Shown here: piece by piece, positions 1-64,000 of the stretch | Numbering within the stretch: position 1 is the first letter of the stretch | Layout: every line of letters begins with the position of its first letter | Assembly: GCA_965202685.1 (NCBI GenBank) | Contig: OZ241853.1 | Span: 133,333 to 197,332, forward strand | Length of the DNA: 64,000 nt | Source of the DNA: Gammaproteobacteria bacterium | GTDB taxonomy: Bacteria; Pseudomonadota; Gammaproteobacteria; Eutrophobiales; Eutrophobiaceae | Direction: 5' to 3' | Made by a program: the position numbers and the translations under genes | Notes under the pieces: generated by a model | Databases searched by the model: none | Told to the model about the DNA's origin: nothing | What the model saw: only the letters and a program-made list of their open reading frames with translations

Positions 1-1441
<1,441 letters not shown>

Positions 1442-1447
1442 CTATGG

Positions 1448-2032
1448 CTAAAGGATGTCCCGAGCCAGGGATTGCCGGATGAGGGCCGGCACAGGCGCCA
1501 CCGAATGGTGGTATTCCGGGTGGCTGACGCCGGCGGATAGGGCCGCGCCTTGGCGCAAGGCGGCGGCGTCCTCCTCCGACAATTCAAAGCGCATGAAGTG
1601 AACCGCCGCGGTCTTGGTCGCGGTGGCTCGCGGCAGATCCTCGTTGCAGATTGGCTCCATGGGCTTGCCGCCGCCCACCCGCAGCCACACGGCGGCTTCC
1701 ACGCCCACCAGCCGCGCCAGCCGCGCCTTGCGCTCTTGCGGGTCGTCGTATTCCAACATGAAGGTGGCCTTCCAGTTGCGCCCGTCCGGGAGCAACGGGT
1801 TGTAAGCCGCCAGCTCCTCCTCTATGGCCGCCGCCTCGAAGATCTTCTCGATGCGCAACATCTCCTGCACCTGGTACTGGATGGTGAGACGGTCTTCGAA
1901 GTGCAGGACGGCGTTGGGCCCTATGGCAAGACGCCGGGACTGCTTGTGAATCATCACCCGGGCGCGAAAATCCGCCCGCGCCCCGGCGTACTCCTCCAGG
2001 GAATAAAGGTCGGCTCTTGTCAGCTTGTCCAT
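1448..2032 (-). CDS. DUF3501 family protein
   Basis: 194-aa ORF recognised from its translation. It sits immediately beside a CCG-domain Fe-S protein and a rubrerythrin, which is the usual conserved context for DUF3501. Confidence 0.65.
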   Translation of the reverse strand: MDKLTRADLYSLEEYAGARADFRARVMIHKQSRRLAIGPNAVLHFEDRLTIQYQVQEMLRIEKIFEAAAIEEELAAYNPLLPDGRNWKATFMLEYDDPQERKARLARLVGVEAAVWLRVGGGKPMEPICNEDLPRATATKTAAVHFMRFELSEEDAAALRQGAALSAGVSHPEYHHSVAPVPALIRQSLARDIL

Positions 2033-2101
2033 GGTGGTTTCACGGGAGCGCGAACCCTAAGGAAATGGCAACGCCGCGTCGGAACATTATAGCGTTTCAT
2101 T

Positions 2102-3478
2102 CTACAAGCCATAAGCAAGTTTCAACAATGAAATGGGGGAGGCGGCGGGCTGGCCCGCGCCGGCCTCAGTCCCCAGGCCGTGCCGGATCTGAGCGCCCGC
2201 CATGGGGCAATCGCTGACATAGTGGTCGGCCTCGGCCTGTTGGACGCGCTTGACCACAGGCCGGCAAATTTTCATGGCTGTCTCATGGAATTCACGCTTG
2301 ACGGCGTAGGTGCCGTCGTGTCCCGAACAGCGCTCTATCGCCTCCACGGTGGTGTCCGGCGCCAGCTCCAGCGCCTCTCGGGTCTTCAAACCGATGTTCT
2401 GCACCCGCTGGTGGCAGGGAACATGCCAAGCCACCTTGCCCAAGGCGTTTTTGAAGTCCATCTTCAGCCGGCCTTCCCGGTGCCTGAGCATCAGGTACTC
2501 GAAGGGGTCGTAGAAGGCCCGGCTGACCTTTTGCGTCTGCTCGTCATCGGGAAACAGCAAGGGCAATTCCTGCTTGAACATGAGAGCGCAGGACGGCACC
2601 GGCGCCACCAGGTCCCAGCCCTGCTCAACCAAAGCGCCCAGCTGGGGGATGTTGATGTTTTTCCCCCGCTCCACCGCCTCGAGATCGCCCAATTCCAGCT
2701 TGGGCATGCCGCAACAGACCTCTTTCTCCGCCAAGGTGACCGGGATGTCGTTGTGCGCCAGGACCTGAACCAGATCCTCCGCTACCTGGGGCGCGTTCCG
2801 GTTGCAGTAGCAGGTGACAAACAGAGCCGCTTTGCCGGTGGTGCCCCCCGCTGGCTGCGCCGCCATGGCGGCCCCTTCCGCGGCGCCGGCCGGCCCCCCC
2901 CGCCCGGCCTTCAGCCGTTGGCGCGCGGGGCGGGAATGGAACTCCGGCAGGATGGCGTCCGCGTGGATGCCGGCGGTCTTTTCCATCAATTTGCGCAGGG
3001 GCCGGGACTTGTTTGCCGCGTTGACCGCCTGGGCCACCACGGGAATGCCCGCCAAATTGCCCACCAGCTGGGTGGAAGAGAGCATCCGGTCCCGCAACTT
3101 CGCGCCGCCTTTTTTGAACTCCGCGACCTTGGCCCGCAACATGAGATGAGGAAAATCCACATTCCATTCGTGGGGCGGCACATAGGGGCATTTCGTCATG
3201 TAGCAGAGATCGCAAAGATAGCAATGCTCCGCCACCTTGCCGTAGTCCTCCTTCGCCACGCCATCGACCTCCAGGGTGGGGGATTCATCCACCAGGTCGA
3301 ACAGGGTGGGAAAGGCGTTGCACAAGCTGACGCAACGGCGGCAACCGTGGCAGATGTCATAGACGCGCTCCAGTTCCGCGAACAGGCTTTTCTCGTCGCA
3401 GTACTCAGGGGACTTCCAGTCTATGGGATGCCGGGTGGGCGCCTCCAGGCTGCCTTCGCGGATGGCGGTCTTGGTCAT
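2102..3478 (-). CDS. (Fe-S)-binding protein with CCG domains (HdrD/GlpC-like)
   Basis: ORF 2102..3715. The likely true start is MTKTAIREG (ATG complement at 3478). It has a ferredoxin-type CxxCxxC (DICHGCRRCVSLCN) and two Cys-rich CCG-like segments (VTCYCNRNAP...CCGMP; VPCH...CSGHDG). Confidence 0.7.
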   Translation of the reverse strand: MTKTAIREGSLEAPTRHPIDWKSPEYCDEKSLFAELERVYDICHGCRRCVSLCNAFPTLFDLVDESPTLEVDGVAKEDYGKVAEHCYLCDLCYMTKCPYVPPHEWNVDFPHLMLRAKVAEFKKGGAKLRDRMLSSTQLVGNLAGIPVVAQAVNAANKSRPLRKLMEKTAGIHADAILPEFHSRPARQRLKAGRGGPAGAAEGAAMAAQPAGGTTGKAALFVTCYCNRNAPQVAEDLVQVLAHNDIPVTLAEKEVCCGMPKLELGDLEAVERGKNINIPQLGALVEQGWDLVAPVPSCALMFKQELPLLFPDDEQTQKVSRAFYDPFEYLMLRHREGRLKMDFKNALGKVAWHVPCHQRVQNIGLKTREALELAPDTTVEAIERCSGHDGTYAVKREFHETAMKICRPVVKRVQQAEADHYVSDCPMAGAQIRHGLGTEAGAGQPAASPISLLKLAYGL

Positions 3479-3494
3479 TGCGGCATGCGGGGAG

Positions 3495-3523
3495 CAAAAA
3501 AGAGCCGGGCCGGACCCGGCTCT
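3495..3523 (-). terminator. putative rho-independent terminator downstream of rubrerythrin
   Basis: On the minus strand the sequence reads agagccgggtccggcccggctct (GC hairpin) followed by TTTTTT (A-run 3495-3500 on the + strand). Confidence 0.4.
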
Positions 3524-3551
3524 GTGTTTGCCTTTGCTCGCAAGCTGGGCC

Positions 3552-3971
3552 TCAGGCCTCGAGACCGTCCAGGGCCTTCTGGAAGCGATTGGCGTGAGAG
3601 CGCTCGGCCTTGGCCAGGGTCTCAAACCAGTCCGCGATCTCGTCCAGACCCTCGTCGCGGGCGGTCTTCGCCATGCCCGGATACATATCCGTGTATTCAT
3701 AGGTCTCCCCGGCAATGGCCGCCTTCAGGTTTTGCGAGGTGGTGCCTATAGGCTCGCCCGTGGCCGGATCCCCCACCTCTTCCAGGTACTCGAGGTGGCC
3801 GTGGGCATGACCTGTTTCGCCTTCCGCCGTGGAGCGAAAGACCGTGGAGACATCATTGAAGCCTTCCACGTCGGCCTTCTGGGCAAAGTACAAGTAACGC
3901 CGATTGGCCTGGGATTCGCCAGCAAAGGCGTCCTTCAAATTCGCTTCGGTTTTGGTGCCTTTCAAAGCCAT
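3552..3971 (-). CDS. rubrerythrin family protein
   Basis: 139-aa ORF with ferritin-like EGE..HAHGH and EGET..E motifs ([10 protein letters not shown]...[10 protein letters not shown]...AIAGETYE). Confidence 0.8.
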
Positions 3972-4237
3972 CTTTGTATCCTCCGAATGTTGGGATGCAG
4001 GTTGATTGACTGGGTTGATTAACGCCCCGAAATTTAGCCCAAGCTCCCCCTGCTGTCAACTTGCCGGGGCCTGAAAACCCATTGTATTTTTCAATGGAAA
4101 ACATAGCTTTTTTCTATCTGTTGGCGGCCTGCGAACCCAGGGCCTTGCGCCGTGGAAAAACCTTCTCTCGCCGCCAGTAGCGCAAAGCCGGCTGGCGTCG
4201 GTGTGGTATAGTGCGCCCTTGACGACTCCCGCGGAGA

Positions 4238-4525
4238 GTGTTTGTGGCAGACAAAAGCGCCGAGTTTGACTTTGAAAAATCGTTGCAGGAGCTGGAACAG
4301 CTCGTCGAGGCGATGGAGCGGGGCGACCTGACCCTGGAAGAATCCCTTAAGCGGTTTGAACGGGGCATCGCCCTGACCCGCGCCTGTCAACAGGCCCTGG
4401 CGAAAGCCGAACAGAAGGTGCAGATCCTGACTCAGAACAGCGCCGGCGGCGAACTGACGGACTTCGAGGCGAAACCCGAACCCGGCCACAAGGATGATTC
4501 CGCGACTGATGAGATGCCCTTTTGA
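4238..4525 (+). CDS. xseB: exodeoxyribonuclease VII small subunit
   Basis: 95-aa ORF FEKSLQELEQLVEAMERGDLTLEESLKRFERGIAL. It overlaps the downstream ispA start by 4 bp, matching the classic xseB-ispA arrangement. Confidence 0.8.
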   Translation: MFVADKSAEFDFEKSLQELEQLVEAMERGDLTLEESLKRFERGIALTRACQQALAKAEQKVQILTQNSAGGELTDFEAKPEPGHKDDSATDEMPF

Positions 4526-5487
4526 GCCTGATGCCTGAAGCGTCTTCCCGGCGCGAGGCGGCGGTCGGGCCAGCGGGCCCGCGCCGGATAGACGCGCCTC
4601 CTTTCGCCGCGCGGGTGGCGGACTGCCAGGCCCGGGTGGAGGCCGCTTTGGAACGCTGGCTGCCCCCCGCCACGGCCCGCCCGCGCCACTTGCATGAGGC
4701 CATTCGCTATTCCGTGTTGGCCGCGGGCAAACGGATCCGCCCCTTGTTGGTCTATGCCAGCGGCGAGGCCTTCGGCGCGGCCCCGGCGGCCCTGGACGGA
4801 TGCGCTTGCGCGGTGGAGATGATCCACGCCTATTCGCTCATACACGATGACCTGCCAGCCATGGACGACGACGATCTGCGGCGGGGCCGCCCCACCTGCC
4901 ACCGGGCTTACGGCGAGGCCACCGCGATTCTGGCGGGAGACGCCCTGCAGGCCCTGGCCTTTCAGGTGCTGACGGAGGACCAGCAGATCCTCGCGCCGCC
5001 CGGGCGGCGCTTGAAGATGATCAACACCCTGGCGGCCGCCAGCGGCTCCCGGGGCATGGCGGGGGGGCAGGCCATCGATTTGGCCGCCGTGGGCAAACGC
5101 CTCAGCCTGGAGGAGTTGCGAACCATGCACGCTTACAAGACCGGGGCCTTGATCCGGGCCAGCGTCGAGCTGGGAGCCCTGTGCGCCGCGACGGTGGATA
5201 AAAAGCGGTTTGAGCAAGCCGCGCGCTACGCGGAGTGCATTGGCCTCGCCTTTCAAATCCACGACGATGTGCTGAACATCGAGAGCGACACGGAGACCCT
5301 GGGCAAACCCCAGGGGTCCGACCAGGCCATGAACAAGCCCACCTATCCCAAGCTCCTGGGGCTGGAAAAGACCAAGCAGGCGGCCCGGGCCTTGTTGCAG
5401 GAGGCCTTGGGGCATCTGGCGGGATTCGGCGCCAACGCCGAGGCCCTGCGCTGGCTGGCGGCGTACATCGTGGAGCGAGACAAATAG
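4522..5487 (+). CDS. ispA: farnesyl-diphosphate synthase / geranyltranstransferase (polyprenyl synthetase)
   Basis: Carries the first and second Asp-rich motifs [22 protein letters not shown] and FQIHDDVLN. The true start may be a few codons downstream. Confidence 0.85.
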
Positions 5488-5572
5488 GGGCGGAGGCGCG
5501 AGGGGCAAAAAAGATGAATTGTCCGCCGCTTGCCTATATACTCTCCACTCTCATCCACAGCGGGAACCTGTT

Positions 5573-6394
5573 ATGACGCAACCGGCGCGCGCGATTGTCA
5601 ACGAAATACCCGATATCCAGGGTTCGCCTGACACCCGGTTCATCCCCATCGACAAAGTGGGCATCAAGGACATCCGCCATCCGGTGGTGGTGCGGGACCG
5701 CTCCGGGCGGGAACAGCGCACGGTGGCCCTGTTCAATATGTATGTCAACCTGCCTCACAACTTCAAAGGCACCCACATGTCCCGGTTTGTGGAGATCCTG
5801 AACCAGGACGAATTTGAGATCTCCATTGAATCCTTCAAAGGCATGGTGGAGAACATGACCAAGCTGTTGCAGGCCGAATCCGGGCACATCGAGATGAGCT
5901 TCCCCTACTTCATCAACAAGAAAGCGCCCGTCTCCGGGGTGGAGAGCCTGATGGATTACGAGGTGTCGTTCATCGGCGAACTAAGCGGCGACGGGCAAAC
6001 AGAGGTGTGCGTGAAGGTGGTGGTGCCGGTCACCTCGCTGTGCCCCTGCTCCAAGGGCATCTCTGACTACGGCGCCCACAACCAGCGCTCCCATGTGACG
6101 GCGCTGGCCCGCTTGCAGGGGTTTTTGTGGGTCGAGGAGTTGATCGACATCGTGGAAAAGGCGGCCTCCTGCGAGTTGTACGGGCTGTTGAAGCGGCCCG
6201 ATGAAAAATATGTGACCGAACGGGCCTACGACAATCCCAAGTTCGTCGAGGACATCGTACGCGAGGTGGCGGTGAAATTCAACGCGGACGAACGGATAGA
6301 GTCCTACAAAGTGGAATCGGAAAACTTCGAATCCATACACAACCATTCCGCCTACGCCATGGTGAGCCGGGACAAGCGCGACGGGCAAGCCTGA
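5573..6394 (+). CDS. folE2: GTP cyclohydrolase FolE2/MptA family
   Basis: ORF 5519..6394. The likely start is MTQPARAIV at 5573. [18 protein letters not shown] and a C-terminal CPCS motif are typical of FolE2. Confidence 0.7.
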
Positions 6395-6572
6395 AACGGG
6401 CCGGCAACCCCTCCCGGGACGCGCCGCCGCGCCGAGAGAAAAACCAAGCGGCTAAAAAAAACGCTTGTAATAATCTGATTTTCTGATAATTTCGAGAATC
6501 CCGACCGGGACTTAAGCCAAGCGCGGCGCGCCTAGCTTGAGCCGGGTCTGACATCGAGACGAGACTGAAGCC

Positions 6573-7154
6573 ATGACTCCGCTCATATTGCGGCTTGACA
6601 TATCGGGCCTGCCAGTCACCTGGATGCCTTGGCAGGAGGCGATAAGCCTCTACTGCCGGGACCTGGTGGGCTGGACCGCCGGCGCGGAGACCTTCACCTT
6701 TTACGGGGGGGTCAACAAGCGCAGCGGCCTGCGTTCTTCGGTCTCGATCAACTCCATCATCGCCGTCAAACGCTCCAGCGGCCACAAGCGCGCCAGCCGC
6801 GCCACGCCGCCGCTGACCAACCGGGAATTGTTCCTGCGGGACGCCCATATCTGCATGTATTGCGGTTCGCGCCACAAGGAAAGCGCGCTGACCCGCGATC
6901 ATGTGTCGCCCATGTCGCGGGGCGGCGGCGACCGCTGGTCCAATGTCGTCACCGCCTGCCGCTCCTGCAACGCCCGCAAGGGCAACAGGAATCCCGAGGA
7001 GGCCGGGATGCCGCTGTTGGCGGTGCCTTATGTGCCGAACTGGGCGGAATACCTGGCCCTGTCGAACCGGAAGATCCTGGTGGACCAGATGGCGTTCCTG
7101 AAATCGCAGTTCTCCGGGCGGCCGTTGCTGTTTCACGACCCGCAGAGGAGATGA
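6573..7154 (+). CDS. HNH endonuclease
   Basis: 193-aa ORF with CMYCG...LTRDHVSPMSRGG...WSNVVTACRSCNARKGNR (HNH with zinc-finger cysteines). Confidence 0.7.
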   Translation: MTPLILRLDISGLPVTWMPWQEAISLYCRDLVGWTAGAETFTFYGGVNKRSGLRSSVSINSIIAVKRSSGHKRASRATPPLTNRELFLRDAHICMYCGSRHKESALTRDHVSPMSRGGGDRWSNVVTACRSCNARKGNRNPEEAGMPLLAVPYVPNWAEYLALSNRKILVDQMAFLKSQFSGRPLLFHDPQRR

Positions 7155-7525
7155 TGCGAAACGCGACCGCCCCCCTGCTTGCCTGCCTGTTGGCGTCAAG
7201 CCCGGCCAGCGCGGCGGACGGGGCCGGCAACTACGCCATCTGGGGCAAGGGCAACAAGTCCTGCTTCAAGTACCTGCAGGACCGGGGGCAACAGGAGGAC
7301 GGGGACTACAAGAGCTATGTCATGGGCTATTTGACCGCCTACAACACCCTGAGCCCGGAAACCTACAGCATTTCCGGCGCCATGAATTTGGGCGACATCA
7401 TGGCCTGGTTAGACGATTATTGCGACTTGCAACAGACGCACGGCTTGGAGCAGGCCCTGGCGAATTTCATCGTCGCGCGCCACGACAGCCGGTTGCGCAG
7501 GCCGCCGGGGGGGGTTGGCAGATAG
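7151..7525 (+). CDS. hypothetical secreted protein (signal peptide)
   Basis: In-frame 3' part of ORF 6629..7525. ATG at 7151 overlaps the HNH stop (ATGA) and GAGGAG lies just upstream. The N-terminus MMRNATAPLLACLLASSPASA looks like a signal peptide. Confidence 0.5.
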   Translation: MMRNATAPLLACLLASSPASAADGAGNYAIWGKGNKSCFKYLQDRGQQEDGDYKSYVMGYLTAYNTLSPETYSISGAMNLGDIMAWLDDYCDLQQTHGLEQALANFIVARHDSRLRRPPGGVGR

Positions 7526-7621
7526 CGCGCGGGATTTGACACGCCTCGCAAAATGCGCCATCATCCGCGCTTGGCGGTGGAAACACCTATACATGAATCC
7601 AGACAAACCGGAGAACTGAGC

Positions 7622-7918
7622 ATGAAAAGAAACATCATCAAAACAACGGGTTTTGCGACCCTGTTCACGATAATCAGCGGTTGCGCGATGGGTGGTTGCG
7701 TAACCACCGAGCAACTCGCCGAAGTCAGGGCGATAGCGGAAGGCGCTCAAGCTGCGGCAGATCGCGCCGCCAACAGCGCCGACGGCGCCATGGCGGCCGC
7801 CAACAGGGCCATGGACGCCGCCGCGGGGGCCCAGTCCGCCGCCGACGCCGCCAACGCCTGTTGCAATGAAAACTCAAACAAGCTGGATCGCATGTTTGAG
7901 AAGGCCATGCAGAAATAG
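7622..7918 (+). CDS. Lpp-like (Braun-type) alanine-rich lipoprotein
   Basis: Start at MKRNIIK inside ORF 7553..7918, with GGAG 6 nt upstream. Lipobox LFTIISGC. Ala-rich coiled-coil, and the C-terminus KLDRMFEKAMQK ends in Lys as in Lpp. Confidence 0.55.
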   Translation: MKRNIIKTTGFATLFTIISGCAMGGCVTTEQLAEVRAIAEGAQAAADRAANSADGAMAAANRAMDAAAGAQSAADAANACCNENSNKLDRMFEKAMQK

Positions 7919-7935
7919 CGTAGGAAAAAAAGCCA

Positions 7936-7977
7936 CGGGGCCGGCTCCTGAACGCAGATCCGGCCCCGCGTTTTTTT
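7936..7977 (+). terminator. rho-independent terminator
   Basis: cggggccgg...ccggccccg stem followed by TTTTTTT, directly after the Lpp-like gene. Confidence 0.7.
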
Positions 7978-8085
7978 AGGGAAAAAATAAGGAGGCCCCG
8001 CAACGAGGCGTATTTCCGAGATTTCCCCTTGCCGGGGGGCCTGCTGGCTTGCCCCTGTTTCTGAGACAGAGACCCTTCATCCTCC

Positions 8086-9123
8086 CTATTCTTCGTAGGG
8101 GAGATCCTCAGCCTTGGCGGTGGCGATGATCTCGCCAATCTGCGCCGGCATGCCGTTCTTCTCCGCTATCACCGCCTTGGCCAGATCCCAATCGACCACA
8201 TAGCCGTCGTCGCCGGTGATCCGCACCAACATGCCCACCACGCTGGTCAGGTTGCCTTCAAACCGCTCGGCATCTTCCGCCAGGTATGGATGGGCCTCCA
8301 GGTAGAGCTTGCCCTCGTGGCGCCCCACCTTGAAGGGCTGGTTGACGATGCGCACCGGCGTCCCCACTGCGACCTGGGCGAACAAGCTCTCTATGTCTTC
8401 CGGGTAAAGCCTGATGCAACCATGGCTGACCCGCATGCCGATCCCGTAAGGCTTGTTGGTGCCGTGGATCAGGTACTGCGGCAGGCCCAGGCGCATGGCG
8501 TAATTCCCCAAGGGGTTGTCCGGCCCCGGTTCCACTCGTTCCGGCAGGGGGTCGCCTTGCTCAGCGTGTTCTTTGCGGACGGATTCCGGGGGGTGCCAGG
8601 CGGGCCTGACCTTTTTCTGGATAATGCGCGTGCTAAGGTAAGGCGTTGACCAACCTTCGCGGCCCACCCCCAGGGGGTAAGTGACCACCTCCAGCCCCGC
8701 TTCGTTGGCCGGAGGAAAATAGTACAGCCGCATTTCCGGGATGTTCAACACGATGCCCCGCCGAGGAGCGGCAGGCAACACGAACTGGTTTGGCAACACC
8801 ACCTCCGTGCCTTGCCCCGGCAACCAGATATCGACGCCGGGGTTGGCCAGCCGGATCTCGCTGTGGCCCAGCCCGTTGAGCCGGGCCAGATCCGCCAGGG
8901 TGTCTTCGTATTTGGCCCGCACCCGGCTCACGGCGCCCACTAGGGAGTCGTCGGCGTTCTGCAGCGCGTAGGCCGCCGCCGCCGCGTCCTGGGAAAAGCA
9001 CAACGCCGCCCACAGCAACGCCGCCGCACCGACCCGCAACGGGGGCGCGCCTCCGGTCATGGCGGAGCCGGGGCGCGGCAGAGGCGCGCTTCTGAATGCT
9101 CTGAACATGGCTCTCAATGTCAT
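8086..9123 (-). CDS. L,D-transpeptidase with LysM domain
   Basis: YkuD-domain motif GTNKPYGIGMRVSHGCIRLYPEDI. LysM-like segment DTLADLARLNGLGHSEIRLANPG. Has an N-terminal signal. Confidence 0.8.
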   Translation of the reverse strand: MTLRAMFRAFRSAPLPRPGSAMTGGAPPLRVGAAALLWAALCFSQDAAAAAYALQNADDSLVGAVSRVRAKYEDTLADLARLNGLGHSEIRLANPGVDIWLPGQGTEVVLPNQFVLPAAPRRGIVLNIPEMRLYYFPPANEAGLEVVTYPLGVGREGWSTPYLSTRIIQKKVRPAWHPPESVRKEHAEQGDPLPERVEPGPDNPLGNYAMRLGLPQYLIHGTNKPYGIGMRVSHGCIRLYPEDIESLFAQVAVGTPVRIVNQPFKVGRHEGKLYLEAHPYLAEDAERFEGNLTSVVGMLVRITGDDGYVVDWDLAKAVIAEKNGMPAQIGEIIATAKAEDLPYEE

Positions 9124-9193
9124 AGATTGCTGTAGAAACCGCTCATAACATACAGAAACTAAAAAATAAATTCAAGACGCTATCAGCCCGGGC

Positions 9194-9712
9194 TCAACTC
9201 TCTTTCAGCCTGGGCATCAATTCCACCAGGTTGCAGGGACGGGTGCGGTAATCCAACTGGGAGGAGACGATGCGATCCCAGGCTGTGGCGCAGGCGCCCG
9301 AGGAACCCGGCAGGCAGAAGATGTAAGTGCCGTTCGCCACCCCCGCCACCGCGCGGGATTGCAAGGACGAGGCGCCGATCTCCTGGTAGGACAAAAACCG
9401 GAACAGTTCGCCAAACCCCGTTATTTCCTTGTCGAACAGCGGCGCCACCGCCTCAGGCGTGCCGTCGCGCCCGGTGACCCCGGTGCCACCGGTGGTCAGC
9501 ACGGCGTCCACCTGCTCATCGGCGCACCAGCCCGCCACCCTGTTGCGGATCTGCGCGATGTCATCCGGCACAATCGCCTGCTGGCGCAAGCTGTGGCCCG
9601 CTTCCGCCAGTCGTTGCGCCAATAACTTGCCGGACTTGTCGGTCTTGGAGGTGCGCGAATCCGACACCACCAGGACAGCGATGTTCAACGGCTTGAACGC
9701 TCTTTCTGACAC
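9194..9712 (-). CDS. moaB: molybdenum cofactor biosynthesis protein B (MoaB/MogA family)
   Basis: 172-aa ORF LNIAVLVVSDSRT...VDAVLTTGGTGVTGRD, the MoCF-biosynthesis fold signature. Confidence 0.7.
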   Translation of the reverse strand: MSERAFKPLNIAVLVVSDSRTSKTDKSGKLLAQRLAEAGHSLRQQAIVPDDIAQIRNRVAGWCADEQVDAVLTTGGTGVTGRDGTPEAVAPLFDKEITGFGELFRFLSYQEIGASSLQSRAVAGVANGTYIFCLPGSSGACATAWDRIVSSQLDYRTRPCNLVELMPRLKES

Positions 9713-9740
9713 GATCTTCTGCGGACTGCGCGGCGGGGGC

Positions 9741-10346
9741 TCAGGCCCGCCAGGGCCGGCCCCAGGCGCCGGCGAAAAAACGCTCGCCTAAGGGATGGCG
9801 CTCCCGCGGGGCCAATTCCCGTTCGCGCATGGCCTCCGGGAGGGCCTCTTCAGCCAGCTGGTAGCCTACGGCGATGATGGCCATGGGGGTGTGGTCTGCG
9901 GGAATGGAAAAGGCTTTTTTGGCTCGCTCCGGGTCGAACCCGCCCATCTGGTGAGCCATCAGGCCCAGGTCTGCGGCCTGCAAGCACAGATTGATGCTGG
10001 CGGCGCCCGTGTCGTGTTGGGCCCACCGGTTTGGCTCGCCATTGCGCTGATAACGCTCCGCCGCCACCGCCACAATAAGCGCCGGGGCATGTTGGGCCCA
10101 GCCCTGGTTGAACTCGCCCAGGCAGTCCAGGACAGCCTGCCACGCCTCTTGCTCCCGGTCCCGCTCGGCGATCAAGTAGCGCCAGGGTTGCTCGCCGTAG
10201 CACGACAGGGCCCAGCGCGCCGCTTCGATGCAAGCCAACAGCTTTTCCGGCTCCACCGGCCGGCCGGCATCGTAGGCGCGGCCACTCCAGCGCCGCGCGA
10301 TCAGGTCGTTCACAGGGACTTGCGTTGGCGCTTTTTTCTCAATCAT
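9741..10346 (-). CDS. nitroreductase family protein
   Basis: 201-aa ORF RRWSGRAY...PWRYL...GAASINLCLQA, the pattern typical of the NfsA/NfsB fold. Confidence 0.65.
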   Translation of the reverse strand: MIEKKAPTQVPVNDLIARRWSGRAYDAGRPVEPEKLLACIEAARWALSCYGEQPWRYLIAERDREQEAWQAVLDCLGEFNQGWAQHAPALIVAVAAERYQRNGEPNRWAQHDTGAASINLCLQAADLGLMAHQMGGFDPERAKKAFSIPADHTPMAIIAVGYQLAEEALPEAMRERELAPRERHPLGERFFAGAWGRPWRA

Positions 10347-10399
10347 GTTGCGGATGGTAGCATGAAAAGGCGGGAAGCAGGCCGCCTCAGGGTCAGAGC

Positions 10400-11302
10400 C
10401 TACGCCTGGGGGTCGGGGCGCGAGGCGGCCAAATAACCCTCAGGCTCCTCGACCACCCGGTTGACCAAGGCGCCGATCTTCTCCACCTCCAGCCTCACCA
10501 CATCGCCCGCTTGCAACCACTGCGGCGGTTTCATCACGGCGGCGATGCCGCCCGGGGTGCCGGTGGGGATGACATCGCCCGGTTCCAGGGTCAGAGCCTT
10601 GGCGAGGTGTTCCACCAGAGCTCCGCAACTGAACTTGATCCGGGAGGTGCGGTCGTCCTGGCGCAACTCGTCGTTGACCCACAGCCTAATGCCCAAATCC
10701 GGCGCCGCGCCAACCTCGTCTATGGTCAACAACGCCGGCCCCATGGGGCAGTGGGTGTCAAAGGATTTCGCCAAGCTGAATTGACCGGTGGCCCATTGCC
10801 AGTCGCGCACGCTCAGGTCGTTGACGCACACGAAGCCGGCGATGACCTCCCCGGCCTCTTCCGCCTTGACATGGCGGCAACGCTTGCCGATGACGATGGC
10901 GAATTCCGCCTCGTAGTCCAGTTGCCCGGACACCTTGGGCAAATGCACATCATCATAAGGGCCGACGACGCTGGTGGCGGCCTTGGTGAACACCATGGGA
11001 ACCTCGGTGACGGCGATGCCTAGGGCCTTGGCCTCTTCGATATGCTCCAGGTAGTTAAGGCCGATGGCGAGGATCTTGCGCGGACGCGGCACCGGCGCCA
11101 ATAAGCGGACGCGAGCAAGGGGGATCCTTGGCGCCGTCGCCAAGGCGGCCCTGGCGCGGGCGAAAAAGGCCTCCCCGGCTTCCAGGGCCGCGATCATGTC
11201 CAGCCCCGCAAGGTCTTTGTCGGCGCTTAAATCCGCGAGTTCGTTCACGCCGACCATGACGCCCAATTTTTCCGCGCCGTCGAAGAAGGTCGTCAATCGC
11301 AT
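10400..11302 (-). CDS. fumarylacetoacetate hydrolase (FAH) family protein
   Basis: 300-aa ORF with C-terminal GDVIPTGTPGG and the acidic metal-binding pattern of FAH/HpcE-type hydratases/isomerases. Confidence 0.7.
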   Translation of the reverse strand: MRLTTFFDGAEKLGVMVGVNELADLSADKDLAGLDMIAALEAGEAFFARARAALATAPRIPLARVRLLAPVPRPRKILAIGLNYLEHIEEAKALGIAVTEVPMVFTKAATSVVGPYDDVHLPKVSGQLDYEAEFAIVIGKRCRHVKAEEAGEVIAGFVCVNDLSVRDWQWATGQFSLAKSFDTHCPMGPALLTIDEVGAAPDLGIRLWVNDELRQDDRTSRIKFSCGALVEHLAKALTLEPGDVIPTGTPGGIAAVMKPPQWLQAGDVVRLEVEKIGALVNRVVEEPEGYLAASRPDPQA

Positions 11303-11366
11303 AAGGAAGCCACCGCTCTGGGCCGGCCGGCCCCATGACCGGCCCCTGAGGGCATGTTAGCCTATT

Positions 11367-13625
11367 TTAGGAAGCCCCGTCCTGGCGGCGTTCGAGGCCG
11401 CGGCGGTACGCGGCCGGGGTTTCCGCCCGCCGGTATTTTTCGACGGCGATGGGGCGCTTCAGAAAGACAGGGCGTGGGGAAGCCGGCGGCGCGGCGTCCT
11501 CGGCGGGGTAGCAACCCAGGCTCTGCTTGGCGGGATCCAGGCTGGAACGGCGGGAGAACTGGCGCTTGTTGGTCTTGCGCGCGCGAATGACCCGGCCCGC
11601 CGCGTCTGAATCCAGGTCCCACCACCATTTTTTCACGGGGTTGATCAAGCCGTTGCCCACCTTGTCGTCCAGCTTGGCGAGCCACCTGCGGGTGAAGGGC
11701 AGGTTCATGGCGGCCCAGAGAAAGGGCCGCTCCGCCAGCACCCCCTCGATATTCCAGGGGCAGGTCTTCATGCAGCGCCCGCACATGGAGCCGGCGGCGT
11801 TGACAATGCGGTAACGGGCGCATTTCTCCACATCCGGCTTCCACATCTCATAGCCGTTAAACATGATCTTGCCGCCGTAGGGTATGGCTTGGCACGGACA
11901 TTCACGGGCGCACTTGTTGCACTTTTCGCAAAAGTCCTGCAAGCCGAAATCGATGGGCTGGTCCGGCAACAACGGCAAATCCGTGGTGATGACGCCGGAC
12001 TTGAAGCGGGGCCCCACAAAGGGGTTCAGAACCAGTTCGCCGATGCGGCTCAACTCCCCTAGGCCGGCCTCCATGATGATGGGTATGTGCAGGACATCCT
12101 GATCCATGACGCTGTGGCCCCGGGCCGGATAGCCCAGGGAACGGATGTGGCTGCCGACTATGCCGCTGATGAGCTGGGCCCGCAGGTAGGCCCTCATGCT
12201 TTGCGCGCCGCTGATCCAGTCATCGCCGCTGGCCCCTTCCATGGTCTCGTAGCCCTGGTCGATCAGGATGGCGATGCCGTATTTGTGGTAGGGCTTGAGC
12301 TCCGAGCCATCGAGGTCATGGGAATACCAGGCGTACTCCGGCAATTCGCAGATGCCCACCAGGTCGGCGCCCAGGTAGTAAAGAGCGGCCTTGACCGCGG
12401 CGGTGTTGCGCTTGGCATCGCCGGCGTTAGGGGCCTTTTGCCCGGCCTCCTTGCCGTATTGCAACGGCACCATGGCGCCCAAGGGCGGCACCATGGCGTG
12501 GCCGTAGGGAGACTTGGCGATCATGCGAAAGTCGGTCAATTCCCGCTGAGCCTTCTCGCCAAGATCCCCCAGGGCGGCCCGGATGAACATGTCGTGGCGT
12601 TTGGGGATCCGCGGCACTTTGGGCTTGTCGATGATGGTCGTGGGGGTCGGCCGGGTCTTGAGTTTCTCCATGGGATAAGGCCCCAGGCGATAGGGCCGGT
12701 TTTTGAACAGCTGACCCTTGCAACCGGGGCGGGCGCCCCCCAGGCCCAGCCACCAGCCTGGCCCATGGGATTTCAGGGTCTCCCAGGCCCCTCTCCGGGC
12801 CAGGGGCCGGTCCGCCGCCATGGCCATGGTCGTGGAGACCGCCGCCACGCCGAATCGATCCCCCAGGTAGGGATTGATCACCGGCGCGCCGCATTCTCCA
12901 TTGAGCTCCCCCAAGCCGCTGCAAAGCAACAGGCAGTCCAGGTCCAACTCGGCGGCCGTGGCGGTGTGCAGGGTCGCTTCAAACCCCAACATGCGCAGGT
13001 AATTCGTCATGACGACGGCGGCCTCCGCCACCCTCGCGGCGGCCCGCAGGGGCTGGGCCCCCGCCAGCCAGTCTTCGCCAGCCTGGGCCGGATCCGGCTC
13101 CCTGGGCCACTCCGCCAACAACACCAGGGCATGGGTGTGATTGAAACCCGCGCCAGGGGCCTGCCGGGCCCGCCCCCAGGCCTCCCGTCCCTCCTTGACG
13201 CTGCTGGCCGCCATCGCATTGGCGGCGGAACCGGCTAGGTACGCCTTCTCCTCGCCCTGGGCCAGGGCCTCGTTGACCACCGGCTCCTCCAACAGGGCCT
13301 GGGGGGGAATGACGCAAACGCCCGCCATGCTGACATCCAGGTTGTAGCAGGCGGCTTTCAGGTGATTGGCCCGTTCCACCAGATCTGAGGGGATGGGCGC
13401 CTGTTCCGGGGCCGGCGCGCCCAAACGCATCCGGTCGAACAGATCTAAATACTCGCTGAAGGCGCCGGCCAAGGGCGCCGCCTGCCGCGCCGCCGCCAGA
13501 GCCTGAACCCGGCCTTTGCCGCCGCCAGGGTGCCGAACTTCTCCCTCCCGCCGCGCCAACCGCTCCAAAGGGAAGGGCCCCAGGCTCGGCGGTCGGCGTT
13601 TATGGGAGAAGGGCCGCCAAAACAT
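11367..13625 (-). CDS. reductive-dehalogenase-like protein with tandem RdhA-like repeats and 2x[4Fe-4S]
   Basis: ORF 11367..13724. The start is probably MFWRPF at about 13625, which avoids overlap with the upstream gene. It has two xDLVxx(C/V) RdhA-like motifs (SDLVERANHL..., GADLVGICELPEYAW). The C-terminus has CEKCNKCARECPC and CGRCMKTCPW ferredoxin motifs. No Tat signal. Family assignment is tentative. Confidence 0.4.
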   Translation of the reverse strand: MFWRPFSHKRRPPSLGPFPLERLARREGEVRHPGGGKGRVQALAAARQAAPLAGAFSEYLDLFDRMRLGAPAPEQAPIPSDLVERANHLKAACYNLDVSMAGVCVIPPQALLEEPVVNEALAQGEEKAYLAGSAANAMAASSVKEGREAWGRARQAPGAGFNHTHALVLLAEWPREPDPAQAGEDWLAGAQPLRAAARVAEAAVVMTNYLRMLGFEATLHTATAAELDLDCLLLCSGLGELNGECGAPVINPYLGDRFGVAAVSTTMAMAADRPLARRGAWETLKSHGPGWWLGLGGARPGCKGQLFKNRPYRLGPYPMEKLKTRPTPTTIIDKPKVPRIPKRHDMFIRAALGDLGEKAQRELTDFRMIAKSPYGHAMVPPLGAMVPLQYGKEAGQKAPNAGDAKRNTAAVKAALYYLGADLVGICELPEYAWYSHDLDGSELKPYHKYGIAILIDQGYETMEGASGDDWISGAQSMRAYLRAQLISGIVGSHIRSLGYPARGHSVMDQDVLHIPIIMEAGLGELSRIGELVLNPFVGPRFKSGVITTDLPLLPDQPIDFGLQDFCEKCNKCARECPCQAIPYGGKIMFNGYEMWKPDVEKCARYRIVNAAGSMCGRCMKTCPWNIEGVLAERPFLWAAMNLPFTRRWLAKLDDKVGNGLINPVKKWWWDLDSDAAGRVIRARKTNKRQFSRRSSLDPAKQSLGCYPAEDAAPPASPRPVFLKRPIAVEKYRRAETPAAYRRGLERRQDGAS

Positions 13626-13635
13626 CAAACAATCA

Positions 13636-14229
13636 TCAGGCCCTTGCCAGTCCCGCTTCCTGCAGGTGTTCGCGCGCGAAATCGATGCGGTCGTTGCCCC
13701 AGAAGATCTGCTCGCCGATGACAAAAGTCGGCACGCCGATGACCCCCAGGGCCTGGGCCTCGCGCCAGTTGTCTTCCAGGGCCTGGCGCCGGGCCGGGTC
13801 TTCCAGGGCCGCCATGACTTCCGCGGCGGCCAAACCCGCCCGAGCCGCCGCCGCGCACAGGATGTCCGGCTGGCCGATGTCCTGCCCCTGGCCCCATTCG
13901 GCGTGGGTCGTCTCTAACACATAATCCCGCAAGCAACCTTTCTCTTCCGCCAACAGGGAAACGACGCCCGCCGGCGTCGGGTCTGTGGTGATAGGAGGCG
14001 GGATGCAGGGGATGTTCATGCGCCGGGCCCAGCGGGCCACATCCTGCCGGGTGAGAGGCACCTTGACCTTGGCCCGCTCCGGGGGGGAGCGGCCATCCCA
14101 GCCGCCCAAGGGGCGCCAGAGGAGCTCAACCCGATAATCATCCACCAGGCTGAACAGGGTCTTGCTGGCCAAATAGCAATAGGGGCTGCGAAAATTGAAA
14201 AACAACTTCAGCGCAACGCTTTGCGCCAT
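13636..14229 (-). CDS. 2-hydroxychromene-2-carboxylate isomerase-like DsbA-family protein
   Basis: 197-aa ORF with N-terminal FNFRSPYCY (thioredoxin-like CxxC-derived motif) and C-terminal GVIGVPTFVIGEQIFWG. Confidence 0.65.
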   Translation of the reverse strand: MAQSVALKLFFNFRSPYCYLASKTLFSLVDDYRVELLWRPLGGWDGRSPPERAKVKVPLTRQDVARWARRMNIPCIPPPITTDPTPAGVVSLLAEEKGCLRDYVLETTHAEWGQGQDIGQPDILCAAAARAGLAAAEVMAALEDPARRQALEDNWREAQALGVIGVPTFVIGEQIFWGNDRIDFAREHLQEAGLARA

Positions 14230-14268
14230 AGCCCCGCCCTCGCCTGAGCGCCCCCGATGCGCCGCTCC

Positions 14269-15576
14269 TTACCGCCCGCTCTTGCGCAGGTTCTGCACGG
14301 TGAACATCTGCGGCGGGTTCAGCTCGGGATCCAGCTGGCCCTTGAACTGGCCGGTGGTGCAATGCTTCGCCTGCACATCGTACACCATGAAGCAATCGTC
14401 TATGGAAACGCCGGTGCCTTTGTTCTTGGGCATGTGCTTGTCCGGGTAGGCCTGGCAGATCGTAAAGGACTTCCACAGATCGCCCTTGCGGTCGAACATG
14501 GCCTGACGCGGGATCGTCGCGGTCTGGGCGTCCAAATACATGACGCGCCGGCTCAGCGGATGGTTGGGATCCTTGGGCGTGCCGCGCAATTCGTGGATCT
14601 TGCGCAATTCCCAAGTGGTCTTGGGGTAACAGCCTTCCACATCGACAAACTGATAGCCATCCGGTTCCGGCGGCATGTCCGTGGCCAATTCCAGCTCGTT
14701 GTGATTATGGAACGGCAACAGGGCGTTCTTGGTCCCGACGAATTGCCAGTCGTAGTCCGACACCCGGTTGTTGTAGCCCTCGAAGTCCTCGATCATGATG
14801 TCAGTCCCCAGAAAGGCGTCGGTGGTCTGCCCGGTGGCCAGCCGGCGGACGCGCCGCTGAAAACCTAAATACAGCCAGGCGTCGTCGCGCTTCAGGTCGT
14901 TCTTGTACCTGTGGATCAGCACTTGCGTATTGGCGATATCGAAGGGTTCCATCGCCCTGACATAGATGGAGCGGAACAGCTGGGCGGGGTTGTCCTCAAA
15001 CTCCGGGAGCGGGGCCTGGTTGACCCGGTGCTTCCAGTTCAGGAAGTGGAAGCTCCATTTGATGGTGCGCTCCAGCTTGCCGGACTTGGCGTTCCTGAAC
15101 TTCCAGTAGAAGGGGGAAATGGCCGCGTTGTCGCCCCAGTTGTAGCCATACTGGTAGTTCCACGCCAATTTCAGGCCCGCCTGGGGGTCGTTGACATCCG
15201 GCTCCGCAGGAAAAGCCCGTCCGGCGACGAAATTGTCCACCAGGCCCTCCGCGTTCAGGCGCGGGGGGGTTTGCACCGCTTCCATGGTGGCCTTGATGTA
15301 GTTGGGGTGCAACTCCAGGGATTCCGTGACCTTGGTTTGCAAGCGGGTTTCCCCGCTTTGGACATGGTCATACAGGGCCGGATCCAGGATGTCCTTGAAC
15401 TGCTCCACATTGTTCTGCTCGATCACCATGCCAGGCGTGTAGCCAGGAAACGACGGCGTCCAGCTCTCGTAGGGGTAAAAGGAGTTTCTCACATCTTCTT
15501 CGGTGAACTCGGCGGCGGCCTCCAGGCTCAGGGCCAGCAGGGATGCAATGCCGAGACATTTCAAACAAGTTTTCAT
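14269..15576 (-). CDS. DUF1329 family protein (LolA-like fold)
   Basis: 435-aa ORF with signal peptide. Characteristic pairing with the downstream-adjacent DUF1302 gene. Confidence 0.7.
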   Translation of the reverse strand: MKTCLKCLGIASLLALSLEAAAEFTEEDVRNSFYPYESWTPSFPGYTPGMVIEQNNVEQFKDILDPALYDHVQSGETRLQTKVTESLELHPNYIKATMEAVQTPPRLNAEGLVDNFVAGRAFPAEPDVNDPQAGLKLAWNYQYGYNWGDNAAISPFYWKFRNAKSGKLERTIKWSFHFLNWKHRVNQAPLPEFEDNPAQLFRSIYVRAMEPFDIANTQVLIHRYKNDLKRDDAWLYLGFQRRVRRLATGQTTDAFLGTDIMIEDFEGYNNRVSDYDWQFVGTKNALLPFHNHNELELATDMPPEPDGYQFVDVEGCYPKTTWELRKIHELRGTPKDPNHPLSRRVMYLDAQTATIPRQAMFDRKGDLWKSFTICQAYPDKHMPKNKGTGVSIDDCFMVYDVQAKHCTTGQFKGQLDPELNPPQMFTVQNLRKSGR

Positions 15577-15602
15577 TTTTCAAGCCTCCGTCTCATGTTT
15601 TT

Positions 15603-17795
15603 TCAGAAGCGATAGCGGATCAGGATCTGGAACTCGTCCTCGTGTTGCGCCATGCCTATGGGGCCGGAACGGAAGCGCCCCAAAGGCTCAAACCCCCGGC
15701 GTATTCCCAGGCTGGCGAACTCGCCGCCGCCGGGCGTGCAGACAGGCGGCGAGGCCCCCGGCGCCGGGCAGGTGCCGGGGGGCAAGGTGAACGGCGGGAA
15801 CACATTGGCGGTGCGCCCGTCGTCGGCCATTTGCGGGCCCCGGCCCAGCTTGATGTTGGCGCCGAAGATCAGGCGCAGGTTGTCGCTGATGAGATAGTCC
15901 AGCCCCGGCGCCAACACGGCCGCCTTGGCCCGGAAGTCATACGCCGTGATCACCCGCGGCAGGATGCGGTCGTTGGCGTAGAAGCCTTGAAACAGGAAGG
16001 TGCCGATGAAGCTGTTTTGCCGATCCTGAAAGCCGATCAGGCCCTTGCGGGCCTCCTCGTCCGGGGGCAGCGGCGCTGGGGAGAGAAACCGCTCATGGTC
16101 CAGGAGATGCTGACCGAAGATCTGCCCGGACAACAAAAAGGTCCGGTTCGGATTCAACCAGCGAATATAGGTCTGCCGGTCCCAGCCCACCACCCAGCGA
16201 ACCACATCGGATCCGGAAAACATGCGGGATTTTGAAGTGTCGGCAAACTCCTCGCCGCTGGTGTGGGCGACCTCCACCCGAAAGGCGGACTTGAGGGGGT
16301 CAATGTAGAAGTCCGCCGATCCCCCCACCAGAAACACCCGCGGAAAATGGATGTCAAAAGCAGGCACATAGGGCCTGACGCGCTCCGTCCCGAACCGGTC
16401 CGTCGGGTCAAAGGGGTTGAAGCCGTAGGCGGGGCACGGCGCAAAGGCCGGGCTCCACACTGGCGTCCCCGGCGGCGCGGCGGGCGGACAGCCCTCGGGC
16501 GGAATGGTCTGGCCCAGGAAGGGGTTGGCGCCCTCAAAGCCGCCCCTCAAGGCGGGCAACTGCGAGTAGAAGGACAGGACATTCAGCGAGAAGCCAACCC
16601 CTCTAAACACCCCTTCCAGCCGAGCGCCGCCCTGGTCCAGGTCCCAGTCCGGCAGGTGGATGTCCCGGATGCCGATGACATGGGGCGGGAAGTCCGTCGC
16701 CAAATTGCCGTCCGGCGCCAGTCCGCTGGCGAAATTGTTGACCGTGCAACCCAGGTCCCAGCAGTTTTTCAAGGCCCGGAACAAATCGCCCGCCAACAGG
16801 ATGTTGTACGGCTGGCCCCCCTGCCCTAAAACATGGGGGCGGAATTTTTCGAAGTTCCACACAACCTGGAAATTCAGATCGTCGAAAGCGCCAACGGCGC
16901 CGGCCCGGTACTCGGCGGAGAACAGGCCCACCGGAATGCGGCTGTCTTCAAACTCCTCGTAGATGCTTTGTATGGAAAAATCGATGGGGTTGACCTGATC
17001 CAGCACTCGAAACAGGTCGGTCCGGCCCCAGACCACCTGTTGGCGCCCAACCCGGAAGTTGATCTCGTCGCCCTTGCCCACCGGCACGGTGGCGTCCACA
17101 TAGAGCTCCCGCAACCAGCCGTGCCGGTCGGTGAACTCAGGGAAGCGCAGGTCGTCGGCGTCCGCGTCCATGTAACCGGGTATGCAACCGCGGGGGTCAA
17201 CATCGCAGGGGCGCGTGGGCGTGAACAACTCCAGGCCGCCGCCGAACCCGCCATCGTTATTGGTGGACGCCAACTCGCCCCCCACTTTTTTCAGGCCCTC
17301 GTTGGGATTGGCGGTCAAATCGAAGCCGAAGCCGCCCCCGCCAGGCAGGGCCGGCACCCCGACGCTCACCGGCGAATTGCCCCAGGGCCGTTCGCCGGCT
17401 GGCACCGCGTTGATGATCTGGGGAGCGCCGTCGCCCACGCCTATGGGCAGATACACCCCAGAGCCGGAACTGGTGGCGGAAACCGGCCCTCCGGAGCGGT
17501 CGCCGAACTCATCGTCGTTCAGATCATAGACCCCGTCGTAAGAGGCCCTGAGGGTGCCGTGAAAAGAGAGTTCCGAGAACATGCCTGTGGGCTTGAACAC
17601 CTTGGACCACTCAATTTGGCCGCGCACCCGCTCTTTGGTGACGCCGTACCCGTCCCGGTGGTGGTAAGTGTTATCGAGAAACCCGTGGACTTCCCAGGTG
17701 CCATCCCGGGAGTTCCACGCCGAAGTCTGCATGGGCGACAAGGCGGTCGCGAAAACGCCTGCAAACAAAATGACATTGAAGCCGCGAATGTTCAT
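15603..17795 (-). CDS. DUF1302 family outer-membrane protein
   Basis: ORF 15603..17879. The likely start is MNIRGFNVILFAG (17795) with GGGGAGA 8 nt upstream. Has a signal peptide and ends with an aromatic C-terminus (...IRYRF) typical of beta-barrel OMPs. Confidence 0.7.
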   Translation of the reverse strand: MNIRGFNVILFAGVFATALSPMQTSAWNSRDGTWEVHGFLDNTYHHRDGYGVTKERVRGQIEWSKVFKPTGMFSELSFHGTLRASYDGVYDLNDDEFGDRSGGPVSATSSGSGVYLPIGVGDGAPQIINAVPAGERPWGNSPVSVGVPALPGGGGFGFDLTANPNEGLKKVGGELASTNNDGGFGGGLELFTPTRPCDVDPRGCIPGYMDADADDLRFPEFTDRHGWLRELYVDATVPVGKGDEINFRVGRQQVVWGRTDLFRVLDQVNPIDFSIQSIYEEFEDSRIPVGLFSAEYRAGAVGAFDDLNFQVVWNFEKFRPHVLGQGGQPYNILLAGDLFRALKNCWDLGCTVNNFASGLAPDGNLATDFPPHVIGIRDIHLPDWDLDQGGARLEGVFRGVGFSLNVLSFYSQLPALRGGFEGANPFLGQTIPPEGCPPAAPPGTPVWSPAFAPCPAYGFNPFDPTDRFGTERVRPYVPAFDIHFPRVFLVGGSADFYIDPLKSAFRVEVAHTSGEEFADTSKSRMFSGSDVVRWVVGWDRQTYIRWLNPNRTFLLSGQIFGQHLLDHERFLSPAPLPPDEEARKGLIGFQDRQNSFIGTFLFQGFYANDRILPRVITAYDFRAKAAVLAPGLDYLISDNLRLIFGANIKLGRGPQMADDGRTANVFPPFTLPPGTCPAPGASPPVCTPGGGEFASLGIRRGFEPLGRFRSGPIGMAQHEDEFQILIRYRF

Positions 17796-17879
17796 ACGAG
17801 TTGTCTCCCCTGTGATGATGTGTTGTCGCTGAAAATATCGATATTTCTGCTTTATATAGATTTTTTGACCGCGCCGCAA

Positions 17880-20282
17880 CTACTTTTTGTCATCCAGTTC
17901 CTCGATGGTGGAGCCAACGCCTTCCTCCCAGCGCTCTCGCGCCGCGTCCATGATGAATTTCGGCTTGAAAATGTTGACCCAGGCCGGCACCAGAAACATG
18001 GCGGACGCCATGTTCATCACCAACATGATGATCAACAGGCGCGCGGCGTCCGCCTGAAAGCGCAATTCGGAGATGAACACCCACATGATGATGCCCCCCA
18101 CCAGGGTGGTGGCGGTGAGGGCGATGGCGACGCCGGTGGTGCTGACCGCCCGCCGGATGGCGTCCTGCACATCCTTAGCCACATGCATCTCCTCCTTGAT
18201 CCGGTCCATCATGTAGATGGCGTAATCCACGCCCAACCCTATGCCCACCGCGATCATCGGCACGGTGTTGACATTCAACCCCATTTTCAGCAACCCCATG
18301 CAGGCGTAGGTCAAGGTGGTGGCGAAACTCATGGAAACCAACATCATAAAACCCGAATGAAACGAGCCGTAAAACCACAGGGTGAAACCCAGAATGAGCG
18401 CCAACACCGCTGGCACCACGATGACATTGGTCTCGAAGGCCTCCTCGTTGATGGCGGCGGTCACGCCCACAGGGCCGCCGGCCAAGTCTATGTGCAGGCC
18501 CTGCACCTGCTGGCCGGTGGTCGCTATCCACTCCTTGGCCATGTGTATGGCCCGGCGTATGGTCTCGCCCGTGTGGTCCTTGTAGTAGAAGACCATGTTG
18601 GCCAGGCGGTCGTCGGTGTCTATGTATTCCAGCAGGGCCCCCTGGGTCGGCGCCGACATCATGAACATGAACAACAAGCCGCCGATGTTCCGCTCTATGG
18701 TGGGAACGACGGCCCAGCGCGGGTCGTTGTTGCGAGTCATTTGGTTCACCTGCGTCAACAGGTTGTTCACCCCCTTCACCCCGCCCAGCTTGGGGTCTAA
18801 CATCATGTGGTTCTGAAAGTCCGCCAGGGCCTTGATGATCTCTGGCTTCTTCAGGCCGCCGGCTTCATCGGCGCGGGCGATGATGAACAGCTCCTCCGCG
18901 CCGGGAAAGCGGTCGTTGATCGCCGTTGAAGAGACATTGAAATCATGCGAGCGGTAGAGCAACGGCGAACCCGGCTCCGGCTCGCCGATCTGCACCCAGG
19001 AAGTGAAATAGGTGGCGCAACAGGCGATGATCAGGCAGGTGATCAACACGGCGCGGGAGCGCCGGGGCGTGCCAACCACCTGCGCGAAGCGCGGGAAAAT
19101 GGCGCGGGCGAGGGTGTGTTTGACCGCCACCTCTCGGGGGCGGGGCAGTTCCGCCAACAGCATGGGGATCACGATCAGCACCGTAACCACCATGCACACC
19201 GCCCAGAAGGAGGCGTAGATCGCCATTTTGTCGTTGATGGGCACCGACCCCAGGCCGATGAGATACAGGGCCGAGGCGTCCGCTACGATGGCCAAAGCGC
19301 CGGGGCGAAACAGGGCGTTGAAGGTGTTGCGGGCGGCGGACACCTTCTCGCCGGTGCGGGAGAGCTCCAGGAAATACCGCTCCAGCTTCTGGATGCCGTG
19401 GGACATGGCCCGGGCCGAGATGAGGAAGGGCACCACCAACATCAGGGGATCCAGGTTGTAACCGAACACGCCCATGAAGCCCACCCCCCAGATGCTGGTG
19501 AGGATCATGCCCAACAGCGGCAACAGGATGCCGTAGAGGCGGCGGGTGTAGACGATCAGAATGGCCAACACGATCAGGATGGTGTAAAAAAAGATGAGCA
19601 GGATGTCGCCGCTGTAGGAATCCACCCAGCCCACCAACACCGGGTGGCCAGTGGCGTGAATTTTCACCCCGGGGGCGGCCTCCTCGGCCCGGATGGCCTG
19701 CAATTCCTCGAACACCTTGCCGTAATCCAGCTGGCCCTCGTTGAGGGTCCCCTTGATCAGGGCCGCCTTCAGGTCCGGCGACACCAGCAAACCATAGACA
19801 TTGGCGCTGGCCAGCACATCCCGCTGGATCCGGGCCAGCTGTTCCTCCGTGTACTCGTCATGGTGCGGGTCGTAGTAGTTTTGCGAGCGTATGGTGCCGT
19901 CCGGCGTCAGGAAGATCTTGCGAATGTTGCGGTGGGTCAGACTGCTCACCAGGTTGTGGTTGATATTGGACACGCTATCCAGCTTTTGGGTGATGCGATG
20001 AATGCGATCCAGAGAATCATTGGTGAAGATGGTGCCTTCCTCCACTTCCATGGCCATGACGATGATGTTGGCTCCGCCGAAAGTGTCCCGGATGCTGTTG
20101 TGCAACTGAATGTAGGGGTGTTCCTGGGGCAGCAGGTCAGCGAAATCCGACAACATGCGCACCGCGGGGATGTGCCAGGCGAAATACGCGGTGACCAGAA
20201 AAATGCCCCCTAAGACGACCTTCCTGTTGTTGAACAGGAAGTTGCCAAAGCGCGGAAAAATCTGACTGGCGTCCATTGTCAT
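17880..20282 (-). CDS. RND/MMPL-family membrane transporter
   Basis: ORF 17880..20495. The likely start is MTMDASQ (20282). Two 6-TM bundles plus large periplasmic loops (SSD/RND architecture). Part of the DUF1302/DUF1329/RND/BNR cluster. Confidence 0.7.
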   Translation of the reverse strand: MTMDASQIFPRFGNFLFNNRKVVLGGIFLVTAYFAWHIPAVRMLSDFADLLPQEHPYIQLHNSIRDTFGGANIIVMAMEVEEGTIFTNDSLDRIHRITQKLDSVSNINHNLVSSLTHRNIRKIFLTPDGTIRSQNYYDPHHDEYTEEQLARIQRDVLASANVYGLLVSPDLKAALIKGTLNEGQLDYGKVFEELQAIRAEEAAPGVKIHATGHPVLVGWVDSYSGDILLIFFYTILIVLAILIVYTRRLYGILLPLLGMILTSIWGVGFMGVFGYNLDPLMLVVPFLISARAMSHGIQKLERYFLELSRTGEKVSAARNTFNALFRPGALAIVADASALYLIGLGSVPINDKMAIYASFWAVCMVVTVLIVIPMLLAELPRPREVAVKHTLARAIFPRFAQVVGTPRRSRAVLITCLIIACCATYFTSWVQIGEPEPGSPLLYRSHDFNVSSTAINDRFPGAEELFIIARADEAGGLKKPEIIKALADFQNHMMLDPKLGGVKGVNNLLTQVNQMTRNNDPRWAVVPTIERNIGGLLFMFMMSAPTQGALLEYIDTDDRLANMVFYYKDHTGETIRRAIHMAKEWIATTGQQVQGLHIDLAGGPVGVTAAINEEAFETNVIVVPAVLALILGFTLWFYGSFHSGFMMLVSMSFATTLTYACMGLLKMGLNVNTVPMIAVGIGLGVDYAIYMMDRIKEEMHVAKDVQDAIRRAVSTTGVAIALTATTLVGGIIMWVFISELRFQADAARLLIIMLVMNMASAMFLVPAWVNIFKPKFIMDAARERWEEGVGSTIEELDDKK

Positions 20283-20298
20283 CGCCTCCGGCGCGCCT

Positions 20299-21276
20299 TC
20301 ACGCCGCTTCGTCCAACAGGGCCCGGACAGCGAAGACATGCAACGCGCCGGAGGGGCCGCTGACCACCAGCTTGTCGTCAGCGATGGGATGCATGCCCCG
20401 CAGGTGCTGGCGGAAAGGCTGGCCGTGGTCCACCGGCGTCCAGCCGCCGCCCTCGAGGCGGAACAGGCTGCCCTCGCCGCCGCTGACGAACACATGGCCG
20501 CCGGCCTGCGTCACTGTGTAGAGCGTCGCCAAGGTGCCAGCGCTTTGGGTCTGCCAACTGAGGCCGCCATCCCGGGTCGCCAGGACGACCCCGCCCAAGC
20601 CGGCGATCCAACCCCGTTGCGGATTTTCAAAGTGCATGCCCTGTGGATAGAACTCCCCAGGCATGGGAGGCATGGCGGTCCAGCTGGCGCCGCCGTCGGC
20701 GGTTTTAAGAAACTCGCCGAATTCCCCGACGATGTAGGCGGTCTGCCCGTCGAAGAACTGAATGTCCGTGTAGATGACATCCTCGTCCCGGGAGGAGGCG
20801 GTCCAGCTGGCGCCCCGGTCCCGGCTGACGGAGATGGTGGAGAAGCTGCCGACCACCCACAGGTTGCCAGCGGGGTCGCAACTGATGGCCTGGGGCGCTT
20901 CATCCGTGCTGAGGCGGCTGGGCCGCCAACTGGCGCCGCCATCTGAGGACAGCCAGACCTCGCCCTCGAAGGCCAAGGCGGCGAACAAGCCGTCGGCGCA
21001 ACTGGCGACATCCAAAAAAGAGGGCCAGGAGTCAAATTCATGGCGGCGCCAGCTGGCGCCGCTGTCAGGGGAAACGACGATAACGCCCCCCGTCCCCGCC
21101 GCCACGATGGTCTGCTGGAAGGCGGCCACCGCCTGCAAGTTGTCGGTCCTGCGCACCGGCGCTTGCGCCGCTTGCTCCACCGCGTCCAAGACCAACGGCG
21201 CCTCGCAACCCGCCAGTCCCGCGATGGCGCCCCACAGGACCGCCATCCGCGCCGCGCCCAAGGGAAACCCGCTCAC
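20299..21276 (-). CDS. BNR/Ycf48-like beta-propeller lipoprotein
   Basis: Lipobox LAGC at the N-terminus. Repeated S.D.G.SW / DGGASW (BNR-like) motifs about 40 aa apart. Confidence 0.6.
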   Translation of the reverse strand: MSGFPLGAARMAVLWGAIAGLAGCEAPLVLDAVEQAAQAPVRRTDNLQAVAAFQQTIVAAGTGGVIVVSPDSGASWRRHEFDSWPSFLDVASCADGLFAALAFEGEVWLSSDGGASWRPSRLSTDEAPQAISCDPAGNLWVVGSFSTISVSRDRGASWTASSRDEDVIYTDIQFFDGQTAYIVGEFGEFLKTADGGASWTAMPPMPGEFYPQGMHFENPQRGWIAGLGGVVLATRDGGLSWQTQSAGTLATLYTVTQAGGHVFVSGGEGSLFRLEGGGWTPVDHGQPFRQHLRGMHPIADDKLVVSGPSGALHVFAVRALLDEAA

Positions 21277-31547: not shown

Positions 31548-31660
31548 GGCGTAGCTTGGGGTCGGGCTTTTTACGACACGCTGTAAATCCATCCTTGGAC
31601 GCTCTCGGCGCGGCCATCCAGGCCGCGCAGGGTCTTAAAAGCCCGACCCCAAGCTACGCC
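31548..31660 (-). repeat. PAL element copy 2
   Basis: Same TIRs as copy 1 (gtagcttggggtcgggcttttt...aaaagcccgaccccaagctacgcc). Confidence 0.8.
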
Positions 31661-31682
31661 CATGCCCTTATCCCACAACACT

Positions 31683-31807
31683 TTTAGCGACGGAAATTTT
31701 TCGTCAGGCAAGCGGCATGATGAGCGAGGTCAGGAGTGTATATTAAATACATGACTGACCAAGCGAGGAAATGCCGCGATGCATGGCGGAAAATTAACAA
31801 GCTAAAA
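31683..31807 (-). repeat. R unit, inverted orientation
   Basis: ttttagcgacggaaatttttcgtcagg...atggcggaaaattaacaagctaaaa. The following gene ORF reads through it in-frame. Confidence 0.7.
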
Positions 31808-31819
31808 TATAATGGCGGC

Positions 31820-33817
31820 ATGTTTGCAATGACAAATCGCATTGGAGAACGGATCAGGTTCCATGGCTTGGCGTTAGCCTTGTTGTTCTTGTTTTTGATA
31901 GCGGGCCTCGCCATCGTCGATGACTACGGCGTTTCGATAGACACAGGCAACCAACGGGCTATCGCCCTCAGCACCTTCAACTATGTCCTGCATGACAACC
32001 CAGGCCGGTTGCGAGTGGACCCTGAGCGCTTCTACGGCGCCGCCTTCGAGGCGCCCCTGTTCCTGTTGACGGAACAGGTCCTGGGGCTGGAAGACCCGCG
32101 CCATGTCTATTTGGCCCGCCATGCCCTGACCCATCTGTTTTTTCTGCTTGGCGGGTTCTGTTGCTATCTGCTGGCGTTTCGATTGTCCGGCGACCGGCTG
32201 GCGGCGCTGTTGGTCATGTTGCTGTTCCTGCTGTCCCCGCGCCTGTACGCCCATTCCTTCTTCAACAGCAAGGATGCGCCGTTCGCCAGCGCCTTCGTCA
32301 TGGCCTTGCTCTTTGCGAGCCACGCCTTTGACAGGGACTCGGTGGGAGCCTATCGGTGGTGCGGGGCGGCGGCGGGGCTTCTCGTCAACCTGCGCATCAT
32401 GGGCGTGGTTCTGTTTGCCGTCGTGTTGGTCTTTCGAGCCTGGGCCTGGTTCCGGGCCGAGGGATGCGCGGCGCGGCGGCGGGCGGCGACCACCACTGGG
32501 GTCTTCGCCCTGTGGGGGGTCGTTGTCTTGTTCATCAGCCTGCCTTATCTCTGGGGCGACCCCGTAGGGCGGCTGGCGGAAATGCCAGCGGTGCTGAGCG
32601 ATCATCCAAAAGTGAACCTGGTATTGTTTGGGGGCGAAGTATTCTCCAGCACGGCCCTGCCTTGGGATTACTTTCCGCGCTGGTTCGCCATCAGCCAGCC
32701 GCCGGTGACCTTGTTGCTGGGGCTGTTGGGCATGGGGGCCCTGGGCCTTGCCGCTGGAGGCGTCTTCCGACGCGGCGCAGGCGCCGGGCCGGGCGCGGCG
32801 TGGGGCGCCGCCGAGTTGCGCTTCGGCGTCTTGCTTGCGGCCTGCTTTGCGTTGCCCCTGGTTGCCGTCGTTCTGCTACGGCCCAATATCAGAACCGGCT
32901 GGCGGTATTTCCATTTCCTGCACGGGCCTTTTTGCCTGCTGGCGACCTTCGCCCTGATGGGATTGCGCCAGCTGTCGGCGCGGGGGTTGCAAAGAAAATG
33001 GCTCGGCGGCGCGGCGTGCGCGCTGACAGCGGCGGGGCTGGGCGTCGTGGCGGTCCAGATGGCGCAGATCCATCCCCACCAATATCTCTATTTCAACTTT
33101 TTTGTGGACCGCAAAACCCCGGAACAGCTGCGAACCCGCTACCCCATGGATTACTGGAACATGGCGATGCGACAGGGCTATGAACTCGCCCTGCGCCACG
33201 CGCCTTCCTCTCCCGCCATCAACCTGAAGTCCTTAGCCACGCCCATAGCAAACCCCTTGCAAGGCCTCGTCCGCAATGTGGGGATCCTGCCCGCCACGGC
33301 CCGGGCCCGGCTCACTTACGACCCGGCCCGAAACCCGGACTTTTATCTGGGCGGTTTCGCGCTGGACGATTATTTCCCCCCCGTTCTCCACCAAATCAAG
33401 GTCTATAACAACACCATTATGACCGTGGCCACGCCGGACCTGGCCCGAGTTGACCCGGCGGTGGCGGACGAGTACCGCGCCTTGCTGCAGGCGGCGACGG
33501 CGGGGGAACCGGTGGCGCGGGAGAGCGGCTATGAAGTGTACCGGCACGGCCGGCGGCTGGCGTGGGTGAAGGAGGGTTGCGGGCCGGGCGAGTTGTTGCG
33601 CCTGTTCCGGCTGGCATTCTATCCAGTGGATGCGAGCTATGTGTCCCCGCACCGCCAACGGCAGGGCAACAATGTCAAGCTGGTCTATGGGGCGCGGCTG
33701 GACGGCAAATGCCTGGGGGCAGCGTGGTTGCCGGAGTACGCGGTGTCCCGGGTGCGGTTGCGCCAGCGGTCGGATGAGGGGGGGAAGTTGTGGGAAACCG
33801 AATTCCACCTTTTTTAG
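31820..33817 (+). CDS. array paralogue 3 (665 aa from ATG at 31820; ORF open from 31736)
   Basis: MFAMTNRIGERIRFHG... preceded by ctaaaatataatggcggcATG. Its C-terminal domain is near-identical to that of paralogue 4. Confidence 0.75.
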   Translation: MFAMTNRIGERIRFHGLALALLFLFLIAGLAIVDDYGVSIDTGNQRAIALSTFNYVLHDNPGRLRVDPERFYGAAFEAPLFLLTEQVLGLEDPRHVYLARHALTHLFFLLGGFCCYLLAFRLSGDRLAALLVMLLFLLSPRLYAHSFFNSKDAPFASAFVMALLFASHAFDRDSVGAYRWCGAAAGLLVNLRIMGVVLFAVVLVFRAWAWFRAEGCAARRRAATTTGVFALWGVVVLFISLPYLWGDPVGRLAEMPAVLSDHPKVNLVLFGGEVFSSTALPWDYFPRWFAISQPPVTLLLGLLGMGALGLAAGGVFRRGAGAGPGAAWGAAELRFGVLLAACFALPLVAVVLLRPNIRTGWRYFHFLHGPFCLLATFALMGLRQLSARGLQRKWLGGAACALTAAGLGVVAVQMAQIHPHQYLYFNFFVDRKTPEQLRTRYPMDYWNMAMRQGYELALRHAPSSPAINLKSLATPIANPLQGLVRNVGILPATARARLTYDPARNPDFYLGGFALDDYFPPVLHQIKVYNNTIMTVATPDLARVDPAVADEYRALLQAATAGEPVARESGYEVYRHGRRLAWVKEGCGPGELLRLFRLAFYPVDASYVSPHRQRQGNNVKLVYGARLDGKCLGAAWLPEYAVSRVRLRQRSDEGGKLWETEFHLF

Positions 33818-33937
33818 CTTGTTAGTTTTCCGCCATGCGTCCTGGCGTTTCTTTGCTCGGGCGGTCATGTGCTATTTGCACACTCCCTTCCTCGCTCATC
33901 ACGCCAGTTGCCTGACGAAAAACTTCCGTCGCTAAAA
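33812..33937 (+). repeat. R unit
   Basis: Starts at the stop codon of paralogue 3 (ttttTAGcttgttag). Confidence 0.7.
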
Positions 33938-33940
33938 TGG

Positions 33941-34059
33941 TTGTAGTTTTCCGTTATTCTGCCTGGCGCTTCCGCGTTCAGTCAGTCATGTGCCATTACG
34001 CACACTCCTTCCTTCACTTGTCGCGCCAGTTGCCTAACGAAAAACTTCCGTCGCTAAAA
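33941..34059 (+). repeat. R unit, R2 variant
   Basis: ttttccgttattctgcctggcgcttccgcgttcagtcagtcatgtgccat...cgaaaaacttccgtcgctaaaa. Confidence 0.65.
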
Positions 34060-34112
34060 TGGTTGCGGGATAACGGAAAACTAACAAGCTAAAAGGGATG
34101 ACGGGGTGCATA

Positions 34113-34238
34113 GGCGTAGCTTGGGGGCGGGCTTTTAAGACCCTGTGCGGCCCGGATGGCCGCACCGAGAGCGTCCAGGGATGGATTTACAGCGTGTCGT
34201 AAAAAGCCCGCCCCCAAGCTAGGCCCTCGGGTGTCGCG
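34113..34238 (+). repeat. PAL element copy 3
   Basis: gcgtagcttgggggcgggcttttaagaccc...gtcgtaaaaagcccgcccccaagctaggccctcgggtgtcgcgc. Confidence 0.8.
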
Positions 34239-34306
34239 CCAGTTGCCTGACGAAAAACTTCGGTCGCTAAAACACACTTGCAGGCTCCGTTATTTTGCCT
34301 GGCGCA

Positions 34307-34320
34307 TTGACCGCTATAAT
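34307..34320 (+). promoter_or_regulatory. TTGACCGCTATAAT promoter-like motif
   Basis: TATAAT lies 6 nt upstream of ATG 34327. Confidence 0.3.
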
Positions 34321-34326
34321 AGCGAC

Positions 34327-36330
34327 ATGGCGGCAATGACCAATTACATTGGAGAACGGGCCCGATTCCATAGTCTAGCGCTGATCGTATGCGCTTTGTT
34401 CCTCCTTGCGGGCCTCGCCATCGTCGATAACTACGGCGTTTCGATAGACACAGGCAACCAACGGCATATCGCCCTCAGCACCCTCAACTATGTCCTGCAT
34501 GACGACCCAGGCCGGTTGCGAGTGGCCGTTGACCGCTTCACCGGCGCCGCCTTCGAGGCGCCCCTGCTGCTGTTGACGGAACGGGTCCTGGGGCTGGAAG
34601 ACCCGCGCCATGTCTATTTGGCCCGCCATGTCCTGACGCACCTGTTTTTTCTAATCGGCGGGTTCTGTTGCTATCTGTTGGCGTTTCGATTGTCCGGCGA
34701 CCGGCTGATCGCGCTGTTGGTCATGGCGCTGTTCCTCCTGTCCCCGCGCATCTACGCTCATTCCTTCTTCAACAGCAAGGATCCGGTGGCTGCCAGCGCC
34801 TTCGTCATGGCCTTGCTCGTTGTGTGTCGCGCCTTTGACAAGGACTCGGTGGGGGCCTATCGGTGGTGCGGGGCAATGGCGGGACTTGTCGTCAACCTGC
34901 GCATCTTGGGCATCGCCCTGTTTGCCATCGTGTTGGTCTTTCAGGCCTGGGCCTGGTTCCGGGCCGGGGGGGGCGCGGCGCGGCGGCGGGTTGTAGTGAC
35001 CACTGGCGCTTTCGCCCTGTGGGGAATCGTTGTCTTGTTCATCAGCCTGCCCTATCTCTGGGGCGACCCCGCAGGGCGGCTGGCGGAAATGGTCGAGATT
35101 ATGCGCGATCATCCTACCGTTTATCTGGTATTGTTCCGGGGGCAGGTGTTTTCCGGCGCGGCGTTGCCTTGGGACTATATGTTGCGCTGGTTCGCCATCA
35201 GCCAGCCGCCGGTGACCTTGTTGTTGGGGCTGTTGGGCCTAGTGGCCCTGGGCCTTGCCGCCAGGGGCGTCGTCAGACGCGGCGCAGGCGCCGGGCCCGG
35301 GCCGGGCGCGGCGTGGGGCGCCGCCGAGTTGCGCCTCGGCATATTGCTCGCAACCTGCTTTGCGTTGCCCCTGGTTGCCTTTGCGCTGTTGCGACCCACC
35401 TCCCTCAATGACTGGCGGCATTTTTATTTCCTGCACGGGCCTTTTTGCCTGCTGGCGACCTTCGCCCTGATGGGGTTGCGCCAATTGCCGGCGCGGGGGT
35501 TGCAAAGAAAATGGCTCGGCGGCGCGGCCTGCGCGCTGACAGCGGCGGGGCTGGGCGTCGTGGCGGTCCAGATGGCGCAGATCCATCCCCACCAATATCT
35601 CTATTTCAACTTTTTTGTGGACCGCAAAACGCCGGAACAGTTGCGAGCCCGCTACTCTATGGATTACTGGAACATGGCGATGCGACAGGGCTATGAACTC
35701 GCCCTGCGCCATGCGCCTTCCTCTCCCGCCATCAACCTGAAATCCTTAGCCACGCCCATAGGAAACCCCTTGCAGGGCCTCGTCCGCAATGTGGGGATCC
35801 TGCCCGCCACGGCCCGAGCCCGGCTCACTTACGACCCGGCCCGAAACCCGGACTTCTATCTGGGCGGTTTCTCGTTGGACGATTATTTCCCCCCCGTTCT
35901 CCACCAAATCAAGGTCTATAACAACACCATTATGACCGTGGCCACGCCGGATTTGTCCCGAGTTGACCCGGCGGTGGCGGACGAGTACCGCGCCTTGCTT
36001 CAGACAGCGACGGCGGGGGAACCGGTGGCGCGGGAGAGCGGCTATGAAGTGTACCGGCGCGGCTCGCAGTTAGCATGGGTGAAAGAGGGATGCGGGCCGG
36101 GCGAGTTGTTGCGCCTGTTCCGGCTGGCGTTCTATCCAGTGGATGCGAGCTATGTGTCCCCGCACCGCCAACGGCAGGGCAACAATGTCAGGCTGGTCTA
36201 TGGGGCGCGGCTGGACGGCAAGTGCCTGGGGGCGGCGCGGTTGCCGGAGTACGCGGTGTCCCGGGTGCGGTTGCGCCAGCGGTCGGATGAGGGGGGGAAG
36301 CTATGGGAAACCGAATTCCACCTTTTTTAG
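34327..36330 (+). CDS. array paralogue 4 (667 aa; ORF open from 34156)
   Basis: MAAMTNYIGERARFHS... Its central ~1 kb is near-identical to paralogue 14. Its C-terminal domain is near-identical to paralogue 3. Confidence 0.75.
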   Translation: MAAMTNYIGERARFHSLALIVCALFLLAGLAIVDNYGVSIDTGNQRHIALSTLNYVLHDDPGRLRVAVDRFTGAAFEAPLLLLTERVLGLEDPRHVYLARHVLTHLFFLIGGFCCYLLAFRLSGDRLIALLVMALFLLSPRIYAHSFFNSKDPVAASAFVMALLVVCRAFDKDSVGAYRWCGAMAGLVVNLRILGIALFAIVLVFQAWAWFRAGGGAARRRVVVTTGAFALWGIVVLFISLPYLWGDPAGRLAEMVEIMRDHPTVYLVLFRGQVFSGAALPWDYMLRWFAISQPPVTLLLGLLGLVALGLAARGVVRRGAGAGPGPGAAWGAAELRLGILLATCFALPLVAFALLRPTSLNDWRHFYFLHGPFCLLATFALMGLRQLPARGLQRKWLGGAACALTAAGLGVVAVQMAQIHPHQYLYFNFFVDRKTPEQLRARYSMDYWNMAMRQGYELALRHAPSSPAINLKSLATPIGNPLQGLVRNVGILPATARARLTYDPARNPDFYLGGFSLDDYFPPVLHQIKVYNNTIMTVATPDLSRVDPAVADEYRALLQTATAGEPVARESGYEVYRRGSQLAWVKEGCGPGELLRLFRLAFYPVDASYVSPHRQRQGNNVRLVYGARLDGKCLGAARLPEYAVSRVRLRQRSDEGGKLWETEFHLF

Positions 36331-36355
36331 CTTGTTACATCCGCCATGCAACCTA

Positions 36356-36483
36356 GCGCGACACCCGAGGGCATAGCTTGGGGCAGGGCTTTTTACGACA
36401 CGCTGTGAATCCATCCCTGGACGCTCTCGGCGCGGCCATCCAGGCCGCGCAGGGTCTTAAAAGCCCTGCCCCAAGCTACGCCC
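36356..36483 (-). repeat. PAL element copy 4
   Basis: gcgcgacacccgagggcatagcttggggcagggcttttt...aaaagccctgccccaagctacgcc. Confidence 0.8.
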
Positions 36484-36503
36484 ATGCCCTTATCCCACAA
36501 CTA

Positions 36504-36629
36504 TTTTAGCGACGGAAGTTTTTCGTTAGGCAACTGGCGCGACAAGTGAAGGAAGGAGTGTGCATAAAGCACATGACTGACTGAACGCGGAAGCGCCAGG
36601 CAGAATAACGGAAAACTAACAAGCTAAAA
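36504..36629 (-). repeat. R unit (R2 variant), inverted
   Basis: ttttagcgacggaagtttttcgttaggcaactggcgcgacaagtgaagg...ggaaaactaacaagctaaaa. Confidence 0.65.
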
Positions 36630-36707
36630 TGAAAAACTTCCGTCGCTAAAACACACTCGCAGGCTCCGTTATCCCGCCTGGTGGATTGACCGCTATATAA
36701 TGGTGGC

Positions 36708-38687
36708 ATGTCCACAATAACAAGCCGCATTGGAGAACGGGTGCGGTTCCATCGCTTAGCGTTGATTGCATGGTGCCTGTTTTTGGTTACGGGCCTCGCC
36801 ATCGTCGATGACTACGGCGTCGCGCCGGATGCGGCAAACCAGTTTCTTACCTCCATCAACACCGTCAACTATGTTCTGCATGGGGACCAAACCCTGTTGC
36901 AAACCGTTGACCGCTTTTACGGCTCCGCTTTCGAGTTGCCCCTGTTGCTGTTGATGGAATGGGGCCTGGGGCTGGAAGACCCGCGCCATATCTATTTGGC
37001 CCGCCATGTCCTGATGCATCTGTTTTTTCTGCTTGGCGGGTTCTGTTGCTATCTGTTGGCGTTTCGATTGTCCGGCGACCGGCTGATCGCGCTGTTGGTC
37101 ATGTTGCTGTTTCTCCTGTCCCCGCGCCTCTACGCCCATTCCTTCTTCAACAGCAAGGATGCGGTGTTCGCCAGCGCCTTCGTCATGGCCTTGCTCTTTG
37201 CGAGCCGCGCCTTTGACAAGGACTCGGTGGGGGCCTATCGGTGGTGCGGGGCGGCGGCGGGGCTTCTCGTCAACCTGCGCGTCATGGGCGTGGTTCTGTT
37301 TGCCGTCGTGTTGGTCTTTCGGGCCTGGGCCTGGTTCCGGGCCGGGGGGGGCGCGGCGCGGCGGCGGGTTGTGGCGGCCACTGGGGTCTTTGCCCTGTGG
37401 GGGGGCCTTGTCTTGTTCATCAGCCTGCCCTACCTCTGGGGCGACCCCATAGGGCGGCTGGCGGAAATGCCAGCGGTGCTGGCCGATCATCCTATCGTTC
37501 TTCATCAATTGTTCCGCGGTCAGGCGTTTTCCAGCGCGGCATTGCCTTGGGACTACCTTCCGCGCTGGTTCGCCATCAGCCAGCCGCCGGTGACCTTATT
37601 GTTGGGCCTGTTGGGCCTAGTGGCCTTGGGCCTTGCCGCTGGGGGCGTCGTCAGGCGCGGCGCGGGCGCCGGGCCGGGGCGCGGTTTGGGCGCCGCCGAG
37701 TTGCGCTTCGGCGTCCTGCTGGCAACCTGCTTCGCGTTGCCCCTAGTTGCCTTTGTCCTGTTGCGGCCCAACACCCTCCATGGCTGGCGGCATTTTTATT
37801 TTCTGCATGGGCCTTTTTGCCTGCTGGCGACCTTCGCCCTGATGGGGTTGCGCCAGCTGTCGGTTCGGGGGTTGCGAAAAGGATGGCTCGGCGGCGCGGC
37901 GTGCGCGCTGACAGCGGCGGGGCTGGGCGCAGCGGCGGTGGAGATGACGCAGATCCATCCCCATCAGTATCTCTATTTCAACTTTCTGGTGGACCGGAAG
38001 ACCCCGGAAGGGTTGCGCGAGCGCTACGAGACGGATTATTGGAACATGATGTTGCGACAGGGCTATGAGTGGCTCCTGAAAGAGACCCCGGAGGCCGCCA
38101 TCAACATGGTGCCGCGGAGAGTTGAGGCGTTGGCGAACCTCAATCGCAATGTGCAGATTCTCCCCCCGGCGGCCCGCAACCGGTTGACCTACGATCCGAA
38201 ACGCGACCCGGATTTCTATGTAGGCGGAAGCGGAAGCATAAGGCAAAGCCTCGAAGAACCTTTCCCTCCCGTTCTCCATCGGTTCAAGGTCTATAACAAC
38301 ACGATGTTGACCATTTCCACGCCGGATTTGTCCCGGGTTGACCCGGCGGTGGCGGATGCGTATCGGGCTTTGCATTGGACAGCGACGGCGGGGGCGCCAA
38401 CGGCGCGGGCGGGCGGCTATGAAGTCCACCGGCACGGCTCGCGGCTGGCGTGGGTGAAGGAGGCTTGCGAGCCTGGGGCGCTGAGGCGCAAGTTCCAGCT
38501 GGCTCTTTACCCGGCGGACGCGGGCCGTTTGCCGACCCATCGCCAGAAATGGGGCTACTTTACAATCAGAGCCTCTGGGGTGCGGTTTGACGGCAAGTGC
38601 CTGGGGGCGCGACGACTGCCGGATTTCGCCCTAACCCGGATTCGCCTGGGGCAAAAGGGGAAGTGGGAAGTGGAGGTGCCTTTTTAG
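36708..38687 (+). CDS. array paralogue 5 (659 aa)
   Basis: MSTITSRIGERVRFHR... preceded by ggattgaccgctatataatggtggcATG. Confidence 0.75.
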   Translation: MSTITSRIGERVRFHRLALIAWCLFLVTGLAIVDDYGVAPDAANQFLTSINTVNYVLHGDQTLLQTVDRFYGSAFELPLLLLMEWGLGLEDPRHIYLARHVLMHLFFLLGGFCCYLLAFRLSGDRLIALLVMLLFLLSPRLYAHSFFNSKDAVFASAFVMALLFASRAFDKDSVGAYRWCGAAAGLLVNLRVMGVVLFAVVLVFRAWAWFRAGGGAARRRVVAATGVFALWGGLVLFISLPYLWGDPIGRLAEMPAVLADHPIVLHQLFRGQAFSSAALPWDYLPRWFAISQPPVTLLLGLLGLVALGLAAGGVVRRGAGAGPGRGLGAAELRFGVLLATCFALPLVAFVLLRPNTLHGWRHFYFLHGPFCLLATFALMGLRQLSVRGLRKGWLGGAACALTAAGLGAAAVEMTQIHPHQYLYFNFLVDRKTPEGLRERYETDYWNMMLRQGYEWLLKETPEAAINMVPRRVEALANLNRNVQILPPAARNRLTYDPKRDPDFYVGGSGSIRQSLEEPFPPVLHRFKVYNNTMLTISTPDLSRVDPAVADAYRALHWTATAGAPTARAGGYEVHRHGSRLAWVKEACEPGALRRKFQLALYPADAGRLPTHRQKWGYFTIRASGVRFDGKCLGARRLPDFALTRIRLGQKGKWEVEVPF

Positions 38688-38732
38688 CTTTTAGCTTGTT
38701 ACATCCGCCATCCTGCCTGGCGCGCCAACCAA

Positions 38733-38754
38733 GGCATAGCTTGGGGCAGGGCTT
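38733..38754. repeat. PAL element, truncated (left TIR only)
   Basis: ggcatagcttggggcagggctt followed by unrelated sequence. Confidence 0.5.
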
Positions 38755-38773
38755 ACTACTGGCCATTACCTAT

Positions 38774-38900
38774 TTTTTAGCGACGGAAGTTTTTCGTCAG
38801 GCAAGCGGCATGATGAGCGCGGGAGGGAGTGTATATTAAATACATGACCGACCGCGTGAAGAAATGCCGCGATGCATGGCGGAAAACTAACAAGCTAAAA
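38774..38900 (-). repeat. R unit, inverted, fused in-frame to paralogue 6
   Basis: ttttagcgacggaagtttttcgtcagg...gcatggcggaaaactaacaagctaaaa is directly joined to cgggcccgattccat of the gene. Confidence 0.7.
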
Positions 38901-40832
38901 CGGGCCCGATTCCATGGCTTGGCGTTGAGCGTGTGGGCCTTGTTCCTGATTACGGGCCTCGCCATCGTCGATGACTACAGCGTCGCGCCGGATGCGGCAG
39001 ACCAGCATGGTATCGGCAACAACACCCTCAACTATGTCCTGCATGACGACCAAACCCTTTTGCGAACCCATGACCGCTTCTACGGCGCCGCCTTCGAGGC
39101 GCCCCTGTTCCTATTGACGGAACGGGTCCTGGGGCTGGAAGACCCGCGCCATGTCTATCTGACCCGCCATGTCCTGACCCACCTGTTTTTTCTAATCGGC
39201 GGGTTCTGTTGCTATCTGTTGGCGCGGCGCTTGTCCGGCGACCGGCTGGTCGCGTTGTTGGTCATGTTGTTGTTCCTGCTGTCCCCGCGTCTCTACGCCC
39301 ATTCCTTCTTCAATGTCAGGGATCCAATGTTCGCCAGCGCCTTCGTCATGGCCCTGCTCTTTGTGAGCCGCGCCTTTGACAGGGACTCGGTGGGGGCCTA
39401 TCGGTGGGGCGGGATGGCAGTGGGACTTCTCGTCCACCTGCGCATCATGGGCGTGGTTCTGTTTGCCATCGTGTTGGTCTTTCGGGCCTGGGCCTGGTTT
39501 CGGACCGAAGGGGGCGCGGCGCGGCGGCGGATTGTGGCAACCACTGGCGCTTTCGCCCTGTGGGGGGGCCTTGTCTTGTTCGTCGGCCTGCCCTATCTCT
39601 GGGGCGACCCCGCAGGGCGGCTTTCAGAATATTGGATGGTGTTGGCCGATCATCCTGTCGTTCAACGCGAACTGTTCCGGGGTCAGGCGTTTTCCGGCGC
39701 GGCGTTGCCTTGGAATTATATGTTGCACTGGTTCGCCATCAGCCAGCCGCCGGTGACCTTGTTGTTGGGTCTGTTGGGCTTGGTGGCCTTGGGCCTTGCC
39801 ACTGGGGGCGTCGTCAGACGCGGCGCGGGCGCGGCATGGGGGGGTGCCGAATTGCGATTTGGCGTCTTGCTCGCAACCTGCTTCGTGTTGCCCCTGCTCG
39901 CCTTTGTCCTGTTGCGGCCCAACACCATCAATGGCTGGCGACATTTTTATTTCCTGCACGGGCCTTTTTGCCTGCTGGCGACCTTCGCCCTGATGGGGTT
40001 GCGCCAGCTGTCGGTTCAGGGGTTGCGAAAAAAATGGGTTGGCGGCGCGGCTGGCGCGCTGACAGCGGCGGGACTGGGCGCGACGGCGCTGGAGATGGCG
40101 CAGATCCATCCTAACCAGCATCTCTATTTCAACTTTTTTGTGGACCGAAAGACCCCGGAACGGCTAAACGAACGCTACGAGACGGATTACTGGAACATGA
40201 TGTTGCGGCAAGGGTATGAACACATCCTGCGGCAAGCGCCCTCTTCCACCATTAACATGAGGCCGCGAGCGTCAGCGAACAACCGCTATGTGCAGATCCT
40301 GCCGGCGGCGATCCGGAGCCGGTTCATCTACGACCCTGTTCGGGATCCGGATTTCTATCTAGTAAGAAACGCCGGAATTCCGCCGCCAGGCGCGCTTAAG
40401 GACTCTTTTCCCCCCGTCCTCCACCGGTTCAAGGTCTATAACAACACGGTGTTGACCGTATCCACGCCGGATTTGTCCCGGGTTGACCCGGCGGTGGCGG
40501 ATGAGTATCGGGTCTTGCATCGGGCGGCGACAGCGGGGGAACCGGTGGCTCGCGGGGGAGGCTTCGATGTGCGCCTGCATGGCAACCGGCTGGCGTGGGT
40601 GAAGGAGGCTTGCGAGCCTGGGGCGTTGATGCATCCGTTCCGGCTCAGGCTTTATCCGGCGAACGCGGGCCGTTTGCTGGCCCACCACCGGAAACGGGGC
40701 TACTTTACAATCAGCGCCAGCGGGGTGCGGTTTGACGGCAAGTGCCTGGGGGCGGCGCGGTTGCCGGATTTCGCCCTGGACCGGGTTCGCCTAGGGCAAC
40801 AAGGGAGGTGGGAAGTTGACATCCCTTTTTAG
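38829..40832 (+). CDS. array paralogue 6, 5'-end replaced (ORF starts inside an inverted R unit; no own promoter/ATG)
   Basis: The translation MYIKYMTDRVKKCRDAWRKTNKLK is derived from the R unit up to the junction 38900/38901. From RARFHG onward the protein is a normal paralogue. Confidence 0.55.
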   Translation: MYIKYMTDRVKKCRDAWRKTNKLKRARFHGLALSVWALFLITGLAIVDDYSVAPDAADQHGIGNNTLNYVLHDDQTLLRTHDRFYGAAFEAPLFLLTERVLGLEDPRHVYLTRHVLTHLFFLIGGFCCYLLARRLSGDRLVALLVMLLFLLSPRLYAHSFFNVRDPMFASAFVMALLFVSRAFDRDSVGAYRWGGMAVGLLVHLRIMGVVLFAIVLVFRAWAWFRTEGGAARRRIVATTGAFALWGGLVLFVGLPYLWGDPAGRLSEYWMVLADHPVVQRELFRGQAFSGAALPWNYMLHWFAISQPPVTLLLGLLGLVALGLATGGVVRRGAGAAWGGAELRFGVLLATCFVLPLLAFVLLRPNTINGWRHFYFLHGPFCLLATFALMGLRQLSVQGLRKKWVGGAAGALTAAGLGATALEMAQIHPNQHLYFNFFVDRKTPERLNERYETDYWNMMLRQGYEHILRQAPSSTINMRPRASANNRYVQILPAAIRSRFIYDPVRDPDFYLVRNAGIPPPGALKDSFPPVLHRFKVYNNTVLTVSTPDLSRVDPAVADEYRVLHRAATAGEPVARGGGFDVRLHGNRLAWVKEACEPGALMHPFRLRLYPANAGRLLAHHRKRGYFTISASGVRFDGKCLGAARLPDFALDRVRLGQQGRWEVDIPF

Positions 40833-40952
40833 CTTGTTAATTTTCCGCCATGCATCGCGGCGTTTCCTCGCTCGGTCAGTCATGTATCTGATATACACTC
40901 CTTCCCGCGCTCATCACGCCGCTTGCCTGACGAAAAATTTCCGTCGCTAAAA
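40827..40952 (+). repeat. R unit
   Basis: ttttagcttgttaattttccgccatgcatcgcggcgtttcctcgctcggtcag...ccgtcgctaaaa. A hybrid leader/R2 fragment follows it (40953-41075). Confidence 0.7.
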
Positions 40953-41090
40953 CACACTTGCAGGCTCCGTTATTTTGCCTGGCGCTTCCGCGTTCAGTCA
41001 GTCATGTGCTGTTTGCACACTCCTTCCTTCACTTGTCGCGCCAATTGCCTAACGAAAAACTTCCGTCGCTAAAAATGTTTAAGGGCATAG

Positions 41091-41216
41091 GCGTAGCTTG
41101 GGGTGGGGCTTTTAAGACCCTGCGCGGCCTGGATGGCCGCGCCGAGAGCGTCCAGGGATGGATTCACAGCGTGTCGTAAAAAGCCCCACCCCAAGCTAGG
41201 CCCTCGGGTGTCGCGC
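41091..41216 (+). repeat. PAL element copy 6
   Basis: gcgtagcttggggtggggcttttaagaccc...gtcgtaaaaagccccaccccaagctaggccctcgggtgtcgcgc. Confidence 0.8.
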
Positions 41217-41319
41217 TAGGCAAAATAGTGGAAAATTAACAAGCTAAAACTGACCGAGCGAGGAAACGCCGCGCCACATGGCGAAAGCTAACAAGCTAAA
41301 AGGGTAATATGGCGACATT

Positions 41320-43302
41320 ATGGTGGCTATGATAAATCACATTGGAGAACAAGCCCGGTTCCATCGCTTAGCGTTGATTGCATGGTCCCTGTTCTTAATC
41401 GTGGGCCTCGCCATCGTCGATGACTACGGCGTCTCGTATGATGCGAAAGAGCAGTTTCTTACCTCCATCAACACCCTCAACTATGTCCTGCATGGGGACC
41501 AAACCCTGTTGCAAACCCATAACCGCTTCTACGGCGCCGCTTTCGAGTTGTCGCTGCTGCTGTTGATGGAAGGGGTCCTGGGGCTGGAAGACCCGCGCCA
41601 TGTCTATTTGACCCGCCATGTCCTGACGCACTTGTTGTTTCTAATCGGCGGGTTCTGTTGCTATCTGCTGGCGCGGCGCTTGTCCGGCGACCGGCTGGTG
41701 GCGTTGTTGGTCATGGCACTGTTCCTGCTGTCCCCGCGCCTGTACGCCCATTCCTTCTTCAACAGCAAGGATGCGGTGTTCGCCAGCGCCTTCGTCATGG
41801 CCTTGCTCTTTGCGAGCCGCGCCTTTGACAGGGACTCGTTGGGGGCCTATCGGTGGTGCGGGGCGGCGGCGGGGCTTCTCATCCACCTGCGCGTCATGGG
41901 CGTGGTTCTGTTTGCCGTCATGTTGGTCTTTCGGGCCTGGGCCTGGTTTCGGGCCGGGGGGGACGCGGCGCGGCGGCGGGTGGCGGCGACCGCTGGCGCT
42001 TTCGCCCTGTGGGGTGTCCTTGTCTTGTTCATCAGCCTGCCCTATCTCTGGGGCGACCCCGCAGGGCGGCTGGCGGAAATGGTCGTGGTGTTGGCCGACC
42101 ATCCTACGGTTCTTCATCAATTGTTCCGCGGTCAAGTGTTTTCCAGCGCGGCGTTGCCTTGGGATTATGTGTTGCGCTGGTTCGCCATCAGCCAGCCGCC
42201 GGTGACCTTGTTGTTGGGGCTGTTGGGCCTGGGAGCTTTGGGCCTTGCCGCTGGGGGCGTCGTCAGACGCGGCGCGGGCGCCGGGCCGGGGCGTGGCTTG
42301 GGGGGCGCCGAGTTGCGCTTCGGCGTCTTGCTCGCAACCTGCTTCGTGTTGCCCCTGCTCGCCTTTATCCTGTTGCGGCCTAACACCATCAATGGCTGGC
42401 GGCATTTTTATTTCCTGCACGGGCCTTTTTGCCTGCTGGCGACCTTCGCCCTGATGGGGTTGCGCCAGTTGCCGGCGAGGGGGGCGCGAAAAGGATGGGT
42501 TGGGGGCGCGGCTTGCGCATTGACAGTGGCGGGACTGGGCGCGGCGGCATTGGAGATGGCGCAAATCCATCCCCACCAATATCTTTATTTCAACTTTTTA
42601 GCGGACAGGAAGACCCCGGAAGGGTTGCGCGAGCGCTACGAGACATACTGGAACATGATGTTGCGGCAAGGGTATGAACACATCCTGCGGCAAGGACCCG
42701 CTTCCACCATTAACATGAGGCCGCGAGTGCTTCACTCGCGGGCTGACATCAACCGCAATGTGGAGATTCTCCCGGCGGCGGCCCGAAGCCGGTTCACCTA
42801 CGACCCCGCTCGGGACCCGGATTTCTACCTGGCAAGAAACGCCGGAATTCCGCCGCTAGGCGCGCTTAAGGACTCTTTTCCTCCCGTCCTCCACCGGTTC
42901 AAGGTCTATAACAACACAATGATGACAGTTTCCACGCCGGATTTGTCCCGGGTTGACCCGGCGGTGGCGGATGAGTATCGGGCTTTGCATCGGGCGGCGA
43001 CGGCGGGGGAACCAGCGGCCCGGGCGGGGGGCTTCGATGCGCACCTGCATGGCAACCGGCTGGCGTGGGTAAAGGAGGCTTGCGAGCCTGGGGCGTTGAT
43101 GTCGCCGTTCCGGCTCAGGCTTTACCCGGCGGACGCGGGCCGTTTGCCGACCCATCACCAGAAACGGGGCTACTTTACAATCAGCGCCTCTGGGGTGCGG
43201 TTTGACGGCAAGTGCCTGGGGGCGGCGCGGTTGCCGGATTTCGCCCTGGCCCGGATTCGCCTGGGGCAAGCAGGGAGGTGGGAAGTTGACATCCCCTTTT
43301 AG
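41320..43302 (+). CDS. array paralogue 7 (660 aa)
   Basis: MVAMINHIGEQARFHR... preceded by an inverted R terminal fragment and gggtaatatggcgacattATG. Confidence 0.75.
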   Translation: MVAMINHIGEQARFHRLALIAWSLFLIVGLAIVDDYGVSYDAKEQFLTSINTLNYVLHGDQTLLQTHNRFYGAAFELSLLLLMEGVLGLEDPRHVYLTRHVLTHLLFLIGGFCCYLLARRLSGDRLVALLVMALFLLSPRLYAHSFFNSKDAVFASAFVMALLFASRAFDRDSLGAYRWCGAAAGLLIHLRVMGVVLFAVMLVFRAWAWFRAGGDAARRRVAATAGAFALWGVLVLFISLPYLWGDPAGRLAEMVVVLADHPTVLHQLFRGQVFSSAALPWDYVLRWFAISQPPVTLLLGLLGLGALGLAAGGVVRRGAGAGPGRGLGGAELRFGVLLATCFVLPLLAFILLRPNTINGWRHFYFLHGPFCLLATFALMGLRQLPARGARKGWVGGAACALTVAGLGAAALEMAQIHPHQYLYFNFLADRKTPEGLRERYETYWNMMLRQGYEHILRQGPASTINMRPRVLHSRADINRNVEILPAAARSRFTYDPARDPDFYLARNAGIPPLGALKDSFPPVLHRFKVYNNTMMTVSTPDLSRVDPAVADEYRALHRAATAGEPAARAGGFDAHLHGNRLAWVKEACEPGALMSPFRLRLYPADAGRLPTHHQKRGYFTISASGVRFDGKCLGAARLPDFALARIRLGQAGRWEVDIPF

Positions 43303-43351
43303 CTTTTAGCTTGTTAGTTTTCCGTTATCCTTCCTGCGCGATCCTCGATGG

Positions 43352-43463
43352 CATAGCTTGGGGCAGGGCTTTTTACGACACGCTGTGAATCCATCCCTGG
43401 ACGCTCTCGGCGCGGCCATCCAGGCCGCGCAGGGTCTTAAAAGCCCTGCCCCCAAGCTACGCC
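43352..43463 (-). repeat. PAL element copy 7
   Basis: gcatagcttggggcagggctttttacgacacgctgtgaatcc...cccaagctacgcc. Confidence 0.8.
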
Positions 43464-43465
43464 CC

Positions 43466-43591
43466 TTTTAGCTTGTTAATTTTCCGCCATGCGGCGCGGC
43501 ATTTCTTCGCTCGGTCAGTCATGTATTTGATATACACTCCTTCCCTCGCTCATCATGCCGCTTGCCTGACGAAAAATTTCCGTCGCTAAAA
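43466..43591 (+). repeat. R unit
   Basis: ttttagcttgttaattttccgccatgcggcgcggcatttcttcgctcggtcag...ccgtcgctaaaa. Confidence 0.7.
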
Positions 43592-43674
43592 TAGTCGCGG
43601 GCTCCGTTATCCTGCCTGGCAAAAATTTCCGTCGCTAAAACACACTCGCAGGCTCCGTTATTTTGCCTAGCGCA

Positions 43675-43688
43675 TTGACCGCTATAAT
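43675..43688 (+). promoter_or_regulatory. TTGACCGCTATAAT promoter-like motif
   Basis: TATAAT at 43683-43688. ATG at 43695. Confidence 0.3.
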
Positions 43689-43694
43689 GGCGGC

Positions 43695-45695
43695 ATGGCG
43701 GCAACGATAAATCGCATTGGAGAACGGATCCGGTTCCATCGCTTAGCGTTGATTGCGGGCGCACTATTCTTAATCGTGGGCCTCGCCATCGTCGATGACT
43801 ACGGCGTCTCGCCGGATGCGGGAGACCAGTTTCTTATCACCATCGACACCCTCAACTATGTCCTGCATGGGAACCCAGGCGAGTTAGGAGTGCTTGCTCA
43901 CCGCTTCACTGGCGTCGCCTTCGAGGCGCCCCTGTTGCTGTTGATGGAATGGGTCCTGGGGCTGGAAGACCCGCGCCATATCTATTTAACCCGCCATGTC
44001 CTGATGCACCTGTTTTTTCTGCTTGGCGGGTTCTGTTGCTATCTGTTGGCGTTTCGCTTGTCCGGCGACCGGCTGGTCGCGCTGTTGGTCATGTTGCTGT
44101 TCCTGTTGTCCCCGCGCCTCTACGCCCATTCCTTCTTCAACAGCAAGGATCCGGTGGCTGCCAGCGCCTTCGTCATGGCCTTGCTCTTTGCGAGCCGCGC
44201 CTTTGACAAGGACTCCTTGGGGGCCTACCGGTGGTGCGGGGCAATGGCGGGACTTGTCGTCAACCTGCGCATCTTGGGCATCGCCCTGTTTGCCATCGTG
44301 TTGGTCTTTCAGGCCTGGGCCTGGTTCCAGGCCGGGGGGGGCGCGGCGCGCCGACAGGTGGCAACGGCCACTGGGGTTTTTGCCCTGTGGGGTGTCCTTG
44401 TCTTGTTCATCAGCCTGCCCTATCTCTGGGGCGACCCCGCAGGGCGGCTGGCGGAAATGGTCGCGATTATGCGCGATCATCCTACCGTTCATCGAGAATT
44501 GTTCCGGGGTCAAGTGTTTTCCAGCGCGGCGTTGCCTTGGGACTATATGTTGCGCTGGTTCGCCATCAGCCAGCCGCCGGTGACCTTGTTGTTGGGGTTG
44601 TTGGGCCTGGGAGCCTTGGGTCTCGCCGCTGGGGGCGTCGTCAGACGCGGCGCGGACGCCGGGCCGGGCGCGGCATGGGGCGCCGCCGAGTTGCGCTTCG
44701 GCGTCCTGCTCGCAACCTGCTTTGCGTTGCCCATGGTTGCCTTTGCGCTGTTGCGACCCACCTCCCTCACTGGCTGGCGGCATTTTTATTTCCTGCACGG
44801 GCCTTTTTGCCTGTTGGCGACCTTCGCCCTGATGAGGTTGCGCCAGCTGCCGGTTCGGGGGGTGCGAAAAGGATGGCTCGGCGGCGCGGCTTGCGCACTG
44901 ACGGCGGCGGGGCTGGGCGCGGCGGCGTTGGAGATGGCGCAGATCCATCCCCACCAATATCTTTATTTCAACTTTTTAGCGGACCGGAAGACCCCGGAAC
45001 GGTTGCGCGAGCGCTACGAGACAGATTACTGGAACATGGTGTTGCGACAGGGCTATGAATGGATCCTGAAAGAAACCCCGGAGGCCGCCATCAACATGAG
45101 GCCGCGGGGAGTTGATGCGTTGGCGGACATCAACCATAATGTGCAGATTCTCCCCCCGGCGGCCCGCAACCGCTTCACTTACGATCCGAAACGCGACCCG
45201 GATTTCTATTTAGGCGGAAGCGGAAGCGGAAACACAAACACAAGGCAAGGCCCCCTGCTCAAAGATCCTTTCCCTCCCGTTCTTCACCGGTTCAAGGTCT
45301 ATAACAACACGATGTTGACCGTGTCCACGCCGGATTTGTCCCGGGTTGACCCGGCGATGGCGGATACGTATCGGGCTTTGCATCGGGCGGCGACAGCAAG
45401 GGAACCGGCGGCCCGGGCGGGGGGCTTCGATGTGCACCTGCATGGCGACCGGCTGGCGTGGGTGAAGGAGGCTTGCGAGCCCGGGGCGCTGAGGCGCGAG
45501 TTCCGGCTGGCTCTTTACCCGGCGGACGCGAGCCTCTTGCTGGCCCATCACCAGAAACGGGGCTACTTTACAATCAGCGCCTCTGGGGTGCGATTTGACG
45601 GCAAGTGCCTGGGGGCGGCGCGGTTGCCGGACTTCGCCTTAACCCGGATTCGCCTGGGGCAACGAGGGAAGTGGGAAGTGGAGGTGCCGCTATAA
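43695..45695 (+). CDS. array paralogue 8 (666 aa)
   Basis: MAATINRIGERIRFHR... The stop TAA lies inside the TATAAT of the next copy (ccgcTATAAt). Confidence 0.75.
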   Translation: MAATINRIGERIRFHRLALIAGALFLIVGLAIVDDYGVSPDAGDQFLITIDTLNYVLHGNPGELGVLAHRFTGVAFEAPLLLLMEWVLGLEDPRHIYLTRHVLMHLFFLLGGFCCYLLAFRLSGDRLVALLVMLLFLLSPRLYAHSFFNSKDPVAASAFVMALLFASRAFDKDSLGAYRWCGAMAGLVVNLRILGIALFAIVLVFQAWAWFQAGGGAARRQVATATGVFALWGVLVLFISLPYLWGDPAGRLAEMVAIMRDHPTVHRELFRGQVFSSAALPWDYMLRWFAISQPPVTLLLGLLGLGALGLAAGGVVRRGADAGPGAAWGAAELRFGVLLATCFALPMVAFALLRPTSLTGWRHFYFLHGPFCLLATFALMRLRQLPVRGVRKGWLGGAACALTAAGLGAAALEMAQIHPHQYLYFNFLADRKTPERLRERYETDYWNMVLRQGYEWILKETPEAAINMRPRGVDALADINHNVQILPPAARNRFTYDPKRDPDFYLGGSGSGNTNTRQGPLLKDPFPPVLHRFKVYNNTMLTVSTPDLSRVDPAMADTYRALHRAATAREPAARAGGFDVHLHGDRLAWVKEACEPGALRREFRLALYPADASLLLAHHQKRGYFTISASGVRFDGKCLGAARLPDFALTRIRLGQRGKWEVEVPL

Positions 45696-45704
45696 TATGG
45701 CGGC

Positions 45705-47729
45705 ATGGCGGCAATGACAAATCGCATTGGAGAACGGGCCCGATTCCATAGTCTGGCACTGGTCGTGTGGTGCCTGTTTTTGATTACGGGCCTCGTCATC
45801 GTCGATGACTACGGCGTCTCGTGGGATACGGAAATCCAGCGTTTTGTCGCCATCAACACCGTCAACTATGTCCTGCATAGCGACCCTGCCCTGTTACACA
45901 ATGACGTTGATCACTTCTACGGCGCCGCCTTCGAGTTGCCCCTGTCCCTGTTGACGGAACGGATCCTGGGGCTAGAAGACCTGCGCCATGTCTATTTGGC
46001 CCGCTATGTCCTGACGCACCTGTTGTTTCTAATCGGCGGGTTCTGTTGCTATCTGTTGACGCGGCGCTTGTCCGGCGACCGGCTGATCGCGCTGTTAGTC
46101 ATGCTACTGTTCCTGCTGTCCCCGCGTCTTTACGCCCATTCCTTTTTCGACACCAAGGATGCGGTGTTCGCCAGCGCCTTCGTCATGGCCTTGCTCGTTG
46201 TGAGTTGCGCCTTTGACAGGGATTCGGTGGGGGCCTATCGGGGGTGCGGGGCGGCGGCGGGGCTTCTCATCAACCTGCGCATCATGGGCGTGGTTCTGTT
46301 TGCCGTCGTGTTGGTCTTTCGGACCTGGGCCTGGTTCCGGGCCGAGGGGAGCGCGGCGCGCCAACGGATTGTGGCGACCACTGGGGTCTTTGCCCTGTGG
46401 GGGGCCTTGTCTTTGTTCATCAGCCTGCCCTATCTCTGGGGCGACCCCGCAGGGCGTCTTTCAGAATATTGGATAGTGTCGGCCGACCATCCTAGCTACC
46501 ACGGCCACCAATTGTTCCGGGGTCAAGTGTTTTCCAGCGCGGCGTTGCCTTGGGATTATGTGTTGCACTGGTTCGTCATCAGCCAGCCGCCGGTGACCTT
46601 GTTGTTGGGTCTGTTGGGCCTAGTGGCCCTGGGCCTTGCCGCTGGGGGCGTCGTCAGACGCGGCGCAGGCGCCGGGCCGGGCGCGGCATGGGGCGCCGCC
46701 GAGTTGCGCTTCGGCGTCCTGCTGGCAACCTGCTTTGCGTTGCCCCTGGTTGCCTTTGTCCTGTTGCGGCCTAACACCATCAATGGCTGGCGGCATTTTT
46801 ATTTCCTGCACGGACCTTTTTGCCTGCTGGCGACCTTCGCCCTGATGGGGTTGCGCCAGCTGTCGGTTCGGGGGTTGCGAAAAGAATGGGTTGGCAGCGC
46901 GGCTTGCGCGCTGACGGCGGCGGGGCTGATCGTCGTGGCGGTCCAGGCGGGGCTGATCGTCGTGGCGGTCCAGATGGCGCGACTCCATCCCCATCAATAT
47001 CTCTATTTCAACTTCTTGGCGGACCGGAAGACCCCGGAACGGTTGCGCGAGCGCTACGAGATGGATTACTGGAACATGATGTGGCGACAGGGCTATGAGT
47101 GGCTCCTGAAAGAGACCCCGGAGGCCGCCATCAACATGAGGCCGCGGAGAGTTGATGCGTTGGCGAACATCAACCGCAATGTGCAGATCCTCGCCCCAGC
47201 GGCCCGCAACCGGTTCACCTACGACCCGAAACGCGACCCAGATTTCTATTTAGGCGGAAGCGGAAACACAAACACAAGGCAAAACCCCCTGCTCAAAGAT
47301 CCTTTCCCTCCCGTTCTTCACCGGTTCAAGGTCTATAACAACACGATGTTGACCGTGTCCACGCCGGATTTGTCCCGGGTTGACCCGGCGGTGGCGGATG
47401 AGTATCGGGCTTTGCATCGGGCGGCGACGGCGGGGGAACCGGCGGCGCGGGCGGGGGGCTTCGATGCGCACCTGCATGGCGACCGGCTGGCGTGGGTGAA
47501 GGAGGCTTGCGAGCCCGGGGCGCTGAGGCGCAAGTTCCAGCTGGCTCTTTACCCGGCGGACGCGGGCCGTTTGCCGGCCCAGCACCGGAAACGGGGCTAT
47601 TTTACAATCAGCGCCTCTGGGGTGCGGTTTGATGGCAAGTGCCTGGGGGCGGCGCGGTTGCCGGACTTCGCCCTAACCCGGATTCGCCTGGGGCAGCCAG
47701 GGAAGTGGGAAGTTGACATCCCCTTTTAG
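45705..47729 (+). CDS. array paralogue 9 (674 aa) with an in-frame 27-bp tandem duplication
   Basis: MAAMTNRIGERARFHS... The duplicated peptide is AGLIVVAVQ (46934-46987). Confidence 0.75.
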   Translation: MAAMTNRIGERARFHSLALVVWCLFLITGLVIVDDYGVSWDTEIQRFVAINTVNYVLHSDPALLHNDVDHFYGAAFELPLSLLTERILGLEDLRHVYLARYVLTHLLFLIGGFCCYLLTRRLSGDRLIALLVMLLFLLSPRLYAHSFFDTKDAVFASAFVMALLVVSCAFDRDSVGAYRGCGAAAGLLINLRIMGVVLFAVVLVFRTWAWFRAEGSAARQRIVATTGVFALWGALSLFISLPYLWGDPAGRLSEYWIVSADHPSYHGHQLFRGQVFSSAALPWDYVLHWFVISQPPVTLLLGLLGLVALGLAAGGVVRRGAGAGPGAAWGAAELRFGVLLATCFALPLVAFVLLRPNTINGWRHFYFLHGPFCLLATFALMGLRQLSVRGLRKEWVGSAACALTAAGLIVVAVQAGLIVVAVQMARLHPHQYLYFNFLADRKTPERLRERYEMDYWNMMWRQGYEWLLKETPEAAINMRPRRVDALANINRNVQILAPAARNRFTYDPKRDPDFYLGGSGNTNTRQNPLLKDPFPPVLHRFKVYNNTMLTVSTPDLSRVDPAVADEYRALHRAATAGEPAARAGGFDAHLHGDRLAWVKEACEPGALRRKFQLALYPADAGRLPAQHRKRGYFTISASGVRFDGKCLGAARLPDFALTRIRLGQPGKWEVDIPF

Positions 47730-47849
47730 CTTGTTAGTTTTCCGTTATCCTTCCTGGCGCTTCCGCGTTCAGTCAGTCATGTGCTGTTTGCACACTCCTT
47801 CCTTCACTTGTCGCGCCAGTTGCCTAACGAAAAACTTCCGTCGCTAAAA
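47724..47849 (+). repeat. R unit (R2 variant)
   Basis: ttttagcttgttagttttccgttatccttcctggcgcttccgcgttcagtcag...cgtcgctaaaa. Confidence 0.65.
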
Positions 47850-47912
47850 AGTGGTCAATGCGCCAGTTGCCTGACGGAAAATTTCCGTCGCTAAAAATGT
47901 TTAAGGGCATAG

Positions 47913-48038
47913 GCGTAGCTTGGGGTGGGGCTTTTAAGACCCTGCGCGGCCTGGATGGCCGCGCCGAGAGCGTCCAGGGATGGATTCACAGCGTGTCGTA
48001 AAAAGCCCCACCCCAAGCTAGGCCCTCGGGTGTCGCGC
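47913..48038 (+). repeat. PAL element copy 8
   Basis: Near-identical to copy 6. Confidence 0.8.
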
Positions 48039-48136
48039 TAGGCAAAATAGTGGAAAACTAACAAGCTAAAACTGACCGAGCGAGGAAACGCCGCGCCATA
48101 TGGCGGAAAATTAACAAGCTAAAATATAATGGCGGC

Positions 48137-50119
48137 ATGGCGGCAATGATAAATCGCATTAGAGAACGGGCCCGATTTCATAGTTTGGCACTGAGCGTGT
48201 GGGCCTTGTTTTTGATAGCGGGCCTCGCCATCGTCGATGACTACGGCGTCTCGTGGGATGCGGGAGCCCAGCGTGGCATCGCCCTCAGCACCCTCAACTA
48301 TGTCCTGCATGATGACCTAGGCCGGTTGCGATCGGTCATTGACCGCTTCTACGGCGTCGCCTTCGAGGCACCCCTGTTGCTGTTGACGGAACGGGTCCTG
48401 GGGCTGGAAGACCCGCGCCATGTCTATCTGACCCGCCATGTCCTGACGCACCTGTGGTTTCTAATTGGCGGGTTCTGTTGCTATCTGCTGGCGTTTCGAT
48501 TGTCTGGCGACCGGCTGGTCGCGCTGTTGGTCATGGCGCTGTTCCTGCTGTCCCCACGCCTGTACGCCCATTCCTTCTTCAACAGCAAGGACCCAGTGTT
48601 CGCCAGCGCCTTCGTCATGGCCCTGCTCGTTGTGAGCCGCGCCTTTGACAAGGACTCGGTGGGGGCCTATCGCTGGTGCGGGGCGGCAGCGGGGCTTCTT
48701 GTCAGCCTGCGCATCATGGGCGTGGTTCTGTTTGCCGCCGTGTTGGTCTTTCAGGCCTGGGCCTGGTTTCGGGCCGAGGGGGGCGCGGCGCGGCGGCGGG
48801 TGGCGGCGACCACTGGGGTCTTCGCCCTGTGGGGAATCGTTGTCTTGTTCATCAGTCTGCCCTACCTCTGGGGCGACCCCATAGGGCGGCTTTCAGAATA
48901 TTGGGTGGCGTTGACCGACCATCCTGACTACCACGGCCACCTATTGTTCTGGGGTCAGGCGTTTTCCGGCGGGGCGTTGCCTTGGGACCATGTGTTGCGC
49001 TGGTTCGCCATCAGCCAGCCGCCGGTGACCTTGTTGTTGGGATTGTTGGGCCTAGTGGCCCTGGGCCTTGCCGCTGGGGGCGTCGTCAGACGCGGCGCGG
49101 GCGCCGGGCCGGGCGCGGCATGGGGGGGGGGGGGCGAGTTGCGCTTCGGCGTCTTGCTCGCAACCTGTTTTGCGTTGCCCCTGCTCGCCTTTGTTCTGTT
49201 GCGGCCCACCACCCTCGTCGATAGCTGGCGGCATTTTTATTTCCTGCACGGGCCTTTTTGCCTGCTGGCGACCTTCGCCCTGATGGGGGTGCGTCAGCTG
49301 TCGGCGCGGGGGTTGCAAAGAAGATGGCTCGGCGGCGCGGCGTGCGCGCTGACAGCGGCGGGGCTAGGCGTCACGGCCTTTGAAATGGCGCAGATCCATC
49401 CTAACCAGCACCTCTATTTCAACTTTTTGGCGGACCGGAAGACCCCGGAACGGCTACAGGCCCGCCACACCGTGGATTACTCCCTGGCGATGCGACAGGG
49501 TTACGAATACCTGCTAAGACAAACCCCGGCCGCCGCCATTAACCTGGAAAAGAAACACTTCCTCACGAGACTCGTTGGGGGCATATTCATTCTTCCCGCG
49601 GCAGACCATCGCCGGTTCACCTACGACCGCAGTCGCGACCCGGATTTCTATTTCAGCGGAAGCGGAAACACAAGCGTAAAGATAAGCTTCCTGACCAAAG
49701 ATCCTTTCCCTCCCGTTCTTCACCAGTTCAAGGTCTATAACAACACCATGATGACCGTTTCCACGCCGGATTTGTCCCGGGTTGACCCGGCGGTGGCGAA
49801 TGAGTATCGGGCTTTGCATCGGGCGGCGACGGCGGGGGAACCGGTGACGCGGGAGAGCGGCTATGAAGTCCACCGGCACGGCTCGCGGCTGGCGTGGGTG
49901 AAGGAGGCTTGCGAGCCTGGGGAATTGATGCATCCGTTCCGGCTCAGGGTTTACCCGGCGGACGCGGGCCGTTTGCCTAGCGGGGGCTACTTCGGACTCA
50001 GCGTCCGCGGGGTGCGGTTTGATGGCAAGTGCCTGGGGGCGGCGTGGTTGCCGGACTTCGCCTTAACCCGGATTCGCCTGGGGCAATCAGGGAAGTGGGA
50101 AGCCGACATCCCCTTTTAG
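48137..50119 (+). CDS. array paralogue 10 (660 aa); contains a 13-nt G tract
   Basis: MAAMINRIRERARFHS... G13 at 49122-49134 is in frame (AWGGGGELRFG). Confidence 0.75.
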   Translation: MAAMINRIRERARFHSLALSVWALFLIAGLAIVDDYGVSWDAGAQRGIALSTLNYVLHDDLGRLRSVIDRFYGVAFEAPLLLLTERVLGLEDPRHVYLTRHVLTHLWFLIGGFCCYLLAFRLSGDRLVALLVMALFLLSPRLYAHSFFNSKDPVFASAFVMALLVVSRAFDKDSVGAYRWCGAAAGLLVSLRIMGVVLFAAVLVFQAWAWFRAEGGAARRRVAATTGVFALWGIVVLFISLPYLWGDPIGRLSEYWVALTDHPDYHGHLLFWGQAFSGGALPWDHVLRWFAISQPPVTLLLGLLGLVALGLAAGGVVRRGAGAGPGAAWGGGGELRFGVLLATCFALPLLAFVLLRPTTLVDSWRHFYFLHGPFCLLATFALMGVRQLSARGLQRRWLGGAACALTAAGLGVTAFEMAQIHPNQHLYFNFLADRKTPERLQARHTVDYSLAMRQGYEYLLRQTPAAAINLEKKHFLTRLVGGIFILPAADHRRFTYDRSRDPDFYFSGSGNTSVKISFLTKDPFPPVLHQFKVYNNTMMTVSTPDLSRVDPAVANEYRALHRAATAGEPVTRESGYEVHRHGSRLAWVKEACEPGELMHPFRLRVYPADAGRLPSGGYFGLSVRGVRFDGKCLGAAWLPDFALTRIRLGQSGKWEADIPF

Positions 50120-50239
50120 CTTGTTAGTTTTCCGTTATCCTGCCTGGCGCTTCCGCGTTCAGTCAGTCATGTATTTGATATACACTCCTTCCCTCACTTG
50201 TCGCGCCAGTTGCCTGACGAAAAATTTCCGTCGCTAAAA
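50114..50239 (+). repeat. R unit (R/R2 hybrid)
   Basis: ttttagcttgttagttttccgttatcctgcctggcgcttccgcgttcagtcagtcatgtatttgatatacactcc...gctaaaa. Confidence 0.65.
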
Positions 50240-50295
50240 CACACTTGCAGGCTCGGTTATTTTGCCTGGCGTATTGACCGCTATAATATGGCGGC

Positions 50296-52300
50296 ATGGC
50301 GGCAACGATAAATCGCATTGGAGAACGGGCCAGATTCCATAGTCTGGCACTGATCGTGTGCGCCTTGTTTTTGATGACGGGCCTCGCCATCGTCGATGAC
50401 TACGGCATCTCGCCGGATACGAAAATCCAGCGCCTTATCGCCCTCAGCACCCTCAACTATGTCCTGCAAGACGACCCAGGCCGGTTGCGAATGCTCGCTG
50501 ACCGCTTCTACGGCGCCGCCTTCGAGGCGCCCCTGTTCCTGTTGACGGAACGGGTCCTGGGGCTGGAAGACCCACGCCATGTCTATTTGGCCCGCCATGT
50601 CCTGACGCACCTGTTGTTTCTAATCGGCGGGTTCTGTTGCTATCTGCTGGCGTTTCGATTGTCCGGCGACCGGCTGGCCGCGCTGTTGGTCATGTTGCTG
50701 TTCCTGCTGTCCCCGCGCCTGTACGCCCATTCCTTCTTCAACAGCAAGGATGCGGTGTTCGCCAGCGCCTTCGTCATGGCCTTGCTCTTTGCGAGCCGCG
50801 CCTTTGACAGGGACTCGTTGGGGGCCTATCGGTGGTGCGGGGCAATGGCAGGACTTCTCGTCAACCTGCGCATCATGGGAGTGGTTCTGTTTGCCATCGT
50901 GTTGGTCTTTCGGGCCTGGGCCTGGTTTCGGGCCGAGGGGGGCGCGGCGCGGCGGCGGGTGGCGGCGACCGCTGGGGTCTTTGCCCTGTGGGGGGGCCTT
51001 GTCTTGTTCATCAGCCTGCCCTATCTCTGGGGCGATCCCGCAGGGCGTCTGGGGGAATATTGGATGGCGTTGGCCGACCATCCTACCCACCGCTTCCGCC
51101 TATTGTTTCGGGGTCAGGCGGTTTCCAGCGCGGCGTTGCCTTGGGACTATGTGTTGCGCTGGTTCGCCATCAGCCAGCCCCTCGTGACCCTGTTGTTGGG
51201 TCTGCTGGGCCTGGGGGCCTTGGGCCTTGCCGCTGGGGGCGTCGTCAGACGCGGCGCGGACGCCGGGCCTGGACCGGGCGCGGCATGGGGGGGGGGGGGG
51301 GGGGGGGGAGTTGCGCTTCGGCATTCTGCTGGCAACCTGTTTTGCGTTGCCCCTGGTTGCCTTTGTTCTGTTGCGGCCCAACACCTCCGATGACTGGCGG
51401 CATTTTTATTTCCTGCACGGGCCTTTTTGCCTGCTGGCGACCTTCGCCCTGATGAGGTTGCGCCAGCTGCCGGCGCGGGGGTTGCAAAGAAGATGGCTCG
51501 GCGGCGCGGCCTGCGCGCTGACGGCGGTGGGACTAGGCATCACGACCTTTGAAATGGCGCAGATCCATCCTAACCAGCATCTCTATTTCAACCCATTAGT
51601 GGACCGGAAAACCCCGGAACGGCTACGGGCCCGCTACACCATGGATTACTACATGGCGATGCGGCAGGGTTATGAATACCTACTAAGACAAGGTCCGACC
51701 GCCGCCATTAACCTGGAAAAGAAATACTTCCTCTCGAGACTCGTTTATGGCATATTCATTCTTCCCGCGGCAGACCATCGCTGGTTCACCTACGACCGCA
51801 GTCGCGACCCGGACTTCTATTTAAGCGGAAGCGGAAACACAAGCATAAAGTTAAGCTTTCTGCCCAAAGATCCTTTCCCTCCCGTTCTTCACCGGTTCAA
51901 GGTCTATAACAACACCATGTTGATCGTATCCACGCCGGATCTGTCCCGGGTTGACCCGGCGGTGGCGGATGAGTATCGGGCTTTGCATCGGGCGGCGACA
52001 GCGGGGACGCCGGCGGCCCGGGCGGGGGGCTTCGATGTACACCTGCATGGCGACCGGCTGGCGTGGGTGAAGGAGGCTTGCGAGCCTGGGGAATTGATGT
52101 CGCCATTCCGGCTCAGGCTTTACCCGGCGGACGCGGGCCGTTTGCCGAACCATCTCCGGAAACAGGGTTACTTTGCAATCAGCGCCTTTGGGGTGCGGTT
52201 TGACGACAAGTGCCTGGGGGCGGCGCGGTTGCCGGATTTCGCCCTGACCCGGATTCGCCTGGGGCAACAAGGGAGATGGGAAGTTGAGGTCCCCTTTTAG
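50296..52300 (+). pseudogene. array paralogue 11, frameshifted at a 22-nt G tract (phase-OFF copy or sequencing artefact)
   Basis: ORFs 50296..51393 and 51227..52300 are the two halves of one paralogue, offset by a frameshift at G22 (51287-51308). It has an intact promoter motif tattgaccgctataat. Confidence 0.6.
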
Positions 52301-52301
52301 C

Positions 52302-52427
52302 TTTTAGCTTGTTAGTTTTCCGCCATGCGTCCTGGCGTTTCTTTGCTCGGGCGGTCATGTGCTATTTGCACACTCCCTTCCTCGCTCATCACGCCAGTTG
52401 CCTGACGAAAAACTTCCGTCGCTAAAA
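52302..52427 (+). repeat. R unit (first of two near-identical tandem copies)
   Basis: tagttttccgccatgcgtcctggcgtttctttgctcgggcggtcatgtgctatttgcacactccc...gctaaaa. Preceded by a 2x TTTTAGC microsatellite. Confidence 0.7.
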
Positions 52428-52430
52428 TGG

Positions 52431-52548
52431 TTGTAGTTTTCCGCCATGTGGCGCGGCGTTTCTTTGCTCGGGCGGTCATGTGCTATTTGCACACTCCCTT
52501 CCTCGCTCATCACGCCAGTTGCCTGACGAAAAACTTCCGTCGCTAAAA
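52431..52548 (+). repeat. R unit (second tandem copy); R fragments follow to 52690
   Basis: Near-identical to 52302-52427. Confidence 0.7.
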
Positions 52549-52693
52549 TGGTTGTAGTTTTCCGCCATGTGGCGCGGCGTTTCCTCGCTCGGTCAGTTTT
52601 AGCTCGTTAGTTTTCCGTTATCCTTCCTGGCGCTTCCGCGTTCAGTCAGTTTAGCTTGTTACATCCGCCATGCGTCTTGGCGGCCAAACTAGG

Positions 52694-52805
52694 GCGTAGC
52701 TTGGGGCAGGGCTTTTAAGACCCTGCGCGGCCCGGATGGCCGCGCCGAGAGCGTCCAGGGATGGATTTACAGCGTGTCGCAAAAGGCCCTGCCCCAAGCT
52801 ACACC
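52694..52805 (+). repeat. PAL element copy 9
   Basis: gcgtagcttggggcagggcttttaagaccc...gtcgcaaaaggccctgccccaagctacacc. Confidence 0.8.
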
Positions 52806-52807
52806 CC

Positions 52808-52930
52808 TTTTAGCTTGTTACATCCGCCATGCATCGCGGCGTTTCTTCACGCGGTCGGTCATGTATTTGACATACACTCCCTCCCGCGCTCATCACGCCG
52901 CTTGCCTGACGAAAAATTTCCGTCGCTAAA
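52808..52930 (+). repeat. R unit
   Basis: ttttagcttgttacatccgccatgcatcgcggcgtttcttcacgcggtcggtcatgtatttgacatacactccc...gctaaaa. Confidence 0.7.
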
Positions 52931-52965
52931 ACACACTTGCAGGCTCGGTTATTTTGCCTGGCGCA

Positions 52966-52979
52966 TTGACCGCTATAAT
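52966..52979 (+). promoter_or_regulatory. TTGACCGCTATAAT promoter-like motif
   Basis: TATAAT at 52974-52979. ATG at 52986. Confidence 0.3.
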
Positions 52980-52985
52980 GGCGGC

Positions 52986-54983
52986 ATGTTTGCAATGACA
53001 AACCCCATTGGAGAACGGATCCGGTTCCATCGCTTAGCGTTGATCGCATGCGCCCTATTCCTGATTACGGGCCTCGCCATCGTCGATGACTACGGCGTCT
53101 CTGTAGATACGGTGGGGCAGCGTCGCATCACCATCAACACCGTCAACTATGTCCTGCATGACGACCCAAGCCTGTTGCAAGTGCAGGCTGACCGCTTCTA
53201 CGGCGTCGCCTTCGAGTTGCCCCTGCTTCTGTTGACGAAACGGGTCCTGGGGCTGGAAGACCCGCGCCATGTCTATTTGGCCCGCCATGTCCTGACGCAC
53301 CTGTTGTTTCTAATCGGCGGGTTCTGTTGCTATCTGCTGGCGTTTCGATTGTCCGGCGACAGGCTGATCGCGCTGTTGGTCATGTTGCTGTTCCTGCTGT
53401 CCCCGCGCCTGTACGCCCATTCCTTTTTCAACAGCAAGGATGCGCCGTTCGCCAGCGTCTTCGTCATGGCCTTGCTCTTTGCGAGCCGCGCCTTTGACAA
53501 GGACTCGGTGGGGGCCTATCGGTGGTGCGGGGCAATAGCGGGACTTCTCGCCCACCTGCGCATCATGGGCGTGGTTCTGTTTGCCGTCGTGTTGGTCTTT
53601 CGGGCCTGGGCCTGGTTCCGGGCCGAGGGGGGCGCGGCGCGGCGGCGGGCGGCGGCGACCACTGGGGGCTTTGCCCTGTGGGGGGGCCTTGTCTTGTTCA
53701 TCAGCCTGCCCTATCTCTGGGGCGACCCCGCAGGGCGGCTGGCGGAAATGCCAGCGGTACTGAGCGATCATCCCATTGCCTCTTATGAGTTGTTCAAGGG
53801 ACAAGTGTTTCCGAGCGTGGCGTTGCCTTGGGACTATGTGTTGCGCTGGTTCGCCATCAGCCAGCCGCCGGTGACCTTGTTGTTGGGCCTGTTGGGCCTA
53901 GTGGCCTTGGGCCTTGCCGCTCAGGGCGTCGTCGGACGCGGCGCGGGCGCCCGGCCGGGCGCGGCATGGGGGGGCGCCGAGTTGCGCTCCGGCGGCCTGC
54001 TTGCGGCCTGCTTTGTTCTGCCTATGGCCGCTTTTGTTTTGTTGCGACCCGGCACCGGTGATGGCTGGCGGCATTTCTATTTTCTGCACGGGCCTTTTTG
54101 CCTGCTGGCGACCTTCGCCCTGATGGGAATGCGCCAGCTGGCGGCGCGGGGGTTGCGAAAAGAATGGGTGGGCGGCGCGGCTTGCGCGCTGACAGCGGCG
54201 GGGCTGGGCGTTGCGGCCCTTGAAATGGCGCAGATCCATCCTAACCAGCACCTTTATTTCAACTTTTTTGTGGACCGGAAAACCCCGGAACGGCTAAACG
54301 AACGCTACGAGACGGATTACTGGGACATGATGTTGCGGCAAGGGTATGAACACATCCTGCGACGAGAGCCTGCTTCCATCATTAACATGAGGCGGCGCCA
54401 GGTTCACTTGTGGGCGGACATCAACCGCAATGTGCGGATTCTCCCGGCGACGGCCCGCAACCGGTTCACCTACGACCCCAGCCGCGACCTGGATTTCTAC
54501 TTGGGCGGAAGCCCGGAGAGAAGCTTCCTGCCCAGAGATCCTTTCCCCCCCGTTATCCATCGGATCAAGGTCTATAACAACACGATGTTGACCGTATTCA
54601 CGCAGGATTTGTCCCGGGTTGACCCGGCGGTGGCGGATAAATATCGGGCTTTGCATCGGGCGGCGACGGCGGGGGTGCCGACGGCCCGAGGGGGGGGGTT
54701 CGATGTGCACCTGCATGGCGACCGGCTGGCGTGGGTGAAGGAGGCTTGCGAGCCAGGGGCACTGAAGCGTGAGTTCCTGCTCAAGCTTTATCCGGCGGAC
54801 CCGGGCCGTTTGCCAGAATCTCGCCGGCGCTGGGGCTACTTCGAACTCGGCGCCCGCGGGGTGCGGTTTGACGGCAAGTGCCTGGGGGCGCGACGACTGC
54901 CGGACTTCGCCCTGGCCCGGATTCGCCTGGGGCAGTCTGCTTCTGGCGGAGGGGCAGTGTGGGAAACCGACATCCACTTTTAG
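52986..54983 (+). CDS. array paralogue 12 (665 aa from ATG 52986; ORF open from 52761)
   Basis: MFAMTNPIGERIRFHR... Its C-terminal domain type is shared with paralogues 13 and 14. Confidence 0.75.
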   Translation: MFAMTNPIGERIRFHRLALIACALFLITGLAIVDDYGVSVDTVGQRRITINTVNYVLHDDPSLLQVQADRFYGVAFELPLLLLTKRVLGLEDPRHVYLARHVLTHLLFLIGGFCCYLLAFRLSGDRLIALLVMLLFLLSPRLYAHSFFNSKDAPFASVFVMALLFASRAFDKDSVGAYRWCGAIAGLLAHLRIMGVVLFAVVLVFRAWAWFRAEGGAARRRAAATTGGFALWGGLVLFISLPYLWGDPAGRLAEMPAVLSDHPIASYELFKGQVFPSVALPWDYVLRWFAISQPPVTLLLGLLGLVALGLAAQGVVGRGAGARPGAAWGGAELRSGGLLAACFVLPMAAFVLLRPGTGDGWRHFYFLHGPFCLLATFALMGMRQLAARGLRKEWVGGAACALTAAGLGVAALEMAQIHPNQHLYFNFFVDRKTPERLNERYETDYWDMMLRQGYEHILRREPASIINMRRRQVHLWADINRNVRILPATARNRFTYDPSRDLDFYLGGSPERSFLPRDPFPPVIHRIKVYNNTMLTVFTQDLSRVDPAVADKYRALHRAATAGVPTARGGGFDVHLHGDRLAWVKEACEPGALKREFLLKLYPADPGRLPESRRRWGYFELGARGVRFDGKCLGARRLPDFALARIRLGQSASGGGAVWETDIHF

Positions 54984-54997
54984 CTTTTAGCTTTTAG
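54977..54997 (+). repeat. 3x tandem TTTTAGC heptanucleotide at the stop codon
   Basis: cacTTTTAGCTTTTAGCTTTTAGCttgttag. Other copies carry 1 or 2 units. Confidence 0.8.
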
Positions 54998-55163
54998 CTT
55001 GTTAGTTTTCCGTTATCCTGCTTGGCGCGCCAACCAGGGCATAGCTTGTTACATCCGCCATGCGGCGCGGCATTTCTTTGCGCGGTCAGTCATGTATTTG
55101 ATATACACTCCCTCCCGCGCTCATCATGCCGCTTGCCTGACGAAAAACTTCCGTCGCTAAAAA

Positions 55164-57176
55164 ATGGTCAATTCACCGCTTGCAGGGCGGAAAACTAACA
55201 AGCTAAAACGGGCCCGATTCCATAGTTTGGCACTGCTCGTGTGGTCCCTGTTCCTGATAGCGGGCCTCGCCATCGTCGATGACTACGGCGTCTCGATAGA
55301 TACGGAAAACCAGCATCTTAACGCCCTCAGCACTCTCAACTATGTCCTGCATGACGACCTAGGCCGGTTCCGAGTGGCCGCTGACCGCTTCTACGGCGCC
55401 GCCTTCGAGTTGCCCCTGCTTCTGTTGACGGAACGGGTCCTGGGGCTGGAAGACTCGCGCCATGTCCATTTAGCCCGCCATGTCCTGACGCACTTGTTTT
55501 TTCTGCTTGGCGGGTTCTGTTGCTATCTGTTGGCGCGGCGCTTGTCCGGCGACCGGCTGATCGCGCTGTTGGTCATGTTGCTGTTCCTGCTGTCTCCGCG
55601 TCTTTACGCCCATTCCTTCTTCAACAGCAAGGATGCGGTGTTCGCCAGCGCCTTCGTCATGGCCTTGCTCTTTGTGTGTCGCGCCTTTGACAGGGACTCG
55701 TTGGGGGCCTATCGGTGGGGCGGCGCGGCGGCGGGGCTTCTCATCAACCTGCGCATCATGGGCGTGGTTCTGTTTGCCGCCGTGTTGCTCTTTCGGGCTT
55801 GGGCCTGGTTTCGGGCCGAGGGGTGCGCGCCGCAACGACGGATTGTGGCGACCACTAGCGTCTTCGCCCTGTGGGGGGGCCTTGTCTTGTTCATCAGCCT
55901 GCCCTACCTCTGGGATGACCCAGTAGGGCGGCTGGCGGAAATGGTCATGGCGTTGGCCGATCATCCTATCGTTCTTCATGAATTATTCCGGGGGCAAGTG
56001 TTTTCCAGCGCGGCGTTGCCTTGGGATTATGTGTTGCGCTGGTTCGCCATCAGCCAGCCGCCGGTGACCTTGTTGTTGGGACTGTTGGGCCTAGTGGCCC
56101 TGGGCCTTGCCGCTGGAGGCGTCGTCAGACGCGGCGCGGGCGCCGGGCCGGGCGCGGCGTGGGGGGCCGCCGAGTTGCGCTTCGGCATCCTGCTGGCAAC
56201 CTGCTTTGCATTGCCCCTAGTTGCCTTTGTTCTGTTGCGGCCCAATGCCTACCAGGGCTGGCGGCATTTTTATTTCCTGCACGGGCCTTTTTGCCTGTTG
56301 GCGACCTTCGCCCTGATGGGGTTGCGCCAGCTGTCGGCGCGGGGGTTGCAAAGAAGATGGGTTGGCGGCGCGGCTTGCGCGCTGACAGCGGCGGGGCTGG
56401 GCGTCGTGGTTGTCCAGATGGCGCGACTCCATCCTAACCAATATCTCTATTTCAACTTTTTTGTGGACCGAAAAACTCCGGAATGGCTAAACGAACGCTA
56501 CGAGACGGATTACTGGGACATGATGTTGCGGCAAGGGTATGAACACATCCTGCGACGAGGGCCTGCTTCCATCATTAACATGAGGCGGCGCCAGGTTATC
56601 TTGTGGGATGACATCAACCGCAATGTGCAGATCCTCCCGGCGGCGGCCCGGAGCCGGTTCACCTATGACCCCAGTCGCGACCTGGATTTCCACTTGGGCG
56701 GAAGCCCGGAGAGAAGCTTCTTGCCCAGAGATCCTTTCCCCCCCGTTATCCATCGGATCAAGGTCTATAACAACACGATGTTGACCGTATTCACGCAGGA
56801 TTTATCCCGGGTTGACCCGGCGGTGGCGGATGAATATCGGGCTTTGCATCGGGCGGCGACGGCGGGGGAGCCGGCGGCCCGGGCGGGGGGCTTTGATGTG
56901 CACCTGCATGGCGACCGGCTGGCGTGGGTGAAGGAGGCTTGCGAGCCAGGAGAATTGTTGTTTCCGTTCTGGCTCGCGTTTTACCCAGTGGACGCGGGCC
57001 GTTTGCCAGAATCTCGCCGGCGATGGGGCTACTTCGAACTCGGCGCCCGCGGGGTGCGGTTTGACGGCAAGTGCCTGGGAGCGCGACGACTGCCGGACTT
57101 CGCCCTAGCCCGGGTGCGCCTGGGGCAACATGCTCCTAGTGGGGAGGTGCTATGGGAAGCCGACATCCCCTTTTAG
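55164..57176 (+). CDS. array paralogue 13, 5'-end replaced at the same junction as paralogue 6
   Basis: MVNSPLAGRKTNKLK | RARFHS. The junction is gctaaaa|cgggcccgattccat at 55208/55209. Confidence 0.55.
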   Translation: MVNSPLAGRKTNKLKRARFHSLALLVWSLFLIAGLAIVDDYGVSIDTENQHLNALSTLNYVLHDDLGRFRVAADRFYGAAFELPLLLLTERVLGLEDSRHVHLARHVLTHLFFLLGGFCCYLLARRLSGDRLIALLVMLLFLLSPRLYAHSFFNSKDAVFASAFVMALLFVCRAFDRDSLGAYRWGGAAAGLLINLRIMGVVLFAAVLLFRAWAWFRAEGCAPQRRIVATTSVFALWGGLVLFISLPYLWDDPVGRLAEMVMALADHPIVLHELFRGQVFSSAALPWDYVLRWFAISQPPVTLLLGLLGLVALGLAAGGVVRRGAGAGPGAAWGAAELRFGILLATCFALPLVAFVLLRPNAYQGWRHFYFLHGPFCLLATFALMGLRQLSARGLQRRWVGGAACALTAAGLGVVVVQMARLHPNQYLYFNFFVDRKTPEWLNERYETDYWDMMLRQGYEHILRRGPASIINMRRRQVILWDDINRNVQILPAAARSRFTYDPSRDLDFHLGGSPERSFLPRDPFPPVIHRIKVYNNTMLTVFTQDLSRVDPAVADEYRALHRAATAGEPAARAGGFDVHLHGDRLAWVKEACEPGELLFPFWLAFYPVDAGRLPESRRRWGYFELGARGVRFDGKCLGARRLPDFALARVRLGQHAPSGEVLWEADIPF

Positions 57177-57177
57177 C

Positions 57178-57294
57178 TTTTAGCTTGTTAGTTTTCCGTT
57201 ATCCTTCCTGGCGCTTCCGCGTTCAGTCAGTCATGTGCCATTGCGCACACTCCTTCCTTCACTTGTCGCGCCAGTTGCCTAACGAAAAACTTCC
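57178..57294 (+). repeat. R unit (R2 variant, truncated end)
   Basis: Follows a 2x TTTTAGC repeat at 57171-57184. Confidence 0.6.
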
Positions 57295-57375
57295 GTCGCT
57301 AAATGCTCGTCATGCCGCTTGCCTGACGAATGTTCCGTCATGCTTCGTGGATGGACAGGAAGATGAGGTGGAATG

Positions 57376-57488
57376 GGCCTAGCTTGGGGGCGGGCTTTTA
57401 AGACCCTGTGCGGCCTGGATGGCCGCACCGAGAGCGTCCAGGGATGGATTCACAGCGTGTCGTAAAAAGCCCGCCCCCAAGCTAGGCC
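57376..57488 (+). repeat. PAL element copy 10
   Basis: gcctagcttgggggcgggcttttaagaccc...gtcgtaaaaagcccgcccccaagctaggcc. Confidence 0.8.
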
Positions 57489-57549
57489 CTGGTTGGCGCA
57501 CTAGGACGCAGGGCGGAAAACTAACAGGCCAAAAAGGTAATATGGCGGC

Positions 57550-59535
57550 ATGGCGGCAATGACAAATCGCATTGGAGGATGGGCCCGGTTCCATCGCTTA
57601 GCATTAATTGCCTGCGCCCTGTTCCTCCTTGCGGGTCTCGCCATCGTCGATGACTATGGCGTTACGATAGACACAACCTCTCAACGGGCTATCGCCCTCA
57701 GCACCCTCAACTATGTCCTGCATGACGACCCAGGCCGGTTGCGAGTGGTCGTTGACCGCTTCTACGGCGCCGCCTTCGAGTTGCCCCTGTTCCTGTTGAC
57801 GGAACGGGTCCTGGGGCTGGAAGACCCGCGCCATGTCTATTTGGCCCGCCATGTCCTGACGCACCTGTTTTTTCTAATCGGCGGGTTCTGTTGCTATCTG
57901 TTGGCGTTTCGATTGTCCGGCGACCGGCTGGCGGCGCTGTTGGTCATGGCGTTGTTTCTCTTGTCCCCGCGCATCTACGCTCATTCCTTCTTCAACAGCA
58001 AGGATCCGGTGGCTGCCAGCGCCTTCGTCATGGCCTTGCTCGTTGTGTGTCGCGCCTTTGACAAGGACTCGGTGGGGGCCTATCGGTGGTGCGGGGCAAT
58101 GGCGGGACTTGTCGTCAACCTGCGCATCTTGGGCATCGCCCTGTTTGCCGTCGTGTTGGTCTTTCAGGCCTGGGCCTGGTTCCGGGCCGGGGGGGGCGCG
58201 GCGCGGCGGCGGGTTGTAGTGACCACTGGCGCTTTCGCCCTGTGGGGAATCGTTGTCTTGTTCATCAGCCTGCCCTATCTCTGGGGCGACCCCGCAGGGC
58301 GGCTGGCGGAAATGGTCGAGATTATGCGCGATCATCCTACCGTTTATCTGGTATTGTTCCGGGGGCAGGTGTTTTCCGGCGCGGCGTTGCCTTGGGACTA
58401 TATGTTGCGCTGGTTCGCCATCAGCCAGCCGCCGGTGACCTTGTTGTTGGGGCTGTTGGGCCTAGTGGCCCTGGGCCTTGCCGCCAGGGGCGTCGTCAGA
58501 CGCGGCGCAGGCGCCGGGCCCGGGCCGGGCGCGGCGTGGGGCGCCGCCGAGTTGCGCCTCGGCATATTGCTCGCAACCTGCTTTGCGTTGCCCCTGGTTG
58601 CCTTTGCGCTGTTGCGACCCACCTCCCTCAATGACTGGCGGCATTTTTATTTCTTGCACGGGCCTTTTTGCCTGCTGGCGACCTTCGCCCTGATGGGGTT
58701 GCGCCAGCTGCCGATGCGGGAGGCGCAAAGAAGATGGCTCGGCGGCGCGGCGCGCGCACTGACGGCGGCTGGGCTGGGCGTCGTGGCGGTCCAGATGGCG
58801 CAGATCCATCCTAACCAGCATCTCTATTTCAACTTTTTTGTGGATCGGAAGACCCCGGAACGGTTGCGCGAGCGCTACGAGACGGATTACTGGGACATGA
58901 TGTTGCGGCAAGGTTATGAACACATCCTGCGACGAGAGCCTGCTTCCATCATTAACATGAGGCCGCGAGAGCTTGACTGGGCGTCCATCAACCGCAATGT
59001 GCAGATTCTCCCGGCGGCGGCCCGCAAACGGTTCACTTATGACCGCAGTCGCGACCTGGATTTCTACCTGGGAGGAAGCCCGGAGAAAAGCTTCCTGCCC
59101 AGAGATCCTTTCCTCCCCGTAATCCATCGGATCAAGGTCTATAACAACACGATGTTGACCGTATCCACGCCGGATTTGTCCCGAGTTGACCCGGCGGTGG
59201 CGGAGGCGTATCGGGCTTTGCATCGGGCGGCGACGGCGGGGGAACCGGTGGCTCGCGGGGGGGGCTTCAATGTGCACCTGCATGGCGACCGGCTGGCGTG
59301 GGTGAAGGAGGCTTGCGAGCCTGGGGAATTGTTGTTTCCGTTCCGACTCGCGTTTTACCCAGTGGACGCGAGCCGGTTGCCGAAACCACGCCGCAACTGG
59401 GGATACTTCGAACTCGACGCCCGCGGGGTGCGGTTTGACGGCAAGTGCCTGGGGGCGCGACGACTGCCGGACTTCGCCCTGGCCCGCGCGCGTTTGGGGC
59501 AACCGGGGAGATGGGAAGTTGACATCCCCTTTTAG
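57550..59535 (+). CDS. array paralogue 14 (661 aa)
   Basis: MAAMTNRIGGWARFHR... Its central ~1 kb is near-identical to paralogue 4. Confidence 0.75.
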   Translation: MAAMTNRIGGWARFHRLALIACALFLLAGLAIVDDYGVTIDTTSQRAIALSTLNYVLHDDPGRLRVVVDRFYGAAFELPLFLLTERVLGLEDPRHVYLARHVLTHLFFLIGGFCCYLLAFRLSGDRLAALLVMALFLLSPRIYAHSFFNSKDPVAASAFVMALLVVCRAFDKDSVGAYRWCGAMAGLVVNLRILGIALFAVVLVFQAWAWFRAGGGAARRRVVVTTGAFALWGIVVLFISLPYLWGDPAGRLAEMVEIMRDHPTVYLVLFRGQVFSGAALPWDYMLRWFAISQPPVTLLLGLLGLVALGLAARGVVRRGAGAGPGPGAAWGAAELRLGILLATCFALPLVAFALLRPTSLNDWRHFYFLHGPFCLLATFALMGLRQLPMREAQRRWLGGAARALTAAGLGVVAVQMAQIHPNQHLYFNFFVDRKTPERLRERYETDYWDMMLRQGYEHILRREPASIINMRPRELDWASINRNVQILPAAARKRFTYDRSRDLDFYLGGSPEKSFLPRDPFLPVIHRIKVYNNTMLTVSTPDLSRVDPAVAEAYRALHRAATAGEPVARGGGFNVHLHGDRLAWVKEACEPGELLFPFRLAFYPVDASRLPKPRRNWGYFELDARGVRFDGKCLGARRLPDFALARARLGQPGRWEVDIPF

Positions 59536-59606
59536 CTTGTTACATCCGCCATGCATCGCGGCATTTCTTCACTCGGTCAGTCATGTATTTCATGCACACT
59601 CCTTCC

Positions 59607-59733
59607 TTTTTAGCTTGTTAGTTTTCCGCCATGCGTCCTGGCGTTTCTTTGCTCGGGCGGTCATGTGCTATTTGCACACTCCCTTCCTCGCTCATCACGC
59701 CAGTTGCCTGACGAAAAACTTCCGTCGCTAAAA
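59607..59733 (+). repeat. R unit
   Basis: Near-identical to 33812-33937. Preceded by a partial R (59530-59600). Confidence 0.7.
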
Positions 59734-59787
59734 TGGTTGCGGGATAACGGAAAACTAACAAGCTAAAAGGGATGACGGGGTGCATAG

Positions 59788-59899
59788 GCGTAGCTTGGGG
59801 GTGGGCTTTTAAGACCCTGTGCGGCCCGGATGGCCGCACCGAGAGCGTCCAGGGATGGATTCACAGCGTGTCGTAAAAAGCCCGCCCCCAAGCTAGGCC
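59788..59899 (+). repeat. PAL element copy 11
   Basis: Near-identical to copy 10. Confidence 0.8.
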
Positions 59900-59960
59900 C
59901 TGGTTGGCGCACTAGGACGCAGGGCGGAAAACTAACAGGCCAAAAAGGTAATATGGCGGC

Positions 59961-61967
59961 ATGGCGGCAATTACAAATCGCATTGGAGAACGGATCCGGT
60001 TCCATCGCTTAGCGTTGATTGCATGGTGCCTGTTTCTGATAGCGGGCCTCGCCATCGTCGATGACTACGGAGTCTCGCCGGATGCGGGAAACCAGCATCT
60101 TGTCGCCGTCAACACCCTCAACTACATCCTGCATTACGACCCAGGCCAGTTGCGAGTGGTCTCTGACCGCTTCTACGGCGCCGCCTTCGAGTTGCCCCTG
60201 TTCCTATTGACGGAACGGGTCCTGGGGCTGGAAGACCCGCGCCATGTCTATCTGACCCGCCATGTCCTGACGCACCTGTTGTTTCTAATCAGCGGGTTCT
60301 GTTGCTATCTGTTGGCGTGGCGCTTGTCCGGCGACCGACTGGTCGCGCTGTTGGTCATGTTGCTGTTTCTCCTGTCCCCGCGTCTTTACGCCCATTCCTT
60401 TTTCAACAGCAAGGATGCGGTGTTCGCCAGCGCCTTCGTGATGGCCTTGCTCTTTGCGAGCTGCGCCTTTGACAGGGACTCGGTGGGGTCCTATCGGTGG
60501 TGCGGCGCGGCGGCGGGGCTTCTCATCCACCTGCGCATCATGGGCGTGGCGCTGTTTGCTCTCGTGTTGGTCTTTCGGGCCTGGGCCTGGTTTCGGGCCG
60601 AGGGCGCGGCGCAACGGCGGGTTGTAGTGACCACTGGGGTCTTTGCCCTGTGGGGGGGCGTTGTCTTGTTCATCAGCCTGCCCTACCTCTGGGGCGACCC
60701 CATAGGGCGTCTTTCAGAATATTGGGCGGCGTTGGCGGACCATCCTGCTGTCCACTCCCGCGAATTGTTCCGGGGCCGGACCTTTTCCAGCGCGGCGTTG
60801 CCTTGGGATTATATGTTGCACTGGTTCGCCATCAGCCAGCCGCCGGTGACCTTGTTGTTGGGGCTGTTGGGCCTAGTGGCCCTGGGCCTTGCCGCTGGGG
60901 GTGTCGTCAGACGCAGCGCGGGCGCCGGGCCGGGGCGCGGTTTGGGCGCCGCCGAGTTGCGCCTCGGCATCCTGCTTGCAATCTGCTTTGTGTTGCCCAT
61001 GGTCGCCTTTGTTCTGTTGCGGCCCAACACCATCAATGGCTGGCGACATTTTTATTTCCTGCACGGGCCTTTTTGCCTGCTGGCGACTTTCGCCCTGGCG
61101 TGGTTGCGCCAGCTGGCGGCGCGGGGGGTGCGAAAAGGATGGGTTGGCGGCGCGGCTTGCGTGCTGACGGCGGCGGGGCTAGGCGTCGCGGCCCTTGAAA
61201 TGGCGCAAATCCACCCCCACCAATATCTCTATTTTAATTTCTTGGCGGACCGGAAGACCCCGGAAGGGTTGCGCGAGCGCTACGAGACGGATTACTGGAA
61301 CATGATGTTGCGGCAAGGGTATGAACACATCCTGCGGCAAGCGCCGCCTGCTTCCACCATTAACATGAGGCCGCGAGAGGTTCATTCGCGGGCGGACATT
61401 AACCGCAATGTGCAGATTCTCCCGGCGGCGGCCCGCAAACGGTTCACCTATGACCGCAGTCGCGACCTGGATTTCCACTTAAATGGAAGAGGACACACGG
61501 CCCGGAGCGGCCTGCCCAAAGATCCTTTCCCCCCCGCGCTCCACCAGATCAAGGTCTATAACAACACCATTATGACCGTATCCACACCGGACCTGTCCTG
61601 GGTTGACCTGGCGGTGGCGGATGAGTATCGGGCTTTGCATCGGGCGGCGACGGCGGGGGAACCGGCGGCTCGCGGGGGTGGCTTCGATGCGCACCTGCAT
61701 GGCGACCGGCTGGCGTGGGTGAAGGAGGCTTGCGAGCCTGGGGCGTTGATGCGCGAGTTCTTGCTCAGGCTTTACCCGGCGGACCCGCGGCGTTTGCCAG
61801 AATTTCGCCGGCGCTGGGGCTATTTCGAACTCAGTGCCCGCGGGGTGCGGTTTGACGGCAAGTGTCTGGGGGCGAGACGACTGCCGGACTTCGCCCTGGC
61901 CCGGATTCGCCTGGGGCAACAGGGGCCTGACGGGGGGGTGCTGTGGGAAACCGACATCCCGTTTTAG
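59961..61967 (+). CDS. array paralogue 15 (668 aa)
   Basis: MAAITNRIGERIRFHR... Confidence 0.75.
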   Translation: MAAITNRIGERIRFHRLALIAWCLFLIAGLAIVDDYGVSPDAGNQHLVAVNTLNYILHYDPGQLRVVSDRFYGAAFELPLFLLTERVLGLEDPRHVYLTRHVLTHLLFLISGFCCYLLAWRLSGDRLVALLVMLLFLLSPRLYAHSFFNSKDAVFASAFVMALLFASCAFDRDSVGSYRWCGAAAGLLIHLRIMGVALFALVLVFRAWAWFRAEGAAQRRVVVTTGVFALWGGVVLFISLPYLWGDPIGRLSEYWAALADHPAVHSRELFRGRTFSSAALPWDYMLHWFAISQPPVTLLLGLLGLVALGLAAGGVVRRSAGAGPGRGLGAAELRLGILLAICFVLPMVAFVLLRPNTINGWRHFYFLHGPFCLLATFALAWLRQLAARGVRKGWVGGAACVLTAAGLGVAALEMAQIHPHQYLYFNFLADRKTPEGLRERYETDYWNMMLRQGYEHILRQAPPASTINMRPREVHSRADINRNVQILPAAARKRFTYDRSRDLDFHLNGRGHTARSGLPKDPFPPALHQIKVYNNTIMTVSTPDLSWVDLAVADEYRALHRAATAGEPAARGGGFDAHLHGDRLAWVKEACEPGALMREFLLRLYPADPRRLPEFRRRWGYFELSARGVRFDGKCLGARRLPDFALARIRLGQQGPDGGVLWETDIPF

Positions 61968-62087
61968 CTTGTTAGTTTTCCGCCATGCGTCCTGGCGTTT
62001 CCTCGCTCAGCCAGTCATGTATGTGACATACACTCCCGCCCTCGCTCCTCACGCCAGTTGCCTGACGAAAAACTTCCGTCGCTAAAA
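61962..62087 (+). repeat. R unit; R2 hybrid and fragments follow to about 62260
   Basis: ttttagcttgttagttttccgccatgcgtcctggcgtttcctcgctcagccagtcatgtatgtgacatacactcccgccc...gctaaaa. Confidence 0.7.
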
Positions 62088-62308
62088 CACACTTGCAGGC
62101 GCCGTTATCCTGCCTGGCGCTTCCGCGTTCAGTCAGTCATGTGCCATTACGCACACTCCTTCCTTCACTTGTCGCGCCAGTTGTCTAACGAAAAATTTCC
62201 GTCGCTAAAACAGTGGTCAATGCGCCAAGTTGCCTGACGAAAAATTTCCGTCGCTAAAATGGTTGCGGGTAACGGAAAGCTAACAAGTTAAAAGGGTAAT
62301 ATGGCGGC

Positions 62309-64000
62309 ATGTCTGCAATAACCAATCGCATTGGAGAATGGGCTCGATTCCATCGCTTAGCGTTGATTGCATGCGCCCTGTTCCTCCTCACGGGCCTCGC
62401 CATCGTCGATGACTATGGCGTTTCGATGGACACAGGCCCTCAACGGGACATCGCCATCAACACCGTCAACTATGTCCTGCATGACGACCAGAGCCTGTTG
62501 CAATCAGACTTTATAGACCGCTTCTACGGCATCGCCTTCGAGGCGCCCCTGTTCCTGTTGACGGAACGGGTACTGGGGCTGGAAGACCCGCGCCATGTCT
62601 ATCTGACCCGCCATGTCCTGACGCACCTGTTGTTTCTAATCGGCGGGTTCTGTTGCTACCTGTTGGCGCGGCGCTTGTCCGGCGACCGGCTAGTCGCGCT
62701 GTTGGTCATGTTGCTGTTTCTCCTATCCCCGCGTCTTTACACCCATTCCTTCTTCAACAGCAAGGATGCGGTGTTCGCCAGCGCCTTCGTCATGGCCTTG
62801 CTGTTTGTGAGCCGCGCCTTTGACAAGGACTCGTTGGGGGCCTATCGCTGGTGCGGGGCGGCAGCGGGACTTCTCATTAACCTGCGCATCATGGGCGTGG
62901 TTCTGTTTGCCATCGTGTTGGTCTTTCGGGCCTGGGCCTGGTTCCGGGCCGAGGGGGACGCGGCGCGGCGGCAGGTGGCGGCGACCGCTGGGGTCTTTGC
63001 CCTGTGGGGGGGCGTTGTCTTGTTCGTCAGCCTGCCCTACCTCTGGGAAGACCCCGTAGGGCGTCTTTCAGAATATCGGATATTTTCGGCCGATCATCTT
63101 GCCACTCCTTCCCGTGAATTGTTCCGGGGTCAGGCGTTTTCCAGCGCGGCGTTGCCTTGGGACTATGTGTTGCGCTGGTTCGCCATCAGCCAGCCGCCGG
63201 TGACCTTGTTGTTGGGTCTGTTGGGCTTGGGGGCCTTGGGCTTTGCCGTTAGGGGCGTTGTCAGACGCGGCGCGGGCGCTGGGCCGGGCGCGGCATGGGG
63301 GGTTGCCGAGTTGCGCTTTGGCGTCTTGCTCGCAACCTGCTTCGCGTTGCCCCTGGTTGCCTTTGCGCTGTTGCGGCCTAACACCCTCTATGGCTGGCGG
63401 CATTTTTATTTCCTGCACGGGCCTTTTTGCCTGCTGGCGACCTTCGCCCTGATGGGGTTGCGCCAGCTGTCGGTTCGGGGGGCGCGAAAAGGGTGGGTCG
63501 GCGGCGCGGCTTGCGCACTGACAGCGGCGGGACTGTGCGTCGTGGTTATCCAGATGGCGCAGATCCATCCTAACCAATATCTCTATTTCAACTTTTTTGT
63601 GGACCGGAAGACCCCGGAACGACTAAGCGAACGCTACAAGATGGATTACTGGAACATGATGTTGCGGCAAGGGTATGAACACATCCTGCGGCACGGGCCC
63701 GCTTCCACCATTAACATGAGGCCGCGAGGGTGGGGGTCATCGACGCAACGGATCAACCGCAATGTGCAGATTCTCCCGGCGGCGGCCCGCAACCGGTTCA
63801 CCCATGATCCGAAACGCGACCCGGATTTCTACTTGGAAACCACCGCCATAAATCTGCCGCCGGAGGCGCCTAAAGTGTTTTTCCCTCCCGTTCTCCACCG
63901 GTTCAAGGTCTATAACAACACGATGTTGACCGTATCTACTCCGGATCTGTCCCGGGTTGACCCGGCGGTGGCGGATGAGTATCGGTCTTTGCATCGAGCG
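62309..64000 (+). CDS. array paralogue 16 (partial; runs off window end with no stop)
   Basis: MSAITNRIGEWARFHR... from ATG 62309 (the first ATG at 62301 hits TAA after 6 codons). The frame is still open at 64000. Confidence 0.7.
   Translation, partial: MSAITNRIGEWARFHRLALIACALFLLTGLAIVDDYGVSMDTGPQRDIAINTVNYVLHDDQSLLQSDFIDRFYGIAFEAPLFLLTERVLGLEDPRHVYLTRHVLTHLLFLIGGFCCYLLARRLSGDRLVALLVMLLFLLSPRLYTHSFFNSKDAVFASAFVMALLFVSRAFDKDSLGAYRWCGAAAGLLINLRIMGVVLFAIVLVFRAWAWFRAEGDAARRQVAATAGVFALWGGVVLFVSLPYLWEDPVGRLSEYRIFSADHLATPSRELFRGQAFSSAALPWDYVLRWFAISQPPVTLLLGLLGLGALGFAVRGVVRRGAGAGPGAAWGVAELRFGVLLATCFALPLVAFALLRPNTLYGWRHFYFLHGPFCLLATFALMGLRQLSVRGARKGWVGGAACALTAAGLCVVVIQMAQIHPNQYLYFNFFVDRKTPERLSERYKMDYWNMMLRQGYEHILRHGPASTINMRPRGWGSSTQRINRNVQILPAAARNRFTHDPKRDPDFYLETTAINLPPEAPKVFFPPVLHRFKVYNNTMLTVSTPDLSRVDPAVADEYRSLHRA

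Follow-up and report, generated by a model that had tools for sequence, protein, structure and literature searches.

A GC-rich hairpin repeat, probably related to TwoAYGGAY RNA, in the spacers of a glycosyltransferase gene array

The TwoAYGGAY RNA motif was described in 2010 by Weinberg et al. (PMC2864571), with a closing stem that often reaches ~24 bp. Its alignment includes several copies from Psychromonas ingrahamii, which are embedded in other repeats (PMC2864571), and binding of CsrA has been proposed on the basis of its GGA loops (PMC4333381). The Yersinia sRNA Ysr224 is among the most frequently annotated "sRNAs" when all instances per strain are counted (PMC9029176), and this frequency would fit a repeat-like element.

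Here we describe PAL, a palindromic repeat in the window, which is the whole stretch of 64,000 nucleotides analyzed. PAL resembles TwoAYGGAY in that a long closing stem encloses two hairpins with terminal loops of the (A/N)YGGAY type, followed by UUUAC-GCG, and in being present several times per genome amid other repeats. The closing P1 stem measures 20–25 bp in PAL and is often very large in TwoAYGGAY, e.g., 24 base pairs (PMC2864571). Unlike in TwoAYGGAY, the long hairpin 2 lacks its 5′ strand in PAL, and PAL is GC-rich (62%) and limited to a single gene array. On its opposite strand, PAL resembles Ysr224 (GUAAAU-CCAUCC ... GCC-AUCC-GGC), and in most copies close to a stop codon this is the strand in the sense of the upstream gene.

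Several families of extragenic repeats share features with PAL. The Correia (CREE/NEMIS) and ERIC/IRU elements are likewise non-coding imperfect palindromes of 100–155 bp with terminal inverted repeats of ~25 nt. Their transcripts form long hairpins that can serve as substrates of RNase III, and a similar role is plausible for the perfect 20–25-bp stem of PAL. Correia elements are scattered over hundreds of unrelated loci and produce a duplication of a TA target, whereas PAL shows neither trait in the available sequence. The REP/BIME mosaics of enterobacteria and pseudomonads resemble PAL in that extragenic palindromes lie in both orientations amid short conserved motifs, between co-oriented genes and after stop codons; REPINs, in turn, consist of two inverted repeats around a spacer and form a long hairpin. 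However, in PAL the interior is conserved rather than the ends, and PAL is found at one locus in the sequence available, whereas REP elements are dispersed across the genome. PAL also lacks the conserved GTAG and the REP-type hairpin, no RAYT gene was seen, and a REP/RAYT element was therefore rejected as a candidate. Invertons such as fimS and the capsule promoters of Bacteroides share with PAL the inverted repeats around a segment that occurs in both orientations, next to surface-glycan genes. In contrast to invertons, neither a recombinase gene nor an internal promoter was found for PAL, its 65-bp interior is far shorter than that of known systems, and its two states reside in paralogous spacers rather than at one locus.

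From position 27532 to its end, the window contains 16 tandem co-oriented paralogs of ~660 aa each, and all array genes keep one orientation. Homologues of these paralogs are found in ENA/JGI metagenomes and in two complete genomes of ~2.97 Mb, and carry PF13231 (PMT_2, the ArnT-like membrane glycosyltransferase family). The 27 kb upstream of the array encode ordinary metabolic and envelope proteins. The search for tRNA and tmRNA genes was negative. A literature search on the glycosyltransferase gene array found no relevant work.

A preliminary description of this DNA had proposed a family of imperfect palindromes with ten full copies and one truncated copy, located in the window only inside the array spacers, and our searches bear this out. 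The arm pattern TAGCTTGGGGGCGGGCTTTTTA (22 nt, up to 3 mismatches) yielded 18 matches in the window against 0 expected from 100 shuffles, a covariance-model search returned 10 full copies, and none lies in the 27 kb outside the array. Besides the full copies there is one truncated PAL and one deletion footprint, and 5 of the 16 window spacers contain no PAL. The positions and orientations reported before all agree with ours, apart from a start at 36356 that was placed ~15 nt too far to the left (the copy spans 36374–36478). The strand given for each copy below is the one on which the hairpin loops read GGAU (TwoAYGGAY-like), and all full copies were found with the covariance model:

27238–27342, minus strand: PAL copy on the left edge of the array; on the plus strand CGCCCC-TTTTAGCTTGTTA follows
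31552–31656, minus strand: PAL copy with a stop codon 42 nt before it; arm variant TC/GA
34117–34221, plus strand: reference copy, 105-nt core, 132.4 bits in the covariance model
36374–36478, minus strand: PAL copy with a stop codon 43 nt before it; arm variant CA/TG
38737–38754: truncated PAL, left arm only (TAGCTTGGGGCAGGGCTT)
41094–41198, plus strand: PAL copy with arm variant TG/CA; its spacer block has the opposite orientation to the one at 36325–36629
43354–43459, minus strand: PAL copy with a stop codon 51 nt before it
47916–48020, plus strand: PAL copy identical to 41094–41198
52697–52801, plus strand: PAL copy whose interior is flipped relative to its usual flank pair (F1 ... CCCCTTTTAGC)
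55042–55048: PAL deletion footprint, a single TAGCTTG; the ortholog at L013 7526–7630 has a full PAL
57380–57484, plus strand: PAL copy; the orthologous spacer of L013 has no PAL
59791–59895, plus strand: PAL copy with a G-T wobble in the arms (GGGGGTGGGC vs. GCCCGCCCCC)

The core of PAL is 105–107 nt long, and ~115 nt when the palindromic GGGCN...NGCCC extension is included. The 105-nt core reads TAGCTTG...CAAGCTA and consists of two 20-nt arms that flank a 65-nt interior with two small hairpins, both with NGGAU loops. With the extension, the arms reach up to 25 nt, are 96–100% complementary and have 65 nt between them. An ggccctcgggtgtcgcgc extension that had been assigned to one end of the element is not part of PAL, as it is one among ~5 alternative flank modules. 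In the reference copy the parts are as follows:

34117–34136, plus strand: left arm TAGCTTGGGG-NN-GGGCTTTT, in which NN is variable and covaries with the right arm
34145–34165, plus strand: hairpin 1, GTGCGGCC-CGGAT-GGCCGCAC, with an 8-bp stem that includes one compensatory pair
34173–34186, plus strand: hairpin 2, GTCC-A(G/A/T)GGAT-GGAT, with an AYGGAY-type loop, within the 24-nt stretch that is identical to the TwoAYGGAY element of contig L014
34202–34221, plus strand: right arm AAAAGCCC-NN-CCCCAAGCTA

PAL has no coding capacity, in agreement with the preliminary description. In the list of open reading frames that accompanied the sequence, over-extended frames begin at ATGs within PAL (34156 and 52761). 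For annotation, this means that ATGs inside PAL lead to over-extended gene calls.

The long hairpin anticipated for PAL was found on both strands. As RNA, the free energy is −72.6 kcal/mol for the plus strand (z = −8.0) and −69.6 kcal/mol for the minus strand (z = −7.7); as DNA, the fold has −43.2 kcal/mol (z = −8.3). In an alignment of 21 sequences, L014 included, 96.2% of the cells are paired and 9 pairs are changed on both sides, which none of 500 shuffles reached. The arms and hairpin 1 covary. The central dinucleotide of the arm exists as GC, TC, CA, TG, TT, or GT, matched by the partner arm in most copies, and at the compensatory pair of hairpin 1, 12 copies have U-A and 8 have C-G, without any PAL copy being half-changed (the sole unpaired cell at this pair is the misaligned L014 row). 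As covariation in a DNA palindrome can arise mutationally, this is no proof of selection on RNA structure. Comparison of the two strands of 22 unique copies showed no consistent preference in folding, with 15 of the 22 folding better on one strand and a mean difference of 0.5 kcal/mol.

In a collection of genome contigs from which the source lineage is missing or masked out, 10 single matches to the arm pattern were obtained in unrelated taxa, which is chance level; a scan of a viral contig collection yielded none, and PAL produced only noise in blastn against plasmids. A 21-nt pattern from the interior matched once in a metagenome scan, on L014, an unrelated contig of 38% GC, where about one match is expected by chance. 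The relevance of L014 lies in the extended match and the shared architecture. It has a 24-nt core identical to that of PAL and a GGAU-loop hairpin at equal spacing, enclosed by a 27-bp closing stem whose sequence is entirely unlike the PAL stem. The L014 element had no blastn match in E. coli genomes.

Rfam assigns the L014 element to TwoAYGGAY RNA (RF01731; 46.6 bits vs. a gathering score of 43), and its opposite strand resembles Ysr224 (24.8 bits vs. a gathering score of 70). PAL itself was not recognized in this way. The whole window gave no match at the Rfam gathering thresholds, and the TwoAYGGAY model gave none on short stretches with three PAL copies at E ≤ 10. In the E-value search of these three copies, Ysr224 (RF02770) was matched weakly, at 14–20 bits vs. 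a gathering score of 70, and the remaining matches were generic microRNA hairpins. As PAL fails the Rfam TwoAYGGAY model, its link to the family is indirect and runs via L014. A model built only from PAL (R2, 24 PAL copies) recovers the L014 element over its full length with 67.5 bits (E = 2e-12) and has no match in 80 kb of control sequence. When L014 is aligned to the PAL-only model, 33 of 33 pairs are standard despite the entirely different stems. In PAL, loop 2 has the form A(G/A/U)GGAU, with four copies reading exactly AUGGAU, and loop 1 has the form C(C/U)GGAU or UUGGAU; GGAU is thus retained, unlike the first A. PAL thus appears to be a divergent relative of the TwoAYGGAY class that falls below Rfam's own cut-off for membership.

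The spacers of the array are mosaics of a few modules in either orientation. Module M1 (~125 bp) begins with TTTTAGCTTGTTA, which overlaps each stop codon, and has the 35-nt motif A at its end; motif A occurs in 22 copies in the array spacers. Module M2 carries PAL. Two features illustrate the arrangement:

34238–34272, plus strand: motif A (GCCAGTTGCCTGACGAAAAACTTCCGTCGCTAAAA)
36325–36629: PAL-carrying spacer block between TTTTAGCTTGTTA, which overlaps the upstream stop codon, and TAACAAGCTAAAA, the two halves of a perfect 13-nt inverted repeat

The arrangement of this block recurs at 31504–31807 and 40827–41249, and perfect inverted repeats of 13–25 nt bracket PAL-containing spacer blocks of 278–373 bp. 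The modules are duplicated and inverted as blocks, with the PAL copies inside. Read on the TwoAYGGAY-like strand, motif A lies 20–150 nt upstream of PAL in 21 of 29 copies, and the polarity motif A – PAL – TAACAAGCTAAAA, with TAACAAGCTAAAA ~35 nt after PAL, is likewise seen in 21 of 29.

Six loci from related genomes were used for comparison and add ~20 PAL copies with an almost invariant interior. Taken over ~30 copies from at least five genomes, the interior is almost invariant, while the array genes in these genomes are only ~75% identical. The array of L017 has no PAL at all, and PAL is therefore dispensable for the array. No copy was found in ~48 kb of DNA outside the arrays (window 1–27169, L011 beyond 6044, L016 beyond 13002, and L017 beyond 10903). 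The sister genome L013 is orthologous to window positions 52909–64000 (96–99% identity) and L015 to 31754–46754 (94–99% identity). Compared with these two loci, the spacers of the window diverge far faster than the surrounding genes, and orthologous spacers of strains that are 94–99% identical show gains, losses and rearrangements of whole modules.

Individual cases show what these changes consist of. At 55042–55048 the window retains one TAGCTTG, and the L013 ortholog (7526–7630) is a full PAL between two TAGCTTG repeats; from this comparison the window site appears to be the footprint of a deletion between the 7-bp repeats, rather than an empty insertion site. Window spacer 13 carries PAL and its L013 ortholog does not. 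Spacers 6 and 7, which have PAL in the window, are short PAL-free junctions of ~20 and ~60 nt in L015, and L015 lacks ~360 bp of the spacer that holds the copy at 43354–43459, including this PAL copy and the adjacent M1 module. In L013, a PAL block of ~440 bp flanked by inverted repeats lies between a GntR gene and a TonB-receptor gene, and is absent in L016 and L017. Decayed, truncated, and deleted PAL copies exist as well. The junctions of the spacer changes fall at several short homologies (TAGCTTG, GCTAAAA, GCCTGGCG, and motif A), which argues for homology-driven or slippage recombination and against one site-specific core. A site-specific recombination system with a single core was rejected on this ground.

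Two L013 copies, at 12252 and 16893, are identical over the 66 nt of left flank plus left arm (GGGGGCGGGC) and again over the right arm (variant TTAAAGGCCCTGCCCC) plus right flank, and their interiors match at 64 of 65 positions as reverse complements; the two copies lie in paralogous spacers of one genome rather than at one locus in a population. Similarly, the flank pair F1...CCCCTTTTAGC occurs with one interior orientation in four copies and with the other in two. The PAL interior thus appears to flip, and the fact that the arms stay with their flanks in the flipped pair fits inversion in place and argues against re-insertion. Template switching has been documented to homogenize the arms of inverted repeats and to invert the intervening spacer (PMC8604942, PMC8794818). 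Arm homogenization and spacer inversion being documented products of this process, the covariation and the flips need neither selection on RNA nor a recombinase.

With respect to the genes, 12 copies are in plus and 17 in minus orientation. Nineteen of ~31 copies lie 11–69 nt downstream of a stop codon, and 17 of these 19 show their Ysr224-like sense there. In L014, the element follows a stop codon at a distance of 58 nt, again in that sense. The mixed orientation and the lack of a clearly better-folding strand leave a strand-specific cis-acting role of the RNA unsupported. A scan for the sigma-70-type consensus and manual inspection revealed no canonical promoter in PAL, and no standard terminator was detected with a scanner that is blind to stems with a 65-nt loop. 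About one third of the copies are followed by CGCCCC-TTTTAGCTTGTT, where pairing of the flanks extends the stem; the others have no T-run.

We conclude that PAL is probably neither an autonomous nor a transposase-mobilized element. The explanation that we prefer, and to which we give an even chance of being correct, is that PAL is a lineage-specific, GC-rich hairpin repeat of the TwoAYGGAY/Ysr224 class that is carried passively in BIME-like spacers and has a predicted role as RNA. PAL copies multiply, invert and disappear along with the larger spacer modules flanked by inverted repeats, and these modules would change through recombination or slippage at short common motifs (TAGCTTG, TTTTAGC/GCTAAAA, GCCTGGCG, and motif A). 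The simplest account of both the arm complementarity and the occasional 65-bp flips would be that replication switches templates between the arms. The function of PAL is most likely that of an RNA hairpin in intergenic transcripts, serving as a 3′-end, processing or protein-binding element. Such a very stable hairpin, placed after the stop codon, could mark or protect the 3′ end or offer a double-stranded processing site, and the two conserved NGGAU loops, or their complement, may form a platform for a dimeric RNA-binding protein.

The alternative that survives best, though we consider it unlikely, is that PAL is a functionless palindrome that perpetuates itself and is kept uniform by gene conversion among the spacers and by template switching, with no role as RNA or DNA. 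Its confinement to a highly recombinogenic array, its dispensability (absence from L017 and from several window spacers), the decayed, truncated and deleted copies, and the unbiased orientation are all as expected for such an element. However, the interior has remained almost invariant in ~30 copies from at least five genomes whose array genes are ~75% identical, and an unrelated organism of low GC and a curated Rfam family both have this core, with stems that are compensated throughout. Neither drift nor gene conversion inside a single array can account for this recurrence.

The preliminary description had likened PAL to ERIC, Correia and other MITEs. This likeness holds for the size, the shape, the lack of coding capacity and the formation of a hairpin; it does not extend to the reading as a MITE, since neither target-site duplications nor a transposase in the window were found. 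The corresponding hypothesis, that PAL is a Correia/ERIC-like MITE that was mobilized in trans via its terminal inverted repeats and has colonized the array spacers, is doubtful, somewhat more so than that of a functionless palindrome. It would account for the size of PAL, its terminal inverted repeats of 20–25 nt, its two orientations, and its presence or absence in closely related strains, including the block in the GntR–TonB-receptor spacer of L013 that L016 and L017 lack; TwoAYGGAY is moreover multi-copy in Psychromonas. Yet no target-site duplication was found in the flanks of the 23 copies inspected. These flanks instead continue the palindrome (GGGCN/NGCCC), belong to ~5 module types and contain no direct repeats. 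The cases of presence and absence are deletions at microhomologies or changes of whole modules, no PAL lies outside the arrays in ~48 kb, and no transposase or recombinase gene is present in the 27 kb upstream of the array. The conservation of PAL is also the reverse of that of a MITE, in that the interior, nearly invariant and shared with an unrelated organism, is more conserved than the varying arms, and the arms stay with the flanks in the flipped L013 pair. Two outcomes had been named beforehand as speaking against a MITE-like element, namely copies that lack a distribution of their own and the lack of a stable fold; we found the former, yet PAL folds into a highly stable secondary structure.

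A further hypothesis is programmed DNA inversion, and phase variation typically affects arrays of surface-glycan genes. Here the 65-bp interior and the blocks of 280–440 bp would be invertons that are acted upon by a recombinase in trans and that switch single glycosyltransferase paralogs on or off, or a TwoAYGGAY-type RNA between sense and antisense. The exact inversion of the interior between identical flanks and arms in the L013 pair, and the flank pair that occurs with either interior orientation, agree with this proposal, as do the perfect inverted repeats of 13–25 nt around blocks of 278–373 bp (one repeat overlapping each stop codon), the same block in opposite orientations in different spacers, and spacers that diverge far faster than the genes around them. 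However, the window and the flanks of L011, L013, L016, and L017 revealed no recombinase gene, orthologous spacer pairs differ in complex ways and never by a simple inversion, and the junctions lie at several short homologies without a single core site. PAL contains no consensus promoter, 65 bp is very short for protein-mediated synapsis, the array genes are all in one orientation, and template switching accounts for the flips without an enzyme. Taking both sides together, we regard programmed inversion as quite improbable, marginally below the MITE hypothesis.

An attC-like site in an integron-like cassette array, in which each gene would be a cassette that ends in a folded palindrome, has next to no probability and was rejected: co-oriented genes followed by uniform imperfect palindromes of ~110 bp do recall the Vibrio cholerae repeats, and the same modules surround an unrelated GntR gene in L013, but there is no RYYYAAC/GTTRRRY core pair flanking the palindrome and no integrase gene, PAL is missing from 5 of the 16 window spacers and occurs in both orientations, and the "cassettes" are paralogs of one gene.

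A more far-reaching idea, which we put forward as a long shot, is that PAL is a miniature DNA switch in which the arms act as inverted repeats and the interior flips, and that the same applies to the orphan TwoAYGGAY motif, whose P1 stem is oddly long. If this were true, PAL would be nested in larger spacer blocks, bracketed by inverted repeats, that flip too, and each of the 16–19 glycosyltransferase paralogs would be phase-varied independently. The PAL transcript would toggle between a form with GGA loops, of the type bound by CsrA-like proteins, and its complement, and the outcome would be combinatorial variation of the cell-surface glycan.

Under the preferred reading of PAL as a hairpin repeat of the TwoAYGGAY/Ysr224 class, PAL is informative about the family. 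TwoAYGGAY has been an orphan motif since 2010, and PAL provides ~30 close copies, including flipped, deleted and arm-swapped ones. The rearranged copies reveal how the long closing stem behaves at the level of DNA, through arm homogenization and inversion of the interior. PAL also places the motif in a concrete setting, the spacers of a fast-rearranging array of GT-C-type glycosyltransferase genes, and thereby makes it testable whether the motif is an RNA, a DNA structure or a switch, and whether the array is phase-variable.

The array comprises co-oriented paralogs of a single family, and it is accompanied by the following features, given in coordinates of the window unless a comparison locus is named.

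27532-64000, 16 paralogs of ~660 aa in a co-oriented tandem array, PMT_2/ArnT-like membrane glycosyltransferase family
34315-34329 and 45696-45707, examples of the TATAAT-like hexamer at array gene starts
27441 to 62259, motif A (GCCAGTTGCCTGACGAAAAACTTCCGTCGCTAAAA), 22 sites (e.g., 34238-34272), 3 copies inverted
33831-33847, and the corresponding place in further M1 modules, small hairpin with a T-rich run behind it (CGCCATGCGTCCTGGCG-TTTCTTTGCT) just past the stop codon
31504-31807, 36325-36629 and 40827-41249, spacer blocks of 278-373 bp with perfect 13-25-nt inverted repeats at both ends
38829-40832 and 55164-57176, two paralogs without the usual N-terminus MAAMTNRIGE
50296-52300, split paralog with one ORF at 50296-51393 and a second, overlapping it, at 51227-52300
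L013 19158-20800, unrelated GntR regulator gene set in array-type modules
L014 7283-7405, TwoAYGGAY element on a 38% GC metagenome contig

The array runs on past the window end; in the orthologous locus L013 approximately three further genes are followed by GntR and a TonB receptor gene, and rsmA-pdxA-surA-lptD adjoins the end of related arrays (L011).

In nearly all array paralogs the TATAAT-like hexamer lies 6-7 nt 5′ of the ATG (TATAAT-GGCGGC-ATG), a spacing that suggests mRNAs with very short leaders or none, and at tight gene junctions the stop codon of the preceding gene falls within the hexamer. Motif A is, after the hairpin repeat PAL itself, the most conserved element of the spacers. 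It can be read as a weak promoter-like site, TTGCCT-N19-TAAAAN, but conservation does not extend to the final base of the -10-like hexamer. Within M1, the ~125-bp module that overlaps stop codons and ends in motif A, the hairpin and T-rich run form a candidate terminator that is more conventional than PAL. The TwoAYGGAY element of L014, flanked by genes for a class-III aminotransferase and an FG-GAP/ASPIC protein, has AAGG-TTTTT after its inner hairpin on the gene-sense strand, an arrangement resembling a terminator.

The inverted repeats bracketing the spacer blocks are TTTTAGCTTGTTA and TAACAAGCTAAAA, the former overlapping the stop codon of the upstream gene. Different spacers in the window carry the same block in opposite orientations, and the architecture is inverton-like, but no recombinase was found. 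In both paralogs that lack the usual N-terminus, AAGCTAAAA forms the junction with an inverted spacer module, and this fusion leaves them with an alternative start or none; these copies may be silent or have switched N-termini. The split paralog is probably a pseudogene through frameshift, and a similar split gene is present in L012 (7692-9709). PAL-internal ATGs at 34156 and 52761 start in-frame ORFs of 724 and 740 aa that continue into the gene downstream, and gene callers make genes at such ATGs too long (e.g., P0016, 698 aa).

Array-type modules also surround the GntR gene of L013, with AAGCTAAAA and TATAAT-N6-ATG on its 5′ side and a site-F1-PAL module (F1 being one of the PAL flank modules) plus inverted M1 modules on its 3′ side; the flanks of the same gene are plain and short in L016 and L017. 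Two window spacers of 430-520 bp (40833-41355 and 43303-43730) have shrunk to 20-60-bp junctions in the orthologous locus L015 (9968-10001 and 11981-12036). Because these spacers collapsed despite flanking genes that are 95-99% identical to those of the window, turnover of the spacers is far faster than that of the coding sequence.

Follow-up and report, generated by a model that had tools for sequence, protein, structure and literature searches.

That tandem paralogues exchange sequence by gene conversion is well established. In bacteria, exchange of this kind between separate loci (interlocus gene conversion) is known from the outer-membrane protein genes of Helicobacter, the opa genes of Neisseria, and the PE/PPE genes of mycobacteria. 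Other described systems of bacterial variation include phase-variable homopolymer contingency loci, found in glycosyltransferase genes of Neisseria, Haemophilus, and Campylobacter, and invertible DNA switches and shufflons, such as fimS, the Bacteroides invertons, and the R64 shufflon. The locus described here is an array of at least 16 genes encoding GT-C glycosyltransferases, and it very probably evolves by tandem duplication and loss together with frequent interlocus gene conversion.

The array occupies positions 27532..64000 (plus strand) of the window, the whole stretch of 64,000 nucleotides that was analyzed, and was delimited from the list of open reading frames, their translations, and an alignment. 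It consists of 16 paralogous genes encoding proteins of ~660 amino acids each. Copies 1-8 start at positions 27532, 29515, 31820, 34327, 36708, 38829, 41320, and 43695, and copies 9-16 at positions 45705, 48137, 50296, 52986, 55164, 57550, 59961, and 62309, all on the plus strand. The genes are arranged head to tail and are never inverted within the array, and the copies share 78-90% nucleotide identity in pairwise comparisons. Copy 16 is incomplete as the window end cuts the gene, whose frame is open that far. Of the 15 copies contained entirely in the window, 14 have an uninterrupted full-length frame, the exception being copy 11, which is frameshifted. An ATG start lies within a shared N-terminal motif in 12 of the 16 copies. 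In copies 3 and 12 the ATG of the shared motif sits inside longer open frames, and in copies 6 and 13 the N-terminus is replaced and the start is uncertain. Literature searches did not find such an array described. It comprises 16-17 copies, all at one locus of an uncultured environmental gammaproteobacterium.

The array proteins are predicted to be multi-pass membrane glycosyltransferases of the GT-C fold. An AlphaFold2 model reached a mean pLDDT of 72.4 once a 40%-identical clade had been added to the alignment (close homologues alone gave 45.9), and the top 29 Foldseek matches to this model are all GT-C. All 71 sequences compared have D34 in the IVDDYG motif, just past the first membrane helix. 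In Pfam PMT_2, the window copies reach 17.6-19.3 bits, under the cut-off of 26.1; precomputed PF13231 matches are listed for many of the close homologues, as well as for the Dehalococcoidia clade. Neither a search of solved structures by single sequence and profile nor an NCBIfam search of the array protein produced a match. In a scan of reference genomes, the only matches were one of 40% identity in a Dehalococcoidia genome and two weak ones; the related Dehalococcoidia genes are likewise found in tandem clusters. A FolE2 search assigned the organism no more closely than to a gammaproteobacterial lineage, its named matches having ~75% identity. No Pfam family covers the C-terminal module, which is present as 2-3 repeats in relatives from the Dehalococcoidia genome; in some library relatives the match is split into as many as 10 separate stretches.

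Known GT-C enzymes that work with polyprenyl-phosphate sugars include PMT/GT39, ArnT/GT83, and the GtrC-type serotype-converting enzymes, whose fold is the one predicted for the array proteins. A C-terminal domain past the membrane part is likewise shared, and the acidic motif directly after helix 1 may correspond as well, D34 being a candidate equivalent of the catalytic Asp of solved enzymes. One account describes GT-C enzymes that, together with two partner proteins, add sugars outside the cytoplasm (PMC11127046). The array enzymes would take sugar from a polyprenyl-phosphate carrier and pass it on to acceptors in the periplasm. The array differs from the known enzymes in having many tandem copies instead of one, and genes that could supply partners (a polyprenyl-phosphate sugar synthase or a flippase) were not seen nearby in the window.

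The clearest sign of exchange involves copy 4 (34327..36330, plus strand) and copy 14 (57550..59535, plus strand). The initial annotation reported that the two genes are near-identical over about 1 kb, and such a block is real. The limits given for it, 34650-35710, do not hold, as this interval contains 48 differences in 1061 bp, 40 of them in the final 227 bp. The block runs instead from 34570 to 35483 in copy 4 (914 bp, plus strand), with 8 differences from copy 14 and 99.1% identity, and it corresponds to 57793..58706 (plus strand) in copy 14, the offset being 23223 bp throughout. Upstream of the block, identity is 80% over 34327-34466 (28 differences in 140 bp) and 93% over 34467-34569 (7 in 103 bp). 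Within the block it is 96.4% over 34570-34738 (6 in 169 bp), 99.9% over the core at 34739-35430 (1 in 692 bp; 57962-58653 in copy 14), and 98% over 35431-35483 (1 in 53 bp), and it falls to 82% over 35484-35710 (40 in 227 bp). The alignment of the two copies includes an exact run of 503 bp. Both ends of the block are sharp and are located in family-wide conserved segments that have the lowest synonymous divergence. The antisense open reading frames at 34651-35112 and 57874-58335 had also been described as translating identically; they differ at 2 of 153 residues. Copy 8 has a block of this type too, at 43938..44845 (plus strand), in an older version that is 92.5% identical to copy 4.

Outside the block the two copies belong to different types, as had been noted. 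The C-terminus of copy 4 resembles that of copy 3, the nucleotide identity being 95.4% between 35484-36330 and the 3' third of copy 3 at 32971..33817 (plus strand), whereas the 3' third of copy 14 groups with copies 12 and 13 and also with copy 15. Copy 4 is a mosaic composed of its own 5' end, a middle of the copy-14 type, and a 3' third of the copy-3 type. Within strains, the identity of copies 3 and 4 over the 3' third is 95.4, 94.9, and 97.4%, which equals or exceeds the between-strain orthologue identities. The neighboring copies 3 and 4 homogenize their 3' thirds, the two regions evolving in concert.

Statistical tests for recombination agree across the array. In a GENECONV-type run test, copies 4 and 14 agree at 233 variable sites in a row; across all pairs, the longest run produced by 500 site permutations was 56. 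Array-wide, 10 pairs are significant in this test and 50 of 105 pairs have a pairwise P <= 0.01. The PHI test, which had been suggested as a check, gave an observed value of 0.566, compared to 0.690 as the mean of the permutations (z = -31); none of 1000 permutations was as low, and site incompatibility climbs with distance from 0.39 to 0.65. Phylogenies of separate blocks conflict at 100% bootstrap: the middle-block tree contains the groups (4,14) and (4,8,14), and the 3'-block tree contains (3,4), (12,13,14,15), and (5,8,9), each with 100% bootstrap. The initial annotation had read the family as the product of recurrent gene conversion, and this reading is upheld: the block trees are incongruent, and none of the results named in advance as refuting it was obtained. 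Most conversion tracts are short (100-400 bp), and the 0.9-kb block is exceptional.

Two related assemblies carry the same array, for which positional orthology was established. The flanking genes of the window genome (W) and of one relative (C) are 97.97% identical. Within genomes, the block identity is 99.1% between W04 and W14 (99.9% in the core) and 95.5% between C04 and C13; between genomes, it is 95.3% for W04 and C04, 99.3% for W14 and C13, and 98.7% for W04 and C13. W14 is thus unchanged relative to C13 while W04 departs from C04, which identifies copy 14 as the donor and places the event after the strain split. By these comparisons, copy 4 is the recipient of a recent conversion by copy 14 that took place after the split from a relative with 98% identical flanks. 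Comparison across isolates, another of the proposed checks, therefore provides the direction of the event and indicates that shuffling continues.

The exchange is very probably non-reciprocal homologous recombination between copies, presumably through the general RecA pathway, and it has made the genes mosaics of one another. Approximately 0.75-0.9 kb of copy 14 overwrote the matching part of copy 4, 23 kb away, in the largest and most recent tract in the array. Copies 4, 14, and 8 had a common block type already, derived from older exchanges. Because two related genomes share the array, the donor, the recipient, the tract limits, and the relative timing are all readable, making this a clean natural example of the process.

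It is scarcely credible that the copies diverged independently and that the shared block is merely a region under strong protein constraint. Conservation within the family is highest in the membrane core, with a dN/dS of 0.2-0.4, but the identity of the block reaches synonymous sites, so that purifying selection cannot account for it. Between copies 4 and 14 the dS is 0.020 in the block but 0.29 and 0.65 in the regions flanking it; for other pairs the family median in this block is 0.247. Copy 3, moreover, is only 86% identical to copy 4 within the 914-bp block, and the block trees conflict. An artefact of assembly or polishing, in which reads of one paralogue corrupted the consensus of the other, has to be considered as the related assemblies are long-read metagenome contigs, one of them with 6.8x coverage according to its name, and errors at repeats and homopolymers are common in data of this kind. 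Such an artefact is very improbable here: unique diverged sequence lies on both sides of the block, in 2-kb genes that long reads would span, the block type of copies 4, 14, and 8 is found in three independent assemblies with graded identities of 95-99%, and the block has sharp ends, which fall within segments conserved across the family.

Mosaicism could also result mainly from the import of alleles by homologous recombination between strains instead of from exchange between copies of the same genome. Divergence of orthologues is indeed uneven, ranging from 0.2 to 9.6% compared to 2% in the flank (identity along the array is 90.4-99.8%, against 98% in the flank), and some segments are up to 44% divergent. 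Part of the excess orthologue divergence could stem from allelic recombination between strains. As the main source of mosaicism, however, allele import is very unlikely. In 258 of 1202 100-bp windows (about one fifth) a paralogue of the same genome is at least 4% closer than the positional orthologue, and the closest sequence of the flagged windows lies within the genome itself; the block of copy 4 equals that of copy 14 of the same genome; and copies 3 and 4 are at least as similar within strains as orthologues are between strains. A programmed cassette system, in which one copy is expressed and the rest are silent donors as in pilE/pilS or vlsE, would likewise have numerous copies, variable segments set in conserved frameworks, and non-reciprocal transfer. 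There is little chance that the array is such a system, as nearly all of its whole copies have full-length frames, most start at the ATG of the shared motif, and the median dN/dS across copies (0.4-0.6) indicates purifying selection. No distinct single expression site is apparent in the array, and transfer is between ordinary copies. Interlocus gene conversion among the paralogues is the preferred explanation.

The variable segments of the proteins were described in the initial annotation as drawn from a limited set of alternative blocks. The loop-1 peptides quoted there are present, in copies 1, 2, and 5. A limited set does describe the larger units, which are residues 58-72 (two main types), the alternatives AEM and SEYW near residue 253, and the C-terminal groups, but loop 1 is not composed of a few cassettes, as residues 38-53 occur in 15 types among 16 copies. 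Residues 253-271 similarly occur in 14 types among 16 copies. The hypervariable loops are almost unique to each copy and are not picked from a few cassettes. The dN/dS of the first loop is ~1.0 (interval 0.5-1.85), and that of the membrane core is 0.2-0.4. Positive selection on this first loop was considered and not adopted, since dN/dS is ~1 over this interval and the value of 1.47 in a 30-codon window is not significant. The first outer loop, residues 253-271, and the C-terminal beta-sandwich domain would be expected to set acceptor specificity, and shuffling would then recombine the determinants of specificity into new sets for glycosylating the cell surface. The parts that presumably face the acceptor are almost unique to each copy, which points to a large and fast-changing repertoire for modifying surface sugars. 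If the copies differ in specificity, the array would be a useful system for studying how GT-C enzymes encode acceptor specificity and how environmental bacteria vary their surfaces.

Variation is also found outside the exchanged blocks. The frame of copy 11 is broken by a homopolymer of 22 G at 51287..51308 (plus strand), and removal of one G restores an intact protein of 667 amino acids. In the copy-11 orthologue of a related closed genome the tract is 17 G long and the frame is open, although homopolymer lengths are error-prone in such assemblies. Copy 10 is missing from the related genome. The copy-11 orthologue there was considered as a simple hybrid formed by unequal crossing-over between copies 10 and 11, an interpretation that was rejected as the gene is mostly copy-11-like with a copy-10-like patch. 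The array is followed in the related genome by genes for a GntR regulator and a TonB receptor.

The spacers between the genes have a modular structure. The spacer at 36331..36707, for example, contains two modules, a hairpin of 115 nt (A) and a second one of 120 nt (B), within inverted copies of TTTTAGCTTGTTA. The A and B part of this spacer is inverted relative to both related strains. The 13-mer that brackets spacer segments occurs 30 times, in both orientations, compared to 0.01 occurrences expected. The hairpin module is opposite in orientation in a related strain in three of the five spacers that carry it in both genomes. The junctions of these rearrangements are not clean, and simple two-site inversions were not found. 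A scan of 20 upstream open reading frames revealed no dedicated recombinase, an Rfam search of the whole window revealed no RNA families, and a scan for promoter and terminator consensus sequences revealed no enrichment in the spacers and led to no promoter assignment. The spacer modules were not found in the JGI metagenome contigs scanned for them.

A more speculative proposal, and on balance a doubtful one, is that the array, instead of merely evolving in concert by passive exchange, is a dedicated locus for diversification of surface glycosylation, in which reshuffling of loops and C-termini, spacer modules that flip or move, and a hypermutable poly-G tract act jointly. If this is true, the spacer modules would turn single copies on or off, and the population would contain many combinations of active GT-C enzymes, which might allow, for instance, escape from glycan-binding phages.

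Each of the described systems of variation resembles the array in part. As assembled, with homopolymer lengths that are unreliable in such data, the array resembles phase-variable contingency loci in having a frame-breaking tract inside a gene and an in-frame length of that tract in a related strain; it differs from them in that long tracts are confined to copies 10 and 11. Its spacers, like invertible switches and shufflons, have segments bracketed by inverted repeats; the array differs from these systems in that no recombinase was found among the scanned open reading frames, inversions are not clean, and the genes themselves are never inverted. The Helicobacter, opa, and PE/PPE families have in common with the array short non-reciprocal tracts, mosaic alleles, tract ends in conserved segments, and paralogues that are more similar within a strain than orthologues are between strains. 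The array is distinguished from these families by encoding enzymes (GT-C) instead of surface antigens and by its arrangement in one head-to-tail array. Interlocus gene conversion is a known mechanism, and this glycosyltransferase gene family is a new example of it.

From 27532 to the end of the window, the ORF list and translations give 16 plus-strand genes, numbered here copies 1 to 16 from left to right, each with a product of about 660 residues. Paralogue pairs in the array share 78-90% nucleotide identity, and the copy 4 product is 70-87% identical to those of the other copies. Fifteen copies lie entirely inside the window, and 14 of these are uninterrupted full-length frames; copy 16 is cut at the window end and is open up to that point. 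The 27 kb before the array contain ordinary chromosomal genes, among them those of a meta-cleavage pathway acting on aromatic compounds, a DUF1302/DUF1329/MMPL/BNR cluster and genes for a glutathione transferase, FolE2 and a polyprenyl synthetase. The closest named relatives of FolE2 share about 75% identity with it and come from metagenome-assembled genomes of Gammaproteobacteria, which places the host in an uncultured Pseudomonadota lineage. A minus-strand ORF of 785 residues (11367-13724), flanked by a fumarylacetoacetate-hydrolase-family gene on one side and the DUF1329 cluster on the other, has weak 4Fe-4S dicluster hits as its sole Pfam matches. Long antisense and out-of-frame ORFs lie over most copies (on the minus strand 31874-32605, 33233-33868, 36756-37508, 41641-42579, 43986-44957, 54294-54977 and 58462-59556, and others); the similarity and G+C-richness of the copies make these ORFs recur, and they are best regarded as artefacts.

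Copies 4 (34327-36330) and 14 (57550-59535) align at a fixed offset of 23223 bp. Identity between them is 80% at 34327-34466, 93% at 34467-34569, 96.4% at 34570-34738, 99.9% (one difference) over the 692 bp of 34739-35430, 98% at 35431-35483 and 82% at 35484-35710. The near-identical block that the initial annotation placed at 34650-35710 versus 57873-58935 exists, but its limits were wrong: it spans 34570-35483 in copy 4 and 57793-58706 in copy 14 (914 bp, 8 differences), and of the 48 differences in the interval first proposed, 40 fall within the final 227 bp. The antisense ORFs of the two copies, said to translate identically, differ at 2 of 153 residues. The C-terminal affinities described at the same time, of copy 4 with copy 3 and of copy 14 with copies 12 and 13, are borne out by block trees and alignment.

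Protein-level selection cannot account for the identity of copies 4 and 14, since their dS in the block is 0.020 while the median over all 105 pairs in this region is 0.247; in the 5' and 3' flanks their dS is 0.29 and 0.65. Nor are the trees of successive blocks congruent (neighbour-joining, 200 bootstraps). The middle block groups (4,14) and (4,8,14), whereas the 3' third groups (3,4), (6,7), (5,8,9), (1,10,11) and (12,13,14,15), all at 100% bootstrap. A PHI-type statistic on 624 informative sites was 0.566; the permutations averaged 0.690 (SD 0.004, z = -31), and none of the 1000 was that low. Incompatibility grows with distance, from 0.39 of site pairs less than 20 bp apart to 0.65 of those more than 800 bp apart. 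A GENECONV-style run test on 937 variable sites found 233 consecutive concordant sites in copies 4 and 14 against a permutation maximum of 56 over all pairs. Array-wide, 10 pairs were significant and 50 of 105 had a pairwise P <= 0.01; the significant tracts other than the 4/14 block are short, about 50-150 bp. Four independent tests (dS, block trees, the PHI-type statistic and the run test) thus agree that the copies recombine.

A homologue search returned 745 relatives, many of them on a closed 2.97-Mb contig (ENA ERZ25068319, strain C) and a 41-kb contig (ERZ25070167, strain B). The left flank of strain C is that of the window, 97.97% identical over 2463 bp, and its array has 16 copies in the same order, without copy 10 and with one additional copy past the equivalent of the window end; genes for a GntR regulator and a TonB receptor come next. 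The strain B contig spans copies 1-9 and one extra upstream copy. These differences in copy number point to unequal crossing-over; the absence of copy 10 from strain C does not reduce to a simple hybrid. Identity between positional orthologues of the window and strain C ranges from 90.4 to 99.8% and is much less even than in the flank. Over the block, copies 4 and 14 of the window are 99.1% identical (99.9% in the core), whereas their strain C orthologues are 95.5% identical to each other. Between genomes, copy 4 is 95.3% identical to its own orthologue and 98.7% to that of copy 14, and copy 14 is 99.3% identical to its orthologue. Copy 14 stayed as it was; the overwriting took place in copy 4 of the window lineage, after the split of the strains. 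The block type was already common to copies 4, 14 and 8 at 92-95%, against 86% for copy 3, so exchange among these partners is recurrent. Within each of the three strains, the 3' thirds of copies 3 and 4 are 95.4, 94.9 and 97.4% identical, at or above the 92.3-95.3% of orthologues between strains, which is the signature of concerted evolution. Over all orthologue pairs, 258 of 1202 100-bp windows combined an orthologue divergence of 6% or more with a paralogue, in one or other genome, that was closer by 4% or more. Comparison across strains and the four tests together support the gene-conversion interpretation.

Variation within the genes is of two kinds. The larger units are di- or oligomorphic and all combinations are present; for example, QTLLQTH or PGRLRV at residues 58-72 and AEM or SEYW near residue 253 occur in all four pairings, and the C-terminal domain groups track the physical adjacency of copies. 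The loop segments, which had been thought to be drawn from a limited set of cassettes, are nearly unique to each copy, with 15 types among 16 copies at residues 38-53 (the first loop) and 14 at residues 253-271. Along the gene dS varies about ten-fold (0.11-1.06), with its minimum at the conserved segments where the 4/14 block starts and stops. The dN/dS ratio is 0.2-0.4 in the membrane core and about 1.0 in the first loop, where selection is relaxed or diversifying, the interval (0.5-1.85) spanning 1. Copy 11 (50296-52300, plus strand) is split by a frameshift within a run of 22 G (51287-51308), and with one G fewer it would encode an intact protein of 667 residues; the equivalent site of copy 10 (49122-49134) has a run of 13 G, and the copy 11 orthologue of strain C has 17 G with an open frame. 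The copy 11 tract could be phase-variable or a homopolymer error, tract lengths in such assemblies being unreliable. Copy 9 carries an exact 27-bp tandem duplication (46920-46973, AGLIVVAVQ twice) within a predicted membrane helix, which is absent from its orthologue in the related genome.

Evidence from sequence on what the genes encode is weak: the window copies score 17.6-19.3 bits against Pfam PMT_2, below the cut-off of 26.1, and the window protein had no match in NCBIfam or in solved-structure searches. Many close homologues and a 40%-identical Dehalococcoidia clade have recorded PMT_2 or PMT hits, and an AlphaFold2 model with both clades in the alignment reached a mean pLDDT of 72.4 and a pTM of 0.68. 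The motif IVDDYG, with D34 invariant, directly follows the first membrane helix and would occupy the position of the catalytic acid predicted from solved GT-C enzymes. At residues 34-38 (34426-34440) DDYG is replaced by DNYG in copy 4 alone among the copies, a change shared by its orthologues in strains B and C. The wider family comprises 761 clusters at 50% identity (E <= 1e-30), and the window's own clade collapses to essentially one of these. The Dehalococcoidia relatives (CBDBCU010000002.1) reach 800-1160 residues through two- or threefold repetition of the C-terminal module. Three loci were fetched (1406-12628, 9899-16217 and 9527-13018), and at two of these the relatives stand in tandem sets of two or three among long ORFs; the tandem multi-copy arrangement may be a general habit of the family.

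The spacers, between 27170 and 62308 (e.g., 36331-36707), are mosaics of two modules, each in both orientations and limited to the array part, with none in the first 27 kb. Module A, a hairpin of 115 nt (-79 kcal/mol, z = -11), has 10 copies, at 27260, 31573, 34129, 36395, 41106, 43375, 47928, 52709, 57392 and 59803; module B is 120 nt long and present in about 30 copies, full or partial. Neither matched Rfam or JGI metagenome contigs. There are 30 occurrences of the 13-mer TTTTAGCTTGTTA (0.01 expected), 19 on the plus and 11 on the minus strand, from 27350 to 62293. In plus orientation it provides the TAG stop of nine copies and starts no more than 3 bases past the stop of four more, and in minus orientation it often lies just upstream of the start codon; thus the spacers, and equally the genes, are bracketed by inverted repeats. 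Module number, position and orientation differ between the window and the related genome. Module A has the opposite orientation at three of the five spacers that carry it in both the window and strain C, and the 4-5 spacer has an A+B segment inverted relative to strains B and C. At their junctions these rearrangements are not clean two-site inversions. The gaps between copies 1 and 2 (29506-29514) and copies 8 and 9 (45696-45704) are only 9 bp, against 141-685 bp for the remaining spacers; in the related genome 437 bp with spacer modules lie between copies 1 and 2. Copies 6 (38829-38915) and 13 (55164-55225) lack the usual N-terminus M.AMTNRIGE, an inverted spacer-module end being joined straight to the RARFH codons by the same ~40-bp junction in both, and their true start codons are uncertain. 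In the related genome the N-terminus of the copy 6 orthologue is normal, which means that copy 6 acquired the junction recently.

Transfer of tracts between the paralogues is non-reciprocal, recurrent and ongoing, over distances of up to 23 kb. It is probably driven by ordinary homologous recombination; a scan of 20 upstream ORFs turned up neither a recombinase nor a reverse transcriptase nor any other dedicated machinery. Their open reading frames and the purifying selection on them show that the copies are not silent cassettes. The outcome may be new combinations of predicted acceptor-facing glycosyltransferase parts. A more novel idea, resting on the side observations, is that the array is a locus dedicated to diversifying surface sugars in several layers; this seems unlikely. 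The literature searched contained no description of the gene family or of the array; the conversion mechanism itself is already of a known kind.

Follow-up and report, generated by a model that had tools for sequence, protein, structure and literature searches.

In the pilE/pilS system of Neisseria and the vlsE/vls system of Borrelia, diverged gene copies stand in arrays and undergo mosaic gene conversion, and some of the copies have neither a promoter nor a 5′ end. The lpl cluster of Staphylococcus aureus likewise consists of tandem surface-related paralogues; there, a conserved block within the ORF is the recombination site, and what is inherited as a unit reaches from the 3′ end of one ORF across the spacer into the 5′ end of the next (Tsuru & Kobayashi 2008, PMC2568036). 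Palindromic repeats or MITEs fused in frame with genes are represented by the Rickettsia palindromic elements (RPEs) and by intragenic ERIC, the RPEs being internal insertions in unrelated genes genome-wide (reviewed in PMC10969869). The Correia repeat-enclosed elements of Neisseria are small, bounded by inverted repeats and adjacent to genes; they can create promoters at their ends and form an RNA hairpin on read-through (PMC2649163).

The window in this study, the whole stretch of 64,000 nt that was analysed, contains a tandem array of at least 16 paralogous genes (c1–c16), recognised from the ORF list, the N-terminal translations and PMT_2 matches; c16 is truncated by the window end. The predicted array proteins are GT-C/PMT_2-like membrane glycosyltransferases. 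The PMT_2 profile matched 21 of 22 family members (best E 1.7e-9), copy 13 scored 31.4 bits against a gathering cut-off of 26.1, and D35, within the IVDDYG motif immediately C-terminal of helix 1, is invariant in the array proteins. PDB sequence searches with one array protein and one profile found no solved homologue, and the closest relatives in genome_contigs, a collection without the source genome, were 40% identical proteins of a Dehalococcoidia MAG. An Rfam search, a tRNA search and a terminator consensus scan gave nothing informative. An lptD-surA-pdxA-rsmA cluster and TonB-dependent receptors lie in the neighbourhood of the arrays and point to a Gram-negative host, probably a proteobacterium. 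On a related contig (L018) the array is directly 3′ of a polysaccharide-synthesis gene cluster.

The array spacers are built as mosaics from R (126 bp) and B (115 bp), both palindromic repeats. R has the termini TTTTAGC...GCTAAAA and supplies the stop codon of the upstream gene (TTTTAG), and its left terminus, in reverse orientation, adjoins most gene starts of the array. As RNA, the reverse unit, R(−), at copy 6 is predicted to form one long hairpin (−64.8 kcal/mol, z = −10), and R in the (+) orientation gave hairpins with z = −7.3 or −4.4. At the starts of copies 6 and 13, the R left terminus is fused directly to coding sequence in a junction named J1 in this study (GGAAAACTAACAAGCTAAAA|CGGGCCCGATTCCAT). 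The features concerned, all on the forward strand, are as follows.

27532–64000, forward strand: tandem array of at least 16 paralogues (c1–c16), about 660 aa each
31682–31822, forward strand: reference arrangement J0a at copy 3, R(−) followed by TATAAT-N6-ATG
38682–38695, forward strand: two TTTTAGC units at the stop codon of copy 5 and the left terminus of R, left edge of the replaced tract
38696–38955, forward strand: tract of copy 6 unlike its orthologue by alignment, consisting of the entire spacer with R(−), then the junction and some 53 nt of the ORF (first transmembrane helix)
38775–38900, forward strand: complete 126-bp R unit in reverse orientation, an end-to-end imperfect palindrome abutting copy 6 (blastn against the R reference)
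38832–38846, forward strand: TATATT-aaatac-ATG inside R(−), the ATG at 38844 opening a 662-aa ORF
38844–40832, forward strand: intact copy 6 ORF, 662 aa from the ATG
38881–38915, forward strand: J1 of copy 6, where the left terminus of R, in reverse orientation, is joined to codon 11 (CGG GCC CGA TTC CAT = RARFH)
55054–55162, forward strand: partial R(+) 5′ of copy 13; ATG 55164 and the linker gtcaattcaccgcttgcag come next
55164–57176, forward strand: intact copy 13 ORF, 670 aa, with no −10-like hexamer at −12 to −7 of the ATG
55186–55223, forward strand: J1 of copy 13, a 23-nt R-terminus fragment (55186–55208) fused to CGGGCCCGATTCCAT

In copy 6, GGAAAACTAACAAGCTAAAA occupies 38881–38900 and CGGGCCCGATTCCAT starts at 38901, while in copy 13 the identical 35-mer lies at 55189–55223. 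The breaks at 38900/38901 and 55208/55209 thus fall at the same nucleotide, exactly as the first-pass annotation had claimed, and among the 16 array gene starts of the window J1 was found in these two copies only. With up to 3 mismatches, the 20-mer GGAAAACTAACAAGCTAAAA had 26 matches against 0.01 expected and so is not a chance match. Copies 3 and 10 (in the latter, the J0a arrangement lies at 48105–48139) read gctaaaa|TATAATggcggcATGgcggcaatgacaaatcgcattggagaa|cgggcc, and J1 equals that arrangement minus exactly 42 bp, in frame. The missing 42 bp correspond to the TATAAT box, 6 nt, and the ATG with 10 codons (MAAMTNRIGE), confirming the reported absence of the promoter box and ATG but reducing the reported loss of about 11 codons to 10. 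Further, the inverted R terminus said to be fused to both genes is a complete 126-bp R(−) in copy 6 but only the 23-nt fragment in copy 13. Both ORFs had also been described as starting inside R. This applies to copy 6, which may start at GTG 38829 or at ATG 38844 (MTDRVKKCRDAWRKTNKLK|RARFH) and has the predicted N-terminus MTDRVKKCRDAWR..., but not to copy 13, whose ATG 55164 (MVNSPLAGRKTNKLK|RARFH) lies just outside the upstream R(+). The copy 13 protein is identical to a database protein (P0072).

Upstream of the break, the two copies have just 23 nt in common. The 11-mers of the copy 6 spacer are mostly common to the copy 3 spacer, and a 19-nt filler at 38755–38773 is unique, as a donor search of the window and all loci gave no match. 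Downstream, the copies are as diverged as first described, with 84% nucleotide identity, and neither is the nearest paralogue of the other. Copies 6 and 13 are seven genes apart, and the head classes of c1–c7 and c8–c14 match in 7/7 cases (about 1e-4 by a hand permutation count, post hoc). That both junctions stem from a segmental duplication of seven genes was rejected, as neither the bodies nor the spacers are nearest at positions i and i+7 and the sister genome does not have the pattern.

The window is syntenic with a sister genome at 90–99% identity. In that genome, the copy 13 orthologue carries J1 with one synonymous change (CGG to AGG), while the copy 6 orthologue lacks J1 and has a normal start (MFAMTNSIGE|RARFH). 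The body lineage of copy 6 is canonical in six or seven alleles, each with a different tail and first helix, and J1 occurs in the window's allele only. The edges of the replaced tract are (TTTTAGC)n on the left, right after the copy 5 stop, and the conserved GLAIVDDY block on the right; the orthologous heptamer site of the sister genome has 9 TTTTAGC units. Within the coding sequence, ten differences from the orthologue fall in columns 25–53, after which the two are nearly identical to column 220. The approximately 53-nt coding stretch past J1 matches c1, s2 and the cassette of J2 (J1 minus a further 15 bp). In 100-nt windows, another paralogue was closer than the orthologue in columns 600–700 and 1300–1500 of copy 6 and in columns 500–700 of copy 13. 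The copy 6 spacer and head moved together, and no linkage of this head to the 3′ end of the upstream gene was seen; the sequence 5′ of R(−) is also unlike between the J1 copies of the window and those of L001. Across the array, head type differs in 7 of 14 orthologous pairs. These results showed that heads are swapped between gene bodies at a high rate, with exchange boundaries in the repeat and in the GLAIVDDY coding block. Consistently, of the two mechanisms offered in the first-pass annotation, a 5′ cassette spread by conversion was supported, since the copy 6 orthologue and five further alleles are normal-headed and the tract has been replaced.

Similar to the lpl cluster, this is a surface-related tandem array in which a conserved block within the ORF, here GLAIVDDY, is a recombination boundary, the 5′ module and the remaining ORF have incongruent histories, and the intergenic region moves together with the 5′ coding segment next to it. 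The differences are that the family here is a GT-C membrane glycosyltransferase, that the spacers are made of palindromic repeats, and that some heads use repeat-derived sequence for the start codon and N-terminal tail. An invertible promoter switch of the fimS type would have a segment flanked by inverted repeats in both orientations at one locus, and a site-specific recombinase close by. However, the two orientations of R are found at different loci, the spacers of copy 6 and its sister orthologue are not simply inverted relative to each other, and a scan of 20 flanking ORFs gave no recombinase domain. The idea that R had flipped in place at copy 6 relative to the sister genome was rejected, as the flanks are unlike the inversion product.

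The distribution of J1 was surveyed over 54 gene starts drawn from the window, the sister genome (L002, L008, L019), L001 and L009, which are syntenic or related arrays from four assemblies. The search of the array and of other strains that had been proposed earlier recovered J1 at 9 of these 54 starts, besides further occurrences in L020 and L021, and in 16 of the best 120 database homologues, among which J2 and J3 were found in 14 and 4, respectively. The array has at least seven 5′ architectures, J1 being one of them. Among 141 N-termini, 99 have canonical heads, and at least 14 body lineages were seen with both canonical and repeat-fused heads, in different strains. Three downstream codon variants (15-mers; RARFH, RIRFH and RVRFH) and three upstream contexts of J1 were observed, the copy 13-type context recurring in L008, twice in L009 and twice in L019. 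Exact-junction scans gave 0 matches in genome_contigs, which does not hold the source genome, and 0 in the JGI metagenomes. A long-read misjoin of repeats could be suspected of having made false junctions, as the region is extremely repetitive and some copies have homopolymer-associated frameshifts. However, this is effectively refuted by the identical junction in five independent assemblies from different samples (ERZ25068319, ERZ25070167, ERZ26167708, ERZ23496018 and ERZ23495584).

Based on these results, we propose, with a probability of about 0.6, that copies 6 and 13 share one head-module allele, J1, of a recombining tandem array, and that the junction is a homology boundary. J1 would have originated rarely, perhaps once, and would mark the point at which homology to R gives way to homology in the coding sequence. 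Through gene conversion or crossover with other array members, either flank would be replaced up to the breakpoint, which itself would never shift. The homology boundary would stay fixed while the flanks recombine, hence an identical breakpoint between diverged flanks; the varied codons and upstream contexts of J1 are likewise what independent recombination of each flank would give. The copy 13 junction would predate the split from the sister strain, while copy 6 would have gained its junction later, on the tract of about 260 bp, a gain by copy 6 being preferred to losses by the others on grounds of parsimony. At the endpoints of the 42-bp and 15-bp deletions, direct reading found no microhomology beyond AA, which gives no indication of slippage between direct repeats.

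The shared breakpoint would also be expected from recurrent site-preferring events, in which the R left end, as a non-autonomous mobile element or recombinase substrate, repeatedly inserts at GAA|CGG of different paralogues or provokes deletions beside it, and the junctions of copies 6 and 13 arose independently. The R terminus is intact and ends precisely in ...GCTAAAA in J0a, J0b, J1 and J2, as expected for the defined end of a mobile element; R is an end-to-end, MITE-like palindrome with terminal inverted repeats and hairpin potential, and occurs in both orientations; and the three 15-mers and three upstream contexts of J1 fit repeated formation as well. However, the target-site duplications that flank MITEs were absent, as no direct repeats flank the full-length R copies at 27350, 33812, 40827, 43466, 50114 and 61962 (...cccc on the left, caca or aaca on the right). 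The promoter, the ATG and the 10 codons that were displaced do not reappear on the far side of R but are missing, and the breakpoints have no common target motif. The exchanged tract of copy 6 runs 53 nt past the junction, which indicates recombination rather than insertion. Further, in the sequence examined R is limited to the arrays and their immediate edges: no R or B copy lies in window positions 1–27 kb, the R copies of L008 and L009 lie inside arrays or at most about 1.5 kb from array ends, and an R-terminus scan of the JGI metagenomes gave chance matches only, in low-GC contigs. No transposase or recombinase gene was found in the 27 kb adjoining the array. A site-preferring mechanism is not required by the data, and we consider it unlikely.

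R resembles the RPEs in being a palindrome, of about 126 bp, with an internal ORF that is predicted to be translationally fused in frame to the host gene, and it resembles ERIC in size and imperfect-palindrome form. Unlike the RPEs, it is kept to the arrays of one gene family, replaces the 5′ end instead of inserting internally, lacks a target-site duplication and supplies the stop codon of the upstream gene. With the Correia elements, R shares small size, inverted-repeat boundaries, a position beside genes and hairpin formation; unlike them, it contributes coding sequence and is not dispersed, and its putative promoter activity is read from the TATATT-N6-ATG geometry by itself.

The R-type N-terminus (M..T[DN][RQ]ARKRQ[DN]AWRKT..) could instead be the original head, with R derived from it and the MAAMTNRIGE head being the derived form; heads of the J1 kind would then be ancestral structures that were kept or re-formed. 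The first array copy of L018 starts MKHITNQARKRQNAWRKTT|WSLC, with unique DNA upstream; about 52 nt of its head are homologous to R(−), and it has no R terminus. The body lineage of copy 13 was never seen with a canonical head, and by direct reading ATGACCGACCGC of R(−) resembles the region of the canonical second ATG, ATGACAAATCGC. On the other hand, J1 does have the R terminus (...taacaagctaaaa) that the L018 head lacks, the J1 of copy 6 stands alone among canonical alleles of its lineage, and canonical heads predominate. Distant homologues (40% identity) give no polarity to the heads, because their N-terminal tails are unrelated. An ancestral R-type head is quite improbable in our estimate.

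The first-pass annotation had further suggested that copies 6 and 13 may be silent or donor copies, as in antigenic-variation systems with promoterless cassettes. On this reading they would be untranslated reservoirs that do no more than donate sequence to expressed copies, as in pilS/pilE or vls. In agreement with that suggestion, both copies lack the canonical TATAAT, ATG and 10 codons, gene conversion does take place among copies, and the ATG of copy 13 has neither a −10-like hexamer nor a Shine-Dalgarno sequence. However, both ORFs are full-length and intact with an in-frame ATG, and the dN/dS values against the sister orthologues (0.38 for copy 6 and 0.32 for copy 13; binomial p against neutrality about 2e-7 and 4e-7, respectively) fall within the range of the other, canonical copies (0.24–0.50), although low values could be imported by conversion from expressed copies. 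For copy 13, this constraint held throughout the divergence from the sister strain, during which the copy carried J1. Every fusion type is in frame: J1, J2 and J3 all keep the frame of the R ATG (42 and 57 bp), and no out-of-frame R-to-coding fusion was found among the surveyed gene starts. The only disrupted copy of the window is the canonical-headed c11. The array shows segmental gene conversion between copies as in pilE/pilS and vlsE/vls but, unlike those systems, has no single expression site, as 14 of 16 copies carry their own start (canonical TATAAT-N6-ATG or a variant), and its 5′-replaced copies are full-length, in frame with an ATG and constrained like the others. The public NCBI/ENA annotation contains the exact 662-aa copy 6 protein from the R-internal ATG 38844, a member of the P0001 cluster. 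Taken together, copies 6 and 13 are probably not silent but expressed, and the donor-cassette suggestion is very unlikely to be correct.

At starts of the copy 6 type, R(−) would supply the −10-like TATATT, 6 nt and the ATG, in the same leaderless-type geometry as the canonical start (TATATT-aaatac-ATG vs. TATAAT-ggcggc-ATG), and the 10-residue tail would be exchanged for a more basic 19-residue tail before an unchanged first transmembrane helix. TATAWT-N6-ATG had 9 matches, every one at an array gene start, against 0.05 expected. Every start-supplying R(−) copy carries TATATT, while unfused copies mostly have TATGTC, TATATC or TGCAAA, and of 48 unfused R copies, 22 are interrupted by stops or frameshifts in the corresponding frame; the fused copies may owe their TATATT and open frame to shared ancestry within one R subfamily and not to selection. 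An R-type N-terminus also heads the first array copy of L018, where the DNA upstream is unique. Because a sigma-70 consensus scan of the canonical starts and of the R(−) start found nothing, we infer a start-supplying promoter in R(−) purely from this geometry.

A more far-reaching reading is that R is a dedicated, array-specific expression module, which in the (−) orientation would provide a leaderless promoter, start codon and basic tail and in the (+) orientation an upstream stop codon and RNA hairpin. Head swapping, the variable poly-G tracts in some copies, at 49122–49134 and 51287–51308, and (TTTTAGC)n would then form a combinatorial switch choosing among about 25–30 glycosyltransferase paralogues for programmed surface-glycan variation. 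We regard this reading as speculative and rather unlikely.

For multigene arrays generally, the proposed reading means that a repeat–gene junction can act as a homology boundary, at which recombination keeps the breakpoint and scrambles the flanks. Since recombination preserves such a junction, an exact shared breakpoint is no evidence of site-specific insertion. In this family of membrane enzymes, a palindromic repeat would have been used repeatedly as start codon and N-terminal tail. The system is an undescribed one, in which a bacterium of about 3 Mb carries several arrays (at least 16 copies in the window) of rapidly reshuffled predicted GT-C glycosyltransferases, and these arrays are plausibly an engine of surface-glycan diversity relevant to the evasion of phages or predators.

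Copies 6 and 13, the two paralogues whose 5′ ends are replaced, lie in a tandem array whose genes are, by sequence-based prediction, GT-C-type membrane glycosyltransferases; Pfam PMT_2 was matched by 21 of 22 family members, and copy 13 exceeded the gathering threshold. Two palindromic repeats, R and B, make up the spacers in mosaic fashion; within the window both are confined to the array part.

Array, repeats and the shared junction J1 (R terminus fused directly to codon 11)
27.5-64 kb: array, co-directional, at least 16 genes of ~660 aa
R: 126 bp, TTTTAGCTTGTTAGTTTTCCG...CGAAAAACTTCCGTCGCTAAAA, single end-to-end hairpin (z = -4 to -10)
B: 115 bp, 27233-27347 plus 11 more copies between 31.5 and 59.9 kb, both orientations
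38900/38901: J1 in copy 6
55208/55209: J1 in copy 13

A forward R usually lies downstream of each gene and provides the stop codon from its TTTTAG, and most gene starts are adjoined by the left terminus of a reverse-oriented R, R(-). B has perfect arms of 25 bp and a predicted RNA hairpin of -78 kcal/mol (z = -9), and orthologous spacers differ in whether they contain it; upstream of copy 13, for example, the syntenic sister genome (ERZ25068319) has a B and the window lacks one. Searches of the region against Rfam, for tRNAs and for sigma-70 or terminator consensus sequences gave nothing informative. Two gene pairs, c1/c2 (29505-29515) and c8/c9 (45695-45705), are only 9 nt apart; at c1/c2, R positions 12-26 in cacttcTAGttttccgccATG serve as stop and start alike, and the spacer at this position in the sister genome is ~450 bp. 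The listed ORFs of c4 (34156-36330, 724 aa) and c12 (52761-54983, 740 aa) run upstream through B and R sequence (MAAPRASRDGFTACRKKPAPK...), but these extensions are probably spurious, with canonical ATGs at 34327 and 52986. A heptamer, (TTTTAGC)n, occurs at the gene stop codon and R left terminus (38682-38695, 43297-43310, 52295-52308, 54978-54998 and 57171-57184; L002 of the sister genome, 9802-9864); the number of units is 2-3 in the window but 9 in the sister genome's orthologous c5/c6 spacer, which makes it a variable-number tandem repeat.

At both junctions GGAAAACTAACAAGCTAAAA is followed directly by CGGGCCCGATTCCAT, and the identical breakpoint reported by the first-pass annotation proved real, exact in both coordinates and well above chance. 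The fused 35-mer was present at two of 16 array gene starts, copies 6 and 13 only, and a 20-mer of the R terminus had 26 matches at ≤3 mismatches in the window vs. 0.01 expected. Compared with copies 3 and 10 (...gctaaaa, then TATAATggcggcATGgcggcaatgacaaatcgcattggagaa, then cgggcc...), exactly 42 bp are absent, namely the TATAAT box, 6 nt, the ATG and 10 codons (MAAMTNRIGE); the promoter box and ATG are thus gone as first described, while the coding loss is 10 rather than ~11 codons. The longest ORF of copy 6 runs from GTG 38829 or ATG 38844 (MTDRVKKCRDAWRKTNKLK joined to RARFH...), and that of copy 13 from ATG 55164 (MVNSPLAGRKTNKLK joined to RARFH...). The two copies share 84% identity, and the nearest paralogue of each is the adjacent gene (c7 for copy 6, 88%; c12 for copy 13, 87%). 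A whole R(-) (38775-38900) directly abuts copy 6, whereas just a 23-nt R terminus fragment abuts copy 13, so the stretch common to both extends 23 nt upstream and 15 nt downstream of the breakpoint. Between a truncated B arm and the R(-) upstream of copy 6 lie 19 nt (38755-38773, ACTACTGGCCATTACCTAT) with no second occurrence in the window or any fetched locus.

The 5′ ends of 54 family genes from the window, the sister genome (L002, L008, L019) and two further assemblies (L001, L009) were then compared.

Head types (exchangeable 5′ modules: start plus N-terminal tail) among 54 family genes
A: ttgaccgcTATAAT-N6-ATG; 18 (17 plus one truncated variant)
J0b: R terminus, then gggTAATAT-N6-ATG; 14
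J0a: R terminus, then TATAAT-N6-ATG; 5
J1: the fusion of copies 6 and 13; 9
J2: R terminus, then GGCTTGGCG (J1 minus 15 bp more); 3
JA: start codon is the ATG inside a forward R; 3
J3: R(-) body fused farther in; 1
Unclassified ("other"); 1

J1 made up 9 of the 54 starts, so the search of other strains for the same junction, proposed with the original observation, did recover it; J1-type N-termini were carried by 16 of the best 120 database homologues (J2 by 14, J3 by 4); two additional J1 copies lie outside the survey (L020 and L021). At least 14 body lineages, the body being the rest of the ORF, were seen with canonical and R-fused heads alike. Misassembly of the repeats was excluded by five independent assemblies. 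Head classes of c1-c14 (27.5-57.6 kb) are periodic at 7, the series A, short spacer, J0a, A, A, J1, J0b being run through two times, with a significance of ~1e-4 from a post hoc hand permutation count; similarity between bodies, or between spacers, does not peak at a distance of seven genes, and the pattern is absent from the sister genome. Further arrays of the family occupy other chromosomal sites, those in L009 and L019 adjoining rsmA-pdxA-surA-lptD and that in L020 adjoining aspS, MMPL, mlaC, bolA and murA; the second array contains additional J1 and J2 copies, and its protein P0020 was also found in the window's genome.

We commit to homologous recombination between array members, by gene conversion or unequal exchange, as the way in which J1 spread. 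The repeat-to-gene junction would be the point where homology to other copies changes from R to coding sequence. Conversion could then reach the breakpoint from the coding side, in exchanges with a canonical copy, or from the upstream side, in exchanges with other R copies, but the breakpoint itself would stay in place. Exchangeable flanks around a fixed breakpoint would explain why the breakpoint is identical although its flanks have diverged, and why J1 alleles differ from one another directly beside it. Upstream of J1 three contexts were seen (the copy-13-type linker and two subtypes of R(-)), and downstream three codon versions (cgggcccga, RARFH; cggatacgg, RIRFH; cgggtccgg, RVRFH). J1 itself would most simply have originated by in-frame loss of 42 bp from a copy-3-like arrangement; most 11-mers of the copy 6 spacer are common to the copy 3 spacer, and no useful microhomology was seen at the deletion endpoints.

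Across c2-c16 the sister genome is collinear with the window, with identities of 90-99%. The copy 13 orthologue there also has J1, altered by a single synonymous change (CGG to AGG), so the copy 13 junction is older than the strain split. The copy 6 orthologue (P0002) starts with MFAMTNSIGE joined to RARFH, and the copy-6-specific signature VAPDAADQHGIGNNT was found in five other alleles (P0001, P0003, P0123, P0124 and P0126), all with canonical starts and each with a different tail and first helix. Between copy 6 and its orthologue the spacer differs throughout, homology ending just past the (TTTTAGC)n after the copy 5 stop, and 10 sites differ in the first 53 nt past the junction, beyond which the two are nearly identical; these 53 nt match c1, s2 of the sister genome and the J2 cassette. 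The differing spacer and 53 coding nt indicate that J1 came to copy 6 on a ~260-bp tract, the right end of which is placed by sequence comparison in the conserved GLAIVDDY block. Between the window and the sister genome, head type also differs in 7 of the 14 orthologous pairs; together with the copy 6 tract, this bears out the earlier suggestion of a 5′ cassette spread by conversion. Within both copy 6 and copy 13 there are also stretches that resemble some other paralogue more closely than the orthologue.

Recurrent site-specific insertion of R, in keeping with an R end that is complete in every case, is an unlikely source of the junctions: in the sequence covered, R copies had no target-site duplications and were not dispersed, and neither a displaced 5′ fragment of the gene nor an enzyme was found. 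The co-transferred 53-nt coding stretch would also be left unaccounted for. No recombinase or transposase domain was detected in the scanned ORFs across 27 kb upstream of the array, where genes include an aromatic meta-cleavage pathway, an MMPL/DUF1302/DUF1329 cluster and GST. Next to MMPL/DUF1302/DUF1329/BNR genes and the meta-cleavage gene set lies a 785-aa ORF (11367-13724, reverse strand) that has a long N-terminal extension and contains a reductive-dehalogenase-family domain (TIGR02486, E 3.6e-57). An ancestral R-type head is suggested by the first array gene of locus L018, which is preceded by unique DNA and begins MKHITNQARKRQNAWRKTT, directly downstream of GT2, Wzx, GT1 and Wzy-like polysaccharide-synthesis genes; the copy 6 lineage, however, argues for gain of J1, and distant homologues did not set the polarity of the head change. 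Spread by recombination has the same evolutionary mode as the Staphylococcus aureus lpl tandem paralogue cluster, whose 5′ and 3′ modules are reassorted by recombination within a block conserved inside the genes and whose spacers evolve together with the neighbouring 5′ segment (PMC2568036).

The first-pass annotation regarded copies 6 and 13 as possibly silent or donor cassettes. The intact ORFs, the retained reading frame and the constraint contradict this idea, as does the lack of a single expression site, and the two copies, judged from their sequences, are probably not silent. Both ORFs are intact, and dN/dS against the sister orthologues was 0.38 for copy 6 and 0.32 for copy 13 (p ~2e-7 and ~4e-7 for departure from neutrality) vs. 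0.24-0.50 for canonical copies, a signal that conversion from expressed copies can mimic. Copy 13 has borne J1 throughout its divergence from the sister strain. The deletions defining J1 and J2 have lengths divisible by three (42, 15 and 57 bp), and no out-of-frame R-to-coding fusion was found among the surveyed starts.

The R(-) of copy 6 provides TATATT-aaatac-ATG, equal in spacing to the canonical TATAAT-ggcggc-ATG; TATAWT-N6-ATG occurs nine times in the window, at array gene starts only, vs. 0.05 expected. Every start-supplying R(-) has TATATT and an open frame. In most unfused R copies the hexamer is instead TATGTC, TATATC or TGCAAA, and in 22 of 48 the corresponding frame has stops or differs by 2 nt in length; the link of TATATT to start-supplying copies may be inherited rather than selected. 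The public annotation starts copy 6 at ATG 38844. A consensus promoter scan recognised neither the canonical starts nor the R(-) start, R(-) transcribed from upstream is predicted to fold into a hairpin of -65 kcal/mol with the ATG buried, and the copy 13 ATG has no -10-like hexamer or Shine-Dalgarno sequence. By direct count the new tails have net charges of ~+8 and +6 vs. +3 for the old, and more basic tails fit a cytoplasmic tail preceding helix 1.

Other differences between strains were observed along the array. c10 (48137-50119), 89% identical to c11, has no counterpart in the sister genome (L002 16803-20945), where s9 is directly followed by s11, so the strains differ in copy number here. 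Along the array (window 29.5-64 kb), synonymous divergence from L002/L008 drops from ~0.2 (c5, c7) to 0.02 (c14, c15) and 0.005 (c16), which suggests recent homologous replacement of the distal part between strains. Poly-G tracts of 13-22 G lie in the coding sequence of some paralogues.

Poly-G tracts
Window: 51287-51308 (c11), 49122-49134 (c10)
L008: 1594-1610
L001: 8701-8721, 13257-13272, 15526-15544
L009: 8892-8908
L019: 8807-8821

With 22 G, c11 is frameshifted (ORFs 50296-51393 and 51227-52300), while its sister orthologue, with 17 G, is intact over 688 aa. In L001 and L009, too, ORFs are split where such tracts occur. The length differences reflect either slipped-strand phase variation or long-read homopolymer error.

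In-frame fusions of palindromic repeats with genes are known from Rickettsia RPEs and intragenic ERIC (PMC10969869), and promoters are created at the ends of Correia elements (PMC2649163). No description of R or the array was found in Rfam or the literature searched. R failed the target-site-duplication test for a MITE and, in the sequence covered, was seen only in the arrays and at their edges, and was therefore not filed as one. What is new here is the combination and its setting, a palindrome restricted to the arrays from which a large GT-C family takes stop codons as well as exchangeable heads with start codon and N-terminal tail. The junction itself is accounted for by ordinary processes and is of moderate interest; the surrounding array is the more promising target, and with its head swapping, variable poly-G tracts, heptamer repeat and copy-number differences between strains it looks like a contingency system for surface-glycan enzymes.

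Follow-up and report, generated by a model that had tools for sequence, protein, structure and literature searches.

Paralogue c11, one member of a tandem family of putative membrane glycosyltransferase genes, is interrupted by a run, assembled as 22 consecutive G residues, which is a genuine slippage-prone repeat and which marks the gene as a candidate phase-variable glycosyltransferase. We lean, with modest conviction, toward a slippage switch that is real, one whose OFF states, the G22 form of c11 among them, genuinely occur. The DNA that we analysed, hereafter the window, is a stretch of 64,000 nucleotides, and the features on which the argument draws are as follows.

27532..64000, + strand: array of at least 16 head-to-tail paralogues, each of ~660 aa, 15 of them complete; the 16th, from ~62309, runs off the window
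48137..50119, + strand: paralogue c10, intact, 660 aa, equal to the database protein P0004 except for the called start
49122..49134, + strand: G13 homopolymer in c10, in frame (AAWGGGGELRF), at the loop position homologous to that of the c11 tract
50296..52300, + strand: paralogue c11, putative GT-C/PMT_2-like membrane glycosyltransferase gene, split in two ORFs
51268..51273, + strand: CCTGGA, an in-frame 6-nt insertion in c11 seen in the paralogue alignment, in the same Gly/Pro-rich loop as the tract
51287..51308, + strand: G22 homopolymer, which puts c11 out of frame as written

Inspection of the + strand bore out the preliminary description of this DNA, which had placed a 22-nt poly-G run at 51287-51308 and had pointed to two ORFs, 50296..51393 and 51227..52300, offset by one frame at the tract: 22 consecutive G residues are present at that place, and the two ORFs overlap there. 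According to a mechanical ORF list, the N-terminal ORF of c11 (50296-51393) specifies 365 aa and the C-terminal ORF (51227-52300) 357 aa, with the frame of the latter running from the tract to a stop codon at 52300. The run lies between GCGCGGCAT and AGTTGCGCTTCGG; the letters directly before it are 'cggcat', not 'cggcatg' as had been given earlier. We observed that c11 rewritten in silico with G21, G24 or G18 becomes a single ORF of 667, 668 or 666 aa, respectively, with no internal stop, and G22 is therefore the sole lesion in this 2-kb gene. The product toggles with repeat number, in that G22 yields 365 aa and G21 or G24 yields 667 or 668 aa. The tract is located in the middle of the gene, at codon ~331 of 668, and c11 as assembled differs from an ON state by a single G. 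The 6-nt insertion of c11 has comparable counterparts in paralogues c4 and c14, which carry a 6-nt GPG duplication in the same Gly/Pro-rich loop; judged from these alignments, the insertion or duplication is a second length-variable element of the loop.

The other complete members of the array, 14 of the 15, are intact, and c11 is the exception. When all copies are aligned as nucleotides, c11 reads G22-AG at the tract site, its upstream neighbour c10 reads G13-CGAG, and c12 and c6 read G7. The sequence that had been ascribed to the other copies at this site, GGGGCGCCGCCGAG, is indeed found in most of the 15 complete paralogues, where it specifies W-G-A-A-E. Homopolymers longer than 9 nt number two in the 64-kb window, the G22 of c11 and the single G13; since the G13 of c10 aligns with the c11 tract, the other long homopolymer of the window sits at the homologous codon. 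The observed count of G13 or longer runs was reached in none of 100 dinucleotide-preserving shuffles of the window, in which such runs were expected 0.07 times, and the earlier remark that the tract is extraordinarily long to be expected by chance is borne out; the 65% GC that accompanied it is replaced by a measured 62% G+C for the window. Bacteria rarely contain homopolymers of more than 10 nt, as only 1% of surveyed genomes exceed one per 100 kb (PMC9262707), and given that rarity, a pair at homologous sites within 64 kb is a meaningful local signal. Among glycine codons of the paralogues, GGG makes up 39% and GGC 47%; seven consecutive GGG codons, although GGG contributes only that share, point to an expansion at the level of nucleotides. 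Selection for poly-glycine as such was considered and rejected, as the codons of the tract are exclusively GGG.

We compared this site with its counterparts in related assemblies, among them L001 (ENA ERZ25068319, a 2,972,662-bp contig) and L122 (ERZ25070167, contig ctg385734_5.88x_l). In a protein search, the repaired c11 protein matched more than 1400 homologues, and its closest relative, at 88% identity, was P0001, which is encoded on L001; P0004, the protein that corresponds to c10, is encoded on a 2,971,370-bp NCBI/ENA contig. The L001 orthologues of c12 to c15 are 96-99% identical to those of the window. The gene that occupies the c11 position in L001 reads G17-AGC-GAG, in frame, and is mosaic, with some segments that resemble c11 and others that resemble c10. 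L122 has three tract-bearing paralogues, one with G16 in frame (P0003), one with G19 in frame, and one with G21 out of frame. The G19 copy is 93% identical to c11 in nucleotide sequence. The G21 copy has been called as two fragments of 391 aa and 280 aa, and with G19 or G22 in its place it becomes an ORF of 671 or 672 aa, so that here again the tract is the sole lesion. A further assembly, L123, the scaffold name of which suggests that it was assembled from short reads, carries an interrupted version, G7-A-G6-AGC, also in frame.

Copies with a tract thus number one in L001, two in the window and three in L122. The uninterrupted lengths found at the site, 13, 16, 17, 19, 21 and 22, all differ from each other, and the interrupted G7AG6 is to be added to these; within the c10 lineage we observed G13 versus G16, and within the c11 lineage G22 versus G19 versus G17. 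Tract-bearing orthologues are ~92-93% identical in nucleotide sequence, and their shorter homopolymers are invariant. In the ~100 kb covered (64 kb of the window, 22 kb of L001 and 14 kb of L122), homopolymers of 10 nt or more are confined to this codon position. Alignment of the window with L001 along 9.3 kb of orthologous array shows 262 substitutions and just 10 gaps; no gap breaks the frame of a gene or alters a G7-G9 run, yet the loop tract measures 22 in the window and 17 in L001. The recurrence of long runs at a single site, together with the invariance of short runs elsewhere, argues that the tract is real and site-specific. A read-tail artefact of two-colour Illumina chemistry, which produces poly-G, was rejected as the origin of the run, as the tract is internal, is bordered by homologous coding sequence and recurs in other assemblies.

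The portion of c11 that lies out of frame appears to be as well maintained as the remainder. Values of dN/dS (Nei-Gojobori) for the repaired gene against L001-G17, L122-G19, L122-G16 and c10 ranged from 0.37 to 0.64, and the value downstream of the tract was not above that upstream, which gives no sign of decay or of relaxed selection on the out-of-frame part. The share of uninterrupted tracts that are in frame is 4 of 6, as against the one-third expected by chance, a difference that is not significant (binomial P ~0.10). The two out-of-frame tracts, of 21 and 22, are also the two longest.

Several wider searches were made for further members of the set. Among at least 120 matches listed in a scan of public genomes for GCGGCRT followed by G12, none belonged to the c11 family; 68 of the 120 listed unrelated poly-G matches lie no more than 150 nt from the end of their locus. 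A two-anchor pattern used to scan JGI metagenomes gave 10 chance matches and none in the c11 family. A search for more OFF alleles by means of two out-of-frame tail peptides returned only P0122, from a 3x assembly filled with frameshifts, and this null result is a weak one because the search also missed the 391-aa product of L122 itself, probably on account of truncated alleles being hidden inside 90% clusters. With tblastn against plasmids there was one weak match, and a scan of the 64-kb window against Rfam found nothing.

As judged by sequence profiles and by a predicted structure, the paralogues are membrane glycosyltransferases with a GT-C fold, similar to ArnT and to the PMT_2 family. 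The N-terminal fragment of c11 scored 27.4 bits against Pfam PMT_2 (cut-off, 26.1), and c10 scored 21.2 bits, which is below the cut-off. A profile built from 46 family members gathered 6661 representatives of 50%-identity clusters at E <= 1e-3, and 9 of 10 diverse remote relatives were above the PMT_2 cut-off, with 27-41 bits. NCBIfam gave no match for the paralogues, and a sequence-profile search of the PDB detected no relative. We built an AF2 model of c10 from a diverse alignment of 66 sequences, close homologues alone having given a pLDDT of 41; the resulting model (pLDDT 91.4, pTM 0.92) comprises ~11 long helices and, after them, a C-terminal domain of mixed alpha/beta structure. When this model was compared with the PDB by Foldseek, ranks 1 through 35 were all occupied by GT-C enzymes, of which the best was ArnT (5F15; probability 1.0, E = 1.8e-5) and the next were AftA, EmbA/B, STT3/PglB, ALG9/3/12, DPY19 and Pmt4. 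GT-C enzymes carry an acidic motif right after the first helix, in the first loop outside the cytoplasm. In the paralogues, the acidic motif IVDDYG directly follows TM1; among 46 close homologues D34 is invariant and D35 is conserved in at least 90%, and D35, Y36 and G37 are still conserved in at least 90% of 66 diverse homologues. The motif is putatively catalytic. By analogy with the solved enzymes, the sugar donor for enzymes of the c10/c11 type may be lipid-linked.

The predicted structure also suggests why the length of the tract could vary in steps of three without harm. In the c10 model, residues 321-332 form a loop between the helices of residues 296-320 and 333-355, and this loop, which reads RRGAGAGPGAAWGGGGELR and is flanked by RR...R, is among the two 10-residue blocks of lowest confidence (mean pLDDT 63). 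Because the tract codes for a low-confidence loop between helices, in-frame changes of length should be tolerated, that is, a flexible segment of this sort should accommodate extra glycines. From the count of helices starting at a cytoplasmic N-terminus, and from the positive-inside rule, the loop is probably cytoplasmic. The C-terminal domain is probably periplasmic. A frameshift at the tract would, according to the model, remove the last three helices together with the ~240-residue C-terminal domain.

In a slipped-strand switch, the course of events might be as follows. The poly-G repeat would have grown in the c10/c11 sub-lineage of the tandem GT-C family, in codons for the loop, and slipped-strand mispairing during replication would then alter its length. 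Changes of 3 nt would add or remove one glycine in a tolerant loop and leave the gene ON; changes of ±1 or ±2 would shift the frame, stop the product at residue 365 and turn the gene OFF. We infer, from the known instability of long homopolymers, that switching of this kind could be frequent and reversible within a population, and it may alter a surface glycan and be of use to the cell, for example against phage or grazers. Several features of c11 match those of a contingency locus: a repeat within the coding region, a frame that toggles with it, polymorphism between alleles, ON and OFF states in otherwise intact genes, and an enzyme of a glycan-building class. The tract lies in mid-gene, whereas in classic contingency genes it is usually near the 5' end, and we counted this position against a switch. 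A more elaborate version of the switch, which we regard as unlikely, has gene conversion shuffling segments of the array and spreading a self-expanding poly-G, with individual transferases turned ON and OFF stochastically and with combinatorial, heritable but reversible variation of the surface glycan as bet-hedging against phage or predators by a free-living, probably environmental bacterium; contingency loci of this type are known from host-adapted pathogens.

The run might instead have been miscounted, with the true c11 tract being in frame (most simply as G21, or as G24) and the gene intact; we take this seriously, while rather doubting it. A one-base discrepancy that makes a gene with no other defect look frameshifted is just what homopolymer indel errors of long reads look like, and the published accuracy of R10.4 nanopore consensus extends only to homopolymers below 11 nt (PMC9262707). 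A ±1 change suffices to give a perfect c11 ORF with no other defect, constraint past the tract is normal, and all the remaining complete paralogues are intact. An error that grows with length would leave the two longest tracts out of frame, which is the case, and the only out-of-frame tract other than that of c11, the G21 of L122, belongs to an assembly of 5.88x coverage that is named in long-read style. Contig names of that style occur in at least two of the assemblies used for comparison, and in L134, a sister assembly with 3x coverage, frameshifts abound. Yet the 9.3 kb shared by the window and L001 is clean, with 0 frame-breaking indels and 0 differences at G7-G9 runs, and tracts of G13, G16, G17 and G19 have all been called in frame, so miscalling is not the general fate of long tracts. 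An error, moreover, could account for the count of G residues and not for the existence of the tract: runs of 13-22 G recur at one codon in four assemblies, and L123 has the interrupted G-rich version. Since a miscount concerns only the count, a real G21 would still be hypermutable. With regard to the preliminary description, which had proposed either a phase-variation switch or a sequencing error, the part that stands is that c11 contains a switch-type substrate, as indicated by a recurrent site, varied lengths, ON and OFF states and an enzyme of the GT-C class; between its two proposals, our preference for the switch is a modest one.

Two other accounts of the split gene seem to us far less probable. 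By one of these, a single redundant copy among at least 16 was recently knocked out by slippage and is decaying irreversibly. Such an event would be favoured by the high redundancy of the family, and it would fit with a tract in the middle of a gene and with a regulatory logic that is not evident; nevertheless, the 2 kb of the gene contain no second lesion, dN/dS past the tract equals that upstream, and L001 and L122 have intact orthologues whose tracts differ in length. Repeats being unstable, a run of 22 nt should revert quickly, and irreversibility is implausible for as long as the run persists. Taken together, these points make lasting loss of the gene very unlikely. The other account, which is compatible with any of the readings above and to which we assign a slighter chance still, is rescue at the level of RNA, with slippage by RNA polymerase putting a fraction of transcripts in frame irrespective of the length in DNA, and the gene being leaky, not OFF. 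The RNA:DNA hybrid in transcription is shorter than 22 nt, and the run accordingly exceeds the hybrid length, as such rescue would have it. Slippage by bacterial RNA polymerase has been demonstrated on A/T runs with a length of about 7 upwards (PMC6260861); that work is confined to A/T runs, however, and data on G runs were not found.

A slipped-strand switch in c11 would have both precedents and points of departure among known systems. The lgt enzymes of Neisseria, which are glycosyltransferases of LOS, are soluble or peripheral proteins of GT-A or GT-B type, and their tracts usually lie near the 5' end of the gene. The c11 product, in contrast, is predicted to be an 11-helix GT-C membrane protein, with a mid-gene tract in an inter-helix loop and in a genome of 62% G+C; also, Neisseria is a host-restricted pathogen in which lgt switching has been shown experimentally, whereas switching of c11 is putative. 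As outlined in accounts of the Neisseria lgt locus (PMC2191774) and of the Neisseria phasome (PMC5953494), phase variation by way of a poly-G tract in a glycosyltransferase gene is well established. With lgtA, lgtC and lgtD, as far as these accounts describe them, c11 shares a G tract within the coding sequence of a glycosyltransferase gene clustered with its paralogues, truncation of the enzyme by slippage of ±1, and variation of tract length between strains.

The fold, the PMT_2 matches and the DD motif after TM1 are held in common with ArnT (5F15/5EZM), AftA, EmbA/B, PglB/STT3 and PMT, although sequence identity to the solved GT-C enzymes is only 9-16% and TM-scores are ~0.4-0.5. We know of no solved GT-C enzyme with a coding homopolymer switch. 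ON/OFF variation by a membrane glycosyltransferase does occur in Salmonella, where gtrABC controls O-antigen glucosylation by way of GtrC, several paralogous clusters are present, and susceptibility to phage is affected. The gtr switch is epigenetic (Dam/OxyR at the promoter) and is not a coding repeat, and the gtr genes, unlike the c11 family, are not known to form a 16-copy tandem array.

Coding poly-G switches in glycosyltransferase genes are already textbook material, and c11 is at most another example of these. What is less usual is their putative occurrence in the GT-C membrane class, in a mid-gene loop, in an array of at least 16 copies with mosaic members, and in a genome of environmental appearance. 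If the switching is real, then phase variation by coding repeats would extend to an integral-membrane GT-C class and to a mid-gene loop, as well as to a large tandem array of paralogues in a bacterium without a host-adapted appearance; it would further suggest a role for contingency loci in shaping the surface glycans of environmental populations as well, with phage pressure as the obvious candidate cause. For annotation, our observations serve as a warning that frameshifted 'pseudogenes' at homopolymers of more than 10 nt in long-read genomes are unreliable either way. Upstream of the array, we observed genes for a meta-cleavage pathway, a reductive-dehalogenase homologue and a DUF1302/DUF1329/MMPL cluster. 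Given its genes for aromatic meta-cleavage and its dehalogenase-like genes, the genome looks environmental.

The features to which we refer are listed here in window coordinates.

11367-13724, minus strand: 785-aa ORF with a reductive dehalogenase match (NCBIfam TIGR02486)
14269-27169, minus strand: DUF1329/DUF1302/MMPL/BNR cluster, followed by an aromatic meta-cleavage set
27532-64000, plus strand: at least 16 head-to-tail tandem GT-C glycosyltransferase paralogues
27350-27475, 31682-31807, 40827-40952, 43465-43591, 52313-52554 and 61960-62087: examples of spacer repeat modules
54690-54698: G9 run of paralogue c12, C-terminal region (counterpart in the closest related assembly, L001, at 14183-14191)

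The poly-G tract may be less unusual than the paralogue array in which it lies. Identity to paralogue c10 among its members is 73-77%, and the most variable stretches, which appear as runs of x in the family consensus, lie in the C-terminal domain, at approximately c10 residues 470-520. In L001, the orthologue of c11 combines c11-like with c10-like segments in a mosaic, a pattern that suggests gene conversion. The intergenic spacers between the window paralogues carry repeat modules of ~121-126 nt, and these are also present in L001. Two of them form a tandem pair with 97% identity (52313-52433 and 52434-52554), and others are dispersed in both orientations. The modules are candidates for a REP/MITE-like element, a promoter module or a recombination substrate.

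In searches with the family profile, some distant members of the glycosyltransferase family (P0124, P0128, P0207, P0233 and P0245) proved to be 900-1850 aa long, and each matched the last ~100 residues of the profile (positions ~550-655) 5-10 times; thus, a small beta-rich C-terminal module is tandemly repeated in other lineages.

The G9 run of c12 is identical in length in the window and in its L001 orthologue; as an internal control, it shows the stability and consistent calling of shorter runs. Among the 120 unrelated matches listed to the pattern GCGGCRT+G12 in public genomes (the true number being at least that), 68 lie within 150 nt of a locus end, a location consistent with poly-G read-tail artefacts of two-colour sequencing that persist at contig ends. 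These end-located matches contrast with the c11 tract, which is internal. Frameshift mimicry by noisy, low-coverage long-read assemblies is illustrated by L134 (ENA ERZ26050812, contig ctg20913_3x_l; 3x coverage), where the same glycosyltransferase family is split into many fragments of 67-405 aa and where the product P0122 shifts out of frame, then returns to it ~24 residues on.

Upstream of the array, the 785-aa ORF scored 194.6 bits with TIGR02486 (cut-off, 160.35 bits); the match is confined to the C-terminal part, and the long N-terminal extension is without an NCBIfam match. The meta-cleavage set comprises a DmpG-like aldolase, an acetaldehyde dehydrogenase, 3 FAA-hydrolase-family proteins, an aldehyde dehydrogenase and a GST. 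Together with the adjoining DUF1329/DUF1302/MMPL/BNR cluster, this gene content suggests that the host is a free-living degrader of aromatic compounds.

Follow-up and report, generated by a model that had tools for sequence, protein, structure and literature searches.

A strand-asymmetric palindromic repeat with a variable TTTTAGC terminus at the stop codons of a paralogue array

R, a palindromic unit of about 126 bp that follows most genes of a large paralogue array, is probably a lineage-specific, non-coding hairpin repeat of the REP/ERIC/MITE kind, likely to act as a recombination substrate for the array and bearing a slippage-prone terminus that is neutral with respect to coding. Its copies share a covarying fold that favors one strand, and the TTTTAGC heptamer at its 5' terminus varies in number between close strains and leaves the encoded protein unchanged. 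Where R directly follows a paralogue, the heptamer supplies the last Phe codon and the TAG stop. Duplication, deletion, and reshuffling of genes and spacers by repeat recombination may then have spread this gene-R junction, which would explain why nearly every paralogue ends in one. Heptamer number probably changes through slippage during replication at the hairpin foot, and each change alters only the distance from stop to hairpin, in 7-nt steps.

The stretch of DNA analyzed here (the window, 64,000 nt) contains the array in its right-hand part:

27220..64000, + strand: tandem array of about 16 or more co-oriented ~660-aa GT-C/PMT_2-like paralogues, running off the window end

The paralogues are 73 to 82% identical and resemble membrane glycosyltransferases. 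They carry variable poly-G tracts, which makes them look like contingency genes. NCBIfam and a PDB sequence search returned no match for them, and when a protein profile was run against GTDB species, each represented by one genome, the sole hit was in Blautia and unrelated. Looking up window genes by exact protein sequence gave no record either. The array head (~27200) adjoins a GST-like ORF and an aldehyde dehydrogenase gene. All array spacers are built from R, a second palindrome (PAL), and solo R ends.

R units measure 124 to 127 bp (typically ~126) and have the invariant termini TTTTAGC...GCTAAAA, in line with the ~125-bp unit with 7-bp inverted termini proposed in an earlier, sequence-only reading of this DNA. 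The terminal inverted repeats comprise 7 perfect terminal bases and about 36 imperfect ones. A covariance model places 19 full copies in the window, 16 on the + strand and 3 on the - strand, with no R copy in 1-27349. The inverted copies, previously put at 31683, 36504, and 38774, lie at 31682, 36504, and 38775 by this model. The variants described before (R, R2, and hybrids) are all found, as R1a, R1b, R2, a CATCC-type 5' end, and hybrids such as that at 50114. Similarly, the tandem doubling noted at 52302 and 52431 corresponds to R at 52302 and 52428, with a period of 121 and 96% identity. Full copies with TTTTAGC also follow PAL instead of a gene (27350, 43466, and 52808); the heptamer therefore belongs to R, since the unit at 27350 carries it where no gene precedes. 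Junctions hold 0 to 3 R units in either orientation.

27350..27475, + strand: first full R, after PAL
31682..31807, - strand: inverted R, its TTTTAGC end abutting TATAATGGCGGCATG, the start of the next paralogue
33812..34059, + strand: R1 + R2 tandem pair, after the stop of paralogue 31820-33817
36504..36629, - strand: inverted R, R2 type
38775..38900, - strand: inverted R, fused without a gap to the next paralogue's coding sequence
40827..41074, + strand: R1b + R2 pair
43466..43591, + strand: R with a single heptamer, after PAL, not at a stop
47724..47849, + strand: R2, at the stop of paralogue 45705-47729
48076..48124, - strand: solo inverted R 5' end (…CGGAAAATTAACAAGCTAAAA), directly upstream of TATAATGGCGGCATG
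50114..50239, + strand: hybrid R (R2 arms, R1b apical hairpin), at the stop of 48137-50119
52302..52592, + strand: 2.3 tandem R1 units, period 121
55039..55162, + strand: R joined at TAGCTTG to the PAL flank; PAL-absence site relative to sister strain L001
57178..57304, + strand: R2, after a double heptamer
59530..59733, + strand: truncated R (first 78 nt), then full R, at the stop of 57550-59535
61962..62210, + strand: R1 + R2 pair, at the stop of 59961-61967
34068-34094, 41213-41249, 41254-41301, 48035-48071, 55182-55208, 57503-57534, 59742-59768, 59914-59945, 62267-62293: similar solo R ends

PAL is a palindrome of ~125 bp whose terminal inverted repeats (TAGCTTGGGGyGGGGCTTTT) extend about 24 bp; each of its ends carries GTAG. 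As had been suggested, R and PAL ends share the 7-mer TAGCTTG, which occurs 51 times in the window against 3.4 expected and is located at both types of end.

47906..48030, + strand: PAL, with the terminal inverted repeats given above
34108-34231, 41084-41208, 52693-52801, 57370-57490, 59782-59901, + strand: further PAL copies
27227-27347, 31546-31666, 36364-36488, 43346-43463, - strand: PAL copies

Taken singly, R copies form hairpins along their whole length (z -2.3 to -8.2), with the 5' TTTTAGC paired to the 3' GCTAAAA at the foot of a unit-long stem. Alignment of 30 R copies (two assemblies, 4 loci) shows pairing in 98.1% of pair cells. Compensatory double changes occur in 12 of the 32 R pairs, compared with 0 to 2 when the partner is slid, and the covariation score is 0.285 versus 0.141 in shuffles. 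The aligned copies thus have terminal as well as internal structure, contrary to the sequence-only reading's null case, in which they would align as inert duplicated spacer.

This bears on the idea that R is inert spacer, co-duplicated with the genes, whose palindromy is historical. Such an idea fits the distribution of R, which is confined to arrays and their immediate flanks in all the DNA examined (~146 kb from five assemblies, with four further assemblies from this uncultured lineage sharing the R/array system). No exact copy of the R 3' end turned up among GTDB species, each represented by one genome. R is likewise absent from JGI metagenomes, where four matches to the R 5' end were judged to be chance (one of the four was inspected, at 38% G+C). 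Rfam 15 yields nothing for the whole window at the gathering score, nor for 40700-48200 at the looser cutoff of E<=1. However, 12 pairs keep their pairing by double changes among subfamilies, mismatches are strand-biased, and R occurs in both orientations and beside unrelated genes. We regard inert spacer as very unlikely, disfavored by the covariation of R.

The fold is also asymmetric between strands. The strand complementary to the genes folds ~19 kcal/mol better in 24/24 R copies, and nearly all G-U intermediates sit on that strand. Folding of the sense strand is weaker but still reaches about -37 kcal/mol. For most R copies the favored strand runs antisense to the genes, which an mRNA element does not explain, and nor does a passive spacer; this point also counts against the repeat-family interpretation preferred here.

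TTTTAGC occurs 61 times in the window compared with 4.5 expected, a count reached in 0/100 shuffles, and all occurrences except one fall within 27350-62259. The sequence-only reading held that every paralogue ends in (I/V)PF with its TAG inside this heptamer. The stop lies in TTTTAGC at 13 of 15 gene ends in the window, so that "every" was an overstatement: one of the two exceptions, with its end at 29505, has TTCTAG ahead of a truncated R end and is fused to the gene that follows, and the other, whose end is at 45695, stops at TAA, lacks R, and is fused to the next start. The C terminus is (I/V)PF in nine genes, LF in three, and HF in one. Single, double, and triple heptamers occur as described; one double starts at 43297 rather than 43299, the triple lies one base beyond the earlier 54977-54997, and other stop-adjacent sites are single.

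38682..38695, + strand: TTTTAGC x2, stop of paralogue 36708-38687
43297..43310, + strand: TTTTAGC x2, stop of paralogue 41320-43302
52295..52308, + strand: TTTTAGC x2, stop of frameshifted paralogue 50296-52300
54978..54998, + strand: TTTTAGC x3, the first copy being the TTT-TAG end of paralogue 52998-54983 and the last the 5' terminus of an R 5' end fragment
57171..57184, + strand: TTTTAGC x2, stop of paralogue 55164-57176; x1 in the L001 ortholog

Comparison with L001 shows that the tract is polymorphic. One orthologous spacer holds three copies in the window and two in L001 and is otherwise identical except for a 118-bp PAL, present in the L001 spacer and precisely absent from its window counterpart. 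This indel is bounded by TAGCTTG direct repeats, which we do not count as a target-site duplication because the 7-mer is part of R and PAL ends. A second orthologous junction has two copies in the window (57171) and one in L001, and another L001 junction holds nine perfect copies. Copy number thus differs at 2 of the 4 to 5 clearly orthologous junctions, and the numbers seen are 1, 2, 3, and 9. Other orthologous spacers differ by swapped modules, and the array gene sets differ between the two strains. TTTTAGC is therefore a true microsatellite (VNTR) with 1 to 9 copies between close strains, consistent with the slipped-strand behavior suspected earlier. The mechanism of change is probably slippage, and the module swaps and differing gene sets suggest that R serves as a recombination substrate for the array.

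Multicopy heptamers are found at 8/21 stop-adjacent R ends and at 0/32 ends elsewhere (three loci counted). A hypergeometric calculation by hand gives p of about 2e-4, or about 0.01 against direct-orientation ends only; a scripted test on uncorrected counts gave p = 0.005 and 0.11. That multicopy tracts are restricted to stops may point to selection, or to a mechanism peculiar to these junctions that adds to simple slippage; this too weighs against the repeat-family interpretation. Further, duplications of 10, 11, and 21 bp begin at the same first base as the heptamer; these are atypical of a classical microsatellite and count against the repeat-family interpretation.

Variation in the tract has no consequence for the protein. 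The sequence-only reading had proposed that a change in copy number could alter the C terminus or read-through. Rebuilt in silico with anything from 1 to 9 copies, a gene encodes one and the same 661-aa product, since TTT-TAG of the first copy stays in frame throughout; zero copies would extend reading by 52 codons, a state that slippage cannot produce. The immediate stop context is also constant, since C follows the stop whatever the copy number. We also considered a back-up stop or +1 frameshift at UUU-UAG-C, a sequence reading in which two copies put a TAG in the +1 frame. It was dropped for want of consistent logic, as three copies return a read-through ribosome to the open frame. As in contingency simple-sequence repeats (SSRs), tract length differs between close relatives; such loci are also marked by length changes that switch a reading frame or a promoter, and here the reading frame is not switched, the tract lying 3' of the ORF.

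In an intrinsic terminator, a U-run comes after a G+C-rich hairpin. R has its U-run on the 5' side instead and ends in GCTAAAA, and a consensus scan found 31 terminator-like sites against 30.7 expected, giving no sequence support to the terminator role once raised for R. A promoter consensus scan likewise found no enrichment.

These results bear on the proposal that R is an mRNA 3'-end hairpin (a stabilizer, processing site, or terminator), with the heptamer tract as a per-gene rheostat. Each added copy would shift the stop 7 nt from the foot of the hairpin, so that terminating ribosomes would no longer melt the stem, and mRNA stability or termination would change for that paralogue alone. The stop codon lies in the stem with one heptamer and outside it with at least three (the predicted stem uses the last copy), and multicopy tracts are found at stop codons only. 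Sense-oriented R lies directly 3' of most paralogues (16/19 copies), its sense strand still folds, as given above, and the variable poly-G tracts make the paralogues resemble contingency genes.

There is also precedent for a variable heptamer outside an ORF. Haemophilus influenzae hmw1 and hmw2 have an upstream ATCTTTC heptamer SSR, and in hmw1 these 5'-UTR repeats form one arm of a long hairpin processed by RNase III (PMC12721329). Beggiatoaceae and Cyanobacteria carry intergenic TAACTGA direct repeats, which like TTTTAGC contain stop codons (PMC4679880). All three are 7-nt units of variable copy number. ATCTTTC and TAACTGA tracts, however, lie 5' of genes (in the promoter, in the 5'-UTR, or just before the start codon), whereas the TTTTAGC tract begins on the stop itself, where a hairpin 3' of the gene has its 5' foot, and any role in expression is putative here. 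Against an mRNA hairpin stand the absence of a U-tract in R and of enrichment for terminator-like sites, the ~30% of R copies that are inverted, the several spacers that hold 2 to 3 R units, and selection that, read from G-U pairs, acts on the antisense strand. We consider this explanation unlikely.

Known families of intergenic repeats also offer parallels. [quoted passage not shown] R likewise has terminal inverted repeats (as does PAL), is intergenic, occurs in either orientation and as truncated, nested, and hybrid copies, and can supply gene ends; PAL, like these elements, is present or absent at a given site between strains. R has no sequence relation to them. Its full copies share no direct repeats in their flanks, neither a TA nor any other target duplication. 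It is seen only in or beside paralogue arrays of one uncultured lineage, and its terminus is a microsatellite carrying a stop codon. The 1-27 kb to the left of the array contain no recombinase Pfam match and no transposase; together with the missing target-site duplication, this leaves mobility of R unsupported.

REP sequences are 20- to 40-bp palindromes, tagged at one end by an unpaired GTAG or CGTC, and lie, like R, mostly downstream of coding regions between unidirectional genes (PMC3733652). R further resembles REP/REPINs in being often paired and folding into larger structures. Possible counterparts of the REP tags are GTAG at both PAL ends and CGTC at R columns 117-120, adjoining the 3' terminus and half paired. 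R differs in being a single 126-bp hairpin (PAL, ~125 bp), and no RAYT gene was seen in the ~146 kb.

Integron attC sites suggest another comparison. These are about 57 to 141 bp (123 to 126 bp in the Vibrio cholerae repeats, VCRs), favor one strand, and carry an inverse core, RYYYAAC, at the 5' side and a core, GTTRRRY, at the 3' side, with intI and attI at the array head. R could by analogy be a single-strand DNA recombination site, similar to attC/VCR or to an IS200/IS605/REPIN end, at which a putative recombinase inserts, excises, and shuffles paralogue cassettes; the terminal duplications would then be cleavage and rejoining scars at the first T of TTTTAGC. R is an imperfect palindrome in the attC size range, one strand folds much better, and G-T wobbles accumulate on that strand only. 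R also resembles VCRs in its 126-bp size, in lying after successive co-oriented ORFs of a long array, and in the close similarity of copies within the array. Genes are bracketed by R ends (GCTAAAA + 12 nt + ATG ... TTTTAGC), one gene end in L011 joins either R-end orientation, the duplications of 7, 10, 11, and 21 bp share a starting base, and arrays occur at three or more genomic sites.

The polarity of the R boxes, however, is the reverse of attC: GTTAG lies in the 5' arm and CCTAAC or CCTGAC in the 3' arm, on both strands. There is no intI at the array head, and no integrase or transposase by the array start or among the called genes of related loci. The "cassettes" are all paralogues of one 2-kb gene, and a junction may have zero to three R units, some of them inverted. 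Identity with attC was rejected on the reversed polarity and missing intI, and a single-strand recombination site of any kind appears very improbable. Quite improbable, too, is the proposal that R ends are cassette boundaries in a new folded-ssDNA recombination system, analogous but not homologous to attC, or in a weaker version that the heptamer is a heritable per-gene rheostat. A putative enzyme would cut at the first TTTTAGC base and leave the duplications as scars; if so, the arrays would be shuffled libraries of surface-glycan transferases.

The spacers could also be invertible promoter modules (invertons), bounded by inverted R ends, that switch paralogues. Indeed, spacers are bracketed by TTTTAGCTTGTTAGTTTTCCG ... 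CGGAAAACTAACAAGCTAAAA, and the R-PAL module occurs in both orientations across different spacers. The orthologous spacers compared, however, show indels and module swaps only, with no inversion between strains; no sigma-70-like promoter lies within the R-PAL module, and no invertase gene was seen. This idea was rejected on the strain comparison and is extremely unlikely.

As a repeat family, R is linked to a single large gene family, one with variable poly-G tracts and heavy reshuffling between close strains. Structured intergenic repeats are common and their function is rarely clear; R is unusual in that its hairpin is kept by compensatory changes, one strand is favored, and a microsatellite terminus holds the stop codon. 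It thus offers a system for asking whether such repeats drive the expansion and shuffling of contingency arrays, and whether a 3'-end repeat tract can tune expression with the protein untouched. If neither role holds, R would be a new palindromic-repeat family with a neutral VNTR, useful as a strain marker for the lineage.

R can be read through without a stop in two frames of the sense strand, which we attribute to the A-poor composition of that strand, and in none of the antisense strand; the idea that R is coding was dropped. An lptD-surA-pdxA-ksgA cluster, suggestive of a proteobacterium, adjoins one of the arrays, and in related loci R copies flank GntR, TonB-receptor, clpA, and ksgA genes.

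The paralogue array comprises about 16 co-oriented open reading frames (ORFs) of ~660 amino acids each, which fill 27.2 to 64 kb of the window and share 73 to 82% pairwise identity. A weak match to PMT_2/PMT (GT-C glycosyltransferase fold) is their sole family assignment; NCBIfam and PDB sequence searches returned no match. Metabolic and envelope genes of ordinary kinds occupy the 27 kb to the left, where we found no transposase or recombinase. This flank (20299-27169) includes aromatic meta-cleavage-type genes, among them FAA-hydrolase-family genes and a 2-hydroxymuconic semialdehyde dehydrogenase gene (24843-26378); immediately next to the array boundary lies a GST-like gene. The same array with the same left boundary is present in a sister strain (ENA ERZ25068319, 2,972,662 bp; loci L003 and L001), which carries a second array beside clpS/clpA (locus L004, contig_1 2378198-2400207). 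Three further assemblies (loci L009, L010, and L011) contain the same genes and repeats, with the L009 array (ERZ23495584 scaffold_3 1-15868) lying beside ksgA-pdxA-surA-lptD. Of the 860 proteins retrieved by a homology search with the paralogues, almost all come from ENA metagenomes, and the further arrays at other genomic sites (L004 and L009) imply dozens of family members per genome.

The heptamer TTTTAGC, which forms the first 7 nucleotides of the ~126-bp R repeat, is 13-fold overrepresented in the window (61 occurrences versus 4.5 expected). The sequence-only reading placed every paralogue stop codon inside this heptamer. Indeed, 13 of 15 paralogue ends use its TAG; the two exceptions belong to fused gene pairs (29499-29517 and 45689-45707) that have no spacer and a gap of 9 nucleotides.

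Paralogue ends in the window
Eight sites: one heptamer at the stop
38682, 43297, 52295, and 57171: two heptamers at the stop
54978-54998: three heptamers at the stop, as first read, with coordinates corrected by one base
29505: stop in TTCTAG, abutting a truncated R end; gene fused to the next
45695: TAA stop; gene fused to the next

In the pair at 29499-29517, the downstream gene starts at an ATG that the R 5' region provides (TTTTCCGCCATG). Full R units with intact TTTTAGC also follow PAL, the second palindromic element of the spacers, instead of a gene (27350, 43466, and 52808), and they border GntR, TonB-receptor, clpA, and ksgA genes in related loci. TTTTAGC is thus part of R itself, which lends the paralogues their final codon and their stop. 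Some paralogues of the more divergent L011 end in an inverted R end (...ACG GAA AAC TAA), indicating that either R orientation supplies the stop. At L009 6030-6076, a called opposite-strand ksgA (RrnaAD) gene extends into an R 5' end, where the complement of TTTTAGC supplies its TAA stop along with the final ~15 codons.

Searching the window with an R covariance model yielded 19 full units, of which 16 are direct and 3 inverted; they all fall within 27350-62210. The R variants and hybrids described earlier were recovered, as was a tandem pair (52302/52428), and TAGCTTG, the 7-mer shared by R and PAL ends, occurs 51 times versus 3.4 expected. Each unit folds as one whole-length hairpin closed by TTTTAGC/GCTAAAA. 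When 30 copies (four loci of two assemblies) are aligned, 98.1% of pair cells hold standard pairs, and 12 of 32 pairs stay paired despite changes on both sides (CTGGCGT/ACGCCAG, GCGGCAT/ATGCCGC, and CTGGCGC/GCGCCAG; TGTAT/ATACA versus TGTGC/GCACA). Sliding the 3' partner by 1 to 3 columns as a control left just 0 to 2 double-changed pairs. The alignment, a check suggested with the sequence-only reading, thus reveals a structured element and not merely duplicated spacer. Further, in 24 of 24 copies the gene-complementary strand folds ~19 kcal/mol better than the sense strand, and the consensus structure on that strand (37 pairs) carries nearly all one-sided G-U variants. We infer that this asymmetry runs opposite to the expectation from deamination of the nontranscribed strand; it therefore points to selection on the gene-complementary strand, as single-stranded DNA or antisense RNA.

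Heptamer number had been thought to vary by slippage, a reading that the data support, and the strain comparison shows a true VNTR. At four or five junctions the two strains share at least 97% identity in the coding sequence alongside; two of these junctions differ in heptamer number (3 versus 2 and 2 versus 1 copies). One sister-strain junction carries nine perfect heptamers. Across all loci, paralogue stops have one copy at ~26 junctions, two at 9 or 10, three at one, and nine at one. Multicopy heptamers all lie on stop codons (8 of 21 stop-adjacent R ends versus 0 of 32 other R ends in three loci), a contrast that, for junctions not fully independent of each other, gives p ~2e-4 when every other end is the comparison and ~0.01 when the comparison is restricted to direct-orientation ends (hypergeometric by hand, corrected classes), or 0.005 and 0.11, respectively, by script with uncorrected classes. 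Longer duplications start at the heptamer's first base.

Longer duplications
L009 3550: 10 bp, three copies
L010 402: 10 bp, two copies
L004 4453: 11 bp
L003 4993, L001 16715, and L011 10775: 21 bp

This variation had been proposed to alter the C terminus or permit read-through. The read-through idea is not supported, and the coding idea fails: a gene rebuilt in silico with one to nine heptamers encodes the identical protein; with zero heptamers it would gain 52 residues and end at the TAA inside GCTAAAA. In the predicted fold with one heptamer, the stop codon lies within the stem, whereas with at least three the last copy is used in the stem and the stop codon falls outside. Heptamer number is thus predicted to alter the geometry of the stop codon relative to the stem, not the protein. 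Two possible but less favored readings are that R acts on mRNA 3' ends, where the heptamer tract would set spacing like a rheostat, and that it is an inverton. We found no U-run after R, no enrichment of promoter-like or terminator-like sites, and no Rfam match, so the evidence best supports a structural and evolutionary account, with R as a hairpin repeat under selection that has a slippage-prone terminus and whose copies act in recombination.

Four kinds of piece build the spacers.

Spacer pieces
R units: three subfamilies, four kinds of 5' end
PAL: second palindrome, ~125 bp, terminal repeats TAGCTTGGGGyGGGGCTTTT
R 3' fragments: 36 nucleotides
Solo inverted R 5' ends

R ends bracket most genes, upstream as ...CGGAAAACTAACAAGCTAAAA followed by TATAATGGCGGC and ATG, and downstream as CC-TTTTAGCTTGTTAG.... 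Gene starts look leaderless, with a TATAAT/TAATAT hexamer 6 nucleotides before the ATG and no Shine-Dalgarno sequence (window 31808-31822, 48125-48139, and 27515-27534; L001 19607-19628; L011 12990-13004), as does that of the array-end GntR-family gene in two other assemblies.

Change is concentrated in the repeats. Downstream of the paralogue ending at 54983, the spacer matches its sister-strain counterpart exactly apart from two SNPs, a heptamer count lower by one in the sister strain, and a 118-bp PAL that is present at L001 7530-7650 and precisely absent at window 55039-55048, bounded by TAGCTTG direct repeats. Such a precise absence between direct repeats is what slippage across a palindrome classically produces. 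Modules also differ in the next two orthologous spacers and at the array head. R copies probably serve as recombination substrates by which the arrays expand, contract, and are reshuffled.

Among palindromic intergenic repeats, R is a new variant restricted to one lineage, closest in kind to ERIC elements and MITEs. To our knowledge, a microsatellite that serves as a palindromic-repeat terminus and holds a stop codon has not been described, and our literature search found no report of one. REP/REPIN elements resemble R in location downstream of genes and in their GTAG/CGTC tags but differ in size (PMC3733652). R is possibly an attC-like single-strand recombination site; attC/VCR sites match it in size, position, and strand bias but not in box polarity, and no intI lies beside the array start. 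The nearest heptamer tracts outside ORFs, the hmw ATCTTTC (PMC12721329) and TAACTGA (PMC4679880) repeats, lie 5' of genes, unlike TTTTAGC. A recombinase or expression effect, if found, would sharply raise the interest of R, which is moderate as it stands.

The paralogues also carry poly-G tracts, 9 to 22 residues long, at one conserved intragenic site, ...GGGCGCGGCAT(G)nCGAGTTGCGC....

Poly-G tracts
Window: 51287-51308 and 49122-49134
L001: 4052-4068
L009: 433-441
L010: 8701, 13257, and 15526

With G22 (window) and G21 (L010), the gene is broken into two ORFs; the gene with G13 is intact, and the L001 gene with G17 is called as a single 688-amino-acid ORF. This pattern resembles classical phase variation in which single paralogues switch frame, or the length differences may be homopolymer errors of long-read assemblies. 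Collinearity with the sister strain is limited to the last four window genes, and other genes are mosaics. The last ~380 nucleotides of L001 901-2889 are 97% identical to window gene 45705-47729, versus 82% for its best full-length window match, which indicates gene conversion within the array. Paralogue 45705-47729 also contains a perfect, in-frame 27-bp tandem duplication (46919-46973), which lengthens the product by 9 residues.
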